A stretch of DNA of 64,000 nt from a virus: positions 7,242 through 71,241 of the IMG/VR virus record IMGVR_UViG_3300044997_000693. The stretch is one strand, 5' to 3'. Positions within the stretch are counted from its first letter, which is position 1. Every line of letters begins with the position of its first letter. The position numbers and the translations under genes are program-made. Below are positions 1 to 64,000 of the stretch, piece by piece. The notes below the pieces were generated by a model. The model did no database searches. It was given only the letters and a program-made list of their open reading frames with translations, and was not told the DNA's origin.

Positions 1-963
1 AATCATGCCGATGCTGATCGTTGGTATGAAACAATGAAACACTATTGTGATTCTAACTTGTATCCAGACACACACTTTGATGGATGGAGTATGGGTGGTC
101 AAAACATGTGCGATATTCACTTGGTGCTGCGTAGACTTGTGGCACTGCGTCACGATGGCCTGTTACAGGAAGGCATTCACGATTGGATGCACTTCTTAGG
201 CACAAGCAAACTGGAGTGGGCAGTGCTGCTCACCGACATTCAACGAGCTGTAAGAAAATATGTGAATCCTGCTTTTACTATCAGTTTTGATTGTGCTAGT
301 CCGTTTTTGGCAACTGCAAATGGGCAGGTCTACCATCACATTGACCTTCCGCACAACAAAAAATGGTGCTATAGAATGAGTCCTATTGTGGACGATAAAA
401 AGTACAGCACTGATACACGCCCGTTTGGCCCTGCTGTGGTGGCCGACGGTCTAATCGATCACTTTGACGAAAGCCCGATCAGTCTACAACTGCAAATGAA
501 AGATATCTGTCGCTACCGACCCGGTGATCTAAACAAGGTCGGCAAAGAAGGCAAGACTTCCTGGGATTCGTTCAGCTATGCCTTGCTCATGGGACACAAT
601 GTTTGGATGCACATTGAAGCGGTACAACGTGCCAATCGTGAATATGATAACGGAACCTGGCCTGCTATGATGTGGAACCAAAATGGCGATCATGCCCGAT
701 TCCGAGACATTGTAGATGCCATATTTGCCACCGCAGACCGTGGCAAAGCCGAGGCCATTATCGAACATTATGACCGTTATTGGATGGACATTGTGGGCAC
801 ACGCGGATTCAAGGGCAAAAAGGCCAAAAACGCACACAGCCAATTCACTGCTTTGTTCGAAACAGCCGACGACGCAGGGGATGCTAGCATACAATTAGAC
901 GAACAATTTAGCCTGGCCCAACAGGACCAATTGGATCAACTCGAACATGATCAAATTAAATGA
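1..963 (+). CDS. DpdA/TGT-family transglycosylase-like protein (5' partial; frame open to window start)
   Basis: WSMGG, MHFLG and ISFDCASP motifs of TGT/DpdA TIM barrels; folE, queD and queE downstream. Confidence 0.7.
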   Translation, partial: NHADADRWYETMKHYCDSNLYPDTHFDGWSMGGQNMCDIHLVLRRLVALRHDGLLQEGIHDWMHFLGTSKLEWAVLLTDIQRAVRKYVNPAFTISFDCASPFLATANGQVYHHIDLPHNKKWCYRMSPIVDDKKYSTDTRPFGPAVVADGLIDHFDESPISLQLQMKDICRYRPGDLNKVGKEGKTSWDSFSYALLMGHNVWMHIEAVQRANREYDNGTWPAMMWNQNGDHARFRDIVDAIFATADRGKAEAIIEHYDRYWMDIVGTRGFKGKKAKNAHSQFTALFETADDAGDASIQLDEQFSLAQQDQLDQLEHDQIK

Positions 964-1502
964 ACAGACCTGAACACAACAATGTTAAATTCTTTGTAGG
1001 AACTGAAGTAGAACATACTCCTGCATACGGTAGAAAAACTCTGTTTGTAATAGGAGTTCAAGACTATTATGAAATTTTACGTATTGTAAAAGACACTTGG
1101 CCGTTGCTGGACGAAACCCAGCATATCAGACATGTGTATTTTGGTGCCAATCAGAGTTTCCCGCCACTTGCTGTGAATGATGGTGCAGATTGGGCTCCGT
1201 GGGAGCGCATGATTCATTCAGTATTGGATGAAGATATCTTGTGTACCTTGGATCTTGACGTTGCCTGTGTAGAGGGCCTGTTGCAAAGTGGATTGACTGA
1301 ACATCACAATTTTATTCCTATGATTTCGGTCAAACTGCCCTACATTCGACAGTTTGGCTACAACGCCACACTCAAGATCGACGACCGAGATTTTGCTGCC
1401 ACAAATCCCGGAGTATGGTGTCACAGTCTACACAGTCTACAAAAACGTTCAGTGTTTACTGACTGGTCTAAATACACCCAAGATGAAGTAATCAATGGAT
1501 AA
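960..1502 (+). CDS. hypothetical phage protein
   Basis: 180-aa ORF coupled (ATGA-type overlap) to the dpdA-like gene. Confidence 0.75.
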   Translation: MNRPEHNNVKFFVGTEVEHTPAYGRKTLFVIGVQDYYEILRIVKDTWPLLDETQHIRHVYFGANQSFPPLAVNDGADWAPWERMIHSVLDEDILCTLDLDVACVEGLLQSGLTEHHNFIPMISVKLPYIRQFGYNATLKIDDRDFAATNPGVWCHSLHSLQKRSVFTDWSKYTQDEVING

Positions 1503-1633
1503 GCGACAAAAAGAAAACGGTTTCAATGAGTGTTGACAGCAGTGTGAAAAAGTGTAAAATCAAAGGACAAGCCTTGATCAGACACAAGACAATTGGCATC
1601 TCTAACTCAACGTAAAACAGGACCCAAATCAAA

Positions 1634-2077
1634 ATGACTCAAGAAGAACGCGAAACAGTAGAAAGACGAAAATCTGCCGCAACTAGAATGATATTTGTAC
1701 AATTCCAAAAGGAAGGCATCCATTGCTACCCAGCTGCTGCCACTGACCCCAAATTAAATACCAACGATGAATACAATGTTGCATTCCTTGCTAGCCCTCA
1801 TCGTCATATCTTCTGGTTTAAAGTTTGGATTGATGTCTGGCACTCAAATAGAGATTTAGAGTTTATACAATTTAAACGCTGGTTAGAAAGTTTCTACAGC
1901 CAAGGCATTTTACAGTTGGATTTTAAAAGCGTAGAAATGCTGGCAGATGATTTGTATGTGCAAATAGCCGAACGATATCCAGATAGGGCAGTATGGATTG
2001 AAATTTCAGAAGATAACGAAAACGGTTGTTTGATTAAATATGATTTAACTCGTCCAGCACAGAATATTAAGATTTAA
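1634..2077 (+). CDS. QueD/PTPS-like T-fold protein (divergent)
   Basis: EGIH, HRH (putative Zn ligands), ElEF, SVEMLA and C-terminal EISED pattern resemble T-fold proteins. Confidence 0.55.
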   Translation: MTQEERETVERRKSAATRMIFVQFQKEGIHCYPAAATDPKLNTNDEYNVAFLASPHRHIFWFKVWIDVWHSNRDLEFIQFKRWLESFYSQGILQLDFKSVEMLADDLYVQIAERYPDRAVWIEISEDNENGCLIKYDLTRPAQNIKI

Positions 2078-2104
2078 TAGTTTTGTACAATTCAAGGAAA
2101 TAAT

Positions 2105-2335
2105 ATGGCTAAAACCCAGTATCGCGCAAATCCCAAAGCACTACAGATCCTAGAGGATTTGTCAAATTATCTAGAGTTCTGTAAGATCTATGGCTATCGT
2201 TACAACGAAGCTGACCTTTACAACTTCAAGAGCTATGCCTGGCAACAGTACAACAAGTTTAGTCAGGGCAAAAATGCCAAGAACATGTGGTATGAGGACA
2301 GCCGCAGATTATCTGGACACAGACACAATCAATGA
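2105..2335 (+). CDS. hypothetical protein
   Basis: 76-aa ORF with AAGGA SD. Confidence 0.7.
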   Translation: MAKTQYRANPKALQILEDLSNYLEFCKIYGYRYNEADLYNFKSYAWQQYNKFSQGKNAKNMWYEDSRRLSGHRHNQ

Positions 2336-2357
2336 TTAATATATTTGCAGAACAAGT

Positions 2358-3560
2358 ATGAGAAAACTATTTTACATGGGTTTAGAGTCGTATGAGGCTC
2401 GCTATACTCTACAACTGACCGAGTGGAATCGCCGTGTGTTTGACCGTCGTGGACTGGATGTAGTGTATGTGCCAGGGTCGACTTTAAACAACAGTCAGAA
2501 GATTGTGGTAGGTCAAGTGTTGGATGCACATGGTCGTAGTTATTTTTCAATGAGTCAAATGATGAATCTGGTGCGACTCATGCAACAGGGCGATGTTACT
2601 GGTGAAGACGTTATCTACTTTGAGGATATGTTTACTCCTGGTATCGAGAGCTTGCCCTACATCATGAACCAGATTCCTGCAGACCAACGTCCTCGAGTGT
2701 ATGTGCGTTGTCTGGCACAGAGCATTGATCCTGATGACTTTGTTCATGTATGGGGCATGGCCAAGTGGATGGGTCTCTATGAACAAATGGTCAATGAGTT
2801 TGTGACTGCGGTGTTGGCCACCAGTGAGGAAATGGTGGCTCACATGCGTATTGCCGGCTGGACTGCGCCAATCTACAACATTTCAGGACTGGCCTTTGAC
2901 AAGGCAGAGGTGCTGGAACGTGTCGGCGGCGCCGAAAACATCAAGCCGTTTGACCAACGCCGAATGCGGGTGGGTTTTGCTGCTCGTTTCGACCAGGAGA
3001 AACAGCCCGGTTTCTTTATGGACCTGATTGACATGTACCATGCGCAGGGTCGTGTCCGAGACGTTGAGTTTGCTGTGTTCCAGGGCGGCCCGTTGCGCAG
3101 CAACAATCCCGAATACATTGATCGTGCTCGTCGGTTGGAATCCGAAGGTAAATTAAAAATTTACGACAATCTCGGCAAGAACGAATACTATGATCTCCTT
3201 AACAATACTCGTGTGCTGTTTAATTGTGCTCTTCAGGACTGGGTCTCCAACACAGTCAGTGAGGCAGACACACTTGGCTGTAATGTGCTGTATCCTGCTT
3301 ATCGCAGTTTCCCTGAGACCTTTGCTGATGACCCCAACAGGCTTTACGTTCCTTGGTCAATAGACGATGCCTACCACAAGTTAGAAAACTTGTTGCAGGT
3401 GCTACATCACAACCAGGGTCTGATTTCAGACTGGAACAACGGTACTGTGGATCGTGTGGTAGACATCATTACCGGCTCGGGCGAACAATGGAATCGTGCC
3501 GGTTCAAGATATCGTGACCATGTTGGTCAAGCCAAGTATCCGGTAAGAAAAGTCGAGTAA
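2358..3560 (+). CDS. GT-B (GT4-like) glycosyltransferase
   Basis: AARFDQEKQP and NTVSEADTLGCNVL motifs match GT-B donor-binding signatures. Confidence 0.75.
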   Translation: MRKLFYMGLESYEARYTLQLTEWNRRVFDRRGLDVVYVPGSTLNNSQKIVVGQVLDAHGRSYFSMSQMMNLVRLMQQGDVTGEDVIYFEDMFTPGIESLPYIMNQIPADQRPRVYVRCLAQSIDPDDFVHVWGMAKWMGLYEQMVNEFVTAVLATSEEMVAHMRIAGWTAPIYNISGLAFDKAEVLERVGGAENIKPFDQRRMRVGFAARFDQEKQPGFFMDLIDMYHAQGRVRDVEFAVFQGGPLRSNNPEYIDRARRLESEGKLKIYDNLGKNEYYDLLNNTRVLFNCALQDWVSNTVSEADTLGCNVLYPAYRSFPETFADDPNRLYVPWSIDDAYHKLENLLQVLHHNQGLISDWNNGTVDRVVDIITGSGEQWNRAGSRYRDHVGQAKYPVRKVE

Positions 3561-4300
3561 TGCCTATCAAATTGTTAATAACTGGGGGTTGTAGTTTTGC
3601 AATGCCTGACAATAATTCTCCTATCAAATGGCCCGTACAATTGGCAGACAAGTTAAATGTTCCAGTTATAAACACAGCTCATCGGTCTCAAGGAAACGGA
3701 CTAATCAGCAGAAAGATTATCTATCAAGTCAGTGAGACTCTGAAAACAGTTGATGCCTCGGAAATACTGGTTGGTATTATGTGGAGTGGACCGGATCGTC
3801 AGGATTTTTATATCAACAACAAAGAAACTCGCAATCATCCTGATTATCTCTATACCAGTCTATCGCCCACCACTGATAAAAACTGGCTGATTCTGAATGC
3901 ACATTGGGAAAATCATTACGCCAAGTCTTACTACAGCACATTTCACAATGATATCGGAGCATTAATTTACACCTATGAGCATATACTAAGAGTTCAATGG
4001 TTTTTGAAGTTGCATAACATTTCATACTTTATGACCACATACATGGACACTGTGTTTTATAATCATCACAGATTTTATCAAAATAAAATTTTAAGACATG
4101 CTGAATCCGCACATCTATATAACCAAATCGATCATGATCAATTTTTGTCTGTGAATGGACAGTACGAATGGGCAGTAGACACAGGATTATCATTTTTTCC
4201 ATACGGCAAAAGCATTGATGATCATCCTACTACAGAACACAATCAAAAATTTGTTGATGAAATTATTATTCCATTTTTATCAAAGAAAAATTATATATGA
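3560..4300 (+). CDS. SGNH/GDSL-like protein
   Basis: N-terminal GCSF, SQGN, IMWSGPDR, C-terminal DDHP; AT-rich. Confidence 0.65.
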   Translation: MPIKLLITGGCSFAMPDNNSPIKWPVQLADKLNVPVINTAHRSQGNGLISRKIIYQVSETLKTVDASEILVGIMWSGPDRQDFYINNKETRNHPDYLYTSLSPTTDKNWLILNAHWENHYAKSYYSTFHNDIGALIYTYEHILRVQWFLKLHNISYFMTTYMDTVFYNHHRFYQNKILRHAESAHLYNQIDHDQFLSVNGQYEWAVDTGLSFFPYGKSIDDHPTTEHNQKFVDEIIIPFLSKKNYI

Positions 4301-5247
4301 GAATAATTGTAACCGGTGCCGCCGGATTCATTGGTGGCCAAACAGTGCTCAAATTGCTAGATGCCGGCCACACGGTCTATGCCATTGATCGAATCATACC
4401 CAGTGAGCTGCTGCGTACATCTGGGGCCAATTGGCTCACCGGCGACTTCAGTGGCGAAGTTGCATTGGAATCAATCAATTCTCACAGGCCAGCAGCTATC
4501 ATTCACTGCGCCGGCACCAGTCTGGTTGGGCCTAGTCTGGCCAATCCCGAAGAGTATTACAACAACAACTATGTCAAGACCAAACGACTGCTGGACTATT
4601 TGATACAGAATAAAATCAACTCTAGGTTGATTTTTAGTTCAAGTGCTGCGGTCTATGGCAATCCTGTAATGACACCGGTACGAGAAGTGGATCCTACAGA
4701 ACCCATCAGTCCCTACGGTCAAAGCAAATTGATGACCGATTGGCTGTTGCAAAGTTATCAACAGGCCTATGGACTAGACTTTGTTTCGTTTCGCTACTTC
4801 AATGCCTGCGGTGCCGACAGTCAAGGTCGACATGGACAAGCACCCGGGGCCACGCACCTTGTTGCCCGCATATTGGAAAGTGTGCGGAATGGTCAAGAAT
4901 TTGTCATGCATGGCGACAATTATCCTACCAAAGACGGTACCTGTATTCGTGACTACGTCCATGTGGAAGATCTGGCTTCTGCTCACATCATGGCTCTCGA
5001 TCCTGCTGTCAAATCAGACATATATAATCTTGGTACCAACCAAGGTTATAGTAATTTACAAGTTGTACAAGCAGCATCTGCTGTGCTGAATCGAGACATA
5101 GCCTGGCAGCCAGGTCCAAAACGCAGTGGAGATCCGGCACAACTGGTGGCAGATCCTACCCGGTTTATGATTGCTAGTCGGTGGCAGCCACAATTTGGAT
5201 TGACGGATATCATTCAACATGCATGGGCTTGGTATGAAACTGCTTGA
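4297..5247 (+). CDS. galE: UDP-glucose 4-epimerase
   Basis: TGAAGFIG, FSSSAAVYG, YGQSK, RYFNACG, DGTCIRDYVHV. Confidence 0.9.
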   Translation: MRIIVTGAAGFIGGQTVLKLLDAGHTVYAIDRIIPSELLRTSGANWLTGDFSGEVALESINSHRPAAIIHCAGTSLVGPSLANPEEYYNNNYVKTKRLLDYLIQNKINSRLIFSSSAAVYGNPVMTPVREVDPTEPISPYGQSKLMTDWLLQSYQQAYGLDFVSFRYFNACGADSQGRHGQAPGATHLVARILESVRNGQEFVMHGDNYPTKDGTCIRDYVHVEDLASAHIMALDPAVKSDIYNLGTNQGYSNLQVVQAASAVLNRDIAWQPGPKRSGDPAQLVADPTRFMIASRWQPQFGLTDIIQHAWAWYETA

Positions 5248-6187
5248 ATTGAAACTGTTTGACTTACTTGATGTTGTCTGCATTGATCCCGCTAAATTTA
5301 TAGATTATCAAACATTCGAGATTAACTACGACTATTTCAAACAGTATAAAAATCAGTTAGTAGTTATAGATTTTTCGTCAGAGAATCAGCTTATGTTTGA
5401 AAATCACGTGTGCGATCAGTTGAGTAAAACAGATATAAATTTTTTACTACTCACTTATAATCATACACAACATCAACGTTTTGCTCGAATGATTTACTTT
5501 CCATACTGGTCACTGTGGCAGTTAGAACAAGGTCGACCTACGCCCACATATAAATTTTCTAGCAAAACATACTTTTTGGGCTGTATGAGTGGTCAGCCAA
5601 GACCACATCGTATTGTCAATTACTTACAGTTAGTAAAGAAAAGTTATAGAGACAATATCTCTATAACTTTTCTTAAAAAACCAGTAATTGCCAGACAAGA
5701 TGATTTGATATTAACTGCGGATGAAAGAATACAATGGAATACAGCCAAAGAATCTTTGCAAGTCGGAGATGGGCAGACACCTTGGTATAAGTTGCCACAG
5801 CTCATTGATTCATACTTGCATCTGGTGTCAGAGACCACTGCGTCAAAACACGGTGTTTTTACTACAGAAAAAACTTGGATACCCATTGCAGCCGGAGTGC
5901 CTTTTGTTATGTTGGGTAATCCTGGAACTATGAGTTTTTTAAAACAGCAAGGAGTTGATACCTACGACGATGTTATAGATCACAATTATTATGACAGCGA
6001 ACCAAGTACCAGAACCAGAATAGTTAAACTTCACGCAGTGATTGATGATTTGGTATCTCAAGGCATTGACAAAATTTATGATAAGTTAGTAGATCGCACT
6101 GTAAATAATCAAACAAAATTTTACAATGGTGAATTTAATCACCATCATTTAGAAGCATTGACCAACGCAATCAACAAATACAAATAA
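5234..6187 (+). CDS. glycosyltransferase-like protein (ET..TEKT family)
   Basis: LVSET..FTTEKTW..PF..G.DTYDDVID..YD motif shared with 31355, 48075 and 56120. Confidence 0.55.
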   Translation: MKLLELKLFDLLDVVCIDPAKFIDYQTFEINYDYFKQYKNQLVVIDFSSENQLMFENHVCDQLSKTDINFLLLTYNHTQHQRFARMIYFPYWSLWQLEQGRPTPTYKFSSKTYFLGCMSGQPRPHRIVNYLQLVKKSYRDNISITFLKKPVIARQDDLILTADERIQWNTAKESLQVGDGQTPWYKLPQLIDSYLHLVSETTASKHGVFTTEKTWIPIAAGVPFVMLGNPGTMSFLKQQGVDTYDDVIDHNYYDSEPSTRTRIVKLHAVIDDLVSQGIDKIYDKLVDRTVNNQTKFYNGEFNHHHLEALTNAINKYK

Positions 6188-7356
6188 TGTATCAATTTGC
6201 CGAACTAGTTCATTGGATGCAAAATCGGGATGATATGAAAATATTACCTGCACAAGTAGATATTGACTTGACCAATGTATGCAATCAAGACTGCTACTAT
6301 TGTAATTCTGCAGATTTTAGGGCAGCAATGCCGGTTCAAAAAAAATACACAGAATACATTGGTCTATTGGACAAATTGGCCAGTTGGAGAGCTCACACAC
6401 CCAACAGTTACGGTACAACACACACCATTACCTATCCCGGCGGAGGTGAACCCACTGTATTAGTCAGTTACGAAAAGGTTATCGAACACACAATAGACCT
6501 GGGATTCCTGGGTAGTATTACTACCAATGGTAGTAATTTAAATAGTCTATTAGATACTATTCATGTAGATAAATTACGCAAACTTGCTTGGATTGGAATC
6601 GACATTGATGCAGGTACCGAACCGTTATACGAACAAATACGTCGGAGTCTAACTGCCAAGAGTTTGTTTACTAAGGTGTGCGACAATGCTCGCGGGCTTA
6701 TTCAAGCCGGAGTCAATGTAGATTTTAAATGTCTGATTAATCCATTGAACGACACAGACGAAGCAATCAACGATTTGTTTAAATTGGTCAAAGAGCTAGG
6801 GGGCCGTATGTTGTATTTTCGCCCGGTGATCATTGATAATCGGGCCTATCCCATCACAGGGGCCACCATTGCCAGATTAGAGAAGTACAGTCAGATATAC
6901 AAACTACCTTACTGGGCCAACCAAAACAAAACACTATCACGCAACTACAAGAAGTGTCATCAGATGTTTCATTTTCCTGTATTTTGTGCCGATGGCAAGA
7001 TCTACATCTGCTGTGAGGGCAAAGGCAATCCGCAGTTTGAACTTGGTAGCTGGGACTCTGGTGATTTCAGAGACATATGGCTAAGTGAGCGTCACTATGA
7101 AATATATAACAAAACTCGCGTGGAGTTTTGTCAGCCTTGTAGACCCAATATCAGTAACATACAAATACAAAACATTTTAGACAACCCCAAACTAAAGGGT
7201 AACACAAACTGGTTTTATCCAGATAATTTGGGAATTGTTGAATATGCCAAACATTTTTGCGTTGTTAACGGACCAACTGACAAACATCTAAATGTCAATG
7301 GACATAAAAAATTAGCCAAGGTTTTTAAAAATTATTACCATGAACTACGATACTGA
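6187..7356 (+). CDS. radical SAM/SPASM protein with probable chimeric C-terminus
   Basis: CNQDCYYC, GGGEP, TNG, SPASM cysteines (KKC, ICC, CQPC). Confidence 0.85.
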   Translation: MYQFAELVHWMQNRDDMKILPAQVDIDLTNVCNQDCYYCNSADFRAAMPVQKKYTEYIGLLDKLASWRAHTPNSYGTTHTITYPGGGEPTVLVSYEKVIEHTIDLGFLGSITTNGSNLNSLLDTIHVDKLRKLAWIGIDIDAGTEPLYEQIRRSLTAKSLFTKVCDNARGLIQAGVNVDFKCLINPLNDTDEAINDLFKLVKELGGRMLYFRPVIIDNRAYPITGATIARLEKYSQIYKLPYWANQNKTLSRNYKKCHQMFHFPVFCADGKIYICCEGKGNPQFELGSWDSGDFRDIWLSERHYEIYNKTRVEFCQPCRPNISNIQIQNILDNPKLKGNTNWFYPDNLGIVEYAKHFCVVNGPTDKHLNVNGHKKLAKVFKNYYHELRY

Positions 7357-8140
7357 CAACTGGATTTTAATTAAATATCCTCCGGGCGCAGGAGGCAAAT
7401 TTATTGCCTCCTGCTTGATGTTGTTTGACAATGTTGCAAAATGGTCAAAAAATACAACAACACAAAAAGAAACAGTTACCTGGTATAAAAATTCTTTGCC
7501 TGTTGCCGACGAGATATGGTTTCAAAAAGAAGTAGATACCCCCTGGGTGTTGCCTGCTAGTAGGCTTTGGCCTCGTGGTGCAGATCTAACAAATTCAGAA
7601 TTTTGGAAAAAATTCAACGACAACATTGATCCATGGATTCAACAATGCTTCAACGACAACAAATTCATAGTTGATTTTTGGCACAAACAACAAAGACCAC
7701 CGTGGTGGTCACATGCTACTTGGGTTAATATTGTAGTAGATGATGTTCAATTATACAAAGATTTATTGTTTTCAAAAGTCTTTCACTACGATAAACAAAC
7801 AAAAAGACTTACATGGTTAAGCCAAGCGCCGGGACTAGGTCGGCCAACAACATTGATCTATAAGTCCGTATTTCAAAACCAGTGGCATTGGAGTGACGTT
7901 GAAAGCAGAGATCAATGTTATAACGATATTATTATAAAAATTCCTGGGTTCAACTGGAATTTTTCGTTGATTGATTCGGAAAATTGCATTGCTCTTAGCG
8001 ACATGTTCGATGTTGACAAACTAGAGACATTTTTGTTAAAATTTGAAAATATACTTAAATCCGAGTTAGATACCGATCAATTTCGAGAACTCCATCAAAG
8101 TTGGGTCAATGCTACCAATCAAACAATGAAGCTAAAATGA
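7340..8140 (+). CDS. hypothetical protein, possible sulfotransferase-like P-loop fold
   Basis: N-terminal YPPGAGGKFI loop. Confidence 0.45.
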   Translation: MNYDTDNWILIKYPPGAGGKFIASCLMLFDNVAKWSKNTTTQKETVTWYKNSLPVADEIWFQKEVDTPWVLPASRLWPRGADLTNSEFWKKFNDNIDPWIQQCFNDNKFIVDFWHKQQRPPWWSHATWVNIVVDDVQLYKDLLFSKVFHYDKQTKRLTWLSQAPGLGRPTTLIYKSVFQNQWHWSDVESRDQCYNDIIIKIPGFNWNFSLIDSENCIALSDMFDVDKLETFLLKFENILKSELDTDQFRELHQSWVNATNQTMKLK

Positions 8141-8493
8141 ATTTTTTTCCAGTTATTGAATTAGTAGACCGATTGGTCATTGCAAAAATCAAATGGCATA
8201 GGACTCGGCTAAATGCAGAAGAACTTGATTGGTACCAACAACAGGCAAAACATCTCGACCTAGAAAAAATTTCATCTCACATTGCAGAGTTAGAAACTAT
8301 TCACAATGCGATTTGGGAACTCGAGGCTGCACTTAAATCTAATCAAGAGCAAAATCTCAGTTTAGAAGAAATTGGCCGCAGAGCCATTGATATTCGTAAC
8401 CTAAATAACCGGCGGGTCAGACTCAAGAATCAAGCAGCAGAACTACTAGACTGCAATGTAAGAGAAATTAAAAAAGATCATTTAAGCCAATGA
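8137..8493 (+). CDS. helical hypothetical protein (DUF6165-like)
   Basis: ELVDRL..A.IK, IWELE and N..R..LK pattern. Confidence 0.55.
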   Translation: MNFFPVIELVDRLVIAKIKWHRTRLNAEELDWYQQQAKHLDLEKISSHIAELETIHNAIWELEAALKSNQEQNLSLEEIGRRAIDIRNLNNRRVRLKNQAAELLDCNVREIKKDHLSQ

Positions 8494-9098
8494 CATTTGA
8501 CGATATCAAGCGATTTGAAATGGCACTTGCAGAATACACCGGTGCTCCGTATGCTGTCATGACCGATTGCTGCACTCATGCCATTGAAATGTGCTTGCGA
8601 TACGACAGGATCCAGGAGTGCAGTTTTACTCCTTATACCTATTTGAGCATACCGATGACCATGCACAAGCTAGGTATCAAGTATAGCTATTTTCCAGACT
8701 CGTTGCCGCACAGGCAACAATGGATTGGGGAGTACAAGTTTGAAGGCACACGAGTCTGGGATTCAGCACGTAGATTAGAAAAAGACATGTATCGTCCGGG
8801 ACAGATACAATGTTTGAGTTTTGGGCATACCAAGCCTTTACATATAGGCCGTGGTGGTGCTATACTGTTGGATGACAAGACAGCATATGATGCTATAATT
8901 TGTATGCGGTATGATGGACGCGATCTAAATATCAAACCCTGGGAACAACAAAAGGAATTCCGAGTTGGCTATCATTATAAACCCACCCCCGAAGAAGCCG
9001 TAAAAGGTATCTCTTTGTTGAATGCCCTGAAAGAACATTGCCCAGAACCTAAATTTGTTCAGTATCCAGATTTAAGAACAATCACAATCAAGGACTAA
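8490..9098 (+). CDS. short DegT/DnrJ-family PLP aminotransferase-like protein
   Basis: FE..LAEYTGA.YAV..DCCT.A, WDSA, SFGHTKPL..GRGG (PLP Lys); only 202 aa. Confidence 0.75.
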   Translation: MTFDDIKRFEMALAEYTGAPYAVMTDCCTHAIEMCLRYDRIQECSFTPYTYLSIPMTMHKLGIKYSYFPDSLPHRQQWIGEYKFEGTRVWDSARRLEKDMYRPGQIQCLSFGHTKPLHIGRGGAILLDDKTAYDAIICMRYDGRDLNIKPWEQQKEFRVGYHYKPTPEEAVKGISLLNALKEHCPEPKFVQYPDLRTITIKD

Positions 9099-9099
9099 T

Positions 9100-9801
9100 A
9101 TGACAGATAACAGCGTGACCCTATCACAAGTAATTCGCAAACGCTTGATAGATGCAGACAAACGCTTCTGGGCAGGCGACAACATCAGTGAGTTTATCAC
9201 CGACGAAGAAAAGAGCATGCTGGTAGACGAACTTACAACCCGGTTCGAGGGTGTGCTTGACAGTTTAATTATTGATCGACACACTGACCCGAACTCACAA
9301 GGAACCGCACATCGTCTAGCTAAGATGTATGTTTACGAAATTATGGCTGGTCGGTATGAGGAGAGTCCAAGTCCGACGGCTTTCCCAAATGATACAGACG
9401 GAGCATACGACGGGATGTTGGTGGTGCGTAGCGAACTCAAGAGCATGTGTTCGCATCATCACCAGCCTGTTACAGGTGTGGCTTATATTGGAATTATTGC
9501 TGGCCCCCGACTTATCGGCCTGTCTAAATATACACGTATTGCTCAGTGGTGTGCCCGGCGCGGAACACTACAAGAGGAACTCTGCATGGACATTGCAAGA
9601 GAAATCCAACGAGTCACAAACGCCCAAGATGTGGGTGTTTACCTAGAGGCAGAACACGGCTGCTGCACCAACAGAGGCATAATGGCACACTCGAGTCTAA
9701 CACAAACTACTGTGTTGCGAGGTTCGTTCAAGACCGATGCTAGTACCAAAAAAGAGTTTTTTGACAATATCAAACTACAACAGGAATTCGCACCGAGATA
9801 G
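9100..9801 (+). CDS. folE: GTP cyclohydrolase I
   Basis: SMCSHH, GLSKY.R, LQE, AEHGC..RG, TT.LRG.F. Confidence 0.95.
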   Translation: MTDNSVTLSQVIRKRLIDADKRFWAGDNISEFITDEEKSMLVDELTTRFEGVLDSLIIDRHTDPNSQGTAHRLAKMYVYEIMAGRYEESPSPTAFPNDTDGAYDGMLVVRSELKSMCSHHHQPVTGVAYIGIIAGPRLIGLSKYTRIAQWCARRGTLQEELCMDIAREIQRVTNAQDVGVYLEAEHGCCTNRGIMAHSSLTQTTVLRGSFKTDASTKKEFFDNIKLQQEFAPR

Positions 9802-9828
9802 GACTGTACACAAATTAAGGAAAATACA

Positions 9829-10053
9829 ATGACAGATATAAACAAGTTGGCCTCCGTGATCATTGATCGAGCAAAAAATCTTCAAGAATTCATTGTTTTT
9901 CGCGACATGAATGATATTGTTTTTTCCGGTGATCCGATTCCCTATTCGATTCGACACAACGTAGGAGAGTTGGCGGAAATCAGTGTTCCGGCCATCAGTC
10001 AGGATGAAGCCGAACAGCGTGTCACTGACTGGCTCAAGGAACAACGAGCATGA
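9829..10053 (+). CDS. hypothetical protein
   Basis: 74 aa with AAGGA SD. Confidence 0.7.
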   Translation: MTDINKLASVIIDRAKNLQEFIVFRDMNDIVFSGDPIPYSIRHNVGELAEISVPAISQDEAEQRVTDWLKEQRA

Positions 10054-10376
10054 CTTATGTTGTAACTGAAGGATGTATTCTTTGCAAACACACCGACTGT
10101 GTAGATGTTTGCCCAGTGGATTGTTTTTTTGAAGGTCCAAACTTTTTGGTCATTGACCCAGATGGCTGTATTGACTGTGCAGTATGTGTTCCAGAATGTC
10201 CCGAAAATGCCATATATGCCGACAATGATGTGCCAGACGATCAGCAAGAATTTATCAAACTCAATGCCGATTTGGCCCGAATATGGAAGCCCATTACCAA
10301 AGCCAAAGAATCCATGCCCGAAGCCGAAAAATGGGCCGGTGTTGCCAATAAACTACAGTATTTAAAACGAGATTGA
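10050..10376 (+). CDS. fdxA: 7Fe ferredoxin
   Basis: MTYVVTEGCILCKHTDCVDVCPVDCF..CIDCAVCVPECP. Confidence 0.95.
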   Translation: MTYVVTEGCILCKHTDCVDVCPVDCFFEGPNFLVIDPDGCIDCAVCVPECPENAIYADNDVPDDQQEFIKLNADLARIWKPITKAKESMPEAEKWAGVANKLQYLKRD

Positions 10377-10401
10377 CCCAAAAATAGTCACCGGTTATAA
10401 T
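10373..10401 (+). promoter_or_regulatory. sigma70-type promoter
   Basis: TTGACC-17-TATAAT. Confidence 0.7.
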
Positions 10402-10433
10402 AGCGGCACGATTGTTTATTACCGGATGAATAC

Positions 10434-13052
10434 ATGAAGAAACAACAGCTAACCGGCTATGCCTATAGAGCCATTTCTTTGGTCACTGCTGCCTTGCTCG
10501 CAGCCTGTGGCGGTGGTGGCGGTGGTGGATATGGTGGCGGTGTCCGCAGTGACACCAACAGTGGTTGGTCCAATACCAACGGCGCAATTCCCAGCGCCGA
10601 AACATTGTCCAAATATGGATTTACCGCCGGCTCTCGCGCCACTGTTCCCTTTGCCACTCCTGTTCATGTCAGCACATTTAATCCATACACCAGTGACTCT
10701 ACCAAAACTTCAGTAAGCCAGCAATACATAGTAAACAACCTAGTCGGTGATGGTACCGACAGTATGATTGTGACCGGGCGCATGAGTCAACCTGCCACCA
10801 GTAGCGAATGGGTCGACAGTAGCATACAGTTGTTCACTTGGAAAAATGGCAGTTTTGTCAACAATACTGCCAGTTGGTTTGCTGCTGGCAGCAACTCTAT
10901 TTTGGGAACAGACCCCAATGTTCAATTTGCGGACTTTTTTAAGTCTGGAAAAATCGATATGCTGATCAGTGCTTCCACTGACATGAACTACTACGGACCA
11001 ACTGGATCCAGTCAGGCCTGGTTTTTTCGAAATACCGGAAGTCAATTTAGTCGTAGCACCATAGAACTTGGTGCCCAGGTATGGGGACACGGTACCACGA
11101 TTGCCGACCTGACCCAGTCTGGATGGCAAGATGCTATCATCACCGATTACGGCCCAAACACTACATTTTTGATGAATAATCGTGTCAACGGATTTACAGT
11201 GTATCAGGCTCGGGGCAACAACGATCTGTTTTGGGGTACCAGCAGTATTGCAGCCGCAGATTTTTTAAACAACGGGTCGACACAGCTGGTGGCCGTCGAC
11301 AGCCGGGCATGTGTTGGCAACACAGGATGGAATGGATGTGGTGCCAGCACTACCAAAATGTACACCTGGGCAATAGATCCGGCCACCAATAAACTCAGTA
11401 TCAATTGGGCACGAGATTTGCCCACCCCAATACTGGGCAACAGCAGCCATAACTATTTGGTCATAAACCATGATTTTAACAGCAGTGGTAACCAAAGTTT
11501 AATCCTGTTTAGTCGGCCCGATACCAGTGGTTTTATAAAGCAGTCAGCCATACAGTTTTTGCAAAATGACGGTGCAGGTAATTTCACCGATGTAACTGCC
11601 ACCATGCTAAAAGGTTACAACACCAACACATACGGCACTTATCATCCGCAATTTATAGACCTAGGCAACGGTTTTAAAAGCATGATTGTAAGTGGATCTG
11701 ATTGGTCTGGCGCAAACAACAGCACTCAATTCTTGATCAAACAAAGCGCCACCGGTCCATATGTGGCAGCATTCCAAAATATCATCACCGACTTTGTCAG
11801 TCAAGCCAATCTGATTGTTGGTTCAGGCAACAACGGCAATCAAGTGGCTGTGGTCAAGGATGCCAATAAAAATCTATATCTTGTGACAACCGTGCAATAT
11901 CAGACCGATGCCTACAGTCCAAGGAGAATGTCAACATATCTGAGTTTGGTAGGTGCCAACATCACAACTACAACAGCACAGTCAGCATTTAATGCAGTCA
12001 AGGTCACGTGGCCCTGGATGAGTTCAGCACAGGTGAATCAAGTCCTGGCAGCCACGTCCAGTAACTACCTGACCGATGCTGGACCCGGGCTGGTATTAAA
12101 TCCAGATCAGCTAATGAATCCAGTTGGCTCGTTGAGAGTGGCCACTCAATCAGGTATTACAGCACTGACCGGCGGCATATCTGGTGTTGACATGTCCAGT
12201 CTGAATCAGATGCAGGCGTTTGATTCGTTGGGGCGCAACTACAATTTGAATTTCGGCAGCAACAACTCGGCCGGGCCCAACAGTTTTACATTCAATACCG
12301 AGCATGCAGACCAATACAATCTATCAAGTCATACCGAGTATATGCTGAATGCCAATATCAATACTGTATATAACCGGCAAGGTATGGCCATGCGCTTGGG
12401 TGCCGAAACGCGGAATCCGTCCAACACTGTCGGGGTACCTTTGCTACCCAAAGAATTTGGAGACCAGTCTGGCAATAGTATGCATCTAGGACCAACCGCG
12501 CCTGCCCAATGGAGCATTGGTCTTCCTGAATTTTACAAGAAGGACAATTTTTCCATTGGCTTTCAATACACCAGTCTCAGCACAAATCCCTGGTTAAATT
12601 TTACCGGATCATTTGGCTCAGTCAGCAGTAGCAGTACCCTGGAGCAGGTGACGACTTATCAAAAGGATGGCTTCAGTGTACAAGGCGCACTTATGATGAC
12701 CACTACTAATTTTAAACCAGGAATTATAACCGATGTGAGTCCAATCCTGGGCGGATGGGCCGAAACTGGTTATCGATACAACGAGTTGGGGTTTGGTGAT
12801 CTTGGCATTTATGCAGGCATCAAGCCAGTGGTATTGAGCGGCAACGTAACGGCCAATATGCCAACCGGAGTTGACAACTCCGGCAATGCAATCTACACCA
12901 GCACCAAGATGAATGTGGTGGGACAAACCACTACATATATACGTGCTCTGTACACCGGAGTCATTGACCGACACAACGCCTACCGGCTGTCAGGAATAGT
13001 CACAGAAACAGGACAATACCGAGCACTGGCCGAATATAGATACACATTTTAA
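10434..13052 (+). CDS. lipoprotein with FG-GAP/VCBS-like repeats and possible C-terminal beta-barrel
   Basis: lipobox LAAC-G, poly-Gly linker, ADF..G..D repeats, C-terminus YRYTF. Confidence 0.7.
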   Translation: MKKQQLTGYAYRAISLVTAALLAACGGGGGGGYGGGVRSDTNSGWSNTNGAIPSAETLSKYGFTAGSRATVPFATPVHVSTFNPYTSDSTKTSVSQQYIVNNLVGDGTDSMIVTGRMSQPATSSEWVDSSIQLFTWKNGSFVNNTASWFAAGSNSILGTDPNVQFADFFKSGKIDMLISASTDMNYYGPTGSSQAWFFRNTGSQFSRSTIELGAQVWGHGTTIADLTQSGWQDAIITDYGPNTTFLMNNRVNGFTVYQARGNNDLFWGTSSIAAADFLNNGSTQLVAVDSRACVGNTGWNGCGASTTKMYTWAIDPATNKLSINWARDLPTPILGNSSHNYLVINHDFNSSGNQSLILFSRPDTSGFIKQSAIQFLQNDGAGNFTDVTATMLKGYNTNTYGTYHPQFIDLGNGFKSMIVSGSDWSGANNSTQFLIKQSATGPYVAAFQNIITDFVSQANLIVGSGNNGNQVAVVKDANKNLYLVTTVQYQTDAYSPRRMSTYLSLVGANITTTTAQSAFNAVKVTWPWMSSAQVNQVLAATSSNYLTDAGPGLVLNPDQLMNPVGSLRVATQSGITALTGGISGVDMSSLNQMQAFDSLGRNYNLNFGSNNSAGPNSFTFNTEHADQYNLSSHTEYMLNANINTVYNRQGMAMRLGAETRNPSNTVGVPLLPKEFGDQSGNSMHLGPTAPAQWSIGLPEFYKKDNFSIGFQYTSLSTNPWLNFTGSFGSVSSSSTLEQVTTYQKDGFSVQGALMMTTTNFKPGIITDVSPILGGWAETGYRYNELGFGDLGIYAGIKPVVLSGNVTANMPTGVDNSGNAIYTSTKMNVVGQTTTYIRALYTGVIDRHNAYRLSGIVTETGQYRALAEYRYTF

Positions 13053-13107
13053 TTGGCCGTGCTGCACAGCCAATAAATAAATTTATCGCACGAAAGGACA
13101 CAGATAT

Positions 13108-13368
13108 ATGGCAAGCTCTCGCACAGTAAACCTAACGAATACCCAAGACCGCACTTTTCAAATTCAATTAAAAAATGATTCTGTAGTTGAATTCAAGTTT
13201 TCGCCAATTTCTGCCACCGGAGATCAACTGTGGCAGATGTTTGCCACAGTCGAAGCCCTTGATACACTAGAACAATTGATCAAGTCCGAACCCGAAACAG
13301 TTGTTGCAGTGGATGGGGGTACACCGACTAAATCAGCTAGAAAATCAGCACCAGCTAAGAAAAAATAA
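13108..13368 (+). CDS. hypothetical protein with basic tail
   Basis: AAGGA SD; upstream AATAAATA box. Confidence 0.7.
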   Translation: MASSRTVNLTNTQDRTFQIQLKNDSVVEFKFSPISATGDQLWQMFATVEALDTLEQLIKSEPETVVAVDGGTPTKSARKSAPAKKK

Positions 13369-13372
13369 CCCC

Positions 13373-13441
13373 GGCGGTCTTGGCTTCATCCCGCTTGACA
13401 AACTCTGCCGCCTGTTTTACAATCTAATACAGGAGAATACA
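13373..13441 (+). promoter_or_regulatory. queD leader: TTGACA-17-TACAAT promoter overlapped by alternative helices involving the SD
   Basis: GGCGG(13373) pairs with CCGCT(13391) or GCCGCC(13407); CCTGT(13411) pairs with ACAGG(13429) of the SD. Confidence 0.5.
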
Positions 13442-13891
13442 ATGCCAAAATTTTACTCAACAAAACGCTACGGACACAACATTGGTCTGTCAGCGGTATT
13501 TCGTCAGCCCAATGCTGATCATAGTCACTGTCATTTGCTGCATGGTTATAGTTTAGCGTTCACATTTACATTTAGTTGTGACACACTGGACAATAAGAAC
13601 TGGGCAGTGGACTTTGGCGGGCTCAAACCGCTCAAGGCCTGGCTGGAAGATCACTTTGATCACAAGTTGGTTTTGGATAAAGCAGACCCGCACCTGGCCA
13701 AGTTCCAAGAACTGGAAGCATTGGGTCTAGCTGACATTAGACTATTTGATGGTGTGGGTGCAGAAAAGTTTGCCGAACATGCTTTCAATTTTGCTGATCG
13801 ATTGATCAGAGAAAAAACCAACAATCGTTGCCATTGTGTCAGGACAGAATGTGCAGAACACGGCGCCAACTCGGCCATCTACGAAGGTTAA
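13442..13891 (+). CDS. queD: 6-carboxy-5,6,7,8-tetrahydropterin synthase
   Basis: SHCHLLHGY, VDFGGLK, FDHK, GAEKFA, EHGANSA. Confidence 0.9.
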   Translation: MPKFYSTKRYGHNIGLSAVFRQPNADHSHCHLLHGYSLAFTFTFSCDTLDNKNWAVDFGGLKPLKAWLEDHFDHKLVLDKADPHLAKFQELEALGLADIRLFDGVGAEKFAEHAFNFADRLIREKTNNRCHCVRTECAEHGANSAIYEG

Positions 13892-13950
13892 TGATTTGTT
13901 GTGTCAACAAATCATTGTCAGAGTAAACGGCGCATATAAATATTCACACC

Positions 13951-14784
13951 ATGTCACACGAATACAAAATAGCAATTATATTGCCCACACGAGGTCGTGT
14001 CAGGGCGCTAACAACCAGCCTTATTGGACTACTTGAAAAAGCTGCTGATCTAGCCAGCATACAGGTGTTGTTGGGACTGGACAACGACGACACTGTGGGT
14101 ATTGAACATTTTCAACAATCATTGCAGCCTCAGCTGGACGCCCTGTCAGTGTCGTACACTGCCATGACATTTAATCCCCTTGGATATAGTCGACTCAACG
14201 AATACATCAACACTCTGAGCCGGGCATCAGATGCAGACTGGATATTTTTCTGGAACGATGATGCCATAATGCAAAGCCACAACTGGGATTTGGAAATTGT
14301 CAAATATACCGGAAAATTCAAGCTGTTGGCTGTTCATACACACAACGACCACCCCTACAGCATATTCCCTATAGTGCCCACGACGTGGCTGGATCTCATT
14401 GGTCATTTGAGTTTACACAGCATGACTGATGCTTGGTTGAGTCAAATTGCCTATCTGGTTAACATTTGGGAGCGTATCGATGTTCATGTGTTACACGACC
14501 GCGCTGACCTAACTGGTAACAATCTAGACGCCACATACAAGCAAAGAAAACTGCTAGAGGGCAATCCCAGAGATCCGAGAGATTTCCACAATCCTGACCT
14601 GACCAGGCTGCGCTATCAAGAATGTGACATAATCAACAATTATTTGAAAAGTCAGGGACTGGACGCAACCTGGTGGGAGCGTGTCAAGGCCGGTGAACAA
14701 GAACCTTGGGAAACTTTACGGGCCAATGACCCCAATAACCAAATGCGACAATATGTTGTGAAGGTTAAACAATTAACTCTATGA
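13951..14784 (+). CDS. GT-A (GT2-like) glycosyltransferase
   Basis: IILPTRGR, LDNDD, FWNDD. Confidence 0.8.
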   Translation: MSHEYKIAIILPTRGRVRALTTSLIGLLEKAADLASIQVLLGLDNDDTVGIEHFQQSLQPQLDALSVSYTAMTFNPLGYSRLNEYINTLSRASDADWIFFWNDDAIMQSHNWDLEIVKYTGKFKLLAVHTHNDHPYSIFPIVPTTWLDLIGHLSLHSMTDAWLSQIAYLVNIWERIDVHVLHDRADLTGNNLDATYKQRKLLEGNPRDPRDFHNPDLTRLRYQECDIINNYLKSQGLDATWWERVKAGEQEPWETLRANDPNNQMRQYVVKVKQLTL

Positions 14785-15821
14785 AAAAAACCATACTAGT
14801 AACCGGAGGTGCTGGATTCATTGGCCACCACATGATTCGTCGCCTGCTCAAGCACGAAGAATACACCATCATCAGTATGGATCGATTGGATTTTTCCGGC
14901 AATCTAAATCGACTGTCGGAACTGAGTCAGGAATTCGGAACCGACACCATGCGCCGGTTGCGAGTAATTTATCATGACCTACGTGCTGAAATTAATCCAC
15001 AGTTGGCAGCACAAATTGGCCCAGTGGACACTGTTATTCACATGGCAGCAGGAAGTCATGTCACTCGTAGTATCGAAAATCCCATGTTGTTTGTACAAGA
15101 CAATGTGGTTGGCACCTGTAACTTGCTGGATTATGCTCGACGTTACTTGCCCAATCTAGAAAAATTCATCAACTTTGGCACCGACGAAGTGTTTGGATCA
15201 GCACCCAGCGGCGTAGAATATCAGGAATACGATCGCTACAACAGTCGCAGCCCATATTCGGCCACCAAAGCCGGCGCAGAAGAACTGTGTGTGGCCTACG
15301 AAAATACCTTTGGCATGCCCATCTATTGCACACACACTATGAATGTGTTTGGCGAACGTCAGCTGCCTGAAAAATTCATCGGCATTGCCATGCGCAAGAT
15401 CTTGGCCGGCGAACCAGTGACCATTCACTGTGATGAAGAAACAGGAACAAAAAGTGGTCTACGCCACTGGGTACACGCAGCCGATGTTGCCGATGCTGCC
15501 ATGTTTATCATGGCCCTGCCACATCGAGGATTTCCGTTGGCCGATGATTTTGGCGGTGCTACTTGTCCCAAGTTCAACATTGTGGGTCAGCAAGAAGTAT
15601 CAAATTTTGACGTGGCACAGAAGATTGCCAACATCCTGGGTCGAGAATTAAAGTCGGTCATGGTAGGCTACGACACACAACGACCCGGGCACGACTTCCG
15701 TTACGCACTCAGTGGAGAATACATGAAAAAGCTAGGCTGGGAACCCAAGTACAGTTTTGATACCAGAATTGAACAGATGGTGCGTTGGACTTTAAAGAAT
15801 GATCGCTGGTTAAAATTATGA
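14781..15821 (+). CDS. rfbB: dTDP-glucose 4,6-dehydratase
   Basis: TGGAGFIG, HMAAGSHVTRS, GTDEVFG, YSATK, RPGHDFRY. Confidence 0.9.
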   Translation: MKKTILVTGGAGFIGHHMIRRLLKHEEYTIISMDRLDFSGNLNRLSELSQEFGTDTMRRLRVIYHDLRAEINPQLAAQIGPVDTVIHMAAGSHVTRSIENPMLFVQDNVVGTCNLLDYARRYLPNLEKFINFGTDEVFGSAPSGVEYQEYDRYNSRSPYSATKAGAEELCVAYENTFGMPIYCTHTMNVFGERQLPEKFIGIAMRKILAGEPVTIHCDEETGTKSGLRHWVHAADVADAAMFIMALPHRGFPLADDFGGATCPKFNIVGQQEVSNFDVAQKIANILGRELKSVMVGYDTQRPGHDFRYALSGEYMKKLGWEPKYSFDTRIEQMVRWTLKNDRWLKL

Positions 15822-17047
15822 ATCATCTAACGGAAAACACCTGTTGCTTGGCCTGCGGGTCTCAAAATATCCATCTTGTACTGGACTTGGGACAACAGCC
15901 ATTGGCCAACAGCTACAAAAATTCTGCTGATGCACCAGAAGATCGTTATCCACTAGCAGTTAAACTTTGCCATGATTGTTGTCATCTACAGCTGAGTCAC
16001 ACAGTGGATCCTGCGATTATCTATCGAAACTACCTGTATGCCACTGGCACCAATCAAACCATACAGGACTATTGCAAATGGTTTGCCGACTTTTGTTTAG
16101 AATGCTGTACCGGAGTCAGCAATGTTCTAGACATCGGCTGCAATGACGGAACTCAACTCAATTATTTTAAAAAAGCAAGAAGTCATTTACAACCAATAAA
16201 CACCTACGGAATTGACCCTGCTGAGAACCTTTACCTGCGCAGTAGTGCCAGTCATTCAGTCATTTGCGATTTCTTTGGGGCCGCGGCCGTTGCTGAATTA
16301 AAGAAAGTCAACTACGACATTATCATAGCTCAAAATGTCTGTGCCCACAGCCCAGATCCCTATGGGTTTATAACATCATGTGCTGAACTGATGACCGACA
16401 ACACTGTGTTGTTCATTCAAACCAGTCAGGCCGACATGGTGTTGAACAACGAATTTGACACAATCTATCACGAGCATGTGAACTTTTTTAATGTCAATTC
16501 CATGAGTCGGCTGGCTCAACGTGCTGGCTTACATTTGGTTGACACTGTCAAAGCTCCCATACACGGAAACAGTTACATTTTTATATTGAGCCGAGCTGCT
16601 GTCAATAGGAATCGTGTGAAAAATATCATTGACCTCGAAGCAGCCTATGGACTGATGAACCCGGACACCTATAGTCGTTGGCAATCTACTGTACAGGCCA
16701 ACATGGATCAATTGATCAGCACTGTTGACCAATATCGTGCCGCTGGGTACACCCTGGTGGGCTACGGAGCCGCAGCCAAGGGCAATACCTTGTTGAACTT
16801 TGGACGTATACAATTGGAGTTCATCATCGACGACAACCCACTCAAACAAGGTAAGTTCACGCCCGGTACGGGCTGCGCCATTGTCAGCATAGATCACTTG
16901 AACAGGTTCAATGCCGACGATAAATTGTTGTTTGTACCGTTGGCCTGGAATTTTTTCAAAGAAATACAATCAAAGATTCAACAGGCCCGGAACAACAGCA
17001 AGGACCGGTTCCTGAGATATTTCCCTCAAGTAGAAGTTACACAGTGA
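15818..17047 (+). CDS. NDP-sugar C-methyltransferase
   Basis: N-terminal Zn cysteines, DIGCNDG, FDTIYHEH, GYGAAAKGNTLLN, LAWNF. Confidence 0.9.
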   Translation: MNHLTENTCCLACGSQNIHLVLDLGQQPLANSYKNSADAPEDRYPLAVKLCHDCCHLQLSHTVDPAIIYRNYLYATGTNQTIQDYCKWFADFCLECCTGVSNVLDIGCNDGTQLNYFKKARSHLQPINTYGIDPAENLYLRSSASHSVICDFFGAAAVAELKKVNYDIIIAQNVCAHSPDPYGFITSCAELMTDNTVLFIQTSQADMVLNNEFDTIYHEHVNFFNVNSMSRLAQRAGLHLVDTVKAPIHGNSYIFILSRAAVNRNRVKNIIDLEAAYGLMNPDTYSRWQSTVQANMDQLISTVDQYRAAGYTLVGYGAAAKGNTLLNFGRIQLEFIIDDNPLKQGKFTPGTGCAIVSIDHLNRFNADDKLLFVPLAWNFFKEIQSKIQQARNNSKDRFLRYFPQVEVTQ

Positions 17048-17811
17048 AAAATTATCTAGTAAAAGGTCTACATCGCATTGGCAGCACCAAATGGTGGCCG
17101 GGTCGTGACCGAGCCGACGAGGGCGACTTGTATTCATATTATGAAAAAATGGCACAGCTCAGTGAAGCCAGTTTTTTTCACAACCTTCAAGGCGATTGGG
17201 AACTAATTCGACTAGAGTCCACAGCCGCGGATGTCAACCATGTGTTCCGTCAGCAGTTCCGTGCCATATGGGAACTCTGGAGCGGCGAGCCCTGTAATAT
17301 TTACTACTGTGGCAGTGATGTTCAGGTGTTGAAACCTGTAGAAGTGTTTGGCCGGTATCAACACTTTTTGATGTTCAATTACACAGATCCAAAAAGCCTT
17401 GACGAGCACGAACATTTTTTAAATGCCGACATACGCTATTATCCTGCTGAAATGGATCGCACTATGTTTTCGCAGGCCTTAAAGGATATTGAACATGCAA
17501 CCGAATGGAACAATGATCAAAAACTATATAATCGCATGGTTTGGTCACAAGGGTTAACGCCCGAAGAGGTCATTGATCCACGCATGGCCTATCAAGGACC
17601 GTGGTTGCCTGGAGGCGTAGAGCAAAAACAATTCACCGACAGGTGGAACGGTTGCCCGCTAGAGGAATCCAGTCTAGTGCATTGGCACGGCAGTCGTAAT
17701 GCTGCGGCCAAATTGGCATTGATGCAAAGTATCAATGACCAACTGGGTATACCCACTGTTCCGGTAAAGGCTAGACCAACAAAGACCATAGATATCTCAC
17801 ATTTGCCTTGA
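17044..17811 (+). CDS. GT-A-like hypothetical protein (paralog of 29993)
   Basis: KNYLV.., EPCNI, N..IRYYP..MD, W..DQ, HWHGS. Confidence 0.55.
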   Translation: MKNYLVKGLHRIGSTKWWPGRDRADEGDLYSYYEKMAQLSEASFFHNLQGDWELIRLESTAADVNHVFRQQFRAIWELWSGEPCNIYYCGSDVQVLKPVEVFGRYQHFLMFNYTDPKSLDEHEHFLNADIRYYPAEMDRTMFSQALKDIEHATEWNNDQKLYNRMVWSQGLTPEEVIDPRMAYQGPWLPGGVEQKQFTDRWNGCPLEESSLVHWHGSRNAAAKLALMQSINDQLGIPTVPVKARPTKTIDISHLP

Positions 17812-17842
17812 CAATGCTGACTACACATGTTAGAATGGCAGC
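17808..17842 (+). promoter_or_regulatory. sigma70-type promoter, probably giving a leaderless mRNA
   Basis: TTGACA-17-TAGAAT, ATG 6 nt after the -10, no SD. Confidence 0.7.
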
Positions 17843-18376
17843 ATGAAAAAAGTATACTATACCTGGCAAGACATCGAAAATCAAACACAAGAGATCCTGC
17901 GCCAACTACACCGTGACGCCTGGCAACCCGATTATGTAGTAGGGATTGTACGTGGCGGTCTTGTTCCGGCAACACTGATCAGTCAATATTTGGGTGTTCC
18001 GATGCACACATTAAATGTCAGTTTGCGTGACGGCAATACCGGGCCAGAAAGTAACTTTTGGATGGCCGAGGATGCATTTGGTTATCCTGTATACGATGCC
18101 ACGTGCTCCAGCGACGGAAGAAAAAACATATTGATTGTAGACGATATCAATGACTCGGGTGCCACACTGAACTGGATCAAACAAGATTGGCCCAGTGGGT
18201 GTTTGCCCGACGACAATCGATGGGATCACATATGGAACCACAATGTTCGAGTGGCTGTGCTGGTTGACAACTCGGCCAGCGCCAGCAAATTAAATGTCAG
18301 GTACAATGCAGTTGATTTAAATAAATCTGACGAAGATGTCTGGATAATTTTTCCTTGGGAGGCATGGTGGCGATGA
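17843..18376 (+). CDS. type I phosphoribosyltransferase (gpt-like)
   Basis: GIVRGG, ILIVDDINDSGAT, WIIFPWE. Confidence 0.9.
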   Translation: MKKVYYTWQDIENQTQEILRQLHRDAWQPDYVVGIVRGGLVPATLISQYLGVPMHTLNVSLRDGNTGPESNFWMAEDAFGYPVYDATCSSDGRKNILIVDDINDSGATLNWIKQDWPSGCLPDDNRWDHIWNHNVRVAVLVDNSASASKLNVRYNAVDLNKSDEDVWIIFPWEAWWR

Positions 18377-18579
18377 AAATACACTATAGAAAACTCAATT
18401 TGTTAGAAAAAATGAACGACGCCATTGCTGCCAGCAAGGAACCCATTGATCATTTTGAACTTACTCCGGAAGAATTCAATCAACACTTTAGCAGTTTTGA
18501 TAAATCATTTCAACGAGACAACAGTGTGCAGTACATGTTTAGAGGCATTGTAATAAAGGTCAGCGATGAACAAAATTAA
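18373..18579 (+). CDS. hypothetical protein
   Basis: 68-aa ORF overlapping both neighbours. Confidence 0.65.
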   Translation: MKIHYRKLNLLEKMNDAIAASKEPIDHFELTPEEFNQHFSSFDKSFQRDNSVQYMFRGIVIKVSDEQN

Positions 18580-19423
18580 AATTGCAGAATTATTCTATTC
18601 AATTCAAGGCGAGGGAAGATACATGGGAGTCCCCAGTGTGTTTCTTAGAACGTTCGGTTGCAATTTTTCTTGCAGGGGATTTGGTATGCCCAGGGGAGAA
18701 CTAAGCACAGAATCCGACGAACTGGCCCAGGTGGCGCACCTATACAACAAGTATGAAGAACTTCCTTTAGTTTCCACGGGTTGCGACAGCTATGCCAGCT
18801 GGCACCCCAGCTTTAAAGATTTATCGCCAATGATGACCACAGATGCCATTGTTGATCGTATTATGCAGATACTGCCACACGGTGAGTGGCGAGATGAACA
18901 TCTGGTCATCACCGGAGGCGAACCCTTGTTGGGTTGGCAACGTGCTTATCCTGATCTATTAGATCATCCTCGAATGTCAGGATTAAAAGAAATTACATTT
19001 GAAACAAACGGTACTCAAGCAATAACCAGTGAGTTTGGAAGTTATTTACACACCTGGGCGCATCATCATAATCAAAACTTTTGGAGAGAAATCACATTCA
19101 GTGTCAGTGCCAAACTTCCATGCAGTGGAGAAAAGTGGGAAGAAGCCATTCTTCCAGAAACGGTTTGTTCATATGAAGAGCTGGGCACAGCTTATTTGAA
19201 GTTTGTTATTGCCACAGAACAAGATTTTGCCGATGCAGAATGTGCCATTGCAGCATATCGTTCTGCAGGGTTTGAGGGAAACATTTATTTGATGCCAGTA
19301 GGAGGTGTTGAAAGTGTCTATGTCCTCAATAATCGTCGCGTTGCAGAACTGGCCATGAAGAATGGATTGCGGTACAGTGATAGATTGCAAGTTCCGTTGT
19401 TCAAGAATGAGTGGGGTACTTAA
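18566..19423 (+). CDS. queE: 7-carboxy-7-deazaguanine synthase
   Basis: ELFYSIQGEG, FLRTFGCNFSC..CDS, ITGGEP, ETNG. Confidence 0.92.
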   Translation: MNKIKIAELFYSIQGEGRYMGVPSVFLRTFGCNFSCRGFGMPRGELSTESDELAQVAHLYNKYEELPLVSTGCDSYASWHPSFKDLSPMMTTDAIVDRIMQILPHGEWRDEHLVITGGEPLLGWQRAYPDLLDHPRMSGLKEITFETNGTQAITSEFGSYLHTWAHHHNQNFWREITFSVSAKLPCSGEKWEEAILPETVCSYEELGTAYLKFVIATEQDFADAECAIAAYRSAGFEGNIYLMPVGGVESVYVLNNRRVAELAMKNGLRYSDRLQVPLFKNEWGT

Positions 19424-19668
19424 TGCCATTGGATTCGCAAGTCCAACAATCTCCGCCCACAGAGGATTGGGGACTCAATCGAGCCAAGGGGTGGAAACTA
19501 AAGTTATGTTGGCTACCAAAGAAATGTTTTCTTAGTGGAAAACCTCTTTGGGGCAAAGTAGCTTACCACGGTGAGAATTGGATTACCGGACCGGGTGAAC
19601 CTGTTGTAGATCATTATTGGATTGAAAAAGTAGAATTTATATTTTGGAATTTGAAAGGTAAAAAATGA
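19423..19668 (+). CDS. hypothetical protein
   Basis: 81-aa ORF coupled to queE and nadE. Confidence 0.65.
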   Translation: MPLDSQVQQSPPTEDWGLNRAKGWKLKLCWLPKKCFLSGKPLWGKVAYHGENWITGPGEPVVDHYWIEKVEFIFWNLKGKK

Positions 19669-20450
19669 CTAAATTTACACCCGACGACTGTCTGACAACG
19701 ACCCTGTTGCAGGATCGCATCACCGAGTGGATCGGCAATTATGCCCAGCAAGCTGGCATGCGATCTTTGGTAGTGGGCATCAGTGGTGGTATTGACTCAG
19801 CTGTGGTCAGTGCGCTGTGTGCCAGGACTGGGCTCAACACCTTTGCAGTTACCATGCCGATCAGGCAACGCCCCGAACTACATGACCTCAGCCTACGCCA
19901 GGGCGCTTGGTTAAAACAGCATTTCGGCAATGTGTATCACGAAGTTGTTGATCTGACTGCAACCTTTGATGAATTTGAAAAACAATTGGCCACATATCCC
20001 AACTTGTTGGGACTTGCCAACAGTCGTAGCCGACTGCGTATGGTCACCCTGTATCAGATTGCTCAAAGTGTCAATGGGCTTGTGGTTGGTACCGGCAACA
20101 AGGTCGAAGATTTTGGTGTAGGTTTCTTTACCAAATACGGCGACGGTGGAGTAGACATCAGTCCCATCGGCGACTGTTACAAAACTGAAGTATGGGCAAT
20201 GGGTCGTGAGCTGGGCATACTCAAAGAGATCATTGAAGCGGAACCCACCGATGGACTCTGGGATGACGGCCGAACAGATCAGGACCAATTAGGCGGCTTG
20301 AGTTATGCCGAATTGGAACTGGCCATGGCGCAAGATCTTGGCGAGGTGCCTGTGGTCAGCATTGCTCAACAGCACAATCTTGACAGCTATCGCCAGATTC
20401 GCAGTCGTAGTTTACATAAAATGAATCCTATTCCGGTATTCAAAAAATAA
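19665..20450 (+). CDS. nadE: NH3-dependent NAD+ synthetase
   Basis: GISGGIDS, NSRSRLRM, GTGNKVE, FTKYGDG, PTDGLW. Confidence 0.9.
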   Translation: MTKFTPDDCLTTTLLQDRITEWIGNYAQQAGMRSLVVGISGGIDSAVVSALCARTGLNTFAVTMPIRQRPELHDLSLRQGAWLKQHFGNVYHEVVDLTATFDEFEKQLATYPNLLGLANSRSRLRMVTLYQIAQSVNGLVVGTGNKVEDFGVGFFTKYGDGGVDISPIGDCYKTEVWAMGRELGILKEIIEAEPTDGLWDDGRTDQDQLGGLSYAELELAMAQDLGEVPVVSIAQQHNLDSYRQIRSRSLHKMNPIPVFKK

Positions 20451-20534
20451 AAATTTTTATCTCGACTCAAAATCTTGATAAATTATTCTGTAGGAAATCA
20501 TATCTCTACACCATCATTTATAACAAGGATCAAC

Positions 20535-21773
20535 ATGAAAAAAATTGGATTCATAGGAATTGGAAAATTAGGGCTTGATTGTGCCGAAGTGTTTGCAGAA
20601 AAGCACCAAGTTTGGGGATATGACATTTGTCCACGTACCAGCGACAGTGTAAAAGTCTGTGGTATCGAAGAATTAATTCAAAACAGCGAATGGATTTTTA
20701 TTGCTGTTCCCACTCCACATGCCGAAGGCTACGATGGATCAGTTCCGTCAAGTCACATGACTCCGCGAGATTTTGGGCACGATGCTGTGATCGATGCTAT
20801 CAATAACATAAACCGGTATGCCAAAGATTCTAAAAAGGTCGTGCTGATCAGCACAGTATTGCCTGGAACAACTCGCAACAAGTTTGTTCCATTACTGGAT
20901 AAAAAGCATCAATTTGTTTATAACCCGTATTTGATTGCCATGGGCTCGGTCAAGTGGGACATGGTCAATCCTGAAATGATCATGCTGGGCACCGAAGATG
21001 GCAGCTTGACTGGTGTTGCTGGGGAACTGCACGACCTGTATGAAACTATCATGCAGAATAATCCGCGTTATGAAATTGGTACCTGGGACGAATGCGAGGC
21101 CATCAAGATTTTTTATAATACATTTATTAGTGCCAAAGTTGGACTGGTAAACATGATACAGGACTTTGCCATGAAGATTGGCAATATCAATGTGGATGTT
21201 GTGACCAATGCCTTGGCTCGCAGCACCATGCGTATCATGGGTCCCAAGTACATGACAGCAGGCATGGGCGATGCAGGTGCTTGCCACCCCCGAGACAACA
21301 TTGCCCTGCGTTGGTTGGCGGAAGAATACAACGTCGGCTATGACCTGTTTGACACTGTGATGCATGCCAGAGAAATACAGGCCAAGAACTTGGCCCTGTT
21401 CCTGGTTGATCAAGCACAACGACACAGTCTGCCAATTGTGATTCACGGCAAGGCCTACAAACCCGATGTTGAATACTGTATCGGAAGTTACAGCACTTTG
21501 GTAGGATTTTATATTCGAGAAGCCGGATTACCAGTGGTCTATGTTGACCCATTGGCCGATGATCGCACCAATTGTCTTGACACCATTGACGGTCCTGCAG
21601 TATTTTTATGGGCACATAACAGAAAGGTCACTTACGAATATACCGGTAACACACCCGACACGCAACCGTATTGCAAAATTGAATCTGGCAGTATCATAGT
21701 TGACCCATGGCGCAAGTTGCCTGTTGACATGCCCGGCGTTGCTGTGTTGCATTACGGTAACACAAGAACTTGA
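20535..21773 (+). CDS. UDP-glucose/GDP-mannose dehydrogenase family protein
   Basis: GIGKLG, IAVPTP, STVLPG, GAC(H)PRD, AYKPD. Confidence 0.9.
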   Translation: MKKIGFIGIGKLGLDCAEVFAEKHQVWGYDICPRTSDSVKVCGIEELIQNSEWIFIAVPTPHAEGYDGSVPSSHMTPRDFGHDAVIDAINNINRYAKDSKKVVLISTVLPGTTRNKFVPLLDKKHQFVYNPYLIAMGSVKWDMVNPEMIMLGTEDGSLTGVAGELHDLYETIMQNNPRYEIGTWDECEAIKIFYNTFISAKVGLVNMIQDFAMKIGNINVDVVTNALARSTMRIMGPKYMTAGMGDAGACHPRDNIALRWLAEEYNVGYDLFDTVMHAREIQAKNLALFLVDQAQRHSLPIVIHGKAYKPDVEYCIGSYSTLVGFYIREAGLPVVYVDPLADDRTNCLDTIDGPAVFLWAHNRKVTYEYTGNTPDTQPYCKIESGSIIVDPWRKLPVDMPGVAVLHYGNTRT

Positions 21774-21784
21774 CAAGAAATACA

Positions 21785-22177
21785 ATGGGACTATTTGATC
21801 GCTTTAAAAAGAAACAGCCAGAAGTCAAAGTCAAAGACCAACCCAGGCCCAAGAAAACAGAAAAAACTGCCAAAGAGTTGGCCACAGAGAAGGGCGAGCC
21901 GTATGTGACTATTCTCAGCATGGAAGTTGATCCTGCCAACATGCAAAATGGTGCGTTTGAGCTGGATTGGAATGATAAGTTTGTGGCCAATCTCGTTCGC
22001 GCCGGTTATCAAATGAGTCCCAAGGATACTGACAGTGACATTGTGGATCGTTGGTTTACAGCTGTGTGCCGCAATGTTGTACTCGAAACCTATGAACAAT
22101 ACCAAGCCATGAATCCCGAACGTGATCGAGTGGTCAAGTCGCGCAATATCGGAAACGGAAGGAGCGAAGTGTCATGA
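21785..22177 (+). CDS. hypothetical phage protein
   Basis: 130-aa ORF, FELDWND. Confidence 0.75.
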   Translation: MGLFDRFKKKQPEVKVKDQPRPKKTEKTAKELATEKGEPYVTILSMEVDPANMQNGAFELDWNDKFVANLVRAGYQMSPKDTDSDIVDRWFTAVCRNVVLETYEQYQAMNPERDRVVKSRNIGNGRSEVS

Positions 22178-22827
22178 TCTTGGCCATCGGCGACAGCAAC
22201 CTATATCCATCATGTACCGAAACAGATCAACAACCGGTTGATCTTACCAATATGGGTCCGGTGTTTAGCAAACAAATGAAGCAAGACTTCAAGTGCTGGA
22301 GTAAAAATGGTGCCAGTAACTATTGGATCGAGTCTCACATTGAATACTTTTTAGCCGATTCTCGATGGAAATCTGATACAATGTTGTTTGTTGGTTGGAC
22401 CAGCTTTGAACGGGAAGAATGGCCTTGGTTGTACAGCAACATATCTGTGTGCGGCGGCCCAGATTTTGGCATGCCCGAATCAATGAAGGCCAAATTCAAT
22501 CAATGGAAAGCCGGGTTGACCGGCGAGTACTATCGTCAAATGACTCAGTTGTGGCATGATAGAATCTATGCCCTGCATTTGCAACTGCGTGAACGCGAGA
22601 TACCGCACCTGTTCTGGACCACCTATAACAATTTTAATACCATTGTCGATCAACACAATTGGCACGGAAACTTTTTTCAACCTTATGACCAAAATGGTTG
22701 TATGAGTCGTTACCTAGAGTCCAACGGTATTCGTGCAATTGACAATGATCCGTTTCATTATGGACCAGATGCACATGCAATGTGGGCCACAGCACTGAGC
22801 ACCTATGCCAAAAATAATGCGCTATGA
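22174..22827 (+). CDS. SGNH-like protein
   Basis: IGDS, GASN, GWT..EREEW, HYG. Confidence 0.65.
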   Translation: MILAIGDSNLYPSCTETDQQPVDLTNMGPVFSKQMKQDFKCWSKNGASNYWIESHIEYFLADSRWKSDTMLFVGWTSFEREEWPWLYSNISVCGGPDFGMPESMKAKFNQWKAGLTGEYYRQMTQLWHDRIYALHLQLREREIPHLFWTTYNNFNTIVDQHNWHGNFFQPYDQNGCMSRYLESNGIRAIDNDPFHYGPDAHAMWATALSTYAKNNAL

Positions 22828-23528
22828 TTTTGTACGTCAACGGTGACAGTCACACTGCTGCTGCCGAGGCAGTAAATTCTCATGCATTTGCCGAAGATGA
22901 CCCTGCATTGTATTATTTAGGACGACTGCCGCATCCGGATAATCTGCAGGTTTCTTGGGGTAAATTGCTGAGCATGGCTCTTAATTCTGGGTTTCAATGC
23001 GAAGCCGAAAGCGCCAGCTCAAACATCAGAATATTAAGAACCACCAGAGCCTGGCTTGCTGCACGAAAGAATAGTCTAGAACGCAAGTTGGTTATTATTC
23101 AATGGTCAACTTGGGAGCGGGAAGAATGGCTATACAATGGTACTTATTATCAAGTCAACGGCAGTGGCATTGACCAAGTGCCTGCTATTGCTCAAGAAAG
23201 ATATCGTAACTACGTGATCGGCCTCGATTGGCAGCAAAAAACTCAGTCAGCACACGATGAAATCTGGAAGTTTCATCAAGAACTCGTGTCTCAAGATATC
23301 CCTCATGTGTTCTTCAATGGCAATAATGATTTCAGTTCAATTGTCGATCGACGTGATTGGGGACTCAATTATATTGGTCCATATGATTCCAACAGCACAT
23401 ACCATGCTCGACTACAGGCCGCAGGAATTGAAACAGTCATGCCCGATTCATACCATTATGGACGTGACGGGCACAGTTGGTGGTTTAAATACTTGCTCGG
23501 GTATTTAATAACAAACAAATTTGTATGA
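22824..23528 (+). CDS. SGNH-like protein
   Basis: NGDSH, ASSN, QWSTWEREEW, HYGRDGH. Confidence 0.65.
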   Translation: MILYVNGDSHTAAAEAVNSHAFAEDDPALYYLGRLPHPDNLQVSWGKLLSMALNSGFQCEAESASSNIRILRTTRAWLAARKNSLERKLVIIQWSTWEREEWLYNGTYYQVNGSGIDQVPAIAQERYRNYVIGLDWQQKTQSAHDEIWKFHQELVSQDIPHVFFNGNNDFSSIVDRRDWGLNYIGPYDSNSTYHARLQAAGIETVMPDSYHYGRDGHSWWFKYLLGYLITNKFV

Positions 23529-24301
23529 TATTTAAAACCCGAAACATCAAAAAGCAGCACAGCACCGTTTATAATTTTGGTATTAAGAATCTAATCGTTA
23601 GTGGATGCAGCTTTACTTACAACTCCTCTGACGCATCGGCGCTCACCTGGCCATATTTTCTTAGAGACCTTGGCGGTTTTGAACAGGTATTAGATTGTTC
23701 CCTTCCAGGAGCAGGCAACAGTCATGTGTCGGATTCTTTAATTTGGGCATTAGAAATGGACCAACCGGATCCGACAGATAGTTTGGTGATAGTGATGTGG
23801 TCCGGGTATGATAGAGATGATTATATCTGTCCTAAAGAAAATATAAACAACTATTCAGATCAATTTTATTACAGTAAAAATGTAATGTCGTCAATCACCG
23901 GTGGCAATCATGCAGAATCTTGTGGAAATAGTATTTCAGATGGACTAAAAAAATTATCAATAACAAAAAACAACGAATCAAGAGCAATTGAAAACTATCT
24001 ACACATTGCAAAAACCTATCAATATTTGAACTCTCTAAATTATAACTTTTTATTTTTAAATTTTATAAATCCTACAGAACCGATAGGTGGAACCAACACA
24101 TTTGATATAAAAAAATATTTGCCAAATCCGGCAAAACAAACACTGGATTCAATGATGACCAAAATTGATGATCTGTATCATTTTTCTATTAGATATAATC
24201 TATTGCTGGGCGATAACTTTCACCCTAACCAATACGGGCATTTGAGATGGACCAGAACGGTATTAATACCGCACTTAAAAACTGTTATTCAATTGACTTA
24301 G
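23525..24301 (+). CDS. SGNH-like protein
   Basis: GCSFT, GAGN, MWSGYDR, HPNQYGH; AT-rich. Confidence 0.65.
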   Translation: MIFKTRNIKKQHSTVYNFGIKNLIVSGCSFTYNSSDASALTWPYFLRDLGGFEQVLDCSLPGAGNSHVSDSLIWALEMDQPDPTDSLVIVMWSGYDRDDYICPKENINNYSDQFYYSKNVMSSITGGNHAESCGNSISDGLKKLSITKNNESRAIENYLHIAKTYQYLNSLNYNFLFLNFINPTEPIGGTNTFDIKKYLPNPAKQTLDSMMTKIDDLYHFSIRYNLLLGDNFHPNQYGHLRWTRTVLIPHLKTVIQLT

Positions 24302-24327
24302 AAATAGTTTGCTGCTATAATAGCGGT
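24293..24327 (+). promoter_or_regulatory. sigma70-type promoter, probably giving a leaderless mRNA
   Basis: TTGACT-17-TATAAT, ATG 6 nt later. Confidence 0.7.
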
Positions 24328-25329
24328 ATGAAATATGTTCTAATAGACACAGCCAATATGTTCTTTCGAGCCCGACACGGTGCTTTTCGTGCCAGCGACA
24401 CATGGGAAAAGATTGGATTTGCACTGCATGTGACCTTGATGAGTGCCAACAAAGTGGCTCGACGCTTTGAAGCAGACCATGTGGTGTTTGCCTTGGAGGG
24501 CAGAAGCTGGCGCAAGGATCGCTACAAGCCCTACAAAAATAACCGTGCTGTGGCCCGTGCTGCTCTTACCGAAGCCCAAGCCGAAGAAGACAAATTGTTT
24601 TGGGAAACTTATGATAGCTTGACTAAATACCTGGGCGAAAAGACCAATTGCTCGGTAATTAGATGTCCAACAGCCGAGGGCGACGACATCATTGCTCGCT
24701 GGATCGCACTACACCCCCAAGACGAACATGTTATTATCAGCAGCGACACTGACTTTGTACAACTTGTGGCTGCCAATGTCAAACAATACAACGGCATCAC
24801 AGACGAACTAATCACCACGGAAGGCACCTATGATGCCAATGGCAATGCTGTCATTGATAAAAAAACTAAACAGCCCAAGGCTAGACCGGACCCGGCCTGG
24901 CTGTTGTTTGAAAAGTGCATGCGTGGCGACAGCTCAGACAACGTGTTCAGTGCATATCCGGGAGTTCGTGAACGAGGCACAAAGAACAAAGTTGGTCTCC
25001 GTGAAGCCTATGCCGATCGAGACCGACGAGGCTACAATTGGAACAATCTCATGCTGCAACGCTGGACTGATCCTGACGGTGTAGAACATCGAGTACTGGA
25101 TGACTACGAACGCAATAGACAATTGATCGATTTAACAGCACAGCCCGAAGAGATCAAAGCCACTGTGGATACTGCCATCTGTGAACAAATCAGTCACAAA
25201 GACATTGGCCAAGTGGGTGTGCGTTTTATGCAGTTTTGTGGCAAATATGAATTGAACAAATGCAGTGAATCAGCAGACAGTTTTGGCCGTTGGATGAGTA
25301 AAACATACAAAGGCATATTGAATAGTTAA
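24328..25329 (+). CDS. rnh: T4-type RNase H / 5'-3' exonuclease
   Basis: LID, SWRK..Y..YK.NR, EGDDII, SSDTDF.QL, GDSSDN, N..LIDL. Confidence 0.9.
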   Translation: MKYVLIDTANMFFRARHGAFRASDTWEKIGFALHVTLMSANKVARRFEADHVVFALEGRSWRKDRYKPYKNNRAVARAALTEAQAEEDKLFWETYDSLTKYLGEKTNCSVIRCPTAEGDDIIARWIALHPQDEHVIISSDTDFVQLVAANVKQYNGITDELITTEGTYDANGNAVIDKKTKQPKARPDPAWLLFEKCMRGDSSDNVFSAYPGVRERGTKNKVGLREAYADRDRRGYNWNNLMLQRWTDPDGVEHRVLDDYERNRQLIDLTAQPEEIKATVDTAICEQISHKDIGQVGVRFMQFCGKYELNKCSESADSFGRWMSKTYKGILNS

Positions 25330-25344
25330 AAAGGAGTCACCGAT

Positions 25345-25803
25345 ATGACATTGATAGCAAAGCCCGTGGTAGACAAACAATTTTGGATCTTGCAAGAAAA
25401 CAACCAAAAGGTCGGCAACATCGAAGCCTGTGCAGGCGGTTACCAGGTAAAGATCAACAATCAGGTCGTACAATACAAAACCATAAAGTCAGCAGCCCGA
25501 ACAGCCAATATCAAATTCGAACCGGCCATTAAGATCACCAAGCCCAAGACCGATGTAGATCATATTCATGGATATCCGGTGACCGGCCGTGTGTACAATC
25601 CCATGTGGGACGTTAGTCAACACCTGCCGGTGTACACCAAAACAGCCAAAAGCAAAAGTTGGTTCAGCGCCGGCTGGTATAACATTCGCAAGGGTCGAAA
25701 CTGGCAAACAGTGCTGGCACCCAAGCTGATTGTGTTGCAGAGATATCCGTATCAGGGTCCATACCACACAGAACAAGCGGCACATGACAATTCATCTCAG
25801 TAA
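25345..25803 (+). CDS. hypothetical phage protein
   Basis: AAGGAG SD; 152 aa. Confidence 0.75.
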   Translation: MTLIAKPVVDKQFWILQENNQKVGNIEACAGGYQVKINNQVVQYKTIKSAARTANIKFEPAIKITKPKTDVDHIHGYPVTGRVYNPMWDVSQHLPVYTKTAKSKSWFSAGWYNIRKGRNWQTVLAPKLIVLQRYPYQGPYHTEQAAHDNSSQ

Positions 25804-25993
25804 GTTCATTGAGCGGGTTCAAGGTCAGCAGGCACGCGGTGCCCGAGACTTTATTATGAGCATGAAAGATGCTCAGGATCTACATGCCGATATCACTAGA
25901 TTATTGCTGGAACTTCGAGCATTGCACGAACAAACAGTTCCGACTCTACAACAAGAAACAATTACCGTGAAAATAGACGGTGGCACATTCTAA
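25784..25993 (+). CDS. hypothetical protein
   Basis: 69-aa ORF ending DGGTF. Confidence 0.7.
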   Translation: MTIHLSKFIERVQGQQARGARDFIMSMKDAQDLHADITRLLLELRALHEQTVPTLQQETITVKIDGGTF

Positions 25994-26038
25994 AACTACT
26001 TATATTTCTGGATAAATAAAATATAGGAGTTTAACGAA

Positions 26039-26326
26039 ATGAGCCGCCCAAAACCCAACATACTGATCGAGCAAACCAACAAGTCCACCTACAAGAGCGA
26101 ACAGGTCTTGGCCTCTGAAGGCGTGTGGGCAGTATTTTATGACGCCAGGCCCATCAACCTTAAAACCACAAACATGCTGGTGCAATACCCTGGGCCCAAG
26201 TATAAAAAGGTTTCATTCAGCAATCCCGGGCATGCTATAAATCTGGCTCTCAAACTCAACACACAATTCAAAACTGAAAAGTTCACTGTGGTGTTGCTGA
26301 AGTCGGGCGATCAAATTTATCCTTGA
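26039..26326 (+). CDS. hypothetical phage protein
   Basis: AGGAG SD, GATAAATA upstream; YPGPKYKKVSFSNPGHA. Confidence 0.8.
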   Translation: MSRPKPNILIEQTNKSTYKSEQVLASEGVWAVFYDARPINLKTTNMLVQYPGPKYKKVSFSNPGHAINLALKLNTQFKTEKFTVVLLKSGDQIYP

Positions 26327-26327
26327 T

Positions 26328-26699
26328 GTGCGCGACAAGAAAAAACTCACCAAAGAGTTGATTGCGCTGCTTGACCAAGAAATCCGTGTTGATCTAAAAT
26401 CTGCCATGACCACTTGGTGGTATAACATTCGTCGCACCGGTGGCATGCGATTGACCAGCACAGGATACTCAGCACTGGCCAAGGATTTAGACCTTGAACA
26501 CTACTCGTACAACGTTGACAACCCGCAGATGTTTAACAAACAGCTTATGTTAACACTGGACCGTAAAATGCAAATGCCCTATTATATTCAAGCGGTCAAA
26601 GGCGTACCTAAAAAAATCATATTTTTCGGCAGCCGGGAAGCAGTGATGGTGAATCTTTACGGAAATTTATCGCAATTTCTTGACAACTATGAATTGTGA
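26328..26699 (+). CDS. hypothetical phage protein
   Basis: 123-aa ORF, GTG start. Confidence 0.7.
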   Translation: MRDKKKLTKELIALLDQEIRVDLKSAMTTWWYNIRRTGGMRLTSTGYSALAKDLDLEHYSYNVDNPQMFNKQLMLTLDRKMQMPYYIQAVKGVPKKIIFFGSREAVMVNLYGNLSQFLDNYEL

Positions 26700-26717
26700 T
26701 GTTATACTGTGCATCAA

Positions 26718-26794
26718 GGGCCTGTAGCTCAGTTGGTCAGAGCAGTGGACTCATAATCCATTGGTCCCTGGCTCAAATCCAGGTGGGCCCACCA
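26718..26794 (+). tRNA. tRNA with CAT anticodon, Ile2 (lysidine)-like body; T-loop CTCAAAT
   Basis: GGGCCTG/TGGGCCC-A-CCA acceptor; GTGGA-CTCATAA-TCCAT; own TTGACA-17-TATACT promoter. Confidence 0.9.
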
Positions 26795-26867
26795 AACATG
26801 ATAAATAATACAGTTGCAGAACACCCAAAGTCTGCAATCGAATTAAATTCAAAGAAAGCAATAGCAC

Positions 26868-27083
26868 ATGATAGTAGGCAAAGTAAAATGGTTCAATGAT
26901 GCCAAGGGATTTGGATTCATTACACCCGATGACGGCAGCGAGGATGTATTTGCGCATTTTTCGGCCATCAACATCAATGGATTTAAAACATTGAAGGAAA
27001 ATCAACTGGTGACATTTGAGCTGGTCAACGGTCCCAAAGGTCGTCAAGCGTCAAATATTGAAGTCAAAACATCATCATTTTAA
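26868..27083 (+). CDS. cold-shock protein
   Basis: GKVKWFN..KGFGFI, DVFAHFS. Confidence 0.95.
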
Positions 27084-27122
27084 CAATGATAATAAGTAAG
27101 TTATTAACAAAGGAGTTTTAAA

Positions 27123-27419
27123 ATGGCAACAATAAATACCAATGTGCAGATCCTAGCTACAGCACAAAGTCAAGCGACCTGGGGTCGAGCACTGTCAACT
27201 GAAGAATCAGCAGCTCTTCGAGCCAAACGAGGATCAATGTGGTCCCAGGGAAAATTTCAAGCTCGAGTGCCAAGTGAAACAGGTACCTTCGCATATGCAT
27301 GGGAGACGTTGGACGCTGCGGCCGAATATGTTGCCTATTGCAACACATTTACACCGCCGCCGGCTTCAGCCACTGCTTCGGCACTACCAGAGCCAACAGA
27401 GCCAACAGAGTCAGTTTAA
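27123..27419 (+). CDS. hypothetical protein
   Basis: AAGGAG SD; C-terminal EPT repeat. Confidence 0.7.
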   Translation: MATINTNVQILATAQSQATWGRALSTEESAALRAKRGSMWSQGKFQARVPSETGTFAYAWETLDAAAEYVAYCNTFTPPPASATASALPEPTEPTESV

Positions 27420-27512
27420 ATTTTATCTTTGGTCTGTATCAAAGATAGAAAAATATAAACTCAAACAGTTTAGTAGTGACAAGACTAGACAAAGTATGCC
27501 ACACTACAGAAT

Positions 27513-27847
27513 AGTAGTTTAAGGCCTGAATAGAAAGAAGTTCTGGACTCGGCTATCGTAGGCCGACATCTCCACCAACAGCACATTAGAAATAGTGTGT
27601 TGTTGTTGGGGATGAAAGGATTCGACAGGGCAACAAGTATTGACAGGATCTACTCGGCAAAAGTAAGAAGCCGCAGAGTCAGGAATTCCTGGCCGAAGAC
27701 AACAAAACAAGTAAATGCAACAGCATCTACGAGCGAAGTAGTTGTTTCTGGAAAGAATGTCAAGTTCTCTGCCAGAACAGTGAAAGCTCAATCTTTCGCG
27801 GTCTAATCACCGGCGTAGGGTAGTTATACCTAGTAACAGAAACTAAC
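27513..27847 (+). ncRNA. ssrA: circularly permuted (two-piece) tmRNA; outer ends approximate
   Basis: acceptor piece ends CATCTCC-ACCA (27577); 30-nt hairpin spacer; coding piece starts GGGGATGAAAGGATTCGAC (27608); G3:U70; TAAAT-GCA resume at 27717. Confidence 0.88.
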
Positions 27848-27872
27848 AGGGCCTGCACTGCAGGCCCTTTAT
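27848..27872 (+). terminator. intrinsic terminator after tmRNA
   Basis: AGGGCCTGC/GCAGGCCCT hairpin + TTTAT. Confidence 0.75.
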
Positions 27873-27890
27873 CTTATTAACAACAGCCAA

Positions 27891-28658
27891 ATGAAGAAAG
27901 TGATTGTATGTGGGGACAGCTGGATGACTCCATCAATAGATTATCCCAACACTCATTTCTCTGAGCGATTGGCCAACAGATTAAATTGGAAGTTAGAGAT
28001 ATATGCTCGAGGTGGCATGAGCAATAATGGTATTTGTCTTCAGATCGAAAGCGCCATTAAAGAAAATCCAGATTTTATTTTACTAGACACAGCACCAAAC
28101 GATCGCATTGAACTGCCCATCGGTAAACACTGCGTCGACGGACAGAAAAACTTTGATGTGAGGGACATTGTCTATAATCATCCTCAATCAACCAGTTCAT
28201 TAAATCCAAACTTTAATAAATCTCCCAGATTGATAATTGATACCATCTATTCTTTTTTAGACCATTCGTATAATTTTGCAAAATACAAAACTCTGGTGCC
28301 GGACCTAGATTTAAAAAGAGCAATTATCAAACAATGGTTTAATAGTATTTACAACGACGAATGGAAATTAAAAACAGACAAATGGTGTTTATACGCTGCC
28401 CTGCATCAGTTGCACAACTCAAAAATTCCTTATTTGATAGTGATTGATCCTATCCAAGCAGTTGACATCTGCCCGTGGATCGACGAAAAAACATATCTAC
28501 ATCAAAAAATTTTCAATGATATATCTAGATTCAATTGTGATCTGGTCAAAGCTGTTGGACAGGTAGATCCAGGATATCACACCTTGCCAGAAGCACAACA
28601 CAAAATTGCCGACCTTGTTCTAGCACATCTTGAAGTTTATGCACGTCAATTGTTCTAA
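27891..28658 (+). CDS. SGNH-like protein
   Basis: CGDSW, GGMSN, DPGYH. Confidence 0.65.
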   Translation: MKKVIVCGDSWMTPSIDYPNTHFSERLANRLNWKLEIYARGGMSNNGICLQIESAIKENPDFILLDTAPNDRIELPIGKHCVDGQKNFDVRDIVYNHPQSTSSLNPNFNKSPRLIIDTIYSFLDHSYNFAKYKTLVPDLDLKRAIIKQWFNSIYNDEWKLKTDKWCLYAALHQLHNSKIPYLIVIDPIQAVDICPWIDEKTYLHQKIFNDISRFNCDLVKAVGQVDPGYHTLPEAQHKIADLVLAHLEVYARQLF

Positions 28659-28783
28659 AACTCTATGAAAGTATAAAAATCAACGGCCACTGCTGCTACC
28701 ACTAAGTAATAGGCTGGGTTTGGTCCAATATTTTATTAACAGAGAAAGTAGAAAGAGTCTTTTTCTTTTTGGCAATGCACTGG

Positions 28784-28983
28784 TTGACAACTCATAAATA
28801 ACCCTATAAAATAGCTGCTATGATAAACAATAACTTGCATCTTTCTACAGCAAACATTCCAACAGTTGGCCGGGCCATTCAATGGGTGCATAACTGTAAA
28901 GATTTAAAAGCAAGGCTTGAATAACAGCAAATTTCGATCGTATTCAACAGCCCCGAAACTGAACATTCCGGGGTTTTTTATTT
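28784..28983 (+). promoter_or_regulatory. promoter + leaderless 34-codon ORF (28820-28924) + terminator; attenuator-like
   Basis: TTGACA-17-TAAAAT, ATG 7 nt later, CCCCG..CGGGG-TTTTTT hairpin at about 28951-28979. Confidence 0.5.
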
Positions 28984-28998
28984 GTCAAAAGGAAAACA

Positions 28999-29166
28999 AT
29001 GAACTATATCAAAATGCAAAAGGATTGTCCAACTGACACAGGTGACAACCTGTTTTTGTCCGAAGAGCTCAAAACACAATTGATTCAAGACAAGATTCAA
29101 CGAGCAATTCAAACAAGTGAACTACTAAGACAGCTACACGCCTATCAACAGTCCGACGACCAATGA
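28999..29166 (+). CDS. small hypothetical protein (55 aa, not in ORF track)
   Basis: AAGGA SD; MNYIKMQKDC..; ATGA-coupled to next gene. Confidence 0.6.
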   Translation: MNYIKMQKDCPTDTGDNLFLSEELKTQLIQDKIQRAIQTSELLRQLHAYQQSDDQ

Positions 29167-29477
29167 AAAAATTAGTGCGTGATGGTCGAGTGGCTGTGTT
29201 GGTAAGATCCAGACATGGCGGTGGTTGGTACAGCTGGCATCGCATTGAAGAGCTGTTGTACGATCCCACAGTTGTGGAGTGGTTGGAACAGGGCAAAATA
29301 ACAAGTATTCAATCGTACCTGGCTTTGAAATACCAAGACGAGTATATTAGTGGTCAACTGGATCTAGATGGCTTGGAAGTGCAATGGGTACCGGCGGGTG
29401 TTCGATTCCGTATAAATGAATATGATGGAACCGAAAACATTGTACTGGAATCCCAAGAACGCTGGTTAACAGCATAG
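29163..29477 (+). CDS. hypothetical phage protein
   Basis: VAVL.S..GGGWYSW..FRINEYDG.E. Confidence 0.75.
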   Translation: MKKLVRDGRVAVLVRSRHGGGWYSWHRIEELLYDPTVVEWLEQGKITSIQSYLALKYQDEYISGQLDLDGLEVQWVPAGVRFRINEYDGTENIVLESQERWLTA

Positions 29478-29540
29478 TGTAGACAAAGGAGGCCACGGTC
29501 AAGATCAGTATTCGGGGTGCAAATCTCTGGCAGGCTGCCA
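29470..29540 (+). pseudogene. possible decayed tRNA (T-arm and 3' CCA only)
   Basis: CGGGG-TGCAAAT-CTCTG then CAGGCTG-CCA; no convincing D or anticodon arm. Confidence 0.35.
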
Positions 29541-29602
29541 AATTGTGTCAACGCAGCTGCTGGCTCATGCATTATATGTATATCTAGTCAATGGAGATCA
29601 GC

Positions 29603-29755
29603 ATGTCACACTGGGATAGGGTTCTGCAAGTACGAGAGTTGCGCGACAGAAGGTTGTCGGCACAGGAAATTTCAAAACGACTGTGCATGACAGTGGAGTA
29701 TGTACACCAAATCCTAGCCGAATTATCCGGTCGTTCAATATTTGAAAACGATTAA
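29603..29755 (+). CDS. small HTH-like protein (50 aa, not in ORF track)
   Basis: GGAG SD; LSAQEISKRLCMTVEYVHQIL. Confidence 0.6.
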   Translation: MSHWDRVLQVRELRDRRLSAQEISKRLCMTVEYVHQILAELSGRSIFEND

Positions 29756-29882
29756 AAATAGTAAATACAGTCAATGCAGATTGAGTCAGTTGAATTTCAA
29801 GACAGAAATTCCGTTGACTAATAATGTAGTGACTTCACTACAAGCCGCTGGCTGATTCAGCAGAGAGCCTCTATAAAGTTAT

Positions 29883-29958
29883 CGCAGGGAGAATCCGATC
29901 GCCCGCATGGTCTCATAAGCCATTGCCATCCTTGGTTCAAATCCAAGCCCCGCAACCA
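29883..29958 (+). tRNA. atypical initiator-like tRNA-Met(CAT)
   Basis: CGCAGGG/CCCCGCA-ACCA with C1xA72; ATGGT-CTCATAA-GCCAT; good T-arm, degenerate D-arm. Confidence 0.7.
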
Positions 29959-29992
29959 ATAATACTAAATAGACGATCACAAGGCAAATTCA

Positions 29993-30634
29993 ATGAGTAT
30001 AAAAAATTATCTAGTACGAAGTTTATACCGAGTCAACACCCGGGTCGCAGGAATAAAACCGTCTGACTATACTGCATATAAAAAAATGCATGAATTAACT
30101 CTCACCAGTTTAAAAAAATACATCGGTGGCGAATGGGAGCTGGTGTTGTTTGAAGGCGAAGTAGACAAAGGTCAACAAATGATGAAAGATGTTTTTATAA
30201 AAACTCATCGCTTGTGGTCGCAAGAACCATGCAATATACTTTTTGTTGACATGGACATTTTAGCGTGTGGACCGATTGATTTTTTTAATCAATATAAACA
30301 TTTTACCATGTTTGCAAAAATAAGAGAAGACTTTTACAACTGCGGTTTGCGTTATTTCCCCCACACCATGGATCCGGCACTTTGGGATATAGGGTTTGAA
30401 TTATATAAAGATTGGAACGACGATGCAGAATGGGATCGTGACCAACTTGTTTATTCTAAAATGCTTTGTAGTCAAAATGATTTTGTTTTTACTCAAATAC
30501 CAATAAATGTCTGGTTTGAGACATTTGAGTTCCATCCCGAGTTTCTTACTCAATATAAATTATTGCATTTTCACAGTGCCAAAGGACCCAGACCGGTTTT
30601 TGCATTGATTAAAAAATATTCAACCGGCGTTTGA
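29993..30634 (+). CDS. GT-A-like hypothetical protein (paralog of 17044)
   Basis: KNYLV, EPCNILFVDMD (DxD), NCGLRYFP..MD, HFHS. Confidence 0.6.
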   Translation: MSIKNYLVRSLYRVNTRVAGIKPSDYTAYKKMHELTLTSLKKYIGGEWELVLFEGEVDKGQQMMKDVFIKTHRLWSQEPCNILFVDMDILACGPIDFFNQYKHFTMFAKIREDFYNCGLRYFPHTMDPALWDIGFELYKDWNDDAEWDRDQLVYSKMLCSQNDFVFTQIPINVWFETFEFHPEFLTQYKLLHFHSAKGPRPVFALIKKYSTGV

Positions 30635-30648
30635 GCAGCAGGTCGCTG

Positions 30649-31347
30649 TTAAATTTTAGATAAAAACATATCTGCAATGCGTTGGTGTGTTTTTTCACCA
30701 TAGTGTTGTAAATCTCTAGCTTTGTCACGTACATGAATATTCGCTGCTTGTCGTTGAATGTATTTGATGCCGCGCTCGCTGCATAGTTGTTTGATAGCTA
30801 GAGTATTTTTCAAATAGTTCATATCACTGTTGGAATCATTACTGTGCCAGTGTCGCATGAAATCGTTGACCATTGGAAAAGCATGAGGCCAAACACTGAG
30901 ATCAAATATCTCATTGTCGCCTGTGTGCAATTCAAATCTGGTTTTCTCTGGAGATAAAAAAAGTACCAAACTTGGTTTCAGTTGTTCAATCCAATAGTAT
31001 GCCAGTCGAAACGCAGTATCATTAGAAGATCCACCGACTGAAATATTGTAATTTTTAAGATTTAGTGAAGTACTAACTATATGTGCCCAGGTCGATTCGA
31101 CCGGCAATCCCACACCCAGTGTATGACTACATCCAACAAACAGTATATTTGACCCGGGCGAATCAAACTCATCTGCACGGAATCCGTGGCTGTTAAATTT
31201 GTATTTGATGGGTCGATCAACCCAGTTATATCTCTCTAGTTCTACTAGATTTGTTTTTAGGTTTTTTTGATACCGGTGTTCTGAGTCCGTTCCGTTCCAA
31301 TCGAATTCTTGATTGGCCAAAGCTAAATTGGAGTGCCTAGGTATCAT
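30649..31347 (-). CDS. SGNH-like protein
   Basis: NSHGFR, GCSHT.GVG, GSSND, ARDLQHYG. Confidence 0.65.
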   Translation of the reverse strand: MIPRHSNLALANQEFDWNGTDSEHRYQKNLKTNLVELERYNWVDRPIKYKFNSHGFRADEFDSPGSNILFVGCSHTLGVGLPVESTWAHIVSTSLNLKNYNISVGGSSNDTAFRLAYYWIEQLKPSLVLFLSPEKTRFELHTGDNEIFDLSVWPHAFPMVNDFMRHWHSNDSNSDMNYLKNTLAIKQLCSERGIKYIQRQAANIHVRDKARDLQHYGEKTHQRIADMFLSKI

Positions 31348-31354
31348 GGATTAT

Positions 31355-32365
31355 TTAACCGGTCACAGCCAGCTGCAGCACCTGCTTGATGGGATTCATC
31401 CAGTCAGTTGACAAAAAATGCTGTTGATTGTGTGTCAACACCGACTGTAATTTCAGCATAACTGACGCAGGGTCCAACTCACACAGTTGTTCGACCTGCT
31501 GCCAGGCCAGCGTAAAACGTTCATGTTCGTCTTCGATCACATCATAGCTTTCGTCAATTACAGCATCAAAAGTTTGAAAGCCCAGACTACGCAGATTCCG
31601 TAAAAAATACTGCCCGGTAAACGCCACAAAAGGTCTACCAGCTACAAAAGTTTTGGCAGTTTTTTCAGTGAAGTGACTGTACTGGTTGGTGCACAGTGTT
31701 TCAGCCACTATGCTATAAAAGGTTTTGTTGTAGATTTCGACCGGCAATAGCGCACTGATCCAGGCCGATCTTCCATGTATGTCTACCCGAACTTGATGTG
31801 TGGTGGTTTGGGCTCGATCAACATTGCAAGACCAAATACCTTGATTGACTTGATTTTTAAAGTAACTGTAGATAAAGCAGTCCTGATATGCACTGGAGTT
31901 GTACAATCTCTCAATTTGATTTCTGTGTGATTTGCTTGTGCCCAACAAGCAATCAAATCTTTTTGGTCGATCCAGCCCTAAATACAGTTGTGATTGTAAT
32001 TTTTTTGCCCACACCTGGGTTGCATAGTAGTTGTCAGGTTGACCAAACCAACTGACAAGTGGAAACAGATTGGCTGCAGCAAAGTTGGCAACCGTTGGTG
32101 AAAAAATTATAATTCTAGTGTCACTGTGTGCGCTGACAAATTGATAAAAATCTCCAACAGGCTCTTCAATTATTACCAGCAATTGTCGAGTTTTCATTAA
32201 TAATTTTTCAATCACACGGGCATGTGCTGAATAATCACAATCAAAAAATGCTATCGAAATCAAATCACAATCATTGGGTATTTGATCAATTTGTTGATAT
32301 TGGTTATATGCTGTCAGGGGTGGTGTAACTGCATGATAAGAAAACTGATCTAAAAAAATTTTCAT
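31355..32365 (-). CDS. glycosyltransferase-like protein (ET..TEKT family)
   Basis: SIVAET..FTEKTAK..PF..LR.LGFQTF..IDESYD. Confidence 0.55.
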   Translation of the reverse strand: MKIFLDQFSYHAVTPPLTAYNQYQQIDQIPNDCDLISIAFFDCDYSAHARVIEKLLMKTRQLLVIIEEPVGDFYQFVSAHSDTRIIIFSPTVANFAAANLFPLVSWFGQPDNYYATQVWAKKLQSQLYLGLDRPKRFDCLLGTSKSHRNQIERLYNSSAYQDCFIYSYFKNQVNQGIWSCNVDRAQTTTHQVRVDIHGRSAWISALLPVEIYNKTFYSIVAETLCTNQYSHFTEKTAKTFVAGRPFVAFTGQYFLRNLRSLGFQTFDAVIDESYDVIEDEHERFTLAWQQVEQLCELDPASVMLKLQSVLTHNQQHFLSTDWMNPIKQVLQLAVTG

Positions 32366-32472
32366 ACTGTTTTTAAATAGTTCATGCTGTGGTGGATGTC
32401 ACCGCATATTTATACCAGCTTGACAATCATGATTTTTTAGTGTAAAATACACATTTACACTAGGAGACCCCA

Positions 32473-32715
32473 ATGAAACCAATTACCAACAGTCGCGGCG
32501 ACCAGATTAATCTTGAAAAATGTGTCATCAATGCCGGCAATCGTTATGACCTGATTATTGCTGCATCACAACGACTGCGCGAACTCAAACGCCGGGCTCA
32601 AGAAACCGGGGCATATGTCACCGCAGTCGATGCTTTGTTGGAACTGCAACAGGGCCGAGTTGACGTGCCGCAATATCTAGCCAAGGTAAAAACACCACAA
32701 CGAAAAAGACCTTGA
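32473..32715 (+). CDS. rpoZ: RNA polymerase omega subunit homolog
   Basis: GNRYDLIIAASQRLREL..V.ALLEL..G; AGGAG SD; TTGACA-17-TAAAAT promoter. Confidence 0.75.
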   Translation: MKPITNSRGDQINLEKCVINAGNRYDLIIAASQRLRELKRRAQETGAYVTAVDALLELQQGRVDVPQYLAKVKTPQRKRP

Positions 32716-32721
32716 CAAATA

Positions 32722-33153
32722 CTATTTGTAAAGGTAATTGACGGTGTCGGTATTTTCTCTCAATTCTCTAGCACCGTTTTTCAAATGAAAGCGACGAGCC
32801 ATTTCAGTCTTGGGACTCAAAGTCACATAGGTTTGAATTTCAGGAAACTCTGCTTCAATTGACCGTTGAGCAGACACGATAAGTTCTCGCCCGGCACCGG
32901 CTGCGTAGCTCCAGATGGTATAAAACACCGCAGTTGTTGCGTGACTGATTGATGTGACCAGATCATCCACTGCCGAAGGAACTGTTTCTAAAAATTTAAC
33001 ACAGGTAACGGCCAATGTACGATTGCCATCCTTCAACAGGTAGATTCGACTGTTTGAGTTCACACGGTCCGACAAGGGTATTTCTGGTCGTACAGGATCG
33101 TCCTTGACAAGGGCCTCGAGATCGTCTGAAATGGAAGTAATTGTGTGTAACAT
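32722..33153 (-). CDS. GNAT-fold protein resembling malonyl-CoA decarboxylase C-domain
   Basis: AVFYTIWS..GAGRELI..FPEIQTYVTLSP. Confidence 0.55.
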   Translation of the reverse strand: MLHTITSISDDLEALVKDDPVRPEIPLSDRVNSNSRIYLLKDGNRTLAVTCVKFLETVPSAVDDLVTSISHATTAVFYTIWSYAAGAGRELIVSAQRSIEAEFPEIQTYVTLSPKTEMARRFHLKNGARELRENTDTVNYLYK

Positions 33154-33229
33154 TATATACGCCGTTAATGTTGTTGATAAAATTATTTATCAAAGTCCGT
33201 GGATTGGTATAAATTATAGTGTTGATACT

Positions 33230-33319
33230 GGAGAGTTGGGTGAGCGGCTGAAACCAACGGTCTACTAAACCGTCATAGTGGCGACATTATCGTGGGTTCG
33301 AATCCCACACTCTCCGCCA
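33230..33319 (+). tRNA. tRNA-Ser body with ACT anticodon
   Basis: GGAGAGT/ACTCTCC-G-CCA, long variable arm, ACGGT-CTACTAA-ACCGT. Confidence 0.9.
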
Positions 33320-33333
33320 AGCTATAACAATTG

Positions 33334-33810
33334 ATGAAACCATTTGATATTGAAGCAGTAAACAGCTTCATACAAGCACAGAGCAAAGAAACTAGAATCT
33401 ATATCGGTGTTGATTCCGAGCGTGTGAGAGAAAACAACACCTGGTATGCTGTGTACACTGCCGCTGTTGTGGTTCACATAGACGGTAAACATGGTTGTCG
33501 CTTGTTCGGCGAAGTCACCAAAGAACGTGACTGGGATCAACGGGCCGATCGCCCCAATACCCGACTCATGAACGAAGTGTACAAGGTATCTGAACTGTAC
33601 CTGCGCTTGGCTAGTGTGCTGGAGGATCGACTGGTAGAAGTGCATCTGGACATCAATTCGGCCGATAAACATGTCAGTTCTAATGTGGTGGCTCAGGCCA
33701 TTGGCTATATTCGTGGCACCTGCAACATCACGCCCAAAATCAAACCCGAAGCCTTTGCAGCCACCAACGCAGCAGATCGCTTGAGAAACCTAAAAATAGC
33801 CAACGAGTAA
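33334..33810 (+). CDS. RNase H-like protein (YkuK/DUF458-like)
   Basis: IYIGVDS, RLMNEV, EVHLDIN, IKPEAFAAT.AAD. Confidence 0.8.
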   Translation: MKPFDIEAVNSFIQAQSKETRIYIGVDSERVRENNTWYAVYTAAVVVHIDGKHGCRLFGEVTKERDWDQRADRPNTRLMNEVYKVSELYLRLASVLEDRLVEVHLDINSADKHVSSNVVAQAIGYIRGTCNITPKIKPEAFAATNAADRLRNLKIANE

Positions 33811-33845
33811 ATACATGACCGTGTATTAATCAGGAATACAAAGGA

Positions 33846-33866
33846 AGGGCCTTCGGGCCCTTTGTT
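33846..33866 (+). terminator. intrinsic terminator
   Basis: AGGGCC-TTCG-GGCCCT-TTGTT. Confidence 0.8.
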
Positions 33867-33941
33867 ATTGAAAAAACCTACAAGCGTTATTAAAATAATT
33901 ATCGAAAAATCTATTGATTTTGGGTTTTAATAGTGTATAAT
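33867..33941 (+). promoter_or_regulatory. ahpC promoter with OxyR-like tetranucleotide array
   Basis: ATTG-N7-CTAC-N7-ATTA..ATCG-N6-CTAT next to TTGATT; TG-preceded TATAAT. Confidence 0.5.
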
Positions 33942-33992
33942 ATACACATACAACGAGGAGTTGTTGGTTTTCAACACACAAAGGAGAATCAA

Positions 33993-34541
33993 ATGAAAAC
34001 AGTTGGTGATAAATTAGAAAAATTTGCTGTTACTGGCGTTAAGCCCGGACAACCAGAAGATGCTTTCTTCGACATTACAGATGAGAGCTTTGCTGGCAAG
34101 TGGAAAGTTATCGTTTACTATCCAAAAGATTTCACGTTTGTTTGCCCCACAGAGATCGTAGCCTATGACAAATTGGCACAGGACTTTGAAGATCGTGATG
34201 CTGTATTGCTCACAGGTTCAACAGACAATGAATTCTGTAAAGTTGCATGGCAAAAGGCACACCCAGATCTACAAAAGATCACTCACACACAATTTGCTGA
34301 CACGCAGCGTGGTGAGTCAAGTTTGATTGAACAACTTGGTGTATTCTACGCTCCAGCAGGTGCAGCATTACGTGCTACATTCATCGTTGACCCAGACAAC
34401 GTTATCCAACATGTTACTGTAAACAACTTGAACGTTGGTCGTAGCCCAGAAGAAACACTTCGTGTTCTTGATTCGATTCAGTCGGGAGAACTTTGTGCCT
34501 GTAATCGCCAAATCGGTGGCGAAACATTAGGTAAGGTTTAA
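33993..34541 (+). CDS. ahpC: peroxiredoxin
   Basis: YPKDFTFVCPTE, LRATFIVDP, VGRS..E.LR, LCACN; AAGGAG SD. Confidence 0.95.
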   Translation: MKTVGDKLEKFAVTGVKPGQPEDAFFDITDESFAGKWKVIVYYPKDFTFVCPTEIVAYDKLAQDFEDRDAVLLTGSTDNEFCKVAWQKAHPDLQKITHTQFADTQRGESSLIEQLGVFYAPAGAALRATFIVDPDNVIQHVTVNNLNVGRSPEETLRVLDSIQSGELCACNRQIGGETLGKV

Positions 34542-35447
34542 ATGGAGGAGTTGGTGATAAATAATAGTGTAGTTCGCGGGGCTGGAACCCCCAACTACTC
34601 TAATGCTTACAAGGAGCAATCAGCAATAATATTTATCGCCAACCGATATACTTTCATCTACTTTTCTATAATAGAGAACGCAAGATTAAGAGTATTACCA
34701 AAAGACCAATACAAAGAAACACACCATATTATTCCTCGTTCGATGGGCGGGGATGATTCTTCTGACAATCTAGTAGACCTAACAGCCAAGGAACATTTTA
34801 TCTGCCATAAACTTTTAGTAAGAATGACGTCAGGCGAATCTAAAGGTAAGATGGCATTTGCGGTAGTGTTAATGTCCGGCAAGAGAAGTAGTAGAATATA
34901 TTCTTCTACTAAAAAACTTTTAGCAGAACGAATGAGTGAATTACATACAGGAAAGATTCCTATCACCGACGGTGTAGTCGATAAAACTATATTCAAAGGC
35001 GAGTCTTTACCAGACGGATTTTACCAAGGATTCTCTCCTGCTACTATTAAAAAGCACGGAGATGGAAACAAAGGTAAAAAATGGATCACTAACGGCGTTG
35101 TATCATATCAAATAAAAGATGATATATTGCCAGAAGGTTTCTATTGGGGGCAAGCAGAATACCATAAGAAAAAGAATAGTGAGGCATTGAGTGGTGAAGG
35201 AAATCCAATGTTTGGAAAGTTAGGCAAACATCATCCAGCATTCGGAAACAAGCACACAGAAGAAATGTTAAAACATCTTTCTCTTTCTAAACAAGGAAGT
35301 AAGAATCCTATGTATGGTAAACTACCCCATAATGCTAAATCCATTGAAGTGAATGGTGTTTTATATAAATCTGTTAAAGAAGCAAGAGAGAAAACAGGAT
35401 TGTCAAGAGGAAAAATAGAAAAACTTTACAAAGGAATAATATCATGA
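34542..35447 (+). CDS. free-standing HNH homing endonuclease with NUMOD-like repeats; start uncertain
   Basis: ETHHIIPRSMGG.D..NLV.LT.KEHFICHKLL, WITNG, GNPMFG, KHTEE; AT-rich, between ahpC and ahpD. Confidence 0.85.
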   Translation: MEELVINNSVVRGAGTPNYSNAYKEQSAIIFIANRYTFIYFSIIENARLRVLPKDQYKETHHIIPRSMGGDDSSDNLVDLTAKEHFICHKLLVRMTSGESKGKMAFAVVLMSGKRSSRIYSSTKKLLAERMSELHTGKIPITDGVVDKTIFKGESLPDGFYQGFSPATIKKHGDGNKGKKWITNGVVSYQIKDDILPEGFYWGQAEYHKKKNSEALSGEGNPMFGKLGKHHPAFGNKHTEEMLKHLSLSKQGSKNPMYGKLPHNAKSIEVNGVLYKSVKEAREKTGLSRGKIEKLYKGIIS

Positions 35448-35962
35448 GTTGGGTTGATCAAATCAAAGAAGCGTTACCAGAATACGCAAAAGATATTAAG
35501 TTGAATTTAGATTCAGTTATTAAAAGAAGTACTCTACCAGATGAAGTTGCCAACGCCTGTGCGTTAGCGGCAGCATTTGCTACAGGGAACGGTAAATTAG
35601 TTACATTTGTAAGTAGTAACTTTACAGAGGATCAAGCCGTTGTTCGTGATGCTGCACTATCGGCGGCCAGTCTGATGGCAATGACAAACAGTTGGTATCC
35701 ATATGTTGAAATGACAGAGGACCCCAATCTAAAAGGATTGCCTGCCCAACTCAGAATGAATGTTATCGCAAGTCATGGCGGAACTACCAAGACAAACTTT
35801 GAAGCATTCAGCCTTGCCGCAAGTATTGTTGGCAAATGCCATTTCTGCGTGAAAGCCCATTACGATGGACTGAAGGCATTGGGCTATACTGTTGAGCAGT
35901 TGAGAGACATTGGTAGAATCGCGGCTGTGATGAACAGTGTAGCGAAAGTGCTAAATAGCTAA
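35444..35962 (+). CDS. ahpD: alkylhydroperoxidase AhpD
   Basis: LPEYAKDIKLNL, LRMN, SIVGKCHFCVKAH. Confidence 0.93.
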   Translation: MSWVDQIKEALPEYAKDIKLNLDSVIKRSTLPDEVANACALAAAFATGNGKLVTFVSSNFTEDQAVVRDAALSAASLMAMTNSWYPYVEMTEDPNLKGLPAQLRMNVIASHGGTTKTNFEAFSLAASIVGKCHFCVKAHYDGLKALGYTVEQLRDIGRIAAVMNSVAKVLNS

Positions 35963-36056
35963 ATATTCACGGGGAGTAGCCAACCTGAGAAGGTTCTGTG
36001 TATCGTCAACACGACGCAAGTCCGGTACACAGACTAAGAGGCAAGACCATTTTAAC
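35963..36056 (+). ncRNA. yybP-ykoY (Mn2+) riboswitch
   Basis: GGGGAGTAGCC..CTGTGTATC-GTCAACA..GGTACACAG..GGCAAGACC directly upstream of a TerC gene. Confidence 0.85.
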
Positions 36057-36073
36057 TTTAAAAAGGAACTAAA

Positions 36074-36748
36074 ATGGAATTACTCTCACTACAATTTTTA
36101 TGGGCTCTTGTAGCCATCATCTTAATAGATGTCGTTTTAGGCGGTGAAAACGCACTCGTCATAGCAATGGCATCAAAGCAACTACCAGAACACTTACGCA
36201 AACGTGCTATGATTTGGGGTACATTTGGGGCCGTAGGTGTTCGTTTTTTATGTGTAGCCACACTAACATACTTGTTAATGATACCCGGATTGAGACTAGT
36301 AGGCGGGTTAATGTTGATTTACATCGCGTGGAAATTGACATCAAATGAGCAAGATCACAGCAATGTAAAAACAGCCGCAACATTCTGGGGTGCTATGTGC
36401 ACGATCGTAATGGCCGATGCTGTTATGGGTCTAGACAATGCTTTAGCTATCGCAGGTGCTGCCGGAGGTAACTGGATTTTAATCATTACAGGATTATTAG
36501 TTAGTGTACCAATAATATTGTTTGGTAGCACTATGGTTGCTAAACTTATGGAGAAGTATCCGGGATCAATTTACCTTGGTGCTTTTGTTCTGTATTATGT
36601 GGCAGGTAACATGATTATACATGAACCTTTCGTTGATGCATGGATTGATCCTCTACATGATTTTGTAGAAAAGATCTTGCCATTGGTTGGTGCGTTGATA
36701 CTAACTGCCAAGCAATACTACAGGACAGAGATACGTAGAAAAAAATAA
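36074..36748 (+). CDS. TerC-family membrane protein
   Basis: IDVVLGGENALVIA, ADAVMGLDNALAIAGAA; multiple TM segments. Confidence 0.9.
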   Translation: MELLSLQFLWALVAIILIDVVLGGENALVIAMASKQLPEHLRKRAMIWGTFGAVGVRFLCVATLTYLLMIPGLRLVGGLMLIYIAWKLTSNEQDHSNVKTAATFWGAMCTIVMADAVMGLDNALAIAGAAGGNWILIITGLLVSVPIILFGSTMVAKLMEKYPGSIYLGAFVLYYVAGNMIIHEPFVDAWIDPLHDFVEKILPLVGALILTAKQYYRTEIRRKK

Positions 36749-36750
36749 TA

Positions 36751-36780
36751 AAAGCCCTACCTAGTGTAGGGTTTTCTTTT
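36751..36780 (+). terminator. intrinsic terminator
   Basis: AAAGCCCTAC/GTAGGGTTTT + T run. Confidence 0.75.
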
Positions 36781-36842
36781 ATCAAGGAACTGATCTCCTG
36801 TTGATGTTGCAAAAATGCCACATTGAGAGTTGTTTTCTTTGG

Positions 36843-36872
36843 TTGACCAAAATACATATTTTCGATTATAAT
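36843..36872 (+). promoter_or_regulatory. early-type promoter (GGTTGACC-A tract class)
   Basis: TTGACC-18-TATAAT. Confidence 0.65.
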
Positions 36873-36899
36873 ACTAGTATTGCAAAAAGGAGTTTTCAA

Positions 36900-37184
36900 A
36901 TGACTACGGCAATTTATCAAGCACTAACCGAGCAAGAAAAGCGTGAAGTTGGCATGTACGGTTGCACCCAAGCGCAGATGCGTGAAGCAGTGGAGCAGAG
37001 CATGACCTATCGCTTTTCGGGCCCGGCCATGATGGTTGCCAGCCTCATAAGCGACTGTCAAGAAATGGTGGCCTACGGTCCCTATGATGGCGACACCCTG
37101 GCCAATATCTTGGAAGATCAGCGTCAGTGCCTGAATCGTGCCAAGTGGATTTTATTTGAATATGTTATGGAAAACTCAAAATGA
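36900..37184 (+). CDS. hypothetical early protein
   Basis: AAGGAG SD. Confidence 0.75.
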   Translation: MTTAIYQALTEQEKREVGMYGCTQAQMREAVEQSMTYRFSGPAMMVASLISDCQEMVAYGPYDGDTLANILEDQRQCLNRAKWILFEYVMENSK

Positions 37185-37387
37185 ACAAAGCTCATGGTTC
37201 TCCTTATGATCGTGGTTCGGCCGATGCGTACTATCAGAGGCCGCCACGACCACACTATTACAACCGTTACATGTACGATAATCGTATCGAATCCGAACTG
37301 ATGACAGCACAGGAAATTACGGAATACAATTTGGGATATAATGAACAAGTGGCATCGGGTGATTTCAAAAATTGGGGCGATCTATGA
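37181..37387 (+). CDS. hypothetical protein
   Basis: HGSPYDRGSADAYY; ATGA coupling. Confidence 0.75.
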   Translation: MNKAHGSPYDRGSADAYYQRPPRPHYYNRYMYDNRIESELMTAQEITEYNLGYNEQVASGDFKNWGDL

Positions 37388-37569
37388 TTCAAGGATTCGA
37401 TCATGTGGGAACCGAGCACCGGTGCTCGGTATGCAGTTGTGAATTCACAGATGACCAAGGTGGGATACAGGGTTACTTTGGCATCATACCTGTGGCTTTT
37501 TGCCCCACTTGTTATTCATGCATGTATGACATGGTTCAACAAGACATAAAGTTTGGGGAACAAATATGA
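37384..37569 (+). CDS. small Zn-binding protein
   Basis: CSVC..CPTC. Confidence 0.7.
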   Translation: MIQGFDHVGTEHRCSVCSCEFTDDQGGIQGYFGIIPVAFCPTCYSCMYDMVQQDIKFGEQI

Positions 37570-37694
37570 TTCGCATTGTGCACAACAGGTTGCTGGGCGG
37601 TTGGTACATTGTGCGTGGCACACACCAGACCCCCATCAGTGGTAGATTTGATAGCAAAACAGCCGCACAGGCGTGGTTGAGGAGATCAGCATGA
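37566..37694 (+). CDS. small hypothetical protein (42 aa, not in ORF track)
   Basis: ATGA-coupled on both sides; MIRIVHNRLLGGWYIVRG. Confidence 0.65.
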   Translation: MIRIVHNRLLGGWYIVRGTHQTPISGRFDSKTAAQAWLRRSA

Positions 37695-37855
37695 GCGACA
37701 TGGAATATGACATCCAAGAACTGTTTATCGAAGGTTATACAGCCCAAGAAATTGCACAACAACTGGACTTGTCTGAGTTCACAGTGTGTGAGGTTTTGGC
37801 CAGCTTTGGTGTGAGCGTGGAGTATTTCAGCCCGTATGCCACAGTCAACAGTTGA
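37691..37855 (+). CDS. small HTH-like protein
   Basis: GGAG SD; GYTAQEIAQQLDLSEFTV. Confidence 0.65.
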   Translation: MSDMEYDIQELFIEGYTAQEIAQQLDLSEFTVCEVLASFGVSVEYFSPYATVNS

Positions 37856-37919
37856 CCGGTAATGCTTGTTCAAGGCATTTAAAATTCAGTGTCTGGTGTC
37901 GGTGATAAGTAAATGTGTT

Positions 37920-37993
37920 GCCCTTGTAGTTAAATGGTATAACAGTTGCCTTGTAAGCATCAATCGGTGGTTCGATTCCATCCTGGGGCACCA
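37920..37993 (+). tRNA. tRNA-Thr(TGT)
   Basis: GCCCTTG/CTGGGGC-A-CCA; loop CTTGTAA; GGTTCGATTCC; two T-T mismatches. Confidence 0.85.
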
Positions 37994-38000
37994 AAATTAT

Positions 38001-38033
38001 TCCCCAATAGCTCAGTCGGTAGAGTAGCAGACT
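38001..38033 (+). pseudogene. 5' half (positions 1-33) of an Asn-type tRNA
   Basis: TCCCCAA-TA-GCTC-AGTCGGTA-GAGT-A-GCAGA-CT then unrelated sequence. Confidence 0.8.
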
Positions 38034-38077
38034 TAGAGAGCAAGTTTTATATAAATAAACGTATGGAGGAATCTAAT

Positions 38078-38704
38078 ATGTTTATTTGTAAATACTGCGA
38101 CAAGGAATGTAAGAACAGTAATTCACTAAGGAATCACGAAAGATTATGTAAAAACAATCCAAATAGACAATTTACGCCTTTTCATTGTCAAAAGTTTCAG
38201 AATTCTTCTAGTAAGAGAGGAAATCAGTATACTAAAGCAAAGAAATTAGGTTTAGATATTCCGCAGATTAGTGATTCAACTAGAGAAAAACTCAAAAAAG
38301 CTTATTCTTCTAGAACAAGTGAGTGGCACAAAGAAAATGGGAAAAAGATTTCTGAAACGATTAATAAAAAAGTTAAAGAAGGAACATGGCATACTTCACT
38401 GGCAAAACATATGCACATTGAGTATAATGGCATTGATTTACACGGGTCGTGGGAGTTGGCTTATGCGAAATATCTTGATGCTAATAACATTCGTTGGATT
38501 AGAAATAAAGACTCATTTACTTATGTCTATGACGGTAAAGAAAGAAAATACACACCTGACTTTTATCTAATCGATTCAGATGAATATATAGAAATAAAAG
38601 GATACAAGACTAAAAAAGATGAAGCAAAATGGTCTCAATTTCCTAAACATAGAAAATTAATAATTCTAATGCGAAAAGAATTTAAAGATTTGAAATTAAT
38701 TTAA
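38078..38704 (+). CDS. PD-(D/E)XK endonuclease with C2H2-type Zn finger (homing-endonuclease-like)
   Basis: CKYC..H..C, SWE..Y, YTPDFYL..IEIKG; TATAAATA box and GGAGG SD; AT-rich. Confidence 0.85.
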   Translation: MFICKYCDKECKNSNSLRNHERLCKNNPNRQFTPFHCQKFQNSSSKRGNQYTKAKKLGLDIPQISDSTREKLKKAYSSRTSEWHKENGKKISETINKKVKEGTWHTSLAKHMHIEYNGIDLHGSWELAYAKYLDANNIRWIRNKDSFTYVYDGKERKYTPDFYLIDSDEYIEIKGYKTKKDEAKWSQFPKHRKLIILMRKEFKDLKLI

Positions 38705-38709
38705 TACAT

Positions 38710-38788
38710 TCCGCAGAATTCGAGCATGGTGCACGGACTTGACTGTTAATCAATGATTAGCTGGGATCGTTACCCAGATGCGGAGCCA
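38710..38788 (+). tRNA. divergent tRNA-Asn(GTT)
   Basis: TCCGCA/TGCGGA-G-CCA; TTGA-CTGTTAA-TCAA; T-arm CTGGG-ATCGTTA-CCCAG. Confidence 0.85.
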
Positions 38789-38814
38789 TTTCAACTGAAT
38801 TAGATTAAATTTAA

Positions 38815-38891
38815 TCTTCGATAGCTCAGTTGGTAGCAGCAGCGGACTCATAATCCGTCGGTCCGTGGTTCGAGCCCACGTTGGGGAGCCA
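38815..38891 (+). tRNA. tRNA with CAT anticodon on an Asn-like acceptor (U1-A72, G73)
   Basis: TCTTCGA/TTGGGGA-G-CCA; GCGGA-CTCATAA-TCCGT; GGTTCGAGCCC. Confidence 0.85.
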
Positions 38892-38930
38892 ACTACATGA
38901 AAAATTCAAATGCCCGAAAAGTCTGCTCTG

Positions 38931-38990
38931 TCACTGGCCAATATGCTCATAACACTGCGCCGTAGCCGGCTTCGCTGCCGGCTCTTGTCC
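38931..38990 (+). repeat. non-coding motif, copy 1
   Basis: 28/34 identical to 40411-40444; followed by AGCCGGC/GCCGGCT hairpin. Confidence 0.75.
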
Positions 38991-39014
38991 TTTAAATGAC
39001 TTAGAAGAAAATCA

Positions 39015-39176
39015 ATGACAAAAGTAAAATTTTATGAGCAGGTCATGCGTAGTCTTGGCAAAGTTGTAACCTGGAGAATTTTAGTTACTATTACTAATTT
39101 TTTTGGTGGATGGATTGCGTCGGGCAATCCCAGGGTAGGACTAGGTGTAGTTAGTTTTGCGCTGGTAACCATATAA
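39015..39176 (+). CDS. DUF2061-like membrane peptide, apparently 3'-truncated (53 aa)
   Basis: E...RSLGKVVTWRI start; lacks the usual Y..HER.W end. Confidence 0.55.
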   Translation: MTKVKFYEQVMRSLGKVVTWRILVTITNFFGGWIASGNPRVGLGVVSFALVTI

Positions 39177-39184
39177 GGAACGAT

Positions 39185-39352
39185 ATGTCAAAACTATCAG
39201 ACACACTCAAAGCTGCACTAAATAAAAAAAGTGGTATCCATCATCCAGATGGTAGTGATGCTGGAACTGCTGTAGAAAAGAAAACTAAGAAATCAGGCAC
39301 TCCGGTGATTGGTAAAAAACCACCAACTCGTAGTGCCGGACGTGGCAGATAA
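39185..39352 (+). CDS. small basic protein (55 aa, not in ORF track)
   Basis: AAGGA SD; ends TRSAGRGR. Confidence 0.7.
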   Translation: MSKLSDTLKAALNKKSGIHHPDGSDAGTAVEKKTKKSGTPVIGKKPPTRSAGRGR

Positions 39353-39360
39353 ACTATACT

Positions 39361-40347
39361 ATGTTACAAACTTTATCCCCGACTACTGAATTAAACTTAA
39401 CGTTTGATCGATCTAACTTACAAATTCTTAAACCCTATTTTGATATTAACTTTGCTACTGCGCCTTTAAATGAAAAAATAATTTTTTTTAACAATTTAAA
39501 AACGGTTTGTCAAACTAGTCTAGGTTTGGCGCATTGTATGCAACATCATCTGGCTGCTAGAACTGCTGTGCAGTTAAGTGCTGCAACACACACGTTGGTT
39601 AATACGACCAACTTTTCTGATGTAATTGGGTGTTACAGTATAGTAAAGCGTAGTGATAAATTAATATTAGACCAACACTTGCTCAATGGCACTAAGAGAT
39701 GGTTTAGTAATATTCATATAGCCGACTTTGGTGTTTTACAAATTTCCGATGGCGAGAAAATTAAATTAGTTTATCTTGATCTTAAACAAGTTTTGCATGA
39801 AATCAAACACGACTCATTTACTCCAATAGGCATGGAGATAGCACGAGCCGGCGATCTTGTGGTGGATCGCCATCAGGTTCCTGACATTGACATACTAGGT
39901 TATGCTGGCACCCAGCAGTTTTTCCAACAAAGCAATTTTACCAGTTATTGTTTTTTAACTAATCATTATGCTTTAACCAAATCACTCTTTTTAGACATCA
40001 AGCAATACGCAGAAAAAAATCAATGTGGCGCAGAATTTGATTTAAAAAAATTAGAAATAGATGTTTGCAGTTTAGAAATGCAGTGGCAAGACAATCTTAA
40101 ATCTTTAGCGCAAACTGAACTTACTAACGAATTTTGGAATCGCCGAAACACGCAATATGCATTCAGTAAAAAAACTTTAATATCTGTAATACAATTTGTT
40201 TTGGAGATTGGAGTCACGTATTTTGTAGATGCCAATAGTCCGTATAGCCAACGATTTAGAGATGCTATTACTTACTGTAGTCATATGCATCCACTGTATC
40301 GGTTTGGGCAGCATTTTCACTTGCTTGATCTTACCGCCGATAAATAA
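39361..40347 (+). CDS. acyl-CoA dehydrogenase-like fold protein (divergent)
   Basis: LNGTKRWFSN, PIGM, QRFRDA. Confidence 0.6.
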   Translation: MLQTLSPTTELNLTFDRSNLQILKPYFDINFATAPLNEKIIFFNNLKTVCQTSLGLAHCMQHHLAARTAVQLSAATHTLVNTTNFSDVIGCYSIVKRSDKLILDQHLLNGTKRWFSNIHIADFGVLQISDGEKIKLVYLDLKQVLHEIKHDSFTPIGMEIARAGDLVVDRHQVPDIDILGYAGTQQFFQQSNFTSYCFLTNHYALTKSLFLDIKQYAEKNQCGAEFDLKKLEIDVCSLEMQWQDNLKSLAQTELTNEFWNRRNTQYAFSKKTLISVIQFVLEIGVTYFVDANSPYSQRFRDAITYCSHMHPLYRFGQHFHLLDLTADK

Positions 40348-40354
40348 TTTCTGC

Positions 40355-40470
40355 AACGCCGGGTAGTTCCGACGGTCGGTATCAAAGCGACGCCTAGGGT
40401 TTATGCCCTTTTACTGACTAATATGCTCATAACGCCGCACCGTATGTAAATCATCTACTAGCTCCTGTCT
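40355..40470 (+). ncRNA. candidate structured leader RNA containing motif copy 2
   Basis: follows GATAAATA; hairpins CCGA/TCGG and AGGGT/GCCCT; 40411-40444 matches 38931-38964. Confidence 0.45.
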
Positions 40471-40493
40471 ACCAATTAACCCAGGAAACAACT

Positions 40494-41387
40494 ATGAAAT
40501 ATCTCTTGTCATTTTTTTTACTAGTAGCATCTGCTGTCAGTTCAGCTGTCGAAACAATAAAAATTTATTCACCATACAGTCCTACACACAGTGGTACTCC
40601 GGCCATGCTGAGAATTATCGAACAGGCCAATGTTTCACAAAACATTTATCGATTTGTGTTGGAATTCCGTCCCGGTGGTAATCAGCTGATTGCGATCAAG
40701 AGCATGGACCCTGAAAACAGCTTGGCCGTTATTGCTCCATCGTTTGTTGAACATGCAGTATCCGGAGCATTGAATCGCAACGACTACATACCTGTTCATT
40801 CACTGGGCAACGCCTGTTGGGCAGTGATTGCCAACAAACCATTAACTGATGCCAAAGAGTTTGTGGTGGGAGGTGTAGCATTTGGCAATGCCACCCATCT
40901 TACTGCTCTTGCTCTGGGAGAAAAATACGGGTTTAATAGTAGATATATTGTTTTCAAATCCAATAACGATGCCTTGATCAACCTGGCCGGCGGCAATGGA
41001 ATAGAATTAGTCGTGGACCGATTCGAAGCCTATCAGGCCTTGGTCACAAAAAATAAAAACATACAAGTGGTTGCTGTCAGCTGCCCAGAACGACTACCAC
41101 AAATTCCAAAAGTAAAAACGTTACAAGAACTCGGCATTGCTGCCCCTTATATTTTTAATATAACTGTGTCCCATGCCAGCATGAATGCGGCCAGAAGGCA
41201 AGCCATATCAATGATTTTAAATGATGCCACAGTAAAAGTAGGCAAAAATGAAATTTTCAGATTATCTGCAATGAGGCCTCCGGTGTTTGACAAAAAAAGT
41301 GATCTGAATTTTTTTACAGATTCTATCGAACTGGTTTCTAAATTACAATCGCAATTCAAAACTCAAATCAACTCTGATAAACAGTGA
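40494..41387 (+). CDS. Bug/TctC-like substrate-binding protein
   Basis: signal peptide, EFRPGG, P.VKTLQELG. Confidence 0.65.
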   Translation: MKYLLSFFLLVASAVSSAVETIKIYSPYSPTHSGTPAMLRIIEQANVSQNIYRFVLEFRPGGNQLIAIKSMDPENSLAVIAPSFVEHAVSGALNRNDYIPVHSLGNACWAVIANKPLTDAKEFVVGGVAFGNATHLTALALGEKYGFNSRYIVFKSNNDALINLAGGNGIELVVDRFEAYQALVTKNKNIQVVAVSCPERLPQIPKVKTLQELGIAAPYIFNITVSHASMNAARRQAISMILNDATVKVGKNEIFRLSAMRPPVFDKKSDLNFFTDSIELVSKLQSQFKTQINSDKQ

Positions 41388-42532
41388 CTTATCTATACCA
41401 CAACAAAGGGGTTTACACCTGCAACGGTAAACCTTTTTTTAATAAACTGGAAGCCATACTAGAAGCCAACCGGTCGGGTCAACACATAGATTGGGACTAT
41501 CACAATGCCGTCTTTGGACAAACTCGCTGGGATCTTGACCCACCGGTTGAGCTAGAAGAATTGTATCGCCAACGAGCACTGCAACTTCGCGAAGCTTATG
41601 ATCATCTTGTTTTGTTCTATTCTGGCGGTGTGGATTCGTGGTACATACTTCGAACCTTTATTAAAAACAATATCAAACTGGACGAAATCTATATGTTTGG
41701 TGCGTTCGAAGCTGAAGAAAAAATGTATGGCACGTGGGGATACGATACCAGTCCCGGTTACTATACCAGAGAAATTCAGCAGGCTTTACCACAACTACGA
41801 CAACTAGTGGCCAAACACAATATCAAGATCAATGTTTATGACTGGACTAAAAATATATTAGAGGCAGCCAACCACCCAGACTGGTTTTGGCATGCTGGAG
41901 TGCGCTTTGATCCCACCTGCATGGTTCGTAGCAAGTTCCACAAAATATTCCGCGAACATAATGAACTGTTGCACCGAGGCAAACGAGTTGGATTTGTTTA
42001 TGGAGTAGATAAACCTCGCTTATTAAGAGACGACACAAATATTTATTTTGCGTTCTTGGATGTTATCATGACCACAGGCACGATGCCCACCAACGATATT
42101 CTTGGAGAATATTGGGAAAATGATGAATACTTTTACTGGAGCCCAAATCTTCCTGAGCTAGCAGTCAAACAAAGTCATGTGGTTGTAAATTGGTTACAAG
42201 CCAACAATAAAACTCATCTTATCAAACACATGAACAATATTGCCGACTTTCATGATGAAAACTATTACCGAGAAGTTAATTTCAGCATTTATCCCGAATG
42301 GAATCACAATACCTGGCAAATCAAAAAGCCCACCAAGGCTGTATGGAACGAAATGAGCCGTTGGTTTATCGAAGGCGAATTTGAGGCCAAAATCAAATGG
42401 ATGAATAGCCTGCACGAATTGGAAAGAATATGTGGCAAACAATGGTTCAACGGAAATACTGTGTACGATGGGCTCAGAGGTCACCTGAGCCCTTTGTATA
42501 AAATAGCGACTTACGCCCAGGTTGACCCATGA
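41384..42532 (+). CDS. PP-loop (adenine nucleotide alpha hydrolase) protein
   Basis: LVLFYSGGVDS, G.DKP, EYFYW. Confidence 0.7.
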   Translation: MTYLYHNKGVYTCNGKPFFNKLEAILEANRSGQHIDWDYHNAVFGQTRWDLDPPVELEELYRQRALQLREAYDHLVLFYSGGVDSWYILRTFIKNNIKLDEIYMFGAFEAEEKMYGTWGYDTSPGYYTREIQQALPQLRQLVAKHNIKINVYDWTKNILEAANHPDWFWHAGVRFDPTCMVRSKFHKIFREHNELLHRGKRVGFVYGVDKPRLLRDDTNIYFAFLDVIMTTGTMPTNDILGEYWENDEYFYWSPNLPELAVKQSHVVVNWLQANNKTHLIKHMNNIADFHDENYYREVNFSIYPEWNHNTWQIKKPTKAVWNEMSRWFIEGEFEAKIKWMNSLHELERICGKQWFNGNTVYDGLRGHLSPLYKIATYAQVDP

Positions 42533-42557
42533 TGCCGCATTCGGCTATAATACCGGT
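42522..42557 (+). promoter_or_regulatory. early-type promoter, leaderless geometry
   Basis: TTGACC-18-TATAAT, ATG 6 nt later. Confidence 0.65.
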
Positions 42558-42791
42558 ATGAAACTACAAATCAACGAACTGTTGCAATGGACCGGTGCTG
42601 TGTTTATCATAGCCGGATACAGTCTAAATTCTGTAGGGCCCGGTGCCTATCCTTACAATATCATTGCCTTCTTTGTGGGCACTGTTCTGTTTATGACCTG
42701 GAGTATCCGTGTTGCAAATCGCCCACAGTTCGTAGTTAATGCAGTGGCACTGGCGATCGGGCTGGCAGGGCTGATCAAAGCATTTGGTTGA
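42558..42791 (+). CDS. small membrane protein
   Basis: three hydrophobic segments, YPYN. Confidence 0.7.
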   Translation: MKLQINELLQWTGAVFIIAGYSLNSVGPGAYPYNIIAFFVGTVLFMTWSIRVANRPQFVVNAVALAIGLAGLIKAFG

Positions 42792-42816
42792 CCAAAAAAT
42801 CCCGTTTTGCTATACT
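42788..42816 (+). promoter_or_regulatory. early-type promoter
   Basis: GGTTGACC-17-TATACT. Confidence 0.7.
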
Positions 42817-42845
42817 ACTTGTATGGAAACTAAAAAGGAGCGGGG

Positions 42846-43055
42846 ATGGCCCATATTGTTTTCGAACACAATCAAAAATATGGCCCACGTAAGGGACTCG
42901 AAGGACCGTTTCATTACCCCAGTGGTACTGTCCTGTATTACGATCCCCAAGCAGGAGAGTATTACGACCCGCGCACTGATTTCTATGTGGATCGTGCAGA
43001 TGTGGCTGTTTTGCAACAGCAGATCATTGATAGATTGACGCAGAAGTCTGCATAA
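42846..43055 (+). CDS. hypothetical early protein
   Basis: AAGGAG SD; GLEGPF..VLYYDP..G.YYD. Confidence 0.8.
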   Translation: MAHIVFEHNQKYGPRKGLEGPFHYPSGTVLYYDPQAGEYYDPRTDFYVDRADVAVLQQQIIDRLTQKSA

Positions 43056-43094
43056 CATACAATATACTTTTAACTGCAACCCAAGGACACAGCC

Positions 43095-44183
43095 ATGTCA
43101 GAAACAAGAACAGTCACTTCAGTGCAGGCTCGCAAGAGCCTGCTGATAGCATTTAAACGCCAACGCCCATTGTTTCTTTGGGGGCCGCCGGGCATTGGCA
43201 AAAGCGAGTTGATTGCAGACATTACCAAGGAACTGGGGGGTCACATGATCGACCTGCGCCTGGGACAAATGGAGCCCACCGACATTCGTGGTATTCCGTT
43301 TTATAATCGAGACCTGGGCAAGATGGACTGGGCTCCGCCGGTTGATTTGCCCGACGAGGAACTGGCCGGCCGGTATCCTATCGTTGTGTTGTTCATGGAC
43401 GAGCTGAATTCGGCAGCTCCTAGTGTGCAGGCCGCAGCTTATCAGCTGATTCTCAATCGTCGAGTAGGCAAGTATGTGTTGCCAGACAATGTTGTGCTGG
43501 TTGCCGCGGGCAATAGAGAAAGCGACAAAGGTGTCACTTATCGTATGCCCACACCATTGGCCAACCGTTTCATTCACCAAGAGATGAGAGTTGATTTTTC
43601 CAGCTACCAACAGTGGGCTGTTAAAAACAACATTCACAAAGATGTGGTAGGTTACTTGAGCTTTGCCAAGCAGGACCTGTACGATTTTGATGCCAAGAGT
43701 TCTAGTCGTGCCTTTGCCACACCGCGCACTTGGACCTTTGTGAGTGAATTGTTGCAGGATGACAGCAGTGACGAAGACACACTCACCAATTTGATCGCTG
43801 GTACTATCGGCGAAGGACTTGCTGTCAAGTTCATGGCACACCGCAGGATTTCGGGTCGCATGCCTCGGCCCGAAGACATCTTGAGTGGCAAAGAGAAGGA
43901 ACTTGATGTCAAAGAAGTATCGGCCATGTACAGTTTGGTGATCTCCATGTGCTACGAGCTCAAAAGTGCAATCGAGCGCAAGGTAACAGACAAACAGTTT
44001 CACGAAATGAGTGACAACTTCTTTGCCTACATGATGAAGAACTTTGAGACCGAGCTGGTTGTGATGGGTGCTAGAATTGCACTGACCACATACAACTTGC
44101 CGTTCCAGCCGACCAAGCTGAAGAACTTTGACGAGTTCCATCAGCGTTATGGCAAGTATATCTTGCAGGCCAGCGACAAGTAA
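43095..44183 (+). CDS. MoxR-like AAA+ ATPase
   Basis: GPPGIGKS, LFMDE, AAGN, LANRF, TPRTW. Confidence 0.92.
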   Translation: MSETRTVTSVQARKSLLIAFKRQRPLFLWGPPGIGKSELIADITKELGGHMIDLRLGQMEPTDIRGIPFYNRDLGKMDWAPPVDLPDEELAGRYPIVVLFMDELNSAAPSVQAAAYQLILNRRVGKYVLPDNVVLVAAGNRESDKGVTYRMPTPLANRFIHQEMRVDFSSYQQWAVKNNIHKDVVGYLSFAKQDLYDFDAKSSSRAFATPRTWTFVSELLQDDSSDEDTLTNLIAGTIGEGLAVKFMAHRRISGRMPRPEDILSGKEKELDVKEVSAMYSLVISMCYELKSAIERKVTDKQFHEMSDNFFAYMMKNFETELVVMGARIALTTYNLPFQPTKLKNFDEFHQRYGKYILQASDK

Positions 44184-44192
44184 AATGAGTTA

Positions 44193-44249
44193 GGAGGGCG
44201 GTGTTGTAGTATAACACCGGCTGTGTTTGCACCGCCCTTCGACTTTTTG
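44193..44249 (+). terminator. terminator-like hairpin with a competing internal hairpin
   Basis: GGAGGGCGGTG/CACCGCCCTTC + GACTTTTT; alternative CGGTGTTGT/ATAACACCG. Confidence 0.55.
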
Positions 44250-44452
44250 TAATATGTGAAACTGGCACCAATTTACTTTTCAAGGCACTGCTCGACGAGT
44301 CATCGAACTGTTCAACAGTGCCAACGTGAATTGGGCGCACAGAGATACCGTTGGGATTTTGACAGTGGCGATTGGCAACTAGCTGTCTGTATCAAAGCCA
44401 ACCAACCTGCTGCCTTTTACATGTTGAAGTTTGGCAATAAGGATAACACAAT

Positions 44453-44707
44453 TTGAAATACCGACTTGAGGACACAGTGCCAAATAAATATTTTAAATAC
44501 ATCGTTGCTATAGAATCAATGATAGATTTTCATTTGTCTAGGCAGTGGATGAGCAAAACATATGGCCACAGTGAAGATTTAAAAAAAAACCAACACAATT
44601 CTAATTCGCATTGGGCATTTACAATCAGCTGGCGCAAGCATCACATTTATCTTCAAGGCGATGAGGAATTAGCTTGGTTTAAAATACGCCACGGTGATCC
44701 ACTATAA
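44453..44707 (+). CDS. hypothetical protein
   Basis: 84 aa, TTG start, IYL..DEEL.WF. Confidence 0.6.
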   Translation: MKYRLEDTVPNKYFKYIVAIESMIDFHLSRQWMSKTYGHSEDLKKNQHNSNSHWAFTISWRKHHIYLQGDEELAWFKIRHGDPL

Positions 44708-44874
44708 GTAAAACAATCAATGTTTAATGAAAAAATATTATGTATCGGCAATGAGAAAAATTCAAAGACATGGGTCGGCCATACAGATATCATTATGATG
44801 ATCAAGTTCATTTAGATTTTTATAACAAGGCTCGACAAAGCTGGTTTATGTTAAAATACTTGAATCTTCGGCAG

Positions 44875-44903
44875 TTGACCAAAAACTCATCAGGTTCTAT
44901 ATT
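44875..44903 (+). promoter_or_regulatory. early-type promoter
   Basis: GTTGACC-17-TATATT. Confidence 0.6.
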
Positions 44904-44927
44904 ATAGTCTCAACGTCGGAGAATACA

Positions 44928-45362
44928 ATGCAGTATCAAATTGTATGTCACAGCAAGAGTCGACTGACACTGATCGAATCCATAGTACCGGTGTTGATCG
45001 CTGAACTTCGACTCACTAGATCTCGTTTCAACTTGATTATTCGAATCGAACGTGGATTAATTAAACGCGATGGTGTACGCGGCAGGGTCGGCCCGGCGGA
45101 GATTGACTCAAAATTCATTGTGATGGAGTTGGATTCAAAATTAGATGATGAAAAATTGATCGAAGTGCTGTGTCACGAAATGGTGCATGTCAAACAGTTT
45201 GCACTGGGGCAAGCACAGGTCCGATACCGTGGCAAAAAACCCACATTCCACTGGATGGGGCGACCGGTCAAGGTCTGCTACTGGGATCAGCCCTGGGAAC
45301 AAGAAGCCTGGCGCAGAGAACGAGTGCTGGCCAGCAGAATTTACAAGATCATCACTGGTTGA
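44928..45362 (+). CDS. HExxH metallopeptidase-like protein
   Basis: LCHEMVHVKQ, PWEQEA. Confidence 0.8.
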   Translation: MQYQIVCHSKSRLTLIESIVPVLIAELRLTRSRFNLIIRIERGLIKRDGVRGRVGPAEIDSKFIVMELDSKLDDEKLIEVLCHEMVHVKQFALGQAQVRYRGKKPTFHWMGRPVKVCYWDQPWEQEAWRRERVLASRIYKIITG

Positions 45363-45387
45363 CCACAAAAGAGTATTATTATATAAT
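45359..45387 (+). promoter_or_regulatory. early-type promoter
   Basis: GGTTGACC-17-TATAAT. Confidence 0.7.
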
Positions 45388-45414
45388 ACTAAGTACAATT
45401 AATAAAAGGATTGT

Positions 45415-46701
45415 ATGAACGCAGCCACCAGCACCAACAATACAAAAGAATCCAACAAGTTCAAAAACTTGTTGGGTGCAACGGACCCTAAATTAGATCG
45501 CGAAGTTCGCGAACGATTGATCACAGCTCGTGTGGGCTTGTTGTTGCGAGCCAGTTTCTTTGGCAATTTGGCCACTCGACTAAAATTGGTCAATGCGGAC
45601 GAATGGTGTGCCACTGCCGCAACCGACGGACGTAATTTTTACTACAACAGCAGATTTGTTGACATGCTCAAGCCCAAGGAGATTGAATTCTTGTTTGGAC
45701 ATGAAGTATTGCATTGTGTGTACGATCACTTTGGTCGTCGAGGCGATCGCGACCCCCAGCTGTTCAACATTGCCAACGACTACTGTGTCAACGCCGACTT
45801 GAAAAAACATCGTGTGGGCGAGTTTATTACCACAGTGCCCTGCCTGTATGATGCCAAATACGAAGGCATGAGTTCAGAAGAGATCTACGACATCCTGTAC
45901 GAAAATGCCGAAAAGATCAATATCGACCAGCTGGTCGACAAATTACTCGACGAGCACATGGACGAGGAAGATGGCGCGGGCGGCGGCGCGGGCAACGAAG
46001 ACAAAGAAGGTTCCAGTCGCCCAAAGCTCACTGCAGAGGAGAAACAAAAGATTCGTGATGAGATCAAAGAAGCTGTGCTGTCAGCTGCTGCTGCCTGCGA
46101 TGGTGCTGGCAACTTGCCGGCCGGTGTTAAACGCATAATTCAAAACATGACTGCGCCCAAAATGAACTGGCGCGAACTGCTGCGCATGCAATTGGAGAGC
46201 ACTATCAAGAGTGACTATACCTGGATGCGTGCCAGCCGGCGTGGCTGGCACATGGATGCTGTGATGCCAGGCAGGAAGATCGAGCCTATGATTGACATTG
46301 CCATCAGTATTGATGCATCAGGTTCAATGGAGGGGGCTATCTTGAAAGATGTGCTGGGCGAAGTGTCCGGAATCATGGAACAATTTCCCAATTATCGCAT
46401 ACATGTGGTGTCGTTTGATACCGAAGTGTACAATCCGCAACAGTTTGACAGTGAGAATCTAGATGATATTACCAAATACGAAGTTGTAGGTGGCGGCGGC
46501 ACTGACTTTGATTGTGTTTTTCGCTATTTCAAAGACAATGAAATTGAGCCCAAACGTCATATCATGTTCACCGACGGATTTCCATATGGATCCTGGGGTG
46601 ATTCCGAATACTGCGACACAGTTTTTATTATCCACGGTAGCACCAGCATTATACCTCCGTTTGGACAATTTGCATATTACGAAGAAGAGCGGAGCCGCTG
46701 A
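45415..46701 (+). CDS. metallopeptidase-VWA protein (DUF2201-like), probable AAA partner
   Basis: TAATDG, HEVLH, DASGSM (MIDAS), GGGGTDF, FTDG. Confidence 0.9.
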   Translation: MNAATSTNNTKESNKFKNLLGATDPKLDREVRERLITARVGLLLRASFFGNLATRLKLVNADEWCATAATDGRNFYYNSRFVDMLKPKEIEFLFGHEVLHCVYDHFGRRGDRDPQLFNIANDYCVNADLKKHRVGEFITTVPCLYDAKYEGMSSEEIYDILYENAEKINIDQLVDKLLDEHMDEEDGAGGGAGNEDKEGSSRPKLTAEEKQKIRDEIKEAVLSAAAACDGAGNLPAGVKRIIQNMTAPKMNWRELLRMQLESTIKSDYTWMRASRRGWHMDAVMPGRKIEPMIDIAISIDASGSMEGAILKDVLGEVSGIMEQFPNYRIHVVSFDTEVYNPQQFDSENLDDITKYEVVGGGGTDFDCVFRYFKDNEIEPKRHIMFTDGFPYGSWGDSEYCDTVFIIHGSTSIIPPFGQFAYYEEERSR

Positions 46702-46815
46702 TGGAACAGACAAGCAACTTTGCCGTGATTTCCCATAACATTTTTGTTGAATAATAATATTATTTGAGCCGAAACTCCGGGATACCCCAGGGATTACCCT
46801 GTATCAGTTTTGCCA

Positions 46816-46841
46816 AAACACCCCGGTCCGGGGTGTTTTTG
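46816..46841 (+). terminator. intrinsic terminator, possibly bidirectional
   Basis: AAAACACCCCG/CGGGGTGTTTT. Confidence 0.8.
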
Positions 46842-46886
46842 TTTGTGAAAATAAATCAACAGCAAATATTGGTGTTAAATATCTAT

Positions 46887-47096
46887 ATGGAAAACAACAC
46901 AATTACCATTGCCGATCTTGACACGATCAAGAATATTATCAATCTTGCTGCCACACGTGGTGCATTCCGCGGCGAAGAACTCAGCATGGTGGGCACTGTC
47001 TATGACAAGCTCACAAAATTTTTAGAAGTAGCAATTCAACAGGCAAAATCCCAAGAAGCTGCCGACACCAAACCCAGTAAACCCCAAGGAGAGTAA
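46887..47096 (+). CDS. hypothetical phage protein
   Basis: IINLAATRGAFRGEEL..VG.VYDKL. Confidence 0.75.
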   Translation: MENNTITIADLDTIKNIINLAATRGAFRGEELSMVGTVYDKLTKFLEVAIQQAKSQEAADTKPSKPQGE

Positions 47097-47097
47097 A

Positions 47098-47844
47098 ATG
47101 GCATTTATGAAACATGTAGGAAAACACGGAGACCGCAAGGTTTGTATTTTATTTCGACAGGTACCTGGCGAGGATCACATGTGCCTGTGCATTTATCCTG
47201 AAGTGTTGCCGGCGCACTGGCAAGATAGCATTCAACGTGCCTTGGAAAGTGAAGTGGCACAGCAAAGTGAAGAACTTGCCGATGCACTGCATCGTAGTTT
47301 TTTACCCGACGGTCGCCCTGCGTTGGAAACCCTGCACCAGGAGCGTATGATTAAAAAGCTACGCACTAGCGATGTTATTGTGACTCCGACCAACGAAGCT
47401 AAAATTCGCTTGGATGAGCTCAACAAGATGTTGAACGAAATGAAACAAGGCGAGGCTGCCATCAAGAAGATGGCCGAAAACGATGCCAGTCGTGGCCTGG
47501 TTGCGCCCGAAGTCAAGCGCAGAGCCGAAGCCGAATACAAAGCTGGCCAATCTGCCAAAAGTGATCCGGCCTATGTTATGCCGCCTGCCCTCAAGGCCGG
47601 ACAAGATCGCCCACTGAGTGATCGCGACATTGCGGCCAACATGTTGGAACAGGCCAAGGCCATGGAACAAAATGCTCGTGCCATGATCGCCGAAGCTGCT
47701 CGTATGAAAAAGGATGCAGAACGCATGGATCCCACTGTCACTGCCAGAGTCTCTGCTCCGGCAACTGAATCTTTTGAGTCACCCAAACGCCGAACTCGTG
47801 GTCCCAACAAACCAAAGGCTGTGACAGCAGATGCAGCACAATAA
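47098..47844 (+). CDS. hypothetical phage protein
   Basis: AAGGAG SD; coiled-coil C-terminus. Confidence 0.8.
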   Translation: MAFMKHVGKHGDRKVCILFRQVPGEDHMCLCIYPEVLPAHWQDSIQRALESEVAQQSEELADALHRSFLPDGRPALETLHQERMIKKLRTSDVIVTPTNEAKIRLDELNKMLNEMKQGEAAIKKMAENDASRGLVAPEVKRRAEAEYKAGQSAKSDPAYVMPPALKAGQDRPLSDRDIAANMLEQAKAMEQNARAMIAEAARMKKDAERMDPTVTARVSAPATESFESPKRRTRGPNKPKAVTADAAQ

Positions 47845-48136
47845 TGATGATTTTATAAGCCAATGGGAACTGATTCTTGCTGATGTAAACAAAACTGATG
47901 TGCCACTGGAGTGCATTAAAAAAGTACTGATCAAGCTGAACGGCGGCAAGCAGAAAACCATCAACATTCATACACTGCTTCGACAAGGTCTGGATTGGGA
48001 AGAAATTGAAAGCATGCTGACTCGCTACTTCAGTGAAAATGACAGCCAAATCCGAGATGTAGATTTTGTAGTGGATGTCGCAGCAGTGGCCAATCTTGTT
48101 CAACCCGAAACGGACAAACTACTTGGAAAACTCTAA
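47831..48136 (+). CDS. hypothetical protein
   Basis: 101 aa. Confidence 0.7.
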   Translation: MQHNNDDFISQWELILADVNKTDVPLECIKKVLIKLNGGKQKTINIHTLLRQGLDWEEIESMLTRYFSENDSQIRDVDFVVDVAAVANLVQPETDKLLGKL

Positions 48137-49148
48137 TCAATTTTTTGCTGCTGGTGAACAAGCGTTGGGTGCCTGTAGTTCCCAGCATTGTGATAAAACT
48201 TGGGCTAAACTGTATGCCCGAGCGGTGGGCCAGGATCGAATCTTTGACAAAACCAAATGGAATTGGCCAATCAATGCCGAAACTGTCATGAGCGAATTGA
48301 AGAAAGGACCATTGGTTGTGTTGATGGCACAAGATCCTTTTAACAATCATGAACAGGACACAGTTGAACAACTGTCAAAAATAACTGATGATTTTGTTGT
48401 GTTGAGTGGCAATGCTAGATATTTTTTGCAACCAACCCGGCATATCTGTTATTTTCCTTACTGGTATCTCTGCCAAAAAAACCTACACCGTCCTGTGTTG
48501 GCCGACGATCATCCTAGACGATTTGCTATATCTTCATTGAATGGCAAGTCCAAATATCATCGCATAGAAAATTATATAAAACTGCGACAACGGCCCTACT
48601 TTGATCAATTGTTGTTTTCCATGAACAACAATTTTGATTTGGCAGAATGCCGATTGGAGACACAAATTGAATTTTGGAACGATCAGATCGTCGAACAGTT
48701 TCAATCATTGCTGTCGACCCAAGAATTAAATCAAGGTCACTATCAAGATCATTCAATTAACCACCCGGCCTATAGCAACAGCTATGTCAATTATGTAACT
48801 GAAACATCTATAAGAACCAAAGAGATTTTTTGCAGTGAAAAAACTTGGAAACCTTTCATGTCGGGACAGTTTGGTATTTGGTTGTCAAATCCGGGTCATG
48901 TAGAATTTTTAAGGTTTACAGGTCTAGATGTGTTTGATGATGTTTTTGATAATCATCATTATGATGTCGAAAGCAACTTAAATCAACGAATCGATCTAAT
49001 TCATGCCACAATTGACCACATCATGTCTATTGACCTTGACAAGGTATATCAGGCCACATTGTCCAGAAGACAGGCCAACATAGATCGATTTTACAGCGAC
49101 ATGTTTGAAGCTGTATTGACCAAGCAATGTGAAGATTATCAATTATGA
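48075..49148 (+). CDS. glycosyltransferase-like protein (ET..EKT family); start uncertain
   Basis: YVTET..FCSEKTWKPF..G.DVFDD. Confidence 0.55.
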   Translation: MSQQWPILFNPKRTNYLENSNQFFAAGEQALGACSSQHCDKTWAKLYARAVGQDRIFDKTKWNWPINAETVMSELKKGPLVVLMAQDPFNNHEQDTVEQLSKITDDFVVLSGNARYFLQPTRHICYFPYWYLCQKNLHRPVLADDHPRRFAISSLNGKSKYHRIENYIKLRQRPYFDQLLFSMNNNFDLAECRLETQIEFWNDQIVEQFQSLLSTQELNQGHYQDHSINHPAYSNSYVNYVTETSIRTKEIFCSEKTWKPFMSGQFGIWLSNPGHVEFLRFTGLDVFDDVFDNHHYDVESNLNQRIDLIHATIDHIMSIDLDKVYQATLSRRQANIDRFYSDMFEAVLTKQCEDYQL

Positions 49149-49813
49149 AAGCGACCTTGATCTCGTCGAGTCAACCCAGCGCAGAGCTGGCAAGTCAGGG
49201 CATCAACACGGCCCAAGAATTAGTTGCTTACTGTGCCAGGGTCAGCAATCCGGCCAATCAAAACAACACAGACACCAGTGAAAAGCTGATCCGTTACCTT
49301 ATCAAACATGCTCATTGGAGTCCACTTGAAATGGTATCGGCCTGTCTAGAAATCGAAACCACACGTGATATAGCACGTCAGATCTTACGCCATCGTAGTT
49401 TCAGCTTCCAGGAATTCAGTCAACGATACGCTGTGGCCGACCTAGGTTTTGAATTCAAGGAAACCCGTTTACAAGACGTTAAGAATAGACAAAACAGCCT
49501 GGCCACAGATGATCCAGAATTAGATCGGTGGTGGCAAAGTCAGCAAGCATTTGTCAACACTCATGTCAATATGATCTATAACAAGGCCATTGAGTTAGGT
49601 ATTGCCAAAGAACAAGCCAGGGCTATCTTACCCGAAGGCATTACCATCAGCAGGCTGTATATGCAAGGCACACTACGCAGTTGGCTACACTATATCGAGT
49701 TGCGAACTGGTCCCGAAACACAAAAAGAACATAGACTGGTAGCACAGGCCTGTGCGGCTGCATTGGCGCCTATTTTCCCAATGGTTAGTGAATTTGTATC
49801 GCACAATGCATAA
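49145..49813 (+). CDS. thyX: flavin-dependent thymidylate synthase
   Basis: HWSPLE, QILRHRSFSFQEFSQRY, EQAR, TQKEHR. Confidence 0.95.
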   Translation: MKATLISSSQPSAELASQGINTAQELVAYCARVSNPANQNNTDTSEKLIRYLIKHAHWSPLEMVSACLEIETTRDIARQILRHRSFSFQEFSQRYAVADLGFEFKETRLQDVKNRQNSLATDDPELDRWWQSQQAFVNTHVNMIYNKAIELGIAKEQARAILPEGITISRLYMQGTLRSWLHYIELRTGPETQKEHRLVAQACAAALAPIFPMVSEFVSHNA

Positions 49814-51017
49814 ATTACCTGCAAATTTTTGCATTGCTCCGTTTACACAAGTGACCACACACCCCAGTGGAAGTTTTAGTCCGTGCCCGTATCTAGGAGG
49901 CACAGTATGGTCTACACAATATGCCACAATCCTTGAACGCTTTCAGGGACAAGATCTTGAACACTTGCGTTCGCAGTTCTTGTCAAACCAGCAGTCGCCG
50001 GTGTGTGAAAGGTGTTGGCACGAAGAACGCAACAATAAAAAAAGTTTAAGACTCAGACTTTACGATCCTGTGAACAAAACCAGCGATCATGCCATCATCA
50101 GCAACAGCTCAATTGTGCCAGACTTGACACACGGCCTGACAGACAAAAAATATCTTACAGACTTAAAAATTCTAACCATTAAAAATGGCAATATCTGTAA
50201 TGCCAAATGTAGGGTGTGTCATCCTGGCGACAGTAGCCGATGGGCCGCAGAGGATGCTGTAAAGTTAAAACAAATACTGGGTAAAGAAATATACAATATA
50301 AACTCTGTCGAACGTAATTGGACTGACCAACAGTGCGATGAAATATTTGAAATCAGTAAAACTCTAGCGAGACTGGAATTGTTTGGTGGCGAACCGTTGT
50401 TCAACAAAAAAGTTCTCAAGTTGTTAGATCGCATCATTGATGCCGGCCACAGTGACAAGATCAATTTGTATATAAATACAAACGGTAGCGTGAATTTAAT
50501 ACAGCAGGTACCACAAATCGCCAAATTTAAAGAAGTCGAAATTGGTGTCAGTATCGACGACATTGGCAAAAGATTCAACTATCAACGTCATGGACTTGAA
50601 TACGACCATGTTGTAGACAACATAAAGCAATGGCAACAACACTTTACCAATGCCAACACTCCCTTGTATATAGACAGTATAACCACTGTGAGCATCTACA
50701 ACGTGTGGTACTTGCCCGAAATCAAGGAGTCTGTAAAAAAGATTTTACCGCAACCACCTTTTTGGAATCTGTTGGTAAATCCTGATCATCTGTTTATTAA
50801 AAATTTACCCGATTATGTCAAACAACAGGTCGTTAAAAAACTCGGAGCGGATCCGGAATTCGAAGAGATTATAAACGTATTGTCACAGGCAAGAGATTCC
50901 GCTGCTTGGATAAAATTTATCCAAGTAAGAAATGCTCTGGACACTATCCGAAGTGAAAATTTTCAACAGATATTTCCAGAGTGGGCTGCAATGATTGATG
51001 CTGGTTCAAACGCATAA
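49806..51017 (+). CDS. radical SAM protein with N-terminal twitch/SPASM-like domain
   Basis: FCIAPF..PC, CERC, CNAKCRVC, GGEP, TNG. Confidence 0.88.
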   Translation: MHKLPANFCIAPFTQVTTHPSGSFSPCPYLGGTVWSTQYATILERFQGQDLEHLRSQFLSNQQSPVCERCWHEERNNKKSLRLRLYDPVNKTSDHAIISNSSIVPDLTHGLTDKKYLTDLKILTIKNGNICNAKCRVCHPGDSSRWAAEDAVKLKQILGKEIYNINSVERNWTDQQCDEIFEISKTLARLELFGGEPLFNKKVLKLLDRIIDAGHSDKINLYINTNGSVNLIQQVPQIAKFKEVEIGVSIDDIGKRFNYQRHGLEYDHVVDNIKQWQQHFTNANTPLYIDSITTVSIYNVWYLPEIKESVKKILPQPPFWNLLVNPDHLFIKNLPDYVKQQVVKKLGADPEFEEIINVLSQARDSAAWIKFIQVRNALDTIRSENFQQIFPEWAAMIDAGSNA

Positions 51018-51242
51018 CATTATATTAGAGAGAACCAACTCAAAAACTGACATTCGACGTAAATCATCTACAGAAGTGTCAGCAAAAAGAAGAGGCCGGC
51101 CATTGACAAGGAAATATAAACCCATTATAGTTAGTGATGTCTAATATCCTTCAATGCACTGTGCTGTAAACACTTTAGAAATAAAGTATTGAACAACTTT
51201 TTATGATAGAATAAATTGCAATACAATTGACATAACATACAT

Positions 51243-51719
51243 ATGAACATTTTCAATGAAGTAAAAAAACTTAAATCGGAAGGTAAGAGAATTGGGATTG
51301 TTTTTAGCGCATTTGACATGCTCCACGCAGGACATGTTGCCATGTTGAGTGAAGCCAAAAATCACTGTGACTACCTTATTTGCGGACTACAAACAGACCC
51401 CACTATTGACAGACCTAACACTAAAAATCGACCAATACAAAGTATTGTGGAGCGTCAGATACAGTTGGCCGCATGTCGTTACGTGGATGAAGTTGTGGTG
51501 TATCAAACCGAACAAGATCTCTGTGACTTGCTGTTGATCCTGCCCGTGGATGTTCGTATCCTGGGCATAGAGTACGAAGGCAAAAACTTTACAGGTTATA
51601 GTGAATGTCATGATCGCGGTATTGAAATTGTGTTCAACGGTAGAGATCATAGTTTCTCCAGTTCAAGCCTACGCAAACGTGTGGCACAGGCAGAAACAGA
51701 AAAAGGTATTGAAAAATGA
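51243..51719 (+). CDS. cytidylyltransferase (TagD-like)
   Basis: FDMLHAGH, ER, YVDEV, SSSSLR. Confidence 0.9.
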   Translation: MNIFNEVKKLKSEGKRIGIVFSAFDMLHAGHVAMLSEAKNHCDYLICGLQTDPTIDRPNTKNRPIQSIVERQIQLAACRYVDEVVVYQTEQDLCDLLLILPVDVRILGIEYEGKNFTGYSECHDRGIEIVFNGRDHSFSSSSLRKRVAQAETEKGIEK

Positions 51720-51994
51720 GCAAAGGATCTAAACCTCGTCCATTTTCAGTAAGTCAAACAGAGTTTGACAATCGCTGGGACACTATCTTTGGCAACAAAA
51801 AAGTTGCTGAATACACCTGTTATTGCTATAATTGCAACAAGGACAGACTGGATGAAAACAGTCAGATACCTTATGTAATGACTAGAATGATTGTGTGTCC
51901 TACCTGTGGTAACAAGCGTTGCCCACACTCAACTGATCATAGATATGAATGTACCAGTTCCAACGAACCGGGACAACCCGGATCAAGATACTAA
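51716..51994 (+). CDS. small Cys-rich protein
   Basis: CYCYNC..CPTCGNKRCPH. Confidence 0.7.
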   Translation: MSKGSKPRPFSVSQTEFDNRWDTIFGNKKVAEYTCYCYNCNKDRLDENSQIPYVMTRMIVCPTCGNKRCPHSTDHRYECTSSNEPGQPGSRY

Positions 51995-52004
51995 CGCCGT
52001 GGTC

Positions 52005-52364
52005 ATGAGCAACATGTTTGATGCTATAAATCAAATGCATCCTAGATATCGTTCGGCTGACGCTGACAAATTATTCAAACCTACTGAGTATAAGGTCATT
52101 GATAACAAAGTCTTCAAATTGTCAGATGTAGTGGTACATACCTTTGCAATGGGCGATGCAGAAGATCCAGACTTGTATGCAGCACGACTTATGCTGGATT
52201 GGCAAAACAGCGAAGCCGGTGCTTGGGTAATGGAAAATGCTTTAGAACAACCATTCTGGCATCGACATGTAGATCCAATCATCTTTGGCTACAGATATTA
52301 TATTGTTGCTCGCCTCAGAGATCAAGATCAAACTTATTGGGCATTAAAATGGCAAAAATCTTAG
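52005..52364 (+). CDS. hypothetical phage protein
   Basis: F.MGDAEDPDLYAA..WQ.SE.G.WVM. Confidence 0.7.
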   Translation: MSNMFDAINQMHPRYRSADADKLFKPTEYKVIDNKVFKLSDVVVHTFAMGDAEDPDLYAARLMLDWQNSEAGAWVMENALEQPFWHRHVDPIIFGYRYYIVARLRDQDQTYWALKWQKS

Positions 52365-53317
52365 TAACAGGCGGCTTGGGATTTATCGGGCACAACATTG
52401 TTCAACGGCTGGAGCAGCAAGGACATGAAGTTGCCGTAACAGATATTCAAACCACTTATGGCCTAATACCGCAGGCAGAACTGACTTATTTGGCGGTCGA
52501 GCGTCGTAAAAAAATCACAACAGATCGCGTGTATGCCATCGACATTGTCGATCGTGATGGTATTGACTGGCTGATGCAAATATTTAAACCAGATACCGTG
52601 TTGCATTTGGCCAGTTTTCCTCGTCAAAAAGTAGTCAATGCCAATCCGCAGGTGGGCAGTAGAACCATGAGTGAAGGCCTGCTTAACCTGCTGGAAGCAG
52701 CAAAAAATCATCAAGTGTGCCGCTTTGTCTACATCAGTAGCAGCATGGTCTATGGCAATTTTGACAACAATGTGGTCGAGAACGCACCGTGCAACCCGCA
52801 AGGACAGTATGGTATTATGAAACTGGCCGGTGAATGGTTGGTCAAAGACTATGCACGCCAAATTGGCATGAGTTATGTGATTGTTCGCCCCAGTGCAGTT
52901 TACGGACCGCTGGATGCAGAAGATCGTGTGGTCAGCAAATTTATTTTAACTGCCATGCGCGGTGGCGTCATCAAGGTAAACGGTGCCGACGAAGCCCTGG
53001 ACTTTACCTATGTTGATGATGCTGCTGATGGCATTGTGGCCGCTGCTGTGAGTGATCATTTTAATAAAACATACAATATCACACGAGGTCAATCAAAGAC
53101 CTTGCTGGAAGCTGCTGAATTGGCTGTGGCCATCGTGGGGTCGGGCAGCATAGAAGTTCGCGACAAGGACGTCAACTTCCCCAGTCGCGGAGCATTAAAT
53201 ATCAATGCAGCACAACAGGACTTGAGATTTGATCCTCAAGTTGACATAAAAGAAGGGTTTCAACGATACTATGCCTGGATTAACAATTCCCTTTACTGGG
53301 CTCCAAAAACAATATAA
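52349..53317 (+). CDS. NAD-dependent epimerase/dehydratase
   Basis: TGGLGFIG, SSSMVYG, YGIMK, DFTYVDD. Confidence 0.9.
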   Translation: MAKILVTGGLGFIGHNIVQRLEQQGHEVAVTDIQTTYGLIPQAELTYLAVERRKKITTDRVYAIDIVDRDGIDWLMQIFKPDTVLHLASFPRQKVVNANPQVGSRTMSEGLLNLLEAAKNHQVCRFVYISSSMVYGNFDNNVVENAPCNPQGQYGIMKLAGEWLVKDYARQIGMSYVIVRPSAVYGPLDAEDRVVSKFILTAMRGGVIKVNGADEALDFTYVDDAADGIVAAAVSDHFNKTYNITRGQSKTLLEAAELAVAIVGSGSIEVRDKDVNFPSRGALNINAAQQDLRFDPQVDIKEGFQRYYAWINNSLYWAPKTI

Positions 53318-54389
53318 CACCCTGCGCACAGAGATCTTAGATGCGACCGACACAGTTCTTCGATCTGGGCAACTGATGCAGGGCAACTATACTGCTGAGT
53401 TTGAAAACTGGTTGTCCAAACGTAATCACAGCAAATATGCTGTAACCTGTCATTCGGGCACTCAGGCCCTGGAAATAATTGCTGAATTCCATCGCACTCA
53501 CTCTGCACTGCCTAATCCGCCCAGAGTGGTTGTTCCGGCAATGACCTATGTGGCCACTGCCAATGCATTTATCCGTGCTGGTTGGGAGATATACATCGCC
53601 GATACTGACAGTCACGGCCTGTTGGATATACAAAAGATACCACCGGACCTGAGTGTGCAGGCCATTGTGCTGGTCGGGCTGTATGGCGCAGCAGTTGATG
53701 CGGATCGTTTTTGGGCCACAGATTTAATAATCGAAGATGGTGCTCAGCATTGGTTAGGCAACGGTTCAACTCGTGTGGGCTCGGCCACTGCGTTGAGTTT
53801 TGATCCAATGAAGAACTTGAATGCCTACGGCAACGGTGGTGCCGTAGTGACCAACGATCACAATCTGGCGTGGTTTGCCCAAGAGTGGATCAACAACGGC
53901 AAGCCCAAACATTCAGGCATCGGAACCAATAGTAGAATGAGTGAAATAGAAACAGCCCAACTGTTGGTCAAGACACGTTATATAGATGCATGGCAACTGC
54001 GCCGTAAGAATATTGTGTCATATTGGTTAGAGCGTTTGAAAAAATCCGGTATTAGAACCTTGATTGACAGCAGCAACTTTGAAACACATTGTTATCATAA
54101 GTTTGTGATTGATGTAGACAATCGAGATGTACTGGCCAGTGATTTAACCATCAGAGGCATTGAGACACGAATCCACTATCGAGCGCCACTGCACGAATTA
54201 CCTGCCTACATCGGCTGCACTGTACCCGACCTACTAAGTGCAGCATCGGCTCTGGCACGTAGAGTGCTATCTCTTCCGCTATACCCCGAACTTACCGACT
54301 TGGAAGTCGAGTACGTCATTGATTCGTTGTTAGATTGTGCTTCAACAAAGCATAACTGGCCAACCAAGCCCAATCGTAGCTCTTTTTGA
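53271..54389 (+). CDS. DegT/DnrJ/EryC1/StrS aminotransferase
   Basis: SGTQAL, EDGAQ, SFDPMKNLNAYGNGG, NSRM. Confidence 0.92.
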   Translation: MPGLTIPFTGLQKQYNTLRTEILDATDTVLRSGQLMQGNYTAEFENWLSKRNHSKYAVTCHSGTQALEIIAEFHRTHSALPNPPRVVVPAMTYVATANAFIRAGWEIYIADTDSHGLLDIQKIPPDLSVQAIVLVGLYGAAVDADRFWATDLIIEDGAQHWLGNGSTRVGSATALSFDPMKNLNAYGNGGAVVTNDHNLAWFAQEWINNGKPKHSGIGTNSRMSEIETAQLLVKTRYIDAWQLRRKNIVSYWLERLKKSGIRTLIDSSNFETHCYHKFVIDVDNRDVLASDLTIRGIETRIHYRAPLHELPAYIGCTVPDLLSAASALARRVLSLPLYPELTDLEVEYVIDSLLDCASTKHNWPTKPNRSSF

Positions 54390-56121
54390 GTTCGGCAAAA
54401 TCTCCACTCACTGCATCATAGTACTCAATAGCATCTTGAGCGCCTATGCTGCTCCACTGAGCGTTGGTGCCGACACCGTTGACACACCAACGATTGAGCC
54501 GATATTCATTTTCTACATCAGGCAAACTTGCTCGCAGCTTGATGCATTCACGAAAGGCTGTGCGCCAAGCGGACCAGGCCGTTTCGTTATAATGTGCAAT
54601 GCCACTGACCACCGGAACAACTTCGTGCGCTTGGTCCAGGGTGAAATCCAAACCCGGCGCAGCATTGTTCAACACCAGATACTTGTTGTAGGCAATCATT
54701 GCTTGGTGCCCGTACTCCAGCCCATTGACTGGGTTTCGAGCATGAAAGATGTAATGTTTAGGTTGTTGTAGTCGATCAGGTTGCCACGACCAATCAAAGT
54801 TCTTGTCCACATGCAACTTGGCAAACACAGCAAAGAACCAAGGAGTTTGACTTAGTTCAGCGGCTGCACAATAAGCAGCCACACGCCCAGTAACTCCCGA
54901 ACTGCGATGCAGTCGATTTGATAAATTGTAAGTGACCGTGTTGAGATGCGTAAAATTGGCATCGGCATTGGGTTCGCCGTTGTCAATAAACACAATGTCC
55001 AATGGTTGATCAACAGACACATGCCGCTGTGTGCGATCAATGTAGGGATAATCATATATTTGCTGTTTTATGTAGGGCACCGCAGATTTTGGCACAATGA
55101 CACGACTGGCACCGGTACTCAATGGCACAACAGTCTTGGTTTTTTCTCGCCATAACGGAACTGTGGGTACTTCTACCATTGTGTTGTCTGTGCTGAATAC
55201 GGCCAGCGGACCGGCCCAATCTAGAGTTTTAACTGCTTCCACATGAGTGTCCAATGTGTGCTGTATAACCGGCAAGGGTCTACGCGGAACCCCGGGTCCT
55301 ACAAAGTTAATATCATACCAATCCAGCAATTCAAACTGTCCTATGCGTTTTCTAAAGCTGGGCACATGCATGTAGAAAGTATCGCCAAACTTTTCACCCG
55401 AGCTGGCAAATACATGCAACATGGTATTTTGCCACAGCTCTGGATGCCAGCTAAAATCAAATGCAGTGTAGTCGCAACAACTGCTGATGATCCAAATATA
55501 TTCAGATTCAGAAGTATTGGCAATTCTGGTCAATATGTCCTTGTAGTTGTCAAAGTACCGGACCGTGGCAACAACCCCTGCTACCAGTCCAGCATGACCA
55601 TCCATGTGATTAATTTCAACTATGGGAGTGGTCCCTGACTTGACACTACCTCTAACCTGATCGCAAAACTTTAAATCCGTGGCACCTGGGCTAATGTACT
55701 GTGGTCCACCTGTGCGTTGATGTTGTGTACCAAACTGATATATGTATCCTGGCTCTGTGGGGTCCGGATGCCAGGACCAATCAAAACTATTGGTATCAAA
55801 ATTGTCTGGCACTTTCCAGGAATACAAATCTGGCAGTCGCTTTAATGTCAAGTCTTTTCTATAGTTGGTGTCGGTGTAACCAAGGGCAGGCACTAGATAC
55901 GTTCCGGCATCCTTTTGCCATTGGCTGGGCCATGCGTGACGTTGATGGCTTTCCCAGGGCACAGGTTCATATAAAAAATCAAAGTCTTGATAGTCAGTTA
56001 AATAGTTGATCCACCAGAAGTATCTAGTCCGACTCAGCTTCATGGCATGATCAATTGTATCAGCCTGTTGCTCGTGGGCAAATTGATTGGGTTTGGTTCC
56101 AGAATAAAATACGTCAAACAT
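54316..56121 (-). CDS. repeat protein with C-terminal GT-A-like domain
   Basis: four FD(F/W)x(W/Y)xP repeats; NPVNGLEYG, AWRTAFRE. Confidence 0.7.
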   Translation of the reverse strand: MFDVFYSGTKPNQFAHEQQADTIDHAMKLSRTRYFWWINYLTDYQDFDFLYEPVPWESHQRHAWPSQWQKDAGTYLVPALGYTDTNYRKDLTLKRLPDLYSWKVPDNFDTNSFDWSWHPDPTEPGYIYQFGTQHQRTGGPQYISPGATDLKFCDQVRGSVKSGTTPIVEINHMDGHAGLVAGVVATVRYFDNYKDILTRIANTSESEYIWIISSCCDYTAFDFSWHPELWQNTMLHVFASSGEKFGDTFYMHVPSFRKRIGQFELLDWYDINFVGPGVPRRPLPVIQHTLDTHVEAVKTLDWAGPLAVFSTDNTMVEVPTVPLWREKTKTVVPLSTGASRVIVPKSAVPYIKQQIYDYPYIDRTQRHVSVDQPLDIVFIDNGEPNADANFTHLNTVTYNLSNRLHRSSGVTGRVAAYCAAAELSQTPWFFAVFAKLHVDKNFDWSWQPDRLQQPKHYIFHARNPVNGLEYGHQAMIAYNKYLVLNNAAPGLDFTLDQAHEVVPVVSGIAHYNETAWSAWRTAFRECIKLRASLPDVENEYRLNRWCVNGVGTNAQWSSIGAQDAIEYYDAVSGDFAELKKSYDWAWLASYALLKHNLTTNQ

Positions 56122-57256
56122 GATTAGAATAGATGAGATTTACAACCATACGTTTTGGCCATGGTTTAGAGACAATAGACCCGGAACTAGATTGTTTTTT
56201 TGCGATCCTCCGGGCAATACCGATCCAGATGTGTTATTTAACTTGGGCACAGACAGCATAGTAGAAAACGATTATGTGTTTATGCACGATCAAGAACCTG
56301 TGCATTTAGATGTGTTTGAACCATTGTTTAGAGAAGTTAAAATACGAAATCTCGACATAGGGTGGCATTGTGAAGGCGTTGACCGTGTACAGGGTTTTCC
56401 AAATCCGCCGGGACATGTTGTAGTGAGCGAGCGAGGTTTTTACCTAGAACAACTTTGCCAACAGTATGGATGGACTCCGCACTATTATTTTTATCACGGT
56501 TGGGCTTGTTTAGATTGGTTTCGTGGGTATGACAAGACATTTTTAATTCCCAGAGCTCGAGAGCGAACACCTGCACACACATTTATGAGTCCAAATCGAA
56601 TTGTAGGCGGCAAGCGTGATCACAGAGTGTTGTTCTTATACCATGTGTTCAAACATGGTTTGGAAAAAAATTATATTTCGGCGCCAAGAATATGCCCTTA
56701 CGAAGGAGTGGATATTTCCAAAATTGCACTCAAGTATAGTAGCATATATTCTGACATCGAGCAAGTGCTTCGGGATGCTGAATTGCCAAAACTGTTCGAA
56801 GGCGAAGAAACTCAGATCATGACTTCGTGTTGGCTAGGCAACTATGCAGAAGCACAGGACAGCTTGGTGTACGTGCCAACTGAAACTGTGTACTTTGGTC
56901 GCAGAACACACCTTACCGAAAAAACATTCAAGGCTATTGCACTGGAAATGCCGTTTGTATTGGTGGCACCTGCAGGCAGTTTGGCATACTTGCGCGAATA
57001 TGGCTTCAAGACATTCGAAAGTATATTTGACGAAAGCTATGATACCGAAACCGATGATGTGCGTAGAATAGAAAAAGTCACCAACTTATTAAAACACTTA
57101 AATAATTTATCTAGATTTGAAAGACAAAAAATACATCAAGCCTGCTTGCCCATAGTTGAGCACAACTACTACCATTTTTACTCCGGTGAGTTTGCCAATA
57201 TACTATGGGACGAATTGACGTCGATGTTGGCAGAATTTAAGAAAGAATCACAATGA
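56120..57256 (+). CDS. glycosyltransferase-like protein (ET..TEKT family)
   Basis: VPTET..LTEKTFK..PF..LREYGFKTF..FDESYD. Confidence 0.6.
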   Translation: MIRIDEIYNHTFWPWFRDNRPGTRLFFCDPPGNTDPDVLFNLGTDSIVENDYVFMHDQEPVHLDVFEPLFREVKIRNLDIGWHCEGVDRVQGFPNPPGHVVVSERGFYLEQLCQQYGWTPHYYFYHGWACLDWFRGYDKTFLIPRARERTPAHTFMSPNRIVGGKRDHRVLFLYHVFKHGLEKNYISAPRICPYEGVDISKIALKYSSIYSDIEQVLRDAELPKLFEGEETQIMTSCWLGNYAEAQDSLVYVPTETVYFGRRTHLTEKTFKAIALEMPFVLVAPAGSLAYLREYGFKTFESIFDESYDTETDDVRRIEKVTNLLKHLNNLSRFERQKIHQACLPIVEHNYYHFYSGEFANILWDELTSMLAEFKKESQ

Positions 57257-58272
57257 TTAGCAGTTATACTAGTTGGCAACCACTGGAAGAAGTTATTGTA
57301 GGACGAGCCTATCCGCCTGACTATTTTGATTTTATTGAAGATGCACAGGTGCGTAATCAATTGCAGCAGATATTGTTTGAAACTGAAGAAGATTTAGATA
57401 ATTTACAACGCACCATTGAAACTTACGGAGCTCAAGTTGTTCGGCCCAGTTTGCAAGACAAACAAAGTTTTCAATGGCGGCAGACTTCCGGAGAAGGTGC
57501 CCCACTTCCGCCATTGACTCCTAGGGATTGGCAAATCAGTCTCGGGGATAAATTGCTACGTGTTTTACCCATACAGGAACTGGATGACATTTGCAAACGG
57601 TTTGGCGACCAAGTGGTTGACCCGCATCAAGGCCGTTACGATCCTAACTGCATCTTAAACGGTGCCAGTGCCAGTTGCATAGTACGTGTGGGTCGTGATG
57701 TGTTCTTTGATAACAGTGATTATTTAAAGCCCGAGCAATCTCGTTGGATTGTAGACAATGTGTTGGGCTCGGAATATCGTATACACGAAGCCATCACCGA
57801 CGGACACGGTGATGCTGTGTTTGCTATTCTCAAACCCGGGGTTATACTGTCGAGCAAACACGACATGCATCTGGATCTGGCTAAAGATTTTTTCGGCTGG
57901 GAAGTATGCAAGGTCTGGGATAGTTCAATTTGGGCAGCTATGGAAGTGGGCAAATTCAAACACGAACAAAATCCCGGAGCATGGTACGTGCAAGGACAAA
58001 CGCCCACAGCCGAGTTTACCAAGTTTGTAGATACCTATCTTAACAAGTGGACTGGATTTGTGGCAGAAACTGTGTTTGACGTCAATTGTCTGGTGCTGGA
58101 TGAAGAAAATGTCATCTTCTCGGCCTATAACAAACCAGTATTTGATTTTTGTAAAAAACACCGAATCAATCCCATCATCAGTGAGCTGCGCCACAGTTAT
58201 TTTTGGGACGGCGGTATCAGTTGTTGCACGCAAGATCTGCGTCGCCGAGGCGGCCTCGAAACTTATCTATGA
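57253..58272 (+). CDS. amidinotransferase (pentein fold)
   Basis: WQPLEEVIVG, PRD, GHGD, FDVN, DGGISCCT.DL.R. Confidence 0.85.
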   Translation: MISSYTSWQPLEEVIVGRAYPPDYFDFIEDAQVRNQLQQILFETEEDLDNLQRTIETYGAQVVRPSLQDKQSFQWRQTSGEGAPLPPLTPRDWQISLGDKLLRVLPIQELDDICKRFGDQVVDPHQGRYDPNCILNGASASCIVRVGRDVFFDNSDYLKPEQSRWIVDNVLGSEYRIHEAITDGHGDAVFAILKPGVILSSKHDMHLDLAKDFFGWEVCKVWDSSIWAAMEVGKFKHEQNPGAWYVQGQTPTAEFTKFVDTYLNKWTGFVAETVFDVNCLVLDEENVIFSAYNKPVFDFCKKHRINPIISELRHSYFWDGGISCCTQDLRRRGGLETYL

Positions 58273-59513
58273 GTAAAGAACATGTAAAAAGACTATACGA
58301 TACCTATGGCGACCAAATGTGCTTGGCACCATTTGTCAACGGTTTTTACTCGACCTGCGGAGTGGTTGACCTCGGCCAAACAGTCACCAACTTTGTACGT
58401 CCTTGCAGCGTTATACAAGCAGGTTCTCAATGGAACATACAAAATTCAAACATAACTGACACGAGAAATAACAAAGTTTGGCAAGACTTACGTCAATCAT
58501 TTTTAGATGGACAAATGCCCAGTGTTTGTGACACTTGTATCAATGCAGAACGTGTAGGAGCAAGTAGTCCACGTCAGCTCAACAACGAATACCTATTTGA
58601 GCACTTGGACATTGATATCCTGTCTGCGGTCGAACAAATCATCAACTCTGGACTAACAGCCAACAGCACCTACACACTGGACTACATGCCCAGCAATTAC
58701 TGTAATTATGCTTGTGTAATGTGTTATTCGGGTGCCAGTAGTCAACGATACACATTCGACATTCAGCAGGGAAGAAAGATACAATATGAAATTAATCCTG
58801 TTGACCGTGACTTTTTTGACCTTGTTAAGGATGTAAAAATACTAGGCTTCACTGGCGGCGAAACTATCTTACAGCCCGAAGTCAATCGCTTGATTGATTA
58901 TGTTGTCGAACAAGGCTTGGCCAAAAATATGATTATAACCATCTTGACCAATGCGTCGGACTTTCCAGATCGGCTGGTCGAAAAATTTCTACAGTTTAAA
59001 AAAGTGCTGTACACTGTCAGTGTTGACGGTGTAGGCGCAGTCATTGAATACCAACGTCGTGGCGCCAATTGGGAAACCATACAAAAGAATGTGTCTAAAA
59101 TACAGGCCAGTCCAGTTCATGAAATAGTCAATCATGTGGTCACCGCGATCAACATACTTGGTGCCATGGACTTTGTTGATTGGTGCCATGCTCGCAATTT
59201 AAAGTATGTCAACATCAGTCATGTGTTTCAAAAACACCTGGGTTGTGCAGCGTTGCCGCCTGAATTGAAGCAGTTGGCGCTGAAAAGATTAAAAGACGGT
59301 CGTCGACGTTACGAACACTATGCAACACCGGCCTATAGCAATCACGAAAAAGTTCAGTATGTTCAAACAATAGATCGATTGATCAGCACTGTTGAAAGTA
59401 TCGAGCCCGACCCTTTGTCGTTGGAAAAGTTTATTCAACACATCAGGATTGAAGACACTGCCAGCAAACGACCACTTGGCAAAGTGGTTCCCGAGTGGGC
59501 TCCTTGGTTCTAA
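58269..59513 (+). CDS. radical SAM protein with N-terminal twitch/SPASM-like domain
   Basis: CLAPF, CDTC, CNYACVMC, TGGE. Confidence 0.88.
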   Translation: MSKEHVKRLYDTYGDQMCLAPFVNGFYSTCGVVDLGQTVTNFVRPCSVIQAGSQWNIQNSNITDTRNNKVWQDLRQSFLDGQMPSVCDTCINAERVGASSPRQLNNEYLFEHLDIDILSAVEQIINSGLTANSTYTLDYMPSNYCNYACVMCYSGASSQRYTFDIQQGRKIQYEINPVDRDFFDLVKDVKILGFTGGETILQPEVNRLIDYVVEQGLAKNMIITILTNASDFPDRLVEKFLQFKKVLYTVSVDGVGAVIEYQRRGANWETIQKNVSKIQASPVHEIVNHVVTAINILGAMDFVDWCHARNLKYVNISHVFQKHLGCAALPPELKQLALKRLKDGRRRYEHYATPAYSNHEKVQYVQTIDRLISTVESIEPDPLSLEKFIQHIRIEDTASKRPLGKVVPEWAPWF

Positions 59514-59516
59514 TAT

Positions 59517-60290
59517 ATGGCCACCTGTCGAATTGAAACAGTATTGTCAGTCCAGCATTGGAACGATACCCTATTTAGTTTTACCACCACCAGAAATCCT
59601 GGCTTGAGATTCCGTAGCGGGCAATTTGTCATGATTGGACTGACACTAGATGGACGTCCGTTATTGAGAGCCTACAGTCTGGCCAGTGCCAGCTGGGAAG
59701 AACATTTAGAATTTTTAAGTATCAAGGTCACAGACGGAGCACTCACATCGCACTTGCAAAAAATACAAGCGGGTGATCCTATCCTGGTCAGCGAAAAGGC
59801 CGTGGGCACTTTGGTGTTGGATGATCTGCGTGACGGACGTAATCTTTATCTACTCAGCACTGGCACAGGACTAGCACCGTTTATGAGTATAATACGTGAT
59901 CCAGAGACCTACGAACGTTTTGAAAAGATAGTTGTTGTTCATGGTGTGCGCGAAGTTTCAGAATTGGCCTATGCTGACTATATACAAAAAGAATTACCCC
60001 GGCACGAATATTTGGGAGAACTAGTGGGGGAAAAACTGATCTATTACCCCACAGTCACTAGAGAAGCGTTTCGGCATACCGGTCGACTGACTACCGCGAT
60101 CGAATCCGGAAAACTATTTGAGGATATTGGCTTGAAGCCGTTAGATCCAACAGTCGATCGTGCCATGATCTGTGGTAGTCCATCCATGCTGAAAGAAACC
60201 TGCAACATACTTGATAGACAAGGCTTCGAGGTGTCGCCTGGGCTAGGCGAGCCCGGTGACTATGTGTTTGAGAGAGCTTTTGTTGAATAA
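59517..60290 (+). CDS. fpr: ferredoxin-NADP+ reductase
   Basis: RAYS, GALTS, TGTGLAPF, CGSPSM, ERAFVE. Confidence 0.95.
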   Translation: MATCRIETVLSVQHWNDTLFSFTTTRNPGLRFRSGQFVMIGLTLDGRPLLRAYSLASASWEEHLEFLSIKVTDGALTSHLQKIQAGDPILVSEKAVGTLVLDDLRDGRNLYLLSTGTGLAPFMSIIRDPETYERFEKIVVVHGVREVSELAYADYIQKELPRHEYLGELVGEKLIYYPTVTREAFRHTGRLTTAIESGKLFEDIGLKPLDPTVDRAMICGSPSMLKETCNILDRQGFEVSPGLGEPGDYVFERAFVE

Positions 60291-60291
60291 C

Positions 60292-61803
60292 TCAACTACA
60301 AACTCGAACACCATATAGTTGTTCGAATCGATCTGCATCTGCTCTGTCATTTACCATTGGTTCTCCTCTGATATTTAGAGAAGTATTAAGCAACATGGGA
60401 CAGTCAGTCAATTCCATCCAGCGTTCAAGAAGTTTTCTGATTCCTGAACCGTCTTTTGGTACTGTTTGTATACGACTGGTTCCATCTACATGAACAATGG
60501 CAGGGAACAGATCAGGACGCCGACAGTCACCAACAATCTGCATATACCTACTGTCGACCCAACCGCCGGGCATGTCGAAATAATCCTCAACATATTCTTC
60601 CAAGATAACGGGTGCAAAAGGTCTGAATTGTTGTCTACGCTTGATCTCATTTACTCGGCCCTTTATATCCGGTCCTCTAGGGTCTGCCAACAGACTGCGA
60701 TTGCCCAGAGCCCTGGGGCCAAATTCAGCTCGGCCACTGGCCACACCCACAATCTTGTTGGTCTGTAGTTCTTCCAAGAGCTGTGACACTGGATAGTCTC
60801 CTGGAATGTTGTGACCCAGGTAAGCATTATTCCAGGCTAGTTTTTTACCATAAGCAAGAGCAGCAGCGCCAAGACTTGACCCGGCGTCGCCCGGATTAGG
60901 CATAATCCAGATGTTTTCAAACCATTGCCCCAGGCGTCTATTAGCCAAACAATTAAGAGCCACGCCGCCCATGTACACTAGATTTTGACTCCAGCCCAGG
61001 TCTCTGGCTCGAGTCATAACAGACTCAATCAACCGCTCAGCCAAAGACTGAGCACTGGCCGCAAGATCTTCGTTGCTGGCATTGGGCAAAAAGTCCGCAG
61101 CAACACCGGTGTGTAGATTTTGTTTAAAAGTGAGTTGTTCTACGTCGTCGACTAGACTCAATTGTAAGGCGTCCTGCCACTGTGGTTTTCCCCAGGCAGC
61201 CATGCCCATGGTAATGTATTCCTCGTCCAAAGGTCGTAGTCCCACACGGCCCGTGATGGCACTGTAGAACAGTCCAATGCTGTGCGGATAAGTTTGTCGC
61301 CACAACTTTTTATACTGTGCTCGGCCTTGACGATTGTAACTGGCTCCCCAAATTGACACAGTGTCCCACTCGCCTATGGCATCAACCACTATCACAGTGG
61401 CCCGGTCATAAGGACTGGTTTGAAATCCTGCTGCTGCATGCGAAAGATGATGATTGTACGACTTGACTGGGAACAGATCAAGATAATCCATGCTCGAACA
61501 GTGGTCATTGAAATCCAGTTGTTGACTCAACACCCTCGAGGTTGTAAATTTATCCCACTCGATACCTTGCCCCGAATACCACTGACGCAGTTGTTTTTTC
61601 CATGGTTTTTCATAGTAGGCTATGGTGCTCACCGAGCTGAAATCAATTTCATCCAGCAGGGCCGGATGCAGATCAGCGTCGTTTTTCTTTTTTGAATAAC
61701 GCTCGCTGTGTCCGGCAAACAAAATTTCGCCAGCTGGCGAAATCAATGACACGGCCGCATCGTGGTAGCCGGCACTAATTCCAAGTATGTTTTGTGGTTT
61801 CAT
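60292..61803 (-). CDS. carbamoyltransferase (NodU/CmcH family)
   Basis: HDAA, HHLSHAA, GGVALNC, EFGPRALGNRS, FRPFAP, NTSLN. Confidence 0.95.
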   Translation of the reverse strand: MKPQNILGISAGYHDAAVSLISPAGEILFAGHSERYSKKKNDADLHPALLDEIDFSSVSTIAYYEKPWKKQLRQWYSGQGIEWDKFTTSRVLSQQLDFNDHCSSMDYLDLFPVKSYNHHLSHAAAGFQTSPYDRATVIVVDAIGEWDTVSIWGASYNRQGRAQYKKLWRQTYPHSIGLFYSAITGRVGLRPLDEEYITMGMAAWGKPQWQDALQLSLVDDVEQLTFKQNLHTGVAADFLPNASNEDLAASAQSLAERLIESVMTRARDLGWSQNLVYMGGVALNCLANRRLGQWFENIWIMPNPGDAGSSLGAAALAYGKKLAWNNAYLGHNIPGDYPVSQLLEELQTNKIVGVASGRAEFGPRALGNRSLLADPRGPDIKGRVNEIKRRQQFRPFAPVILEEYVEDYFDMPGGWVDSRYMQIVGDCRRPDLFPAIVHVDGTSRIQTVPKDGSGIRKLLERWMELTDCPMLLNTSLNIRGEPMVNDRADADRFEQLYGVRVCS

Positions 61804-61933
61804 CTGCTAATCCTTCTGTTGCCCGTTGGTTAAGTCTCAGCCCAGTTGTTGCAGCAATAGAATATCACCAAGCATGGCTGCGATCTACCAGTTCATTGCC
61901 ATTGGTGAAACTGTCACCTATGGTCTACCAATG
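61804..61933 (-). pseudogene. remnant of an SGNH-like gene
   Basis: minus strand reads IGDSFTNGNELVDRSHAW-stop in a 130-nt gap. Confidence 0.55.
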
Positions 61934-62035
61934 TCATTTGTAGATGAAAGGATCGCGTTTGCGAAGTTCTTTGAGTTTTTTACGGTAGCGTAGTTCTAGT
62001 CGAACACGATTGATTAAAGTTTTTATCCAAGACAT
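61934..62035 (-). CDS. 33-aa basic peptide ending KRDPFIYK (not in ORF track)
   Basis: MSWIKTLINRVRLELRYRKKLKELRKRDPFIYK; GGAG SD. Confidence 0.7.
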   Translation of the reverse strand: MSWIKTLINRVRLELRYRKKLKELRKRDPFIYK

Positions 62036-63075
62036 TTGAGTTGTTTCTCCATATAGTCAGCGTTCCACCAGTGGTAATCATACACTGCTCGGGCATCACT
62101 GGTTGTTATAGCATGTACATTTAGGCAAGTATTTAACAATCGCCATATATCAAGGTAATTTTCTGTAGCAAAACTACGCAATAGATCCACTTGTCCCACT
62201 TGAGGATGTCCAATAGTCAGTGTTTTATCTTCTGGGTCAAAACCATTGTTTACCAACCAAACTCTGAAGTCTGCCAAGTTTTTAATTTGCCAATGATACT
62301 TACCAGGATCATTGGCCCATTCTATGTCAAAATCCCCAGAGGCTTCGGTTTGAGATTTCAATGATGTGGTAGTCAGTTCACCGAGACGACTGTCGCGTCC
62401 TTCGTCTTGAAACACTTCCCAATGGTGTTTACCCACTGCTTTGTTAACTCCTACATATACTCCGCCTAGACTACGATTGATGGTGTCTATTCCAAACAGT
62501 TCGTAATCGCTGGCATCCAGTACAAAGCGTGGAGCATTTAACCAGCACATCAGCTGACTGGGGCGTTGCCATTCCGGTGCTGTTAGTTTTTTACGATAAC
62601 TCAATTGCCAAGATTCAAACTCATGACACAACAGATTCAACTGACGTATGTGCCACCGTGTAGAGCGATCAGCACGCCGGTAATAGTGGCTGATGTGTCC
62701 GCTACCGCCTTGAAGATCTTCAAAGTAACGATGCAATTGATTAAAATGGGCACGATCAACTCCGCCGCTGGCACTCACACTATTTTCCATGGTGTAGTGA
62801 TCATCAATGTGATAACCTATATCAGACTTGTTGATAGCAGCTATGCTGCGATTGATTTGTTCAACCAAAAACTCACCATTGCGAGGCGAGTCGGCAAATC
62901 CCAAAAAGCAATAGTTCTTTTCCAAATGATAGTTGTTGCGAACTAACTCATTCAATGATACCAACCACTTTCGGCTCAGGCTATTATCATACACGTCGAT
63001 ATAGACCTTTACAGTTCCGGACTGCTCGGGTACACCCAACTCTACTTCAACAATATCAAGTTTTGATTGATTCAT
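62023..63075 (-). CDS. hypothetical protein
   Basis: 350 aa; N.LH.YFE, LN.LCHE.E, VGK. Confidence 0.75.
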   Translation of the reverse strand: MNQSKLDIVEVELGVPEQSGTVKVYIDVYDNSLSRKWLVSLNELVRNNYHLEKNYCFLGFADSPRNGEFLVEQINRSIAAINKSDIGYHIDDHYTMENSVSASGGVDRAHFNQLHRYFEDLQGGSGHISHYYRRADRSTRWHIRQLNLLCHEFESWQLSYRKKLTAPEWQRPSQLMCWLNAPRFVLDASDYELFGIDTINRSLGGVYVGVNKAVGKHHWEVFQDEGRDSRLGELTTTSLKSQTEASGDFDIEWANDPGKYHWQIKNLADFRVWLVNNGFDPEDKTLTIGHPQVGQVDLLRSFATENYLDIWRLLNTCLNVHAITTSDARAVYDYHWWNADYMEKQLKCLG

Positions 63076-64000
63076 ACCATGCTCCTATTTCGGGCCGAGC
63101 CGACAATATTTCCAACATACTAGTTTTGGCAGTTCTAATACTTTCTAATTTTAGCACACGACGTTTGCCTTGCGCAATACCTGCTTGGTATTGGTCCGGC
63201 CATTGTTCTTCAAAGGTTGGACGATTTTTGAGTTGCACCAATATGTCATGCATGGCACCAGCTGGTCCATAAAGCAATAACTCATCAACCCAGGGTTCTA
63301 GTAATGTACGTGGCAGAGCCAGTGGACTCATTATAATGTCCGGTGTAAACCCAAATACAACCTTGGCCAAAATATCCACATTAAGTTCTTGTGCTAGATC
63401 CTGTATATTTTTGACTTCGAACATGCCCGGCAATGTGAGCGTAAAGTCTAAACGCATTTGTCGACGATTGCGAGCTATTGCCAGTCCCTGCCGAAAGTTA
63501 TTTAAAAAGGTGGTAGAATCCAACCCGGTGCGTATGTATTCTCCAATGGGTCCAAGACCGTCGATACTGGCGCAGATTTGCCAGTCCCGAACATGAGCCA
63601 ATATATCACGATAAAGGTTGATACCATTGTAGTCAACACGGCTGAGATTGGTATTGTATCTTGCGTAAACATTTTTTCCATCTCCTAATTCAACTATGCG
63701 ACGCATGTAGCGCCAGTGTTGTTCGTACATGAGTGGCTCGCCGCCGACCCAGTATATTTCTTCTACTCGGTGTTCTTCTACGGCAGCGGCAAATTCTGCT
63801 TCAATTTGCGTGTTCTGAAATTGACTTATTTGTTCTCGTACTTCAGGGCGCATCCAGTTGTTTTTGGGATTGGCATAGTCCAACATATCATGAGTGCGCT
63901 GTTCTGTTTCCCAGCTGCTGCTCAACATATCCCCGCACATGCGGCATTTGAAGTTGCAAAGATTGCTGAATCTGTAATCCCAACTCACAGGCTTTACAGT
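63056..64000 (-). CDS. radical SAM protein (5' partial; frame open to window end)
   Basis: CNFKCRMC, VGGEP, NTN, SIDG. Confidence 0.88.
   Translation of the reverse strand, partial: TVKPVSWDYRFSNLCNFKCRMCGDMLSSSWETEQRTHDMLDYANPKNNWMRPEVREQISQFQNTQIEAEFAAAVEEHRVEEIYWVGGEPLMYEQHWRYMRRIVELGDGKNVYARYNTNLSRVDYNGINLYRDILAHVRDWQICASIDGLGPIGEYIRTGLDSTTFLNNFRQGLAIARNRRQMRLDFTLTLPGMFEVKNIQDLAQELNVDILAKVVFGFTPDIIMSPLALPRTLLEPWVDELLLYGPAGAMHDILVQLKNRPTFEEQWPDQYQAGIAQGKRRVLKLESIRTAKTSMLEILSARPEIGAWYESIKT

Follow-up and report, generated by a model that had tools for sequence, protein, structure and literature searches.

The question raised by this locus is whether a freshwater phage carries a circularly permuted tmRNA gene (ssrA) and, if so, whether the gene can work and to which lineage it belongs. 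The window, meaning the whole stretch of 64,000 nucleotides that was analysed, is part of a 71,241-base viral record with a CheckV completeness of 20%, and the genome is therefore expected to be near 350 kb. Phage two-piece tmRNAs are already known in kind, and the gene described here adds a member. In the accessible text of Buchholz et al. 2022, a two-piece tmRNA is described in phage Melnitz, and an ARAGORN survey of 18,146 phage genomes yielded 53 two-piece tmRNAs, 50 of them from aquatic samples (PMC9004378). The 2025 tmRNA database, as far as its accessible text goes, holds 79 bacteriophage sequences and is the source of the Rfam family RF04321 (PMC11915505), and huge phages with tmRNAs and SmpB appear in the accessible text of Al-Shayeb et al. 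2020 (PMC7162821). Given the survey count and the at least 119 viral stretches found by a pattern scan in the present analysis, the rarity of a phage copy implied by a preliminary description of this DNA was overstated.

Identity and anatomy of the gene

The Rfam permuted-tmRNA model RF04321, whose cut-off is 47 bits, gives positions 27513-27720 of the + strand a score of 63.7 bits; its positions 1-175 of 213 are aligned, and E is 5.7e-10 when the whole window is searched with 4227 families. The score above cut-off together with a 3' acceptor half that precedes the 5' half places the gene in this family. All 16 viral relatives tested also pass this model, at 62-138 bits, a range in which the window's gene lies at the low end. 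The models of the bacterial clades gave lower values relative to their thresholds: beta_tmRNA (RF01850) aligned end to end (model positions 1-331) with 60.2 bits, below its cut-off of 84, while alpha_tmRNA (RF01849; 31.8 bits, cut-off 50, model positions 84-170 only) and cyano_tmRNA (RF01851; 22 bits, cut-off 70, model positions 53-123 only) were matched in part. ARAGORN called four tRNAs and no tmRNA in the window. Searches of a phage collection (blastn with 27400-27900, megablast with 20000-40000) returned matches to tRNAs only and none to the tmRNA.

Positions 27513-27877 (+) are thus confirmed as a complete circularly permuted tmRNA gene, in which the following parts can be distinguished, all on the + strand:

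27472..27512, +, upstream block, a probable promoter region; the beta_tmRNA alignment begins at 27472, and the block is conserved with viral contig L130
27513..27577, +, acceptor piece (RF04321 aligned from model position 1; direct reading; covariation)
27513-17, 27532-39 and 27540-45, +, 5' strands of the inter-piece helices, within the acceptor piece
27549-27566, +, T-arm TCGGC-TATCGTAG-GCCGA (stem 27549-53 / 27562-66) with an 8-nt loop, read directly
27567-27573, +, 3' acceptor strand CATCTCC, followed by the discriminator A27574 and CCA at 27575-27577
27578..27607, +, intervening spacer of 30 nt, presumably removed on maturation
27576-27605, +, spacer hairpin of 13 bp with a GAAA loop, taking in C27576 and A27577
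27608..27653, +, start of the coding piece (RF04321 alignment)
27608-27614, +, 5' acceptor strand GGGGATG, forming 7 pairs with CATCTCC
27615-27625, +, D-loop analogue AAAGGATTCGA, one base short
27626-31, 27639-47 and 27649-53, +, 3' strands of the inter-piece helices, within the coding piece
27654..27716, +, pre-tag region: CGGC..GCCG hairpin, 30-nt insertion with hairpin CAGGAATTCCTG, A-rich leader ending in TAAAT
27717..27806, +, tag reading frame: resume codon GCA 27717-19, 29 codons, stop TAA 27804-06
27816..27845, +, post-tag pseudoknot: TAGG/CCTA 27816-19 / 27829-32 and TAGTT 27821-25 with AACTA 27841-45
27848..27877, +, intrinsic terminator: 9-bp G+C-rich hairpin 27848-27868, then TTATCTTATT (terminator scan)

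The first positions of the beta_tmRNA model represent a promoter-like stretch, and these are the positions that align from 27472. A sigma-70-like scan combined with motif enrichment found no clear promoter upstream, but one weak sigma-70-like match (9/12) at 27486-27515. The motif AAGTATGCCACA was considered as a recurring phage promoter and rejected: the window contains 9 copies of it where 7.9 would be expected, which amounts to no enrichment. At the other end, the terminator hairpin and its T-run close the interval that had been proposed for the gene, and a hairpin with a T-run stands at the corresponding place in the viral loci L079 and L130 and in the bacterial gene L224.

Within the pre-tag region, the CGGC/GCCG stem carries an insertion of 30 nt where the consensus has 5 (RF04321 and RF01850 alignments). 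No riboswitch family matched this region at E up to 10, and a glutamine riboswitch such as that of Melnitz was rejected on the same search. The pairing of the post-tag pseudoknot, which spans the conserved AACAGAA, was read by eye in the window.

Pairing between the pieces and the eight-nucleotide T-loop

Direct reading and the RF04321 alignment both give an acceptor stem of seven pairs with G27610:U27571 at position 3:70, the discriminator A27574 and an encoded CCA at 27575-77. Relatives were collected in viral contigs with a degenerate pattern of the junction (CTCCACCA, spacer, GGGGNTG...TTCGAC), which is the scan that matched the at least 119 viral stretches mentioned above; the 66 distinct sequences among the matches listed, together with the window, form an alignment of 67 sequences, and the counts below that refer to it hold for the matches listed. 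Paired cells amount to 96.5% in this alignment, against 77.8% in shuffles and approximately 50% when the partners are slid. Two-sided changes were seen in 5/5 pairs of the T-arm and in five of the six pairs of the proximal helix GTTCTG/CAGGGC (27540-45 / 27626-31). Of the acceptor pairs, the search pattern leaves a single one to vary; it is paired in all 67 sequences and occurs as six pair types, and the others are uninformative because the pattern fixes them.

The more distal pairings were assessed separately. In the distal inter-piece region, a rough comparison of duplex energies gave a weak signal (z = -1.1 for the window, family mean -0.88), and for this reason a test of each sequence's own partner against swapped partners was adopted. 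With it, AGTAG/CTACT (27513-17 / 27649-53) finds its own 5-bp partner in 46 of 63 relatives among the matches listed, against 34% after swapping, which lends this pairing moderate support. The pairing CCTG.AATA/TATT..CAGG is visible in the single sequence of the window. By the same comparison, the post-tag pseudoknot has its own 6-bp partner in 8/10 sequences, a small sample, against 19% when swapped, and a 26-mer across it recurs exactly in eight viral contigs. The spacer hairpin has a folding energy of -16.3 kcal/mol (z = -6.1 against 100 mononucleotide shuffles) and its sequence recurs in L042, L108 and L120, while the spacers of the 67 relatives, among the matches listed, have a median z of -3.8, with 70% of them below -1.64.

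Much of the preliminary description stands on these results. It had called the locus a circularly permuted tmRNA in a phage, which agrees with the RF04321 score and the phage genes around it, and the comparison with an Rfam permuted-tmRNA model that it proposed came out above the cut-off. Its acceptor stem of 7 bp with G3:U70, the GAAA-tetraloop hairpin over the spacer, with its 13 pairs at 27576-27605, and the non-canonical 8-nt T-loop were all found as described; the CAGGGC/GTTCTG pairing between the pieces is borne out by covariation and the CTACT/AGTAG pairing more moderately by the swapping comparison.

The T-arm departs from the canonical form in its loop, which has 8 nt (TATCGTAG) in place of the usual 7 and sits on a covarying stem of 5 bp; because of this length, the usual T54-A58 geometry is not to be assumed. 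Among the matches listed, 8-nt T-loops occur in 8 of the 67 aligned sequences, reading TATCGTAK, TATCATAT or TCTCGGAT, and their stems covary. In seven of these eight genes the D-loop analogue is one base shorter, with GGA following it, compared with 1/59 of the others (Fisher p = 7e-8 over the 67 sequences when shared descent is ignored, again among the matches listed). The window's gene and 7 relatives with the 8-nt loop, eight genes in all, were missed by ARAGORN when tested, whereas five relatives with an ordinary loop were called, so that the preliminary description was right to consider such a gene easily missed by annotation.

A scan of bacterial genome contigs with a T-loop pattern gave, among the 80 matches listed, one permuted tmRNA and three one-piece tmRNAs from Chloroflexia MAGs (L151, L162 and L213). 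The permuted gene (L188) lies on a 7.2-kb contig of a Bacteroidetes MAG; nearly all the other matches are taken to be due to chance, most apparently inside genes, as the pattern is too unspecific. The three Chloroflexia genes share the form of the T-arm (GGGGC-TATCGTAT-GCCCC, with an 8-nt loop) and, unlike the window's gene, are bacterial and not permuted (RF00023, 138-145 bits). A short D-loop, GAAAGGAUUCGA, was seen in the one of them whose alignment was inspected, and ARAGORN called none of the three. Since bacterial tmRNAs that pass RF00023 have the 8-nt loop, it is to be taken as a tolerated variant and not as a reason for exclusion, and its occurrence there is a further sign that the rarity implied in the preliminary description for the phage copy was overstated. 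ARAGORN is blind to tmRNAs of this form, and phage tmRNA counts based on it are therefore lower bounds.

The tag peptide and the predicted function

The tag frame runs from GCA at 27717, a GCN resume codon standing where no start codon is present, to an in-frame stop, the TAA that ends at 27806; it encodes ATASTSEVVVSGKNVKFSARTVKAQSFAV behind a leader ending in ...CAAGTAAAT, and the resume context TAAATGCA agrees with the RF04321 consensus. An 18-mer at the resume site had 20 matches, 12 of which are chance matches in coding sequence. The corresponding tag of L079 is ANASKGEVTVSASKGIRFSARSSVKAETFAV, with near-identical versions in four more contigs. Window and L079 share 61 of 90 aligned bases in this region (approximately 32% divergence), with two in-frame 3-nt indels; 11 codons are identical, 8 differ synonymously and 11 non-synonymously, and the differences fall on the three codon positions as 10/5/14. 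In the other two frames, which contain stops, synonymous and non-synonymous differences number 2/13 and 1/15. The tag is conserved at the protein level, with coding-type differences from L079. A switch between the serine codons AGT and TCT distinguishes L079 from L131.

The tag ends in FAV, which is hydrophobic and not the Ala-Ala found in 38 of 43 distinct viral tags among the matches listed. These 43 tags were read by a regular expression, five of the reads being confirmed by ARAGORN; 9 of them have at least 25 residues and 5 lack the Ala-Ala end (among the matches listed). ARAGORN itself reads homologous long tags in L120 (ATASTKGSFKFSGKGVKLASAAREAVMA), L254 and L034 (AEKTSKFETVKVSMGKGFRFGSADRAVALA). 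The final codons TTC GCG GTC TAA align one-to-one with those of the LAA end of L130 (TTA GCG GCC TAA), and L079 retains FAV despite synonymous differences in its last two codons (GCA GTT where the window has GCG GTC). The FAV end probably still marks proteins for proteolysis, with a changed strength or through a different protease. The middle part of the tag may resemble cyanobacterial tags, a likeness that was given no weight. No description of long FAV-ending tags, of an 8-nt T-loop or of the coupling of T-loop and D-loop in phage tmRNAs was found in the literature by searches that were not worded for these features, and the supplements of PMC9004378 and PMC11915505 may list such sequences.

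These features make it very probable that the window holds a functional, phage-borne, circularly permuted ssrA gene giving rise to a two-piece tmRNA. Its processing, charging with alanine, use of the host's SmpB and addition of a 29-residue tag are what the anatomy of the gene and its family would lead one to expect. The two-piece tmRNA of Caulobacter, reportedly shown to work by Keiler et al. in 2000, serves as the analogy for the route proposed here. A single precursor would start at approximately 27472-27513 and end at the terminator at 27868, and the acceptor stem (27567-73 / 27608-14) and the spacer hairpin would form. Host tRNA-processing enzymes would cleave on the 5' side of G27608 and trim the acceptor piece back to its encoded CCA, which ends at 27577. 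Two pieces would result, one of about 65 nt with the acceptor and one of about 260 nt with the coding part, and pairing in the acceptor stem and in the helices 27513-45 / 27626-53 would keep them joined. The RNA would be charged by the host alanyl-tRNA synthetase by way of G3:U70 and A73, and delivered to stalled ribosomes by host SmpB and EF-Tu. Translation would resume at GCA 27717, add 29 residues ending in FAV and stop at TAA 27804. The phage may benefit by keeping ribosomes available at a time when infection leads to the breakdown of host messages; for Melnitz, the role proposed in the accessible text is the upkeep of the hijacked translation machinery (PMC9004378).

A search for SmpB found none in the 71-kb record and none in five related records, of which two are 94-99% complete; the host's protein is therefore presumably used, and function would depend on the host. 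This lack of an SmpB of its own, along with the non-canonical T-loop, the missing Ala-Ala end and the low model score, could also be read as signs that the copy is decaying or has taken on another role and has ceased to tag proteins; it might, for example, be a decoy that would titrate the SmpB of the host or block its trans-translation. Such a role has been proposed, in the accessible text of PMC4131195, for the gene of mycobacteriophage DS6A, which consists of a tRNA-like domain only. This explanation is improbable for the window's gene, however, as the tag frame is intact and has been conserved in a coding manner, with in-frame indels, across the divergence from L079, even to the point that FAV is preserved by synonymous changes. 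The pseudoknot and the terminator are conserved as well, and the 8-nt loop is found on covarying stems in 8 sequences and in the three full-length bacterial tmRNAs that score 138-145 bits.

Lineage and phage setting

The preliminary description suggested that the gene may be an independent permutation. A separate, phage-specific event would make it a fourth or later lineage, with no descent from the alpha, beta or cyanobacterial two-piece genes. In favour of such an event, the gene scores below the threshold of each clade model, its T-loop and tag are atypical, and 60.2 bits on the beta model alone prove little because one-piece tmRNAs of Burkholderiales reach approximately 50 bits on it. True beta-type genes, of which three were found in 151 sampled genomes of this GTDB order, score 169-296 bits. 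Against this, the beta model aligns with the window over its full length, and the viral relative L042, which has the same spacer hairpin and is 90.5% identical to the window over 74 nt, scores 149.9 bits on it. Seven relatives in all (L042, L006, L034, L115, L009, L008 and L130) exceed the threshold of the beta model, with scores of 93-150 bits, among them L034, which has a related long tag (127.3 bits), and L130, which shares the window's upstream block and its exact pseudoknot 26-mer (92.7 bits). The alpha model is weakly passed by L254, L070 and L131, and neither the alpha nor the beta model by L079, L120, L088, L116, L188 and L255.

An alignment of the window with the bacterial beta gene L224 (169 bits), the bacterial alpha gene L216, L042 and L130 shows a common plan: acceptor piece, spacer hairpin, GGGG...TTCGAC, pre-tag hairpin, TAAATGC, tag, GYAACAGAA pseudoknot and terminator. 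Part order, TAAATGC and GYAACAGAA in the window thus match both bacterial types. Because of this shared plan and the relatives that pass the beta model, the window's gene is read as a divergent form within a permuted lineage that already exists, appears to circulate in phages and lies nearest to the beta type, and an independent permutation, as first suggested, is very unlikely. Two-piece tmRNAs were found in none of 61 sampled cyanobacterial genomes, nor in the five of them re-searched with the cyanobacterial model, which is probably a matter of sampling or of filter sensitivity.

The likeness to the betaproteobacterial type RF01850 includes the order of parts from promoter region to terminator, the proximal helix (GUUCUGGAC / UUCGACAGGGC), the spacer hairpin, the pre-tag CGGC..GCCG, the UAAAUGC resume context and a single post-tag pseudoknot with AACAGAA. 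On the other hand, the window's gene differs from it in its 60.2 bits, far below the scores of the bacterial members, in its 8-nt T-loop, its D-loop shorter by one base and its 30-nt pre-tag insertion, and its tag of 29 residues ending in FAV contrasts with the 10-residue, Ala-Ala-ending tags of L224 and L042. As with Melnitz, in the accessible text of PMC9004378, the gene is a complete permuted ssrA of a lytic-type phage, without an SmpB of its own and placed among tRNA and replication genes. By its description in the same text, the Melnitz gene is set apart as alpha-like and equipped with a glutamine riboswitch, and its carrier belongs to a 140-kb-class kind of marine myophage, whereas the window belongs to a freshwater jumbo phage. 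The permuted tmRNA genes of cultured T4-like Stenotrophomonas phages, Marzo, Bhz51 and Yut2 among them, and of Synechococcus phage BUCT-ZZ01 match L042 at 71-82% over 20-44% of the gene, but have no match to the window's own sequence at blastn sensitivity. Several of these Stenotrophomonas and Synechococcus phage matches to L042 are annotated as tmRNA or ssrA.

The phage setting is given by the neighbouring genes. For the flap endonuclease/RNaseH (24247-25329), identity amounts to 52% with the protein of the Pseudomonas jumbo phage PA5oct, 47-48% with the versions in Erwinia and Xanthomonas phages of 355-368 kb, and 74%, 65% and 54% with its homologues in the L079, L027 and L132 records, the last of which is 353 kb long and 99% complete. 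RNaseH, three small ORFs, tRNA-Met and the tmRNA follow one another in the same order in L079, L131, L133, L129 and L134, with 37-77% protein identity; tRNA-Met and tmRNA are separated in the window by a gene for a cold-shock protein (26868-27083) and one further ORF. The phage neighbours and this synteny indicate that the gene is phage-borne and inherited within a phage group, and that it is not flanking host DNA. The stretch is present in three lake-water DNA sequencing runs, with no RNA run among the listed holders.

It can be dismissed as next to impossible that there is no RNA gene here, be it that one of the two ORFs that do overlap the locus (27597-27806 + and 27519-27791 -) is a small protein gene or that the locus is the attachment-site remnant of a host ssrA left by imprecise excision (ssrA being a common integration site of which prophages carry fragments, according to the accessible text of PMC9004378), because neither ORF matches Pfam or PHROG, conservation tracks RNA pairing, the gene is complete and not a 3' fragment, no integrase domain was found in the 51 long ORFs scanned, and the locus is syntenic across related jumbo-phage contigs.

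Sequences of related genes show exchange of the tRNA-like half. Upstream, L079 and L131 align over 772 nt with 83% identity, and they align again over 382 nt with 92.7% identity from a point within the coding piece onward, while the middle stretch of approximately 0.9-1.1 kb, which holds tRNA-Met and the entire tRNA-like half of the tmRNA, cannot be aligned; one tag module thus stands behind two unrelated tRNA-like modules at the same locus. A broader reading, rather doubtful at present, is that freshwater jumbo phages maintain a recombining pool of two-piece tmRNAs, in which tRNA-like and tag halves are swapped as modules. The tag in this pool would have been rebuilt to 28-31 residues with the motif GK[GN]-x-[KR]-[FL] and an end in FAV, VMA or ALA. 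Beyond rescuing ribosomes, the phage tmRNA would then give tagged proteins a fate unlike that given by the host tag (slower degradation, or another protease or adaptor). As a separate point, the 8-nt T-loop and the short D-loop together would make up an elbow of a type of its own, in which one change compensates for the other.

The extra T-loop base and the missing D-loop base form a natural compensatory pair, which may serve as a probe of how the elbow fits SmpB and the ribosome. Long FAV-type tags at the same locus in related jumbo phages, in turn, offer a handle on what a phage gains from a tag of its own. If the broader reading is true, phage tmRNAs and some bacterial ones would be undercounted, as surveys based on ARAGORN miss the 8-nt-loop form.

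Coupled loops of the tmRNA

The circularly permuted tmRNA of the window combines an enlarged T-loop with a reduced D-loop analogue, which occur as a pair:

27554-27561, T-loop of 8 nt
27615-27620, short D-loop analogue, one base shorter

Among the 67 aligned sequences, which include that of the window, the D-loop analogue is shorter by one base (GAAAGGA) in seven of the eight with an 8-nt T-loop, against 1/59 of the others, and the same combination is also present in one-piece tmRNAs of Chloroflexia, as at the last of the three MAG loci listed here. This pairing of features may represent a compensated tertiary contact. The three Chloroflexia genes pass the Rfam model RF00023, with scores of 138-145 bits, but were overlooked by ARAGORN (0/3 called):

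L151:1907-2256, tmRNA, RF00023 passed, no ARAGORN call
L162:5651-6000, tmRNA, RF00023 passed, no ARAGORN call
L213:4162-4510, tmRNA, RF00023 passed, no ARAGORN call

Genes and RNAs of the window and related contigs

Auxiliary metabolic genes are abundant across the window (1-64000; 51 ORFs scanned), and include several NAD-dependent sugar epimerases/dehydratases, five radical-SAM ORFs, NAD synthase, ThyX, TerC, a carbamoyltransferase and a DegT aminotransferase. The gene set also holds an AAA ATPase plus a DUF2201 metallopeptidase/VWA pair, and no structural genes were found among the 51 window ORFs scanned. The following stretch places a homing-endonuclease-like ORF between two other genes:

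33933-34541, AhpC/TSA peroxiredoxin gene
34542-35447 (+), homing-endonuclease-like ORF with a NUMOD3 motif
35444-35962, CMD-family gene

A cold-shock (CspA-like) protein gene of 71 aa (26868-27083, +; Pfam CSD, 98.9 bits; PHROG 729) lies between tRNA-Met and the tmRNA, an RNA chaperone adjoining translation-related RNAs. ARAGORN also reports a tRNA-Ser at 33230-33319 (+; Rfam tRNA model, 56 bits), whose ACT anticodon is of the uncommon A34 type.

Related contigs carry further RNA elements. GOLLD RNA, which the Rfam search did not match in the window, scores 175.8 bits (cut-off 150) at L116:2524-2979, and there it lies in an array of closely packed tRNAs, with the 8-nt-loop tmRNA of the same contig following about 2.5 kb downstream. 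Another tRNA array contains a group I intron (L070:5544-5735, 69.3 bits), and L099:2344-2418 is a tRNA of amber-suppressor type (anticodon CTA), labelled tRNA-Pyl by ARAGORN. In-frame stops (one TAG, two TAA) occur in the RNaseH matches of two related records.

Possible tag growth and probable cassette exchange at the tmRNA locus

Because the viral tags of loci L255 and L271 (ATASTLEFLNNSSIVVANDEQFALAA) and of L261 (ATASTFKHFEVPAFVAKAANAERFELAA) resemble the canonical 10-residue tag preceded by a long extension, their sequences suggest that long tags arose by insertion behind the resume codon. Two related phage contigs, compared at one shared locus (L079:4075-4996 and L131:4980-6116), have flanks of 83% and 92.7% identity; the segment that carries tRNA-Met together with the tmRNA's tRNA-like half shows no alignment whatsoever. 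The pattern suggests that a cassette was exchanged here, one breakpoint falling within the tmRNA gene.

What the first reader, a model, noticed from the sequence alone, without database searches (positions are those of the whole stretch)
38001..38788. tRNA broken exactly at U33 by a nuclease cassette that is followed by a complete divergent tRNA-Asn
A canonical Asn-type 5' half stops precisely after C32-U33, at the anticodon boundary. Next come a TATAAATA box, an AT-rich Zn-finger/PD-(D/E)XK nuclease gene and, 5 nt after its stop, a full tRNA-Asn(GTT) with a very different body (T-loop ATCGTTA, long D-loop). No group I intron core is visible. Inference: a selfish element that targets tRNA anticodon-loop DNA, destroys the resident gene and restores function with a cleavage-resistant replacement, a non-splicing homing strategy. 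The isotype of the half is inferred from its body, since the anticodon is missing.
Basis: partly seen in the sequence, partly recalled or inferred. Interest (0 to 1): 0.8.

Follow-up and report, generated by a model that had tools for sequence, protein, structure and literature searches.

The report
Homing nuclease cassette overwrites phage tRNA-Asn
A selfish DNA-cutting-enzyme gene sits in the middle of this lake phage's asparagine tRNA gene, with both broken ends still beside it, and next to it lies a differently built asparagine tRNA that could take over, which shows how such elements can invade RNA genes without a self-splicing intron.

Summary
Window 38001-38033 is the first 33 bases of a phage tRNA-Asn(GTT) gene. 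The match is 33/33 to an intact gene in 18 of 18 viral contigs holding the 32-mer. It also matches 5 of 5 metagenome contigs with tRNA-Thr, then intact tRNA-Asn, then a homolog of the window's 39185 ORF. After T33 come a TATAAATA box, an RBS and a 208-aa ORF (CCHC zinc finger plus PD-(D/E)XK nuclease). Five nt after its stop lies a complete, non-canonical tRNA-Asn(GTT). No intron ribozyme is present.

New here: the last 32 nt of the broken gene survive. They are fused to a foreign 5' part as the "tRNA(CAT)" at 38815-38891.

The nuclease family is tightly linked to tRNA genes. In 43 of 59 distinct contexts a tRNA starts at its stop codon, mostly Asn or Ser. In 18 of 59 a 5' tRNA fragment lies upstream. 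In the Asn group that fragment ends at the same 33|34 junction.

The divergent tRNA is a real, widespread phage tRNA. It mostly occurs without the nuclease, in 74 of 80 loci.

Cleavage specificity and resistance of the carried tRNA are untested.

Best reading: an intron-free homing cassette that overwrites a tRNA gene and supplies a substitute.

This scan has noted the same phenomenon before on other DNA. I found no paper describing it. I class it as a new variant of a known kind.

The parts
37920..37993 (+). tRNA-Thr(TGT), the resident left neighbour. It is also the left neighbour of the intact tRNA-Asn in the empty-site contigs.
   Evidence: ARAGORN; Rfam tRNA 62 bits. In L203-L207 a tRNA-Thr is followed by a spacer and the intact Asn.
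38001..38033 (+). 5' remnant (positions 1-33) of the resident canonical tRNA-Asn(GTT) gene, ending at C32-T33
   Evidence: 33/33 identical to the intact gene in 18 of 18 viral contigs and in the empty-site contigs. Blast identity stops at 38033.
38034..38049 (+). Left end of the cassette: a purine-rich leader (TAGAGAGC...) at a fixed 14-16 nt before the promoter box
   Evidence: Related leaders ((T)AGAAAAC / TAAAAA) follow ...ACT in 12 further cassettes.
38050..38057 (+). TATAAATA box. It matches the T4-type late promoter consensus; that consensus is recalled from textbook knowledge, and use of the box here is not shown.
   Evidence: The exact box lies upstream of the nuclease in 19 of 59 contexts. 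The background rate is 0.017 per 140 nt.
38065..38069 (+). Ribosome-binding site GGAGG, 8 nt before the ATG
   Evidence: Read from the sequence.
38078..38704 (+). 208-aa endonuclease gene: an N-terminal CCHC zinc finger (C4, C7, H20, C24), a helical linker, and a C-terminal PD-(D/E)XK nuclease (E126, D161, E172, K174)
   Evidence: ORF. phrog_15137 'endonuclease' 1.2e-17. Invariant residues in 30 homologs. AF2 model with pLDDT 88. T7 endonuclease I at E=6e-4. VIA Z 8.1 to TnsA and Z 6.7 to I-Bth0305I.
38710..38788 (+). Complete non-canonical tRNA-Asn(GTT), here called Asn'. It has D-loop AGCATGGTGCA, T-loop ATCGTTA, a G7·A66 mismatch, G73 and an encoded CCA.
   Evidence: ARAGORN at 85% threshold. 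86% identical to an unannotated element in Acinetobacter phages. Family of 52 distinct sequences. Covariation.
38789..38814 (+). 26-nt spacer, part of the foreign segment
   Evidence: Absent from the intact alleles.
38815..38859 (+). Foreign 5' two-thirds of the 'tRNA(CAT)': acceptor 5' strand, D arm, anticodon arm with CAT
   Evidence: All 11 differences from the intact Asn lie in these 45 columns. The acceptor pairs through three G·U pairs, and the D stem has a mismatch.
38860..38891 (+). 3' remnant of the resident tRNA-Asn (variable loop end, T arm, acceptor 3' strand, G73, CCA). It now forms the 3' third of the tRNA(CAT).
   Evidence: 32/32 identical to the intact Asn. The chance that all 11 differences fall outside it is 0.0015. 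It pairs perfectly with 38001-38007.

Best explanation
This is a free-standing, intron-less homing-endonuclease cassette that has overwritten the middle of the phage's own tRNA-Asn(GTT) gene.

Shown:
- Relatives have tRNA-Thr, then an intact tRNA-Asn, then the next ORF.
- In the window, bases 34-44 of that gene are replaced by about 826 nt (38034-38859).
- The replacement holds a TATAAATA box, an RBS, an intact zinc-finger/PD-(D/E)XK nuclease gene, a complete tRNA-Asn of a different body type, a spacer, and the 5' two-thirds of a CAT tRNA.
- The resident 5' 33 nt and 3' 32 nt remain on either side.

Inferred:
1. The nuclease is made late in infection.
2. It cuts the DNA of intact canonical tRNA-Asn genes at or near position 33/34 in co-infecting phages that lack it.
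3. The break is repaired by recombination from the nuclease-bearing genome.
4. The left crossover uses the 33-bp tRNA 5' half as its homology arm.
5. The right crossover uses whatever tRNA 3' homology is at hand. Here that is the T arm of a donor CAT tRNA, which produced the chimera.
6. The carried Asn' keeps AAC/AAU decoding, so the insertion costs the phage little.
7. The disrupted allele lacks the right half of the target site and is immune.
For: Insertion shown:
- 18 of 18 viral contigs with the 32-mer have the intact gene.
- 5 of 5 metagenome contigs with Thr, spacer and the Asn 5' part have the intact gene followed by a homolog of window ORF 39185-39352. L205 stays syntenic at 41486, 42543 and 42819.
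- An independent assembly reproduces both junctions.

Nuclease:
- Invariant C4, C7, H20 and E126, D161, E172, K174 in 30 homologs.
- Restriction-endonuclease-like fold.

Linkage to tRNA genes:
- In 43 of 59 distinct contexts a tRNA starts within -25..+60 nt of the stop. These are 17 Asn(GTT), 13 Ser(TGA), 8 other Ser, 2 CAT and 3 others.
- Only 18% of positions in these loci are followed by a tRNA start in that range. Asn is 6% of their + strand tRNAs.

Recurrent junction:
- 18 of 59 contexts have a 5'-type tRNA fragment upstream (score >=34). In the control of 59 ORF-internal segments, one reached 34, and I think it overlaps a tRNA; no other did.
- In 11 listed cassettes plus the window, the fragment ends ...ACT at position 33, 14-16 nt before TATAAATA or a near variant. 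The tRNA bodies differ between them.
- L047, L048 and L031/32 keep matching 3' remnants.

Second proven case, in cultured phages:
- Acinetobacter phage AM101 has a family member inserted cleanly after the anticodon of a tRNA(CAT). That tRNA is intact in phage Maestro.

Precedent:
Against: - No cleavage data exist, so target, cut site and resistance of Asn' are inferred.
- Target and substitute share the 11-bp core GACTGTTAATC. In L027 the 8 nt before the junction are identical in the fragment and the carried tRNA. Any immunity must therefore lie elsewhere.
- Asn' mostly occurs without the nuclease (74 of 80 loci), so it is not an obligate part of a cassette.
- 16 of 59 contexts have no adjacent tRNA. 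L033-L037 carry a 64%-identical nuclease in a non-tRNA setting.
- Intact alleles were sought for two other 5' halves (L047, L042). Only the interrupted contigs themselves were found. Independent insertion at 33|34 is proven for the window only.
- The isotype of several other halves is ambiguous.
- The empty-site contigs are diverged relatives (about 75% identity in tRNA-Thr). The window also has 293 extra nt at 38892-39184. The right boundary is therefore not certain.
Confidence: 0.68

Rival explanations
1. This is a recombination scar only. The nuclease is a free-standing endonuclease whose real target lies elsewhere, for example the T-loop as with SegB, or a non-tRNA site. The tRNA pieces are by-products of illegitimate or homeologous recombination between similar tRNA genes during repair. 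Asn' is merely the gene that happened to lie next to the nuclease in the donor.
For: - Right junctions vary: variable loop in L047, T loop in L031/32, and a second tRNA in the window.
- Chimeric tRNAs occur: the window tRNA(CAT), and the L039 Asn with a mismatched acceptor stem.
- SegB recognises the T-psi-C motif (PMC2330249, abstract).
- Asn' is usually free of the nuclease.
Against: - The left junction is constant at 33|34, at a fixed distance from the promoter box, in 12 cassettes with different tRNA bodies.
- The window's 5' fragment is 33/33 identical to the resident allele right up to the junction. That fits a break at that point.
- A Ser(TGA) subgroup has its own constant junction after the anticodon.
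Confidence: 0.2
2. The tRNA swap is what selection acts on, and the nuclease only rides along. The oddly built Asn' replaces a canonical tRNA-Asn because it resists a host tRNA-cutting defence or another phage's tRNA-gene nuclease.
For: - The Asn' family is widespread and conserved. 93 stretches were found, and the 80 loci examined gave 52 distinct sequences.
- In phage Maestro, Asn' lies directly upstream of a segB-type gene. Its T-loop differs from the canonical T-psi-C motif that SegB recognises (PMC2330249, abstract).
Against: - Nothing here tests resistance.
- It does not explain the constant junction or why the nuclease is linked to several isotypes.
- It is compatible with the main reading rather than opposed to it.
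Confidence: 0.07
3. This is a spliced intron or split tRNA. The 5' half and a 3' half are joined at the RNA level to give a working tRNA-Asn.
For: - The 5' half pairs perfectly with the 3' end at 38885-38891.
- In AM101 both halves are complete.
Against: - No Rfam intron family matches at E<=10.
- The ORF fills almost all of the insert.
- In the window, positions 34-44 (anticodon and 3' strand of the anticodon stem) of the resident gene are absent.
- No other 3' half is found in the window.
Confidence: 0.03
4. This is an assembly chimera of several phages that share tRNA sequence.
For: tRNA genes are repeats that can mis-join contigs. Other contigs in the same samples share these tRNA segments.
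Against: - Contigs from an independent sample (X3) cross the left junction and the nuclease/Asn'/tRNA(CAT) stretch with 0 differences.
- The same architecture recurs in dozens of contigs and in finished genomes of cultured phages.
Confidence: 0.02

Closest known systems
Phage T4 SegB, a free-standing GIY-YIG homing endonuclease in the tRNA gene cluster (PMC2330249, abstract read; PMC13096335, passages read)
   Same: - It is a selfish nuclease gene lodged among phage tRNA genes.
- It recognises DNA of tRNA genes.
- Homing carries neighbouring tRNA genes into the recipient and erases the recipient's markers.
- No intron is involved.
   Different: - SegB is GIY-YIG; the protein here is a zinc finger plus PD-(D/E)XK.
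- SegB recognises the T-psi-C stem-loop motif and lies between genes. Here the gene lies inside a tRNA gene at the anticodon loop.
- Here the cassette leaves both ends of the victim and sits directly before a same-isotype substitute.
Mobile endonuclease ORFs (mORFs) of fungal mitochondria that bring a foreign gene end: Allomyces atp6; Glomus atp6, atp9, cox2 and nad3 (PMC3630166, passages read)
   Same: - An endonuclease ORF inserts into a gene without an intron.
- It carries a foreign replacement for the part it displaces.
- The native part stays behind as a remnant that is most similar to the close relative's gene.
   Different: - Those are protein-coding genes. The replacement is an in-frame C-terminal piece fused to the resident core, and the enzymes are LAGLIDADG or GIY-YIG.
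- Here the victim is an RNA gene, a whole independent tRNA is supplied, and the resident 5' part is discarded.
Group I introns in bacterial tRNA anticodon loops with intron-encoded homing endonucleases, e.g. the tRNA-fMet intron with the PD-(D/E)XK enzyme I-Ssp6803I (recalled; review PMC3984707 seen only in a search listing)
   Same: - The landing site is the anticodon loop of a tRNA gene.
- The nuclease belongs to the PD-(D/E)XK superfamily.
   Different: - No ribozyme is present and the 3' exon is incomplete, so splicing cannot restore the gene.
- I-Ssp6803I did not appear among the sequence or fold matches listed.
I-Bth0305I, TnsA and T7 endonuclease I (solved PD-(D/E)XK / restriction-endonuclease-like nucleases)
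   Same: - The C-terminal domain (residues about 106-208) aligns with them: TnsA Z 8.1, I-Bth0305I Z 6.7, T7 endonuclease I E=6e-4.
- It has the E...PD...ExK residues.
   Different: - Only the catalytic fold is shared.
- Z values are middling.
- Pfam Phage_endo_I scores below its cut-off (18.4 against 29.1 bits).
- The N-terminal CCHC finger and linker have no counterpart in those proteins.

Membership tests
Free-standing (intron-less) homing endonuclease gene | The nuclease ORF lies in neither a self-splicing intron nor an intein | tested here: met
   No Rfam intron family matches 37700-39100 at E<=10. The ORF has its own RBS and promoter-like box and fills 627 of the roughly 826 inserted nt.
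Free-standing (intron-less) homing endonuclease gene | Sporadic presence: related genomes have the same site without the gene | tested here: met
   5 of 5 syntenic metagenome contigs and 18 of 18 viral contigs with the allele lack it. AM101 compared with Maestro shows the same for another family member.
Free-standing (intron-less) homing endonuclease gene | Site-specific cleavage of the allele that lacks the gene, with the carrier allele immune | not testable with these tools
   Inferred only, from the constant 33|34 junction.
Free-standing (intron-less) homing endonuclease gene | Nuclease-dependent preferential inheritance in mixed infection | not testable with these tools
   This needs phage crosses.
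PD-(D/E)XK nuclease superfamily | Catalytic residues E ... PD ... (D/E)xK on a restriction-endonuclease-like core | tested here: met
   E126, P160-D161 and E172-x-K174 are invariant in 30 sequences. The fold matches TnsA, I-Bth0305I, Bax1, Vsr and Hjc at Z 4.7-8.1. T7 endonuclease I matches at E=6e-4.
Pfam PF05367 Phage_endo_I (T7 endonuclease I family) | Score above the curated cut-off | tested here: not met
   18.4 bits against a cut-off of 29.1.
GIY-YIG Seg family (SegB) | GIY-YIG catalytic domain | tested here: not met
   No GIY-YIG family appears among the Pfam or PHROG matches. The fold is PD-(D/E)XK.
Group I intron in a tRNA gene | Ribozyme core, and two exons that together make a whole tRNA | tested here: not met
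   No intron model matches. Positions 34-44 are missing from the flanks.
tRNA (the divergent Asn') | Cloverleaf kept by compensatory changes, with anticodon GTT in a 7-nt loop | tested here: met
   In 39 sequences, 88% of cells are paired, against 68% in shuffles and 33-48% when slid. 14 of 21 pairs have changes on both sides, and the T stem is 100% paired. Caveat: members were collected with a pattern that fixes GGTG, CTGTTAA and GGATCGTTACC.
tRNA (the divergent Asn') | Detection by standard tRNA models | tested here: inconclusive
   ARAGORN at default settings gives no call, and Rfam RF00005 is not listed at E<=10. ARAGORN at 85% threshold calls it. The L004 homolog is called at default settings.
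tRNA (the divergent Asn') | Expressed, processed and charged with asparagine | not testable with these tools
   No RNA data were laid on it. The only run on record as RNA held 0.04 of the sampled words.

The most novel reading that the evidence does not exclude
The window is one member of a broad, undescribed guild of isotype-specific, intron-free homing cassettes. They use the anticodon-loop DNA of phage tRNA genes as a landing pad: Asn at 33|34, Ser(TGA) and CAT tRNAs just after the anticodon. Each travels with a substitute tRNA whose body is recoded. On this reading, the repeated attack and replacement is itself what drives phage tRNA bodies into odd shapes. The long-D-loop, ATCGTTA-T-loop tRNA-Asn family would be one such product, and tRNA arrays would become mosaics of halves and chimeras.
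Probability: 0.35. Interest if true: 0.8.

Novelty: new variant of a known kind. Interest (0 to 1): 0.66.

Why it matters
Homing endonucleases are thought to enter essential or useful genes safely only inside self-splicing introns or inteins, or else to sit between genes. This case shows a third route for an RNA gene: overwrite it and bring a spare.

If the inferred cleavage is real, several things follow.
- It explains orphan tRNA halves, chimeric tRNAs and some non-canonical tRNAs in phage genomes. Standard finders miss these and annotators leave them blank.
- It shows that tRNA genes can serve as portable homology arms that let cassettes hop between otherwise unrelated phages.
- It offers a family of small zinc-finger/PD-(D/E)XK enzymes with predictable, different DNA targets.

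Cultured pairs such as Acinetobacter phage AM101 (interrupted) against Maestro (intact) make the idea directly testable.

Tried and rejected
Rejected readings
- Group I or other intron: no Rfam intron match. Rejected.

Searches that found nothing
- A 3' half for the orphan elsewhere in the window: the pattern search gave 0 matches.
- Exact relatives of the tRNA(CAT) 5' part in viral contigs: 0. The donor of that piece is unknown.
- Relatives of the 328-aa neighbour (39361-40344) in viral contigs: none.
- First metagenome pattern, an exact 42-mer across the Thr/Asn junction: 0. The looser pattern then found 5.
- Canonical Asn 48-mer in 185,579 species' genomes: 0. I have no sign that it is a host copy.
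- Intact alleles for the 5' halves of L047 and L042: each search found only the interrupted contig itself.

Weak or partial results
- Foldseek against PDB gave no match at E<=0.001. The fold assignment rests on VIA, the motif and the T7 endonuclease I sequence match.
- I-Ssp6803I was not among the rows listed. This does not exclude a relationship.
- Isotype assignment of other 5' halves by best match is ambiguous for 5 of 10.
- The 'canonical D arm absent from carried tRNAs' check (0 of 17) has no fair control. I treat it only as a hint.
- The count of Asn' loci without the nuclease used 80 of the 93 stretches found. At least 8 of the 80 had under 700 nt of upstream DNA.

Reads
- X3 has no contig over about 38396-38458.
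- X4 holds only parts.
- Two joints, each seen in a single contig with short sides (21 and 26 nt), were not interpreted.

Not used
- Complex prediction, the protein-atlas search, the search for homologous proteins, the search of protein representatives, the look-up of encoding contigs, build_rna_model.

Papers
- Searches found no paper describing a nuclease gene inside a phage tRNA gene with a substitute tRNA.
The SegB site list of PMC13096335 could bear on T-loop targeting.
Full report
**What is there**

The window is part of a 71-kb IMG/VR virus record judged about 20% complete. After tRNA-Thr (37920-37993) comes a 33-nt stretch, 38001-38033, that reads as acceptor strand, D arm and 5' anticodon stem of a tRNA. 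It stops after C32-T33.

Next come:
- a purine-rich leader;
- TATAAATA at 38050-38057;
- GGAGG at 38065-38069;
- a 208-aa ORF at 38078-38704;
- five bases;
- a 79-nt cloverleaf with anticodon GTT at 38710-38788;
- a 26-nt spacer;
- a tRNA(CAT) at 38815-38891.

The ORF region has 25-36% G+C against 44-49% around it. No Rfam intron family matches at E<=10.

**The half is a piece of a real gene, and the insertion is proven**

A 32-mer of the half occurs in 18 other viral contigs. In all 18 it is the start of an intact, identical 76-nt tRNA-Asn(GTT). The contigs have about nine different flanks.

A pattern for 'tRNA-Thr 3' end, short spacer, Asn 5' part' found 5 metagenome contigs. All 5 carry the intact tRNA-Asn, followed after 16-19 nt by an ORF homologous to window 39185-39352 (53-63% amino-acid identity). 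L205 remains syntenic further on, at window 41486, 42543 and 42819.

These relatives are diverged (tRNA-Thr about 75% identical). The window also has 293 extra nt at 38892-39184 and an extra gene at 39361-40340. They therefore show the empty site but not its exact right edge.

The 48-mer across the intact anticodon arm is absent from one genome each of 185,579 prokaryote species. This is a phage allele rather than a detectable host copy.

Contigs of an independent lake metagenome (X3) cover 37700-38395 and 38459-39100 without a difference. In the same samples a more deeply covered contig carries a close variant of the 5' part that runs on into an intact anticodon loop. Possible partners for exchange therefore co-occur.

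**The 3' end of the broken gene is still there**

The tRNA(CAT) at 38815-38891 is closer to the intact tRNA-Asn than to any of 32 tRNA(CAT) genes in the loci then held. Aligned, the two differ at 11 columns, all within the first 45. The last 32 nt are identical (P = 0.0015 under random placement).

The three acceptor-stem differences all lie on the 5' strand and give G·U pairs. The D stem has a mismatch. I read this as a chimera: a foreign 5' two-thirds joined in the variable-loop/T-arm region to the resident gene's 3' third.

So about 826 nt (38034-38859) replaced positions 34-44 of the resident gene. The scan's note e1-6188640 had seen the pairing of the orphan half with this 3' end. My alignment explains it.

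**The nuclease**

- Pfam gives only a C2H2-type finger at the N terminus and sub-threshold Phage_endo_I and TnsA matches.
- PHROGs gives phrog_15137 'endonuclease' at 1.2e-17.
- In an alignment of 30 homologs, C4, C7, H20, E126, D161, E172 and K174 are invariant, and C24 nearly so.
- The AlphaFold model has mean pLDDT 88.
- A profile search of PDB sequences finds T7 endonuclease I at E=6e-4.
- Foldseek finds nothing at E<=0.001, but its top rows are Bax1, I-Bth0305I and T7 endonuclease I.
- VIA-align gives TnsA Z 8.1 (111 aligned residues), I-Bth0305I Z 6.7, then Bax1, VRR-NUC, Vsr and Hjc.

It is a zinc-finger/PD-(D/E)XK nuclease with an intact active site. The exact family is unnamed.

**The family lives at tRNA genes**

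A profile-guided scan of viral contigs gave 90 relatives, of which 80 were kept. After merging loci with identical flanks and adding the window, there are 59 distinct contexts.

- In 43 of 59 a tRNA starts within -25..+60 nt of the stop codon. These are 17 Asn(GTT), 13 Ser(TGA), 8 other Ser calls, 2 CAT, and one each of Asp, Gln and Glu.
- 16 have none. Two of those end at a contig edge.
- In the same loci only 18% of positions are followed by a tRNA start in that range. Asn and Ser(TGA) are each about 6% of the + strand tRNAs.
- All 17 Asn-adjacent nucleases are 45% or more identical to the window's. The Ser(TGA)-adjacent ones are 29-47% identical.

Upstream, 18 of 59 contexts have a fragment that aligns (score >=34) to the 5' part of a tRNA. 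In the control of 59 ORF-internal segments, one reached 34, and I think it overlaps a tRNA; no other did.

Read by eye, the window and L027, L030, L031, L032, L038, L042, L046, L047, L048, L050 and L055 all show a tRNA 5' part ending ...ACT. After it come (T)AGAAAAC-like bases and, 14-16 nt on, TATAAATA or a near variant. L045 is shifted by one base. The tRNA bodies differ, with three or more D-arm types.

The exact box TATAAATA is present in 19 of 59 contexts. The background rate is 0.017 per 140 nt.

L047 and L048 keep the matching 3' remnant directly after the stop codon and have no substitute tRNA. L031/32 have nuclease, then substitute Asn, then 3' remnant.

In the Ser(TGA) subgroup the upstream fragment runs through the anticodon (...CTTGA) before the box.

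Isotype by best match is clearly Asn only for the window. It is Asn-best for L027, L030, L042 and L047, and ambiguous for five others.

**A second proven case in cultured phages**

The family has homologs of 30-44% identity in 43 GenBank phage records, annotated 'endonuclease' or 'endonuclease I'.

In Acinetobacter phage AM101 the gene lies inside a tRNA(CAT). The 5' part ends with the anticodon. The 3' part resumes at the nuclease's stop codon. Nothing is missing. The uninterrupted gene, identical in both parts, is in phage Maestro. KARL-1 has a different tRNA(CAT) at that place.

In coliphage vB_Eco_F25 the gene sits between tRNA(CAT) and tRNA-Arg, with a D-arm/anticodon-stem fragment upstream.

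**The divergent tRNA-Asn**

It is real, but it is not private to the cassette.

- The window copy is 86% identical to an unannotated stretch in many Acinetobacter T4-like phages. There it lies in the tRNA array without this nuclease, and in Maestro it is directly before a segB-type gene.
- A pattern for its D-loop, anticodon loop and T arm found 93 stretches in viral contigs. In the 80 I examined there are 52 distinct sequences. Only 6 loci have a family nuclease within 1.1 kb upstream, and only 2 (one sequence) have it directly adjacent.
- On 39 sequences the cloverleaf is 88% paired against 68% in shuffles and 33-48% when slid. 14 of 21 pairs change on both sides. The pattern fixed some columns.

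So the tRNA is a common phage tRNA-Asn type. In the window it arrived beside the nuclease.

None of the 17 carried Asn tRNAs has the strict canonical D arm that the broken halves often have. This hints at where sensitivity might lie, but I have no fair control.

**How it most likely works**

Shown:
- The replacement itself.
- An intact nuclease gene with its own expression signals.
- The family's linkage to tRNA genes.
- The recurrent junction.

Inferred:
1. The gene is expressed late from the T4-type box. That consensus is recalled, not tested.
2. The protein makes a double-strand cut near 33/34 in intact canonical tRNA-Asn genes of co-infecting phages.
3. Recombinational repair copies the cassette.
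4. The 33-bp half serves as the left arm, and any tRNA 3' homology serves as the right arm. That would explain the variable right junctions and the chimeras.
5. The carried tRNA keeps decoding.
6. The split target is immune.

Against a simple 'resistant copy' story, target and substitute share GACTGTTAATC around the junction.

**Comparison with what is known**

SegB of T4 is the nearest phage precedent. It is a free-standing homing endonuclease in the tRNA cluster that recognises a tRNA-gene motif and spreads adjacent tRNA genes (PMC2330249, abstract; PMC13096335, passages). It is GIY-YIG, targets the T-psi-C region and lies between genes.

The nearest in logic are the fungal mitochondrial mORFs. 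These insert into protein genes carrying a foreign replacement C-terminus and leave the native end as a remnant (PMC3630166, passages).

tRNA group I introns with homing endonucleases share the landing site but need a ribozyme, which is absent here.

Five literature searches found no description of a nuclease gene inside a phage tRNA gene with a substitute tRNA. Subscription journals and supplements were not covered.

This scan has reported the same phenomenon on other DNA with other nuclease families. Those notes are unchecked AI notes. They agree with my reading, but I do not count them as evidence.

**Verdict**

- It is open in its biochemistry: cut site, resistance.
- It is a new variant of intron-less homing.
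- It is interesting mainly because it explains orphan tRNA halves and odd tRNAs in phages, and because it is testable with cultured phages.

Noticed in passing
L201 (Acinetobacter phage AM101, MH165274.2) 617-663 and 1331-1370; L001 2495-2571: A family nuclease is inserted cleanly in a tRNA(CAT). The 5' part ends at the anticodon. The 3' part resumes at the nuclease's stop codon, whose AA supplies tRNA bases. Nothing is lost and no substitute tRNA is adjacent. Phage Maestro has the identical uninterrupted gene. The record annotates neither half.
   Followed up: partly
L078, L079, L083, L086, L093-L103 (viral contigs): A subgroup of the nuclease family (29-35% identity to the window's) sits directly before tRNA-Ser(TGA). 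It has an upstream Ser-type 5' fragment that runs through the anticodon (...CTTGA) before the promoter box. The junction is therefore different and specific to that isotype.
   Followed up: partly
L200 (Escherichia phage vB_Eco_F25, OP870144.1) about 497-556 and 636-662: A tRNA-like stretch has matching acceptor strands, a D arm and a T arm, but no anticodon or 3' anticodon stem. It breaks after ...CACT, like the cassette junction, and ARAGORN does not call it. It could be the scar of a lost cassette. A separate D-arm fragment lies just before the family nuclease.
   Followed up: no
L001 3957-4036 and 3861-3950; L002 2504-2581 and 2410-2497: Acinetobacter T4-like phages carry the non-canonical tRNA-Asn(GTT), and a second long-armed tRNA-like element before it. 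Their records leave these unannotated or cover them with short hypothetical ORFs on the other strand. In Maestro the Asn' lies directly upstream of a segB-type gene.
   Followed up: partly
L039 about 2107-2185: The tRNA-Asn after the nuclease has the 5' body of the L040 type but a different T arm, and an acceptor 3' strand that does not pair. This is another apparent chimera at a cassette's right edge.
   Followed up: no
L044 about 2139-2235: After the nuclease lies an Asn-like tRNA with about 25 extra bases in the anticodon region. ARAGORN calls it tRNA-Ser(act).
   Followed up: no
L181 about 1950-2030 (reverse strand as fetched): Two different tRNA-Asn(GTT) genes lie in tandem, one of the ATCGTTA type and one of another body type, with no nuclease between them.
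   Followed up: no
window 38892-39184 and 39361-40340: These stretches are absent from the syntenic empty-site contigs. In L203, L205 and L206 the homolog of ORF 39185 is followed directly by sequence matching window 40340-40393. The window lineage therefore has further insertions near the tRNA site.
   Followed up: partly
window 37995-38033, runs X1-X3: In the same lake metagenomes a contig with 4-10 times the depth carries a 3-difference variant of the Asn 5' part that continues into an intact anticodon loop. A phage with an uninterrupted relative of the target therefore co-occurs.
   Followed up: partly
L033-L037: A nuclease 64% identical to the window's lies in a non-tRNA setting. It has TATAAATA upstream and no tRNA on either side, so the family is not confined to tRNA genes.
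   Followed up: no
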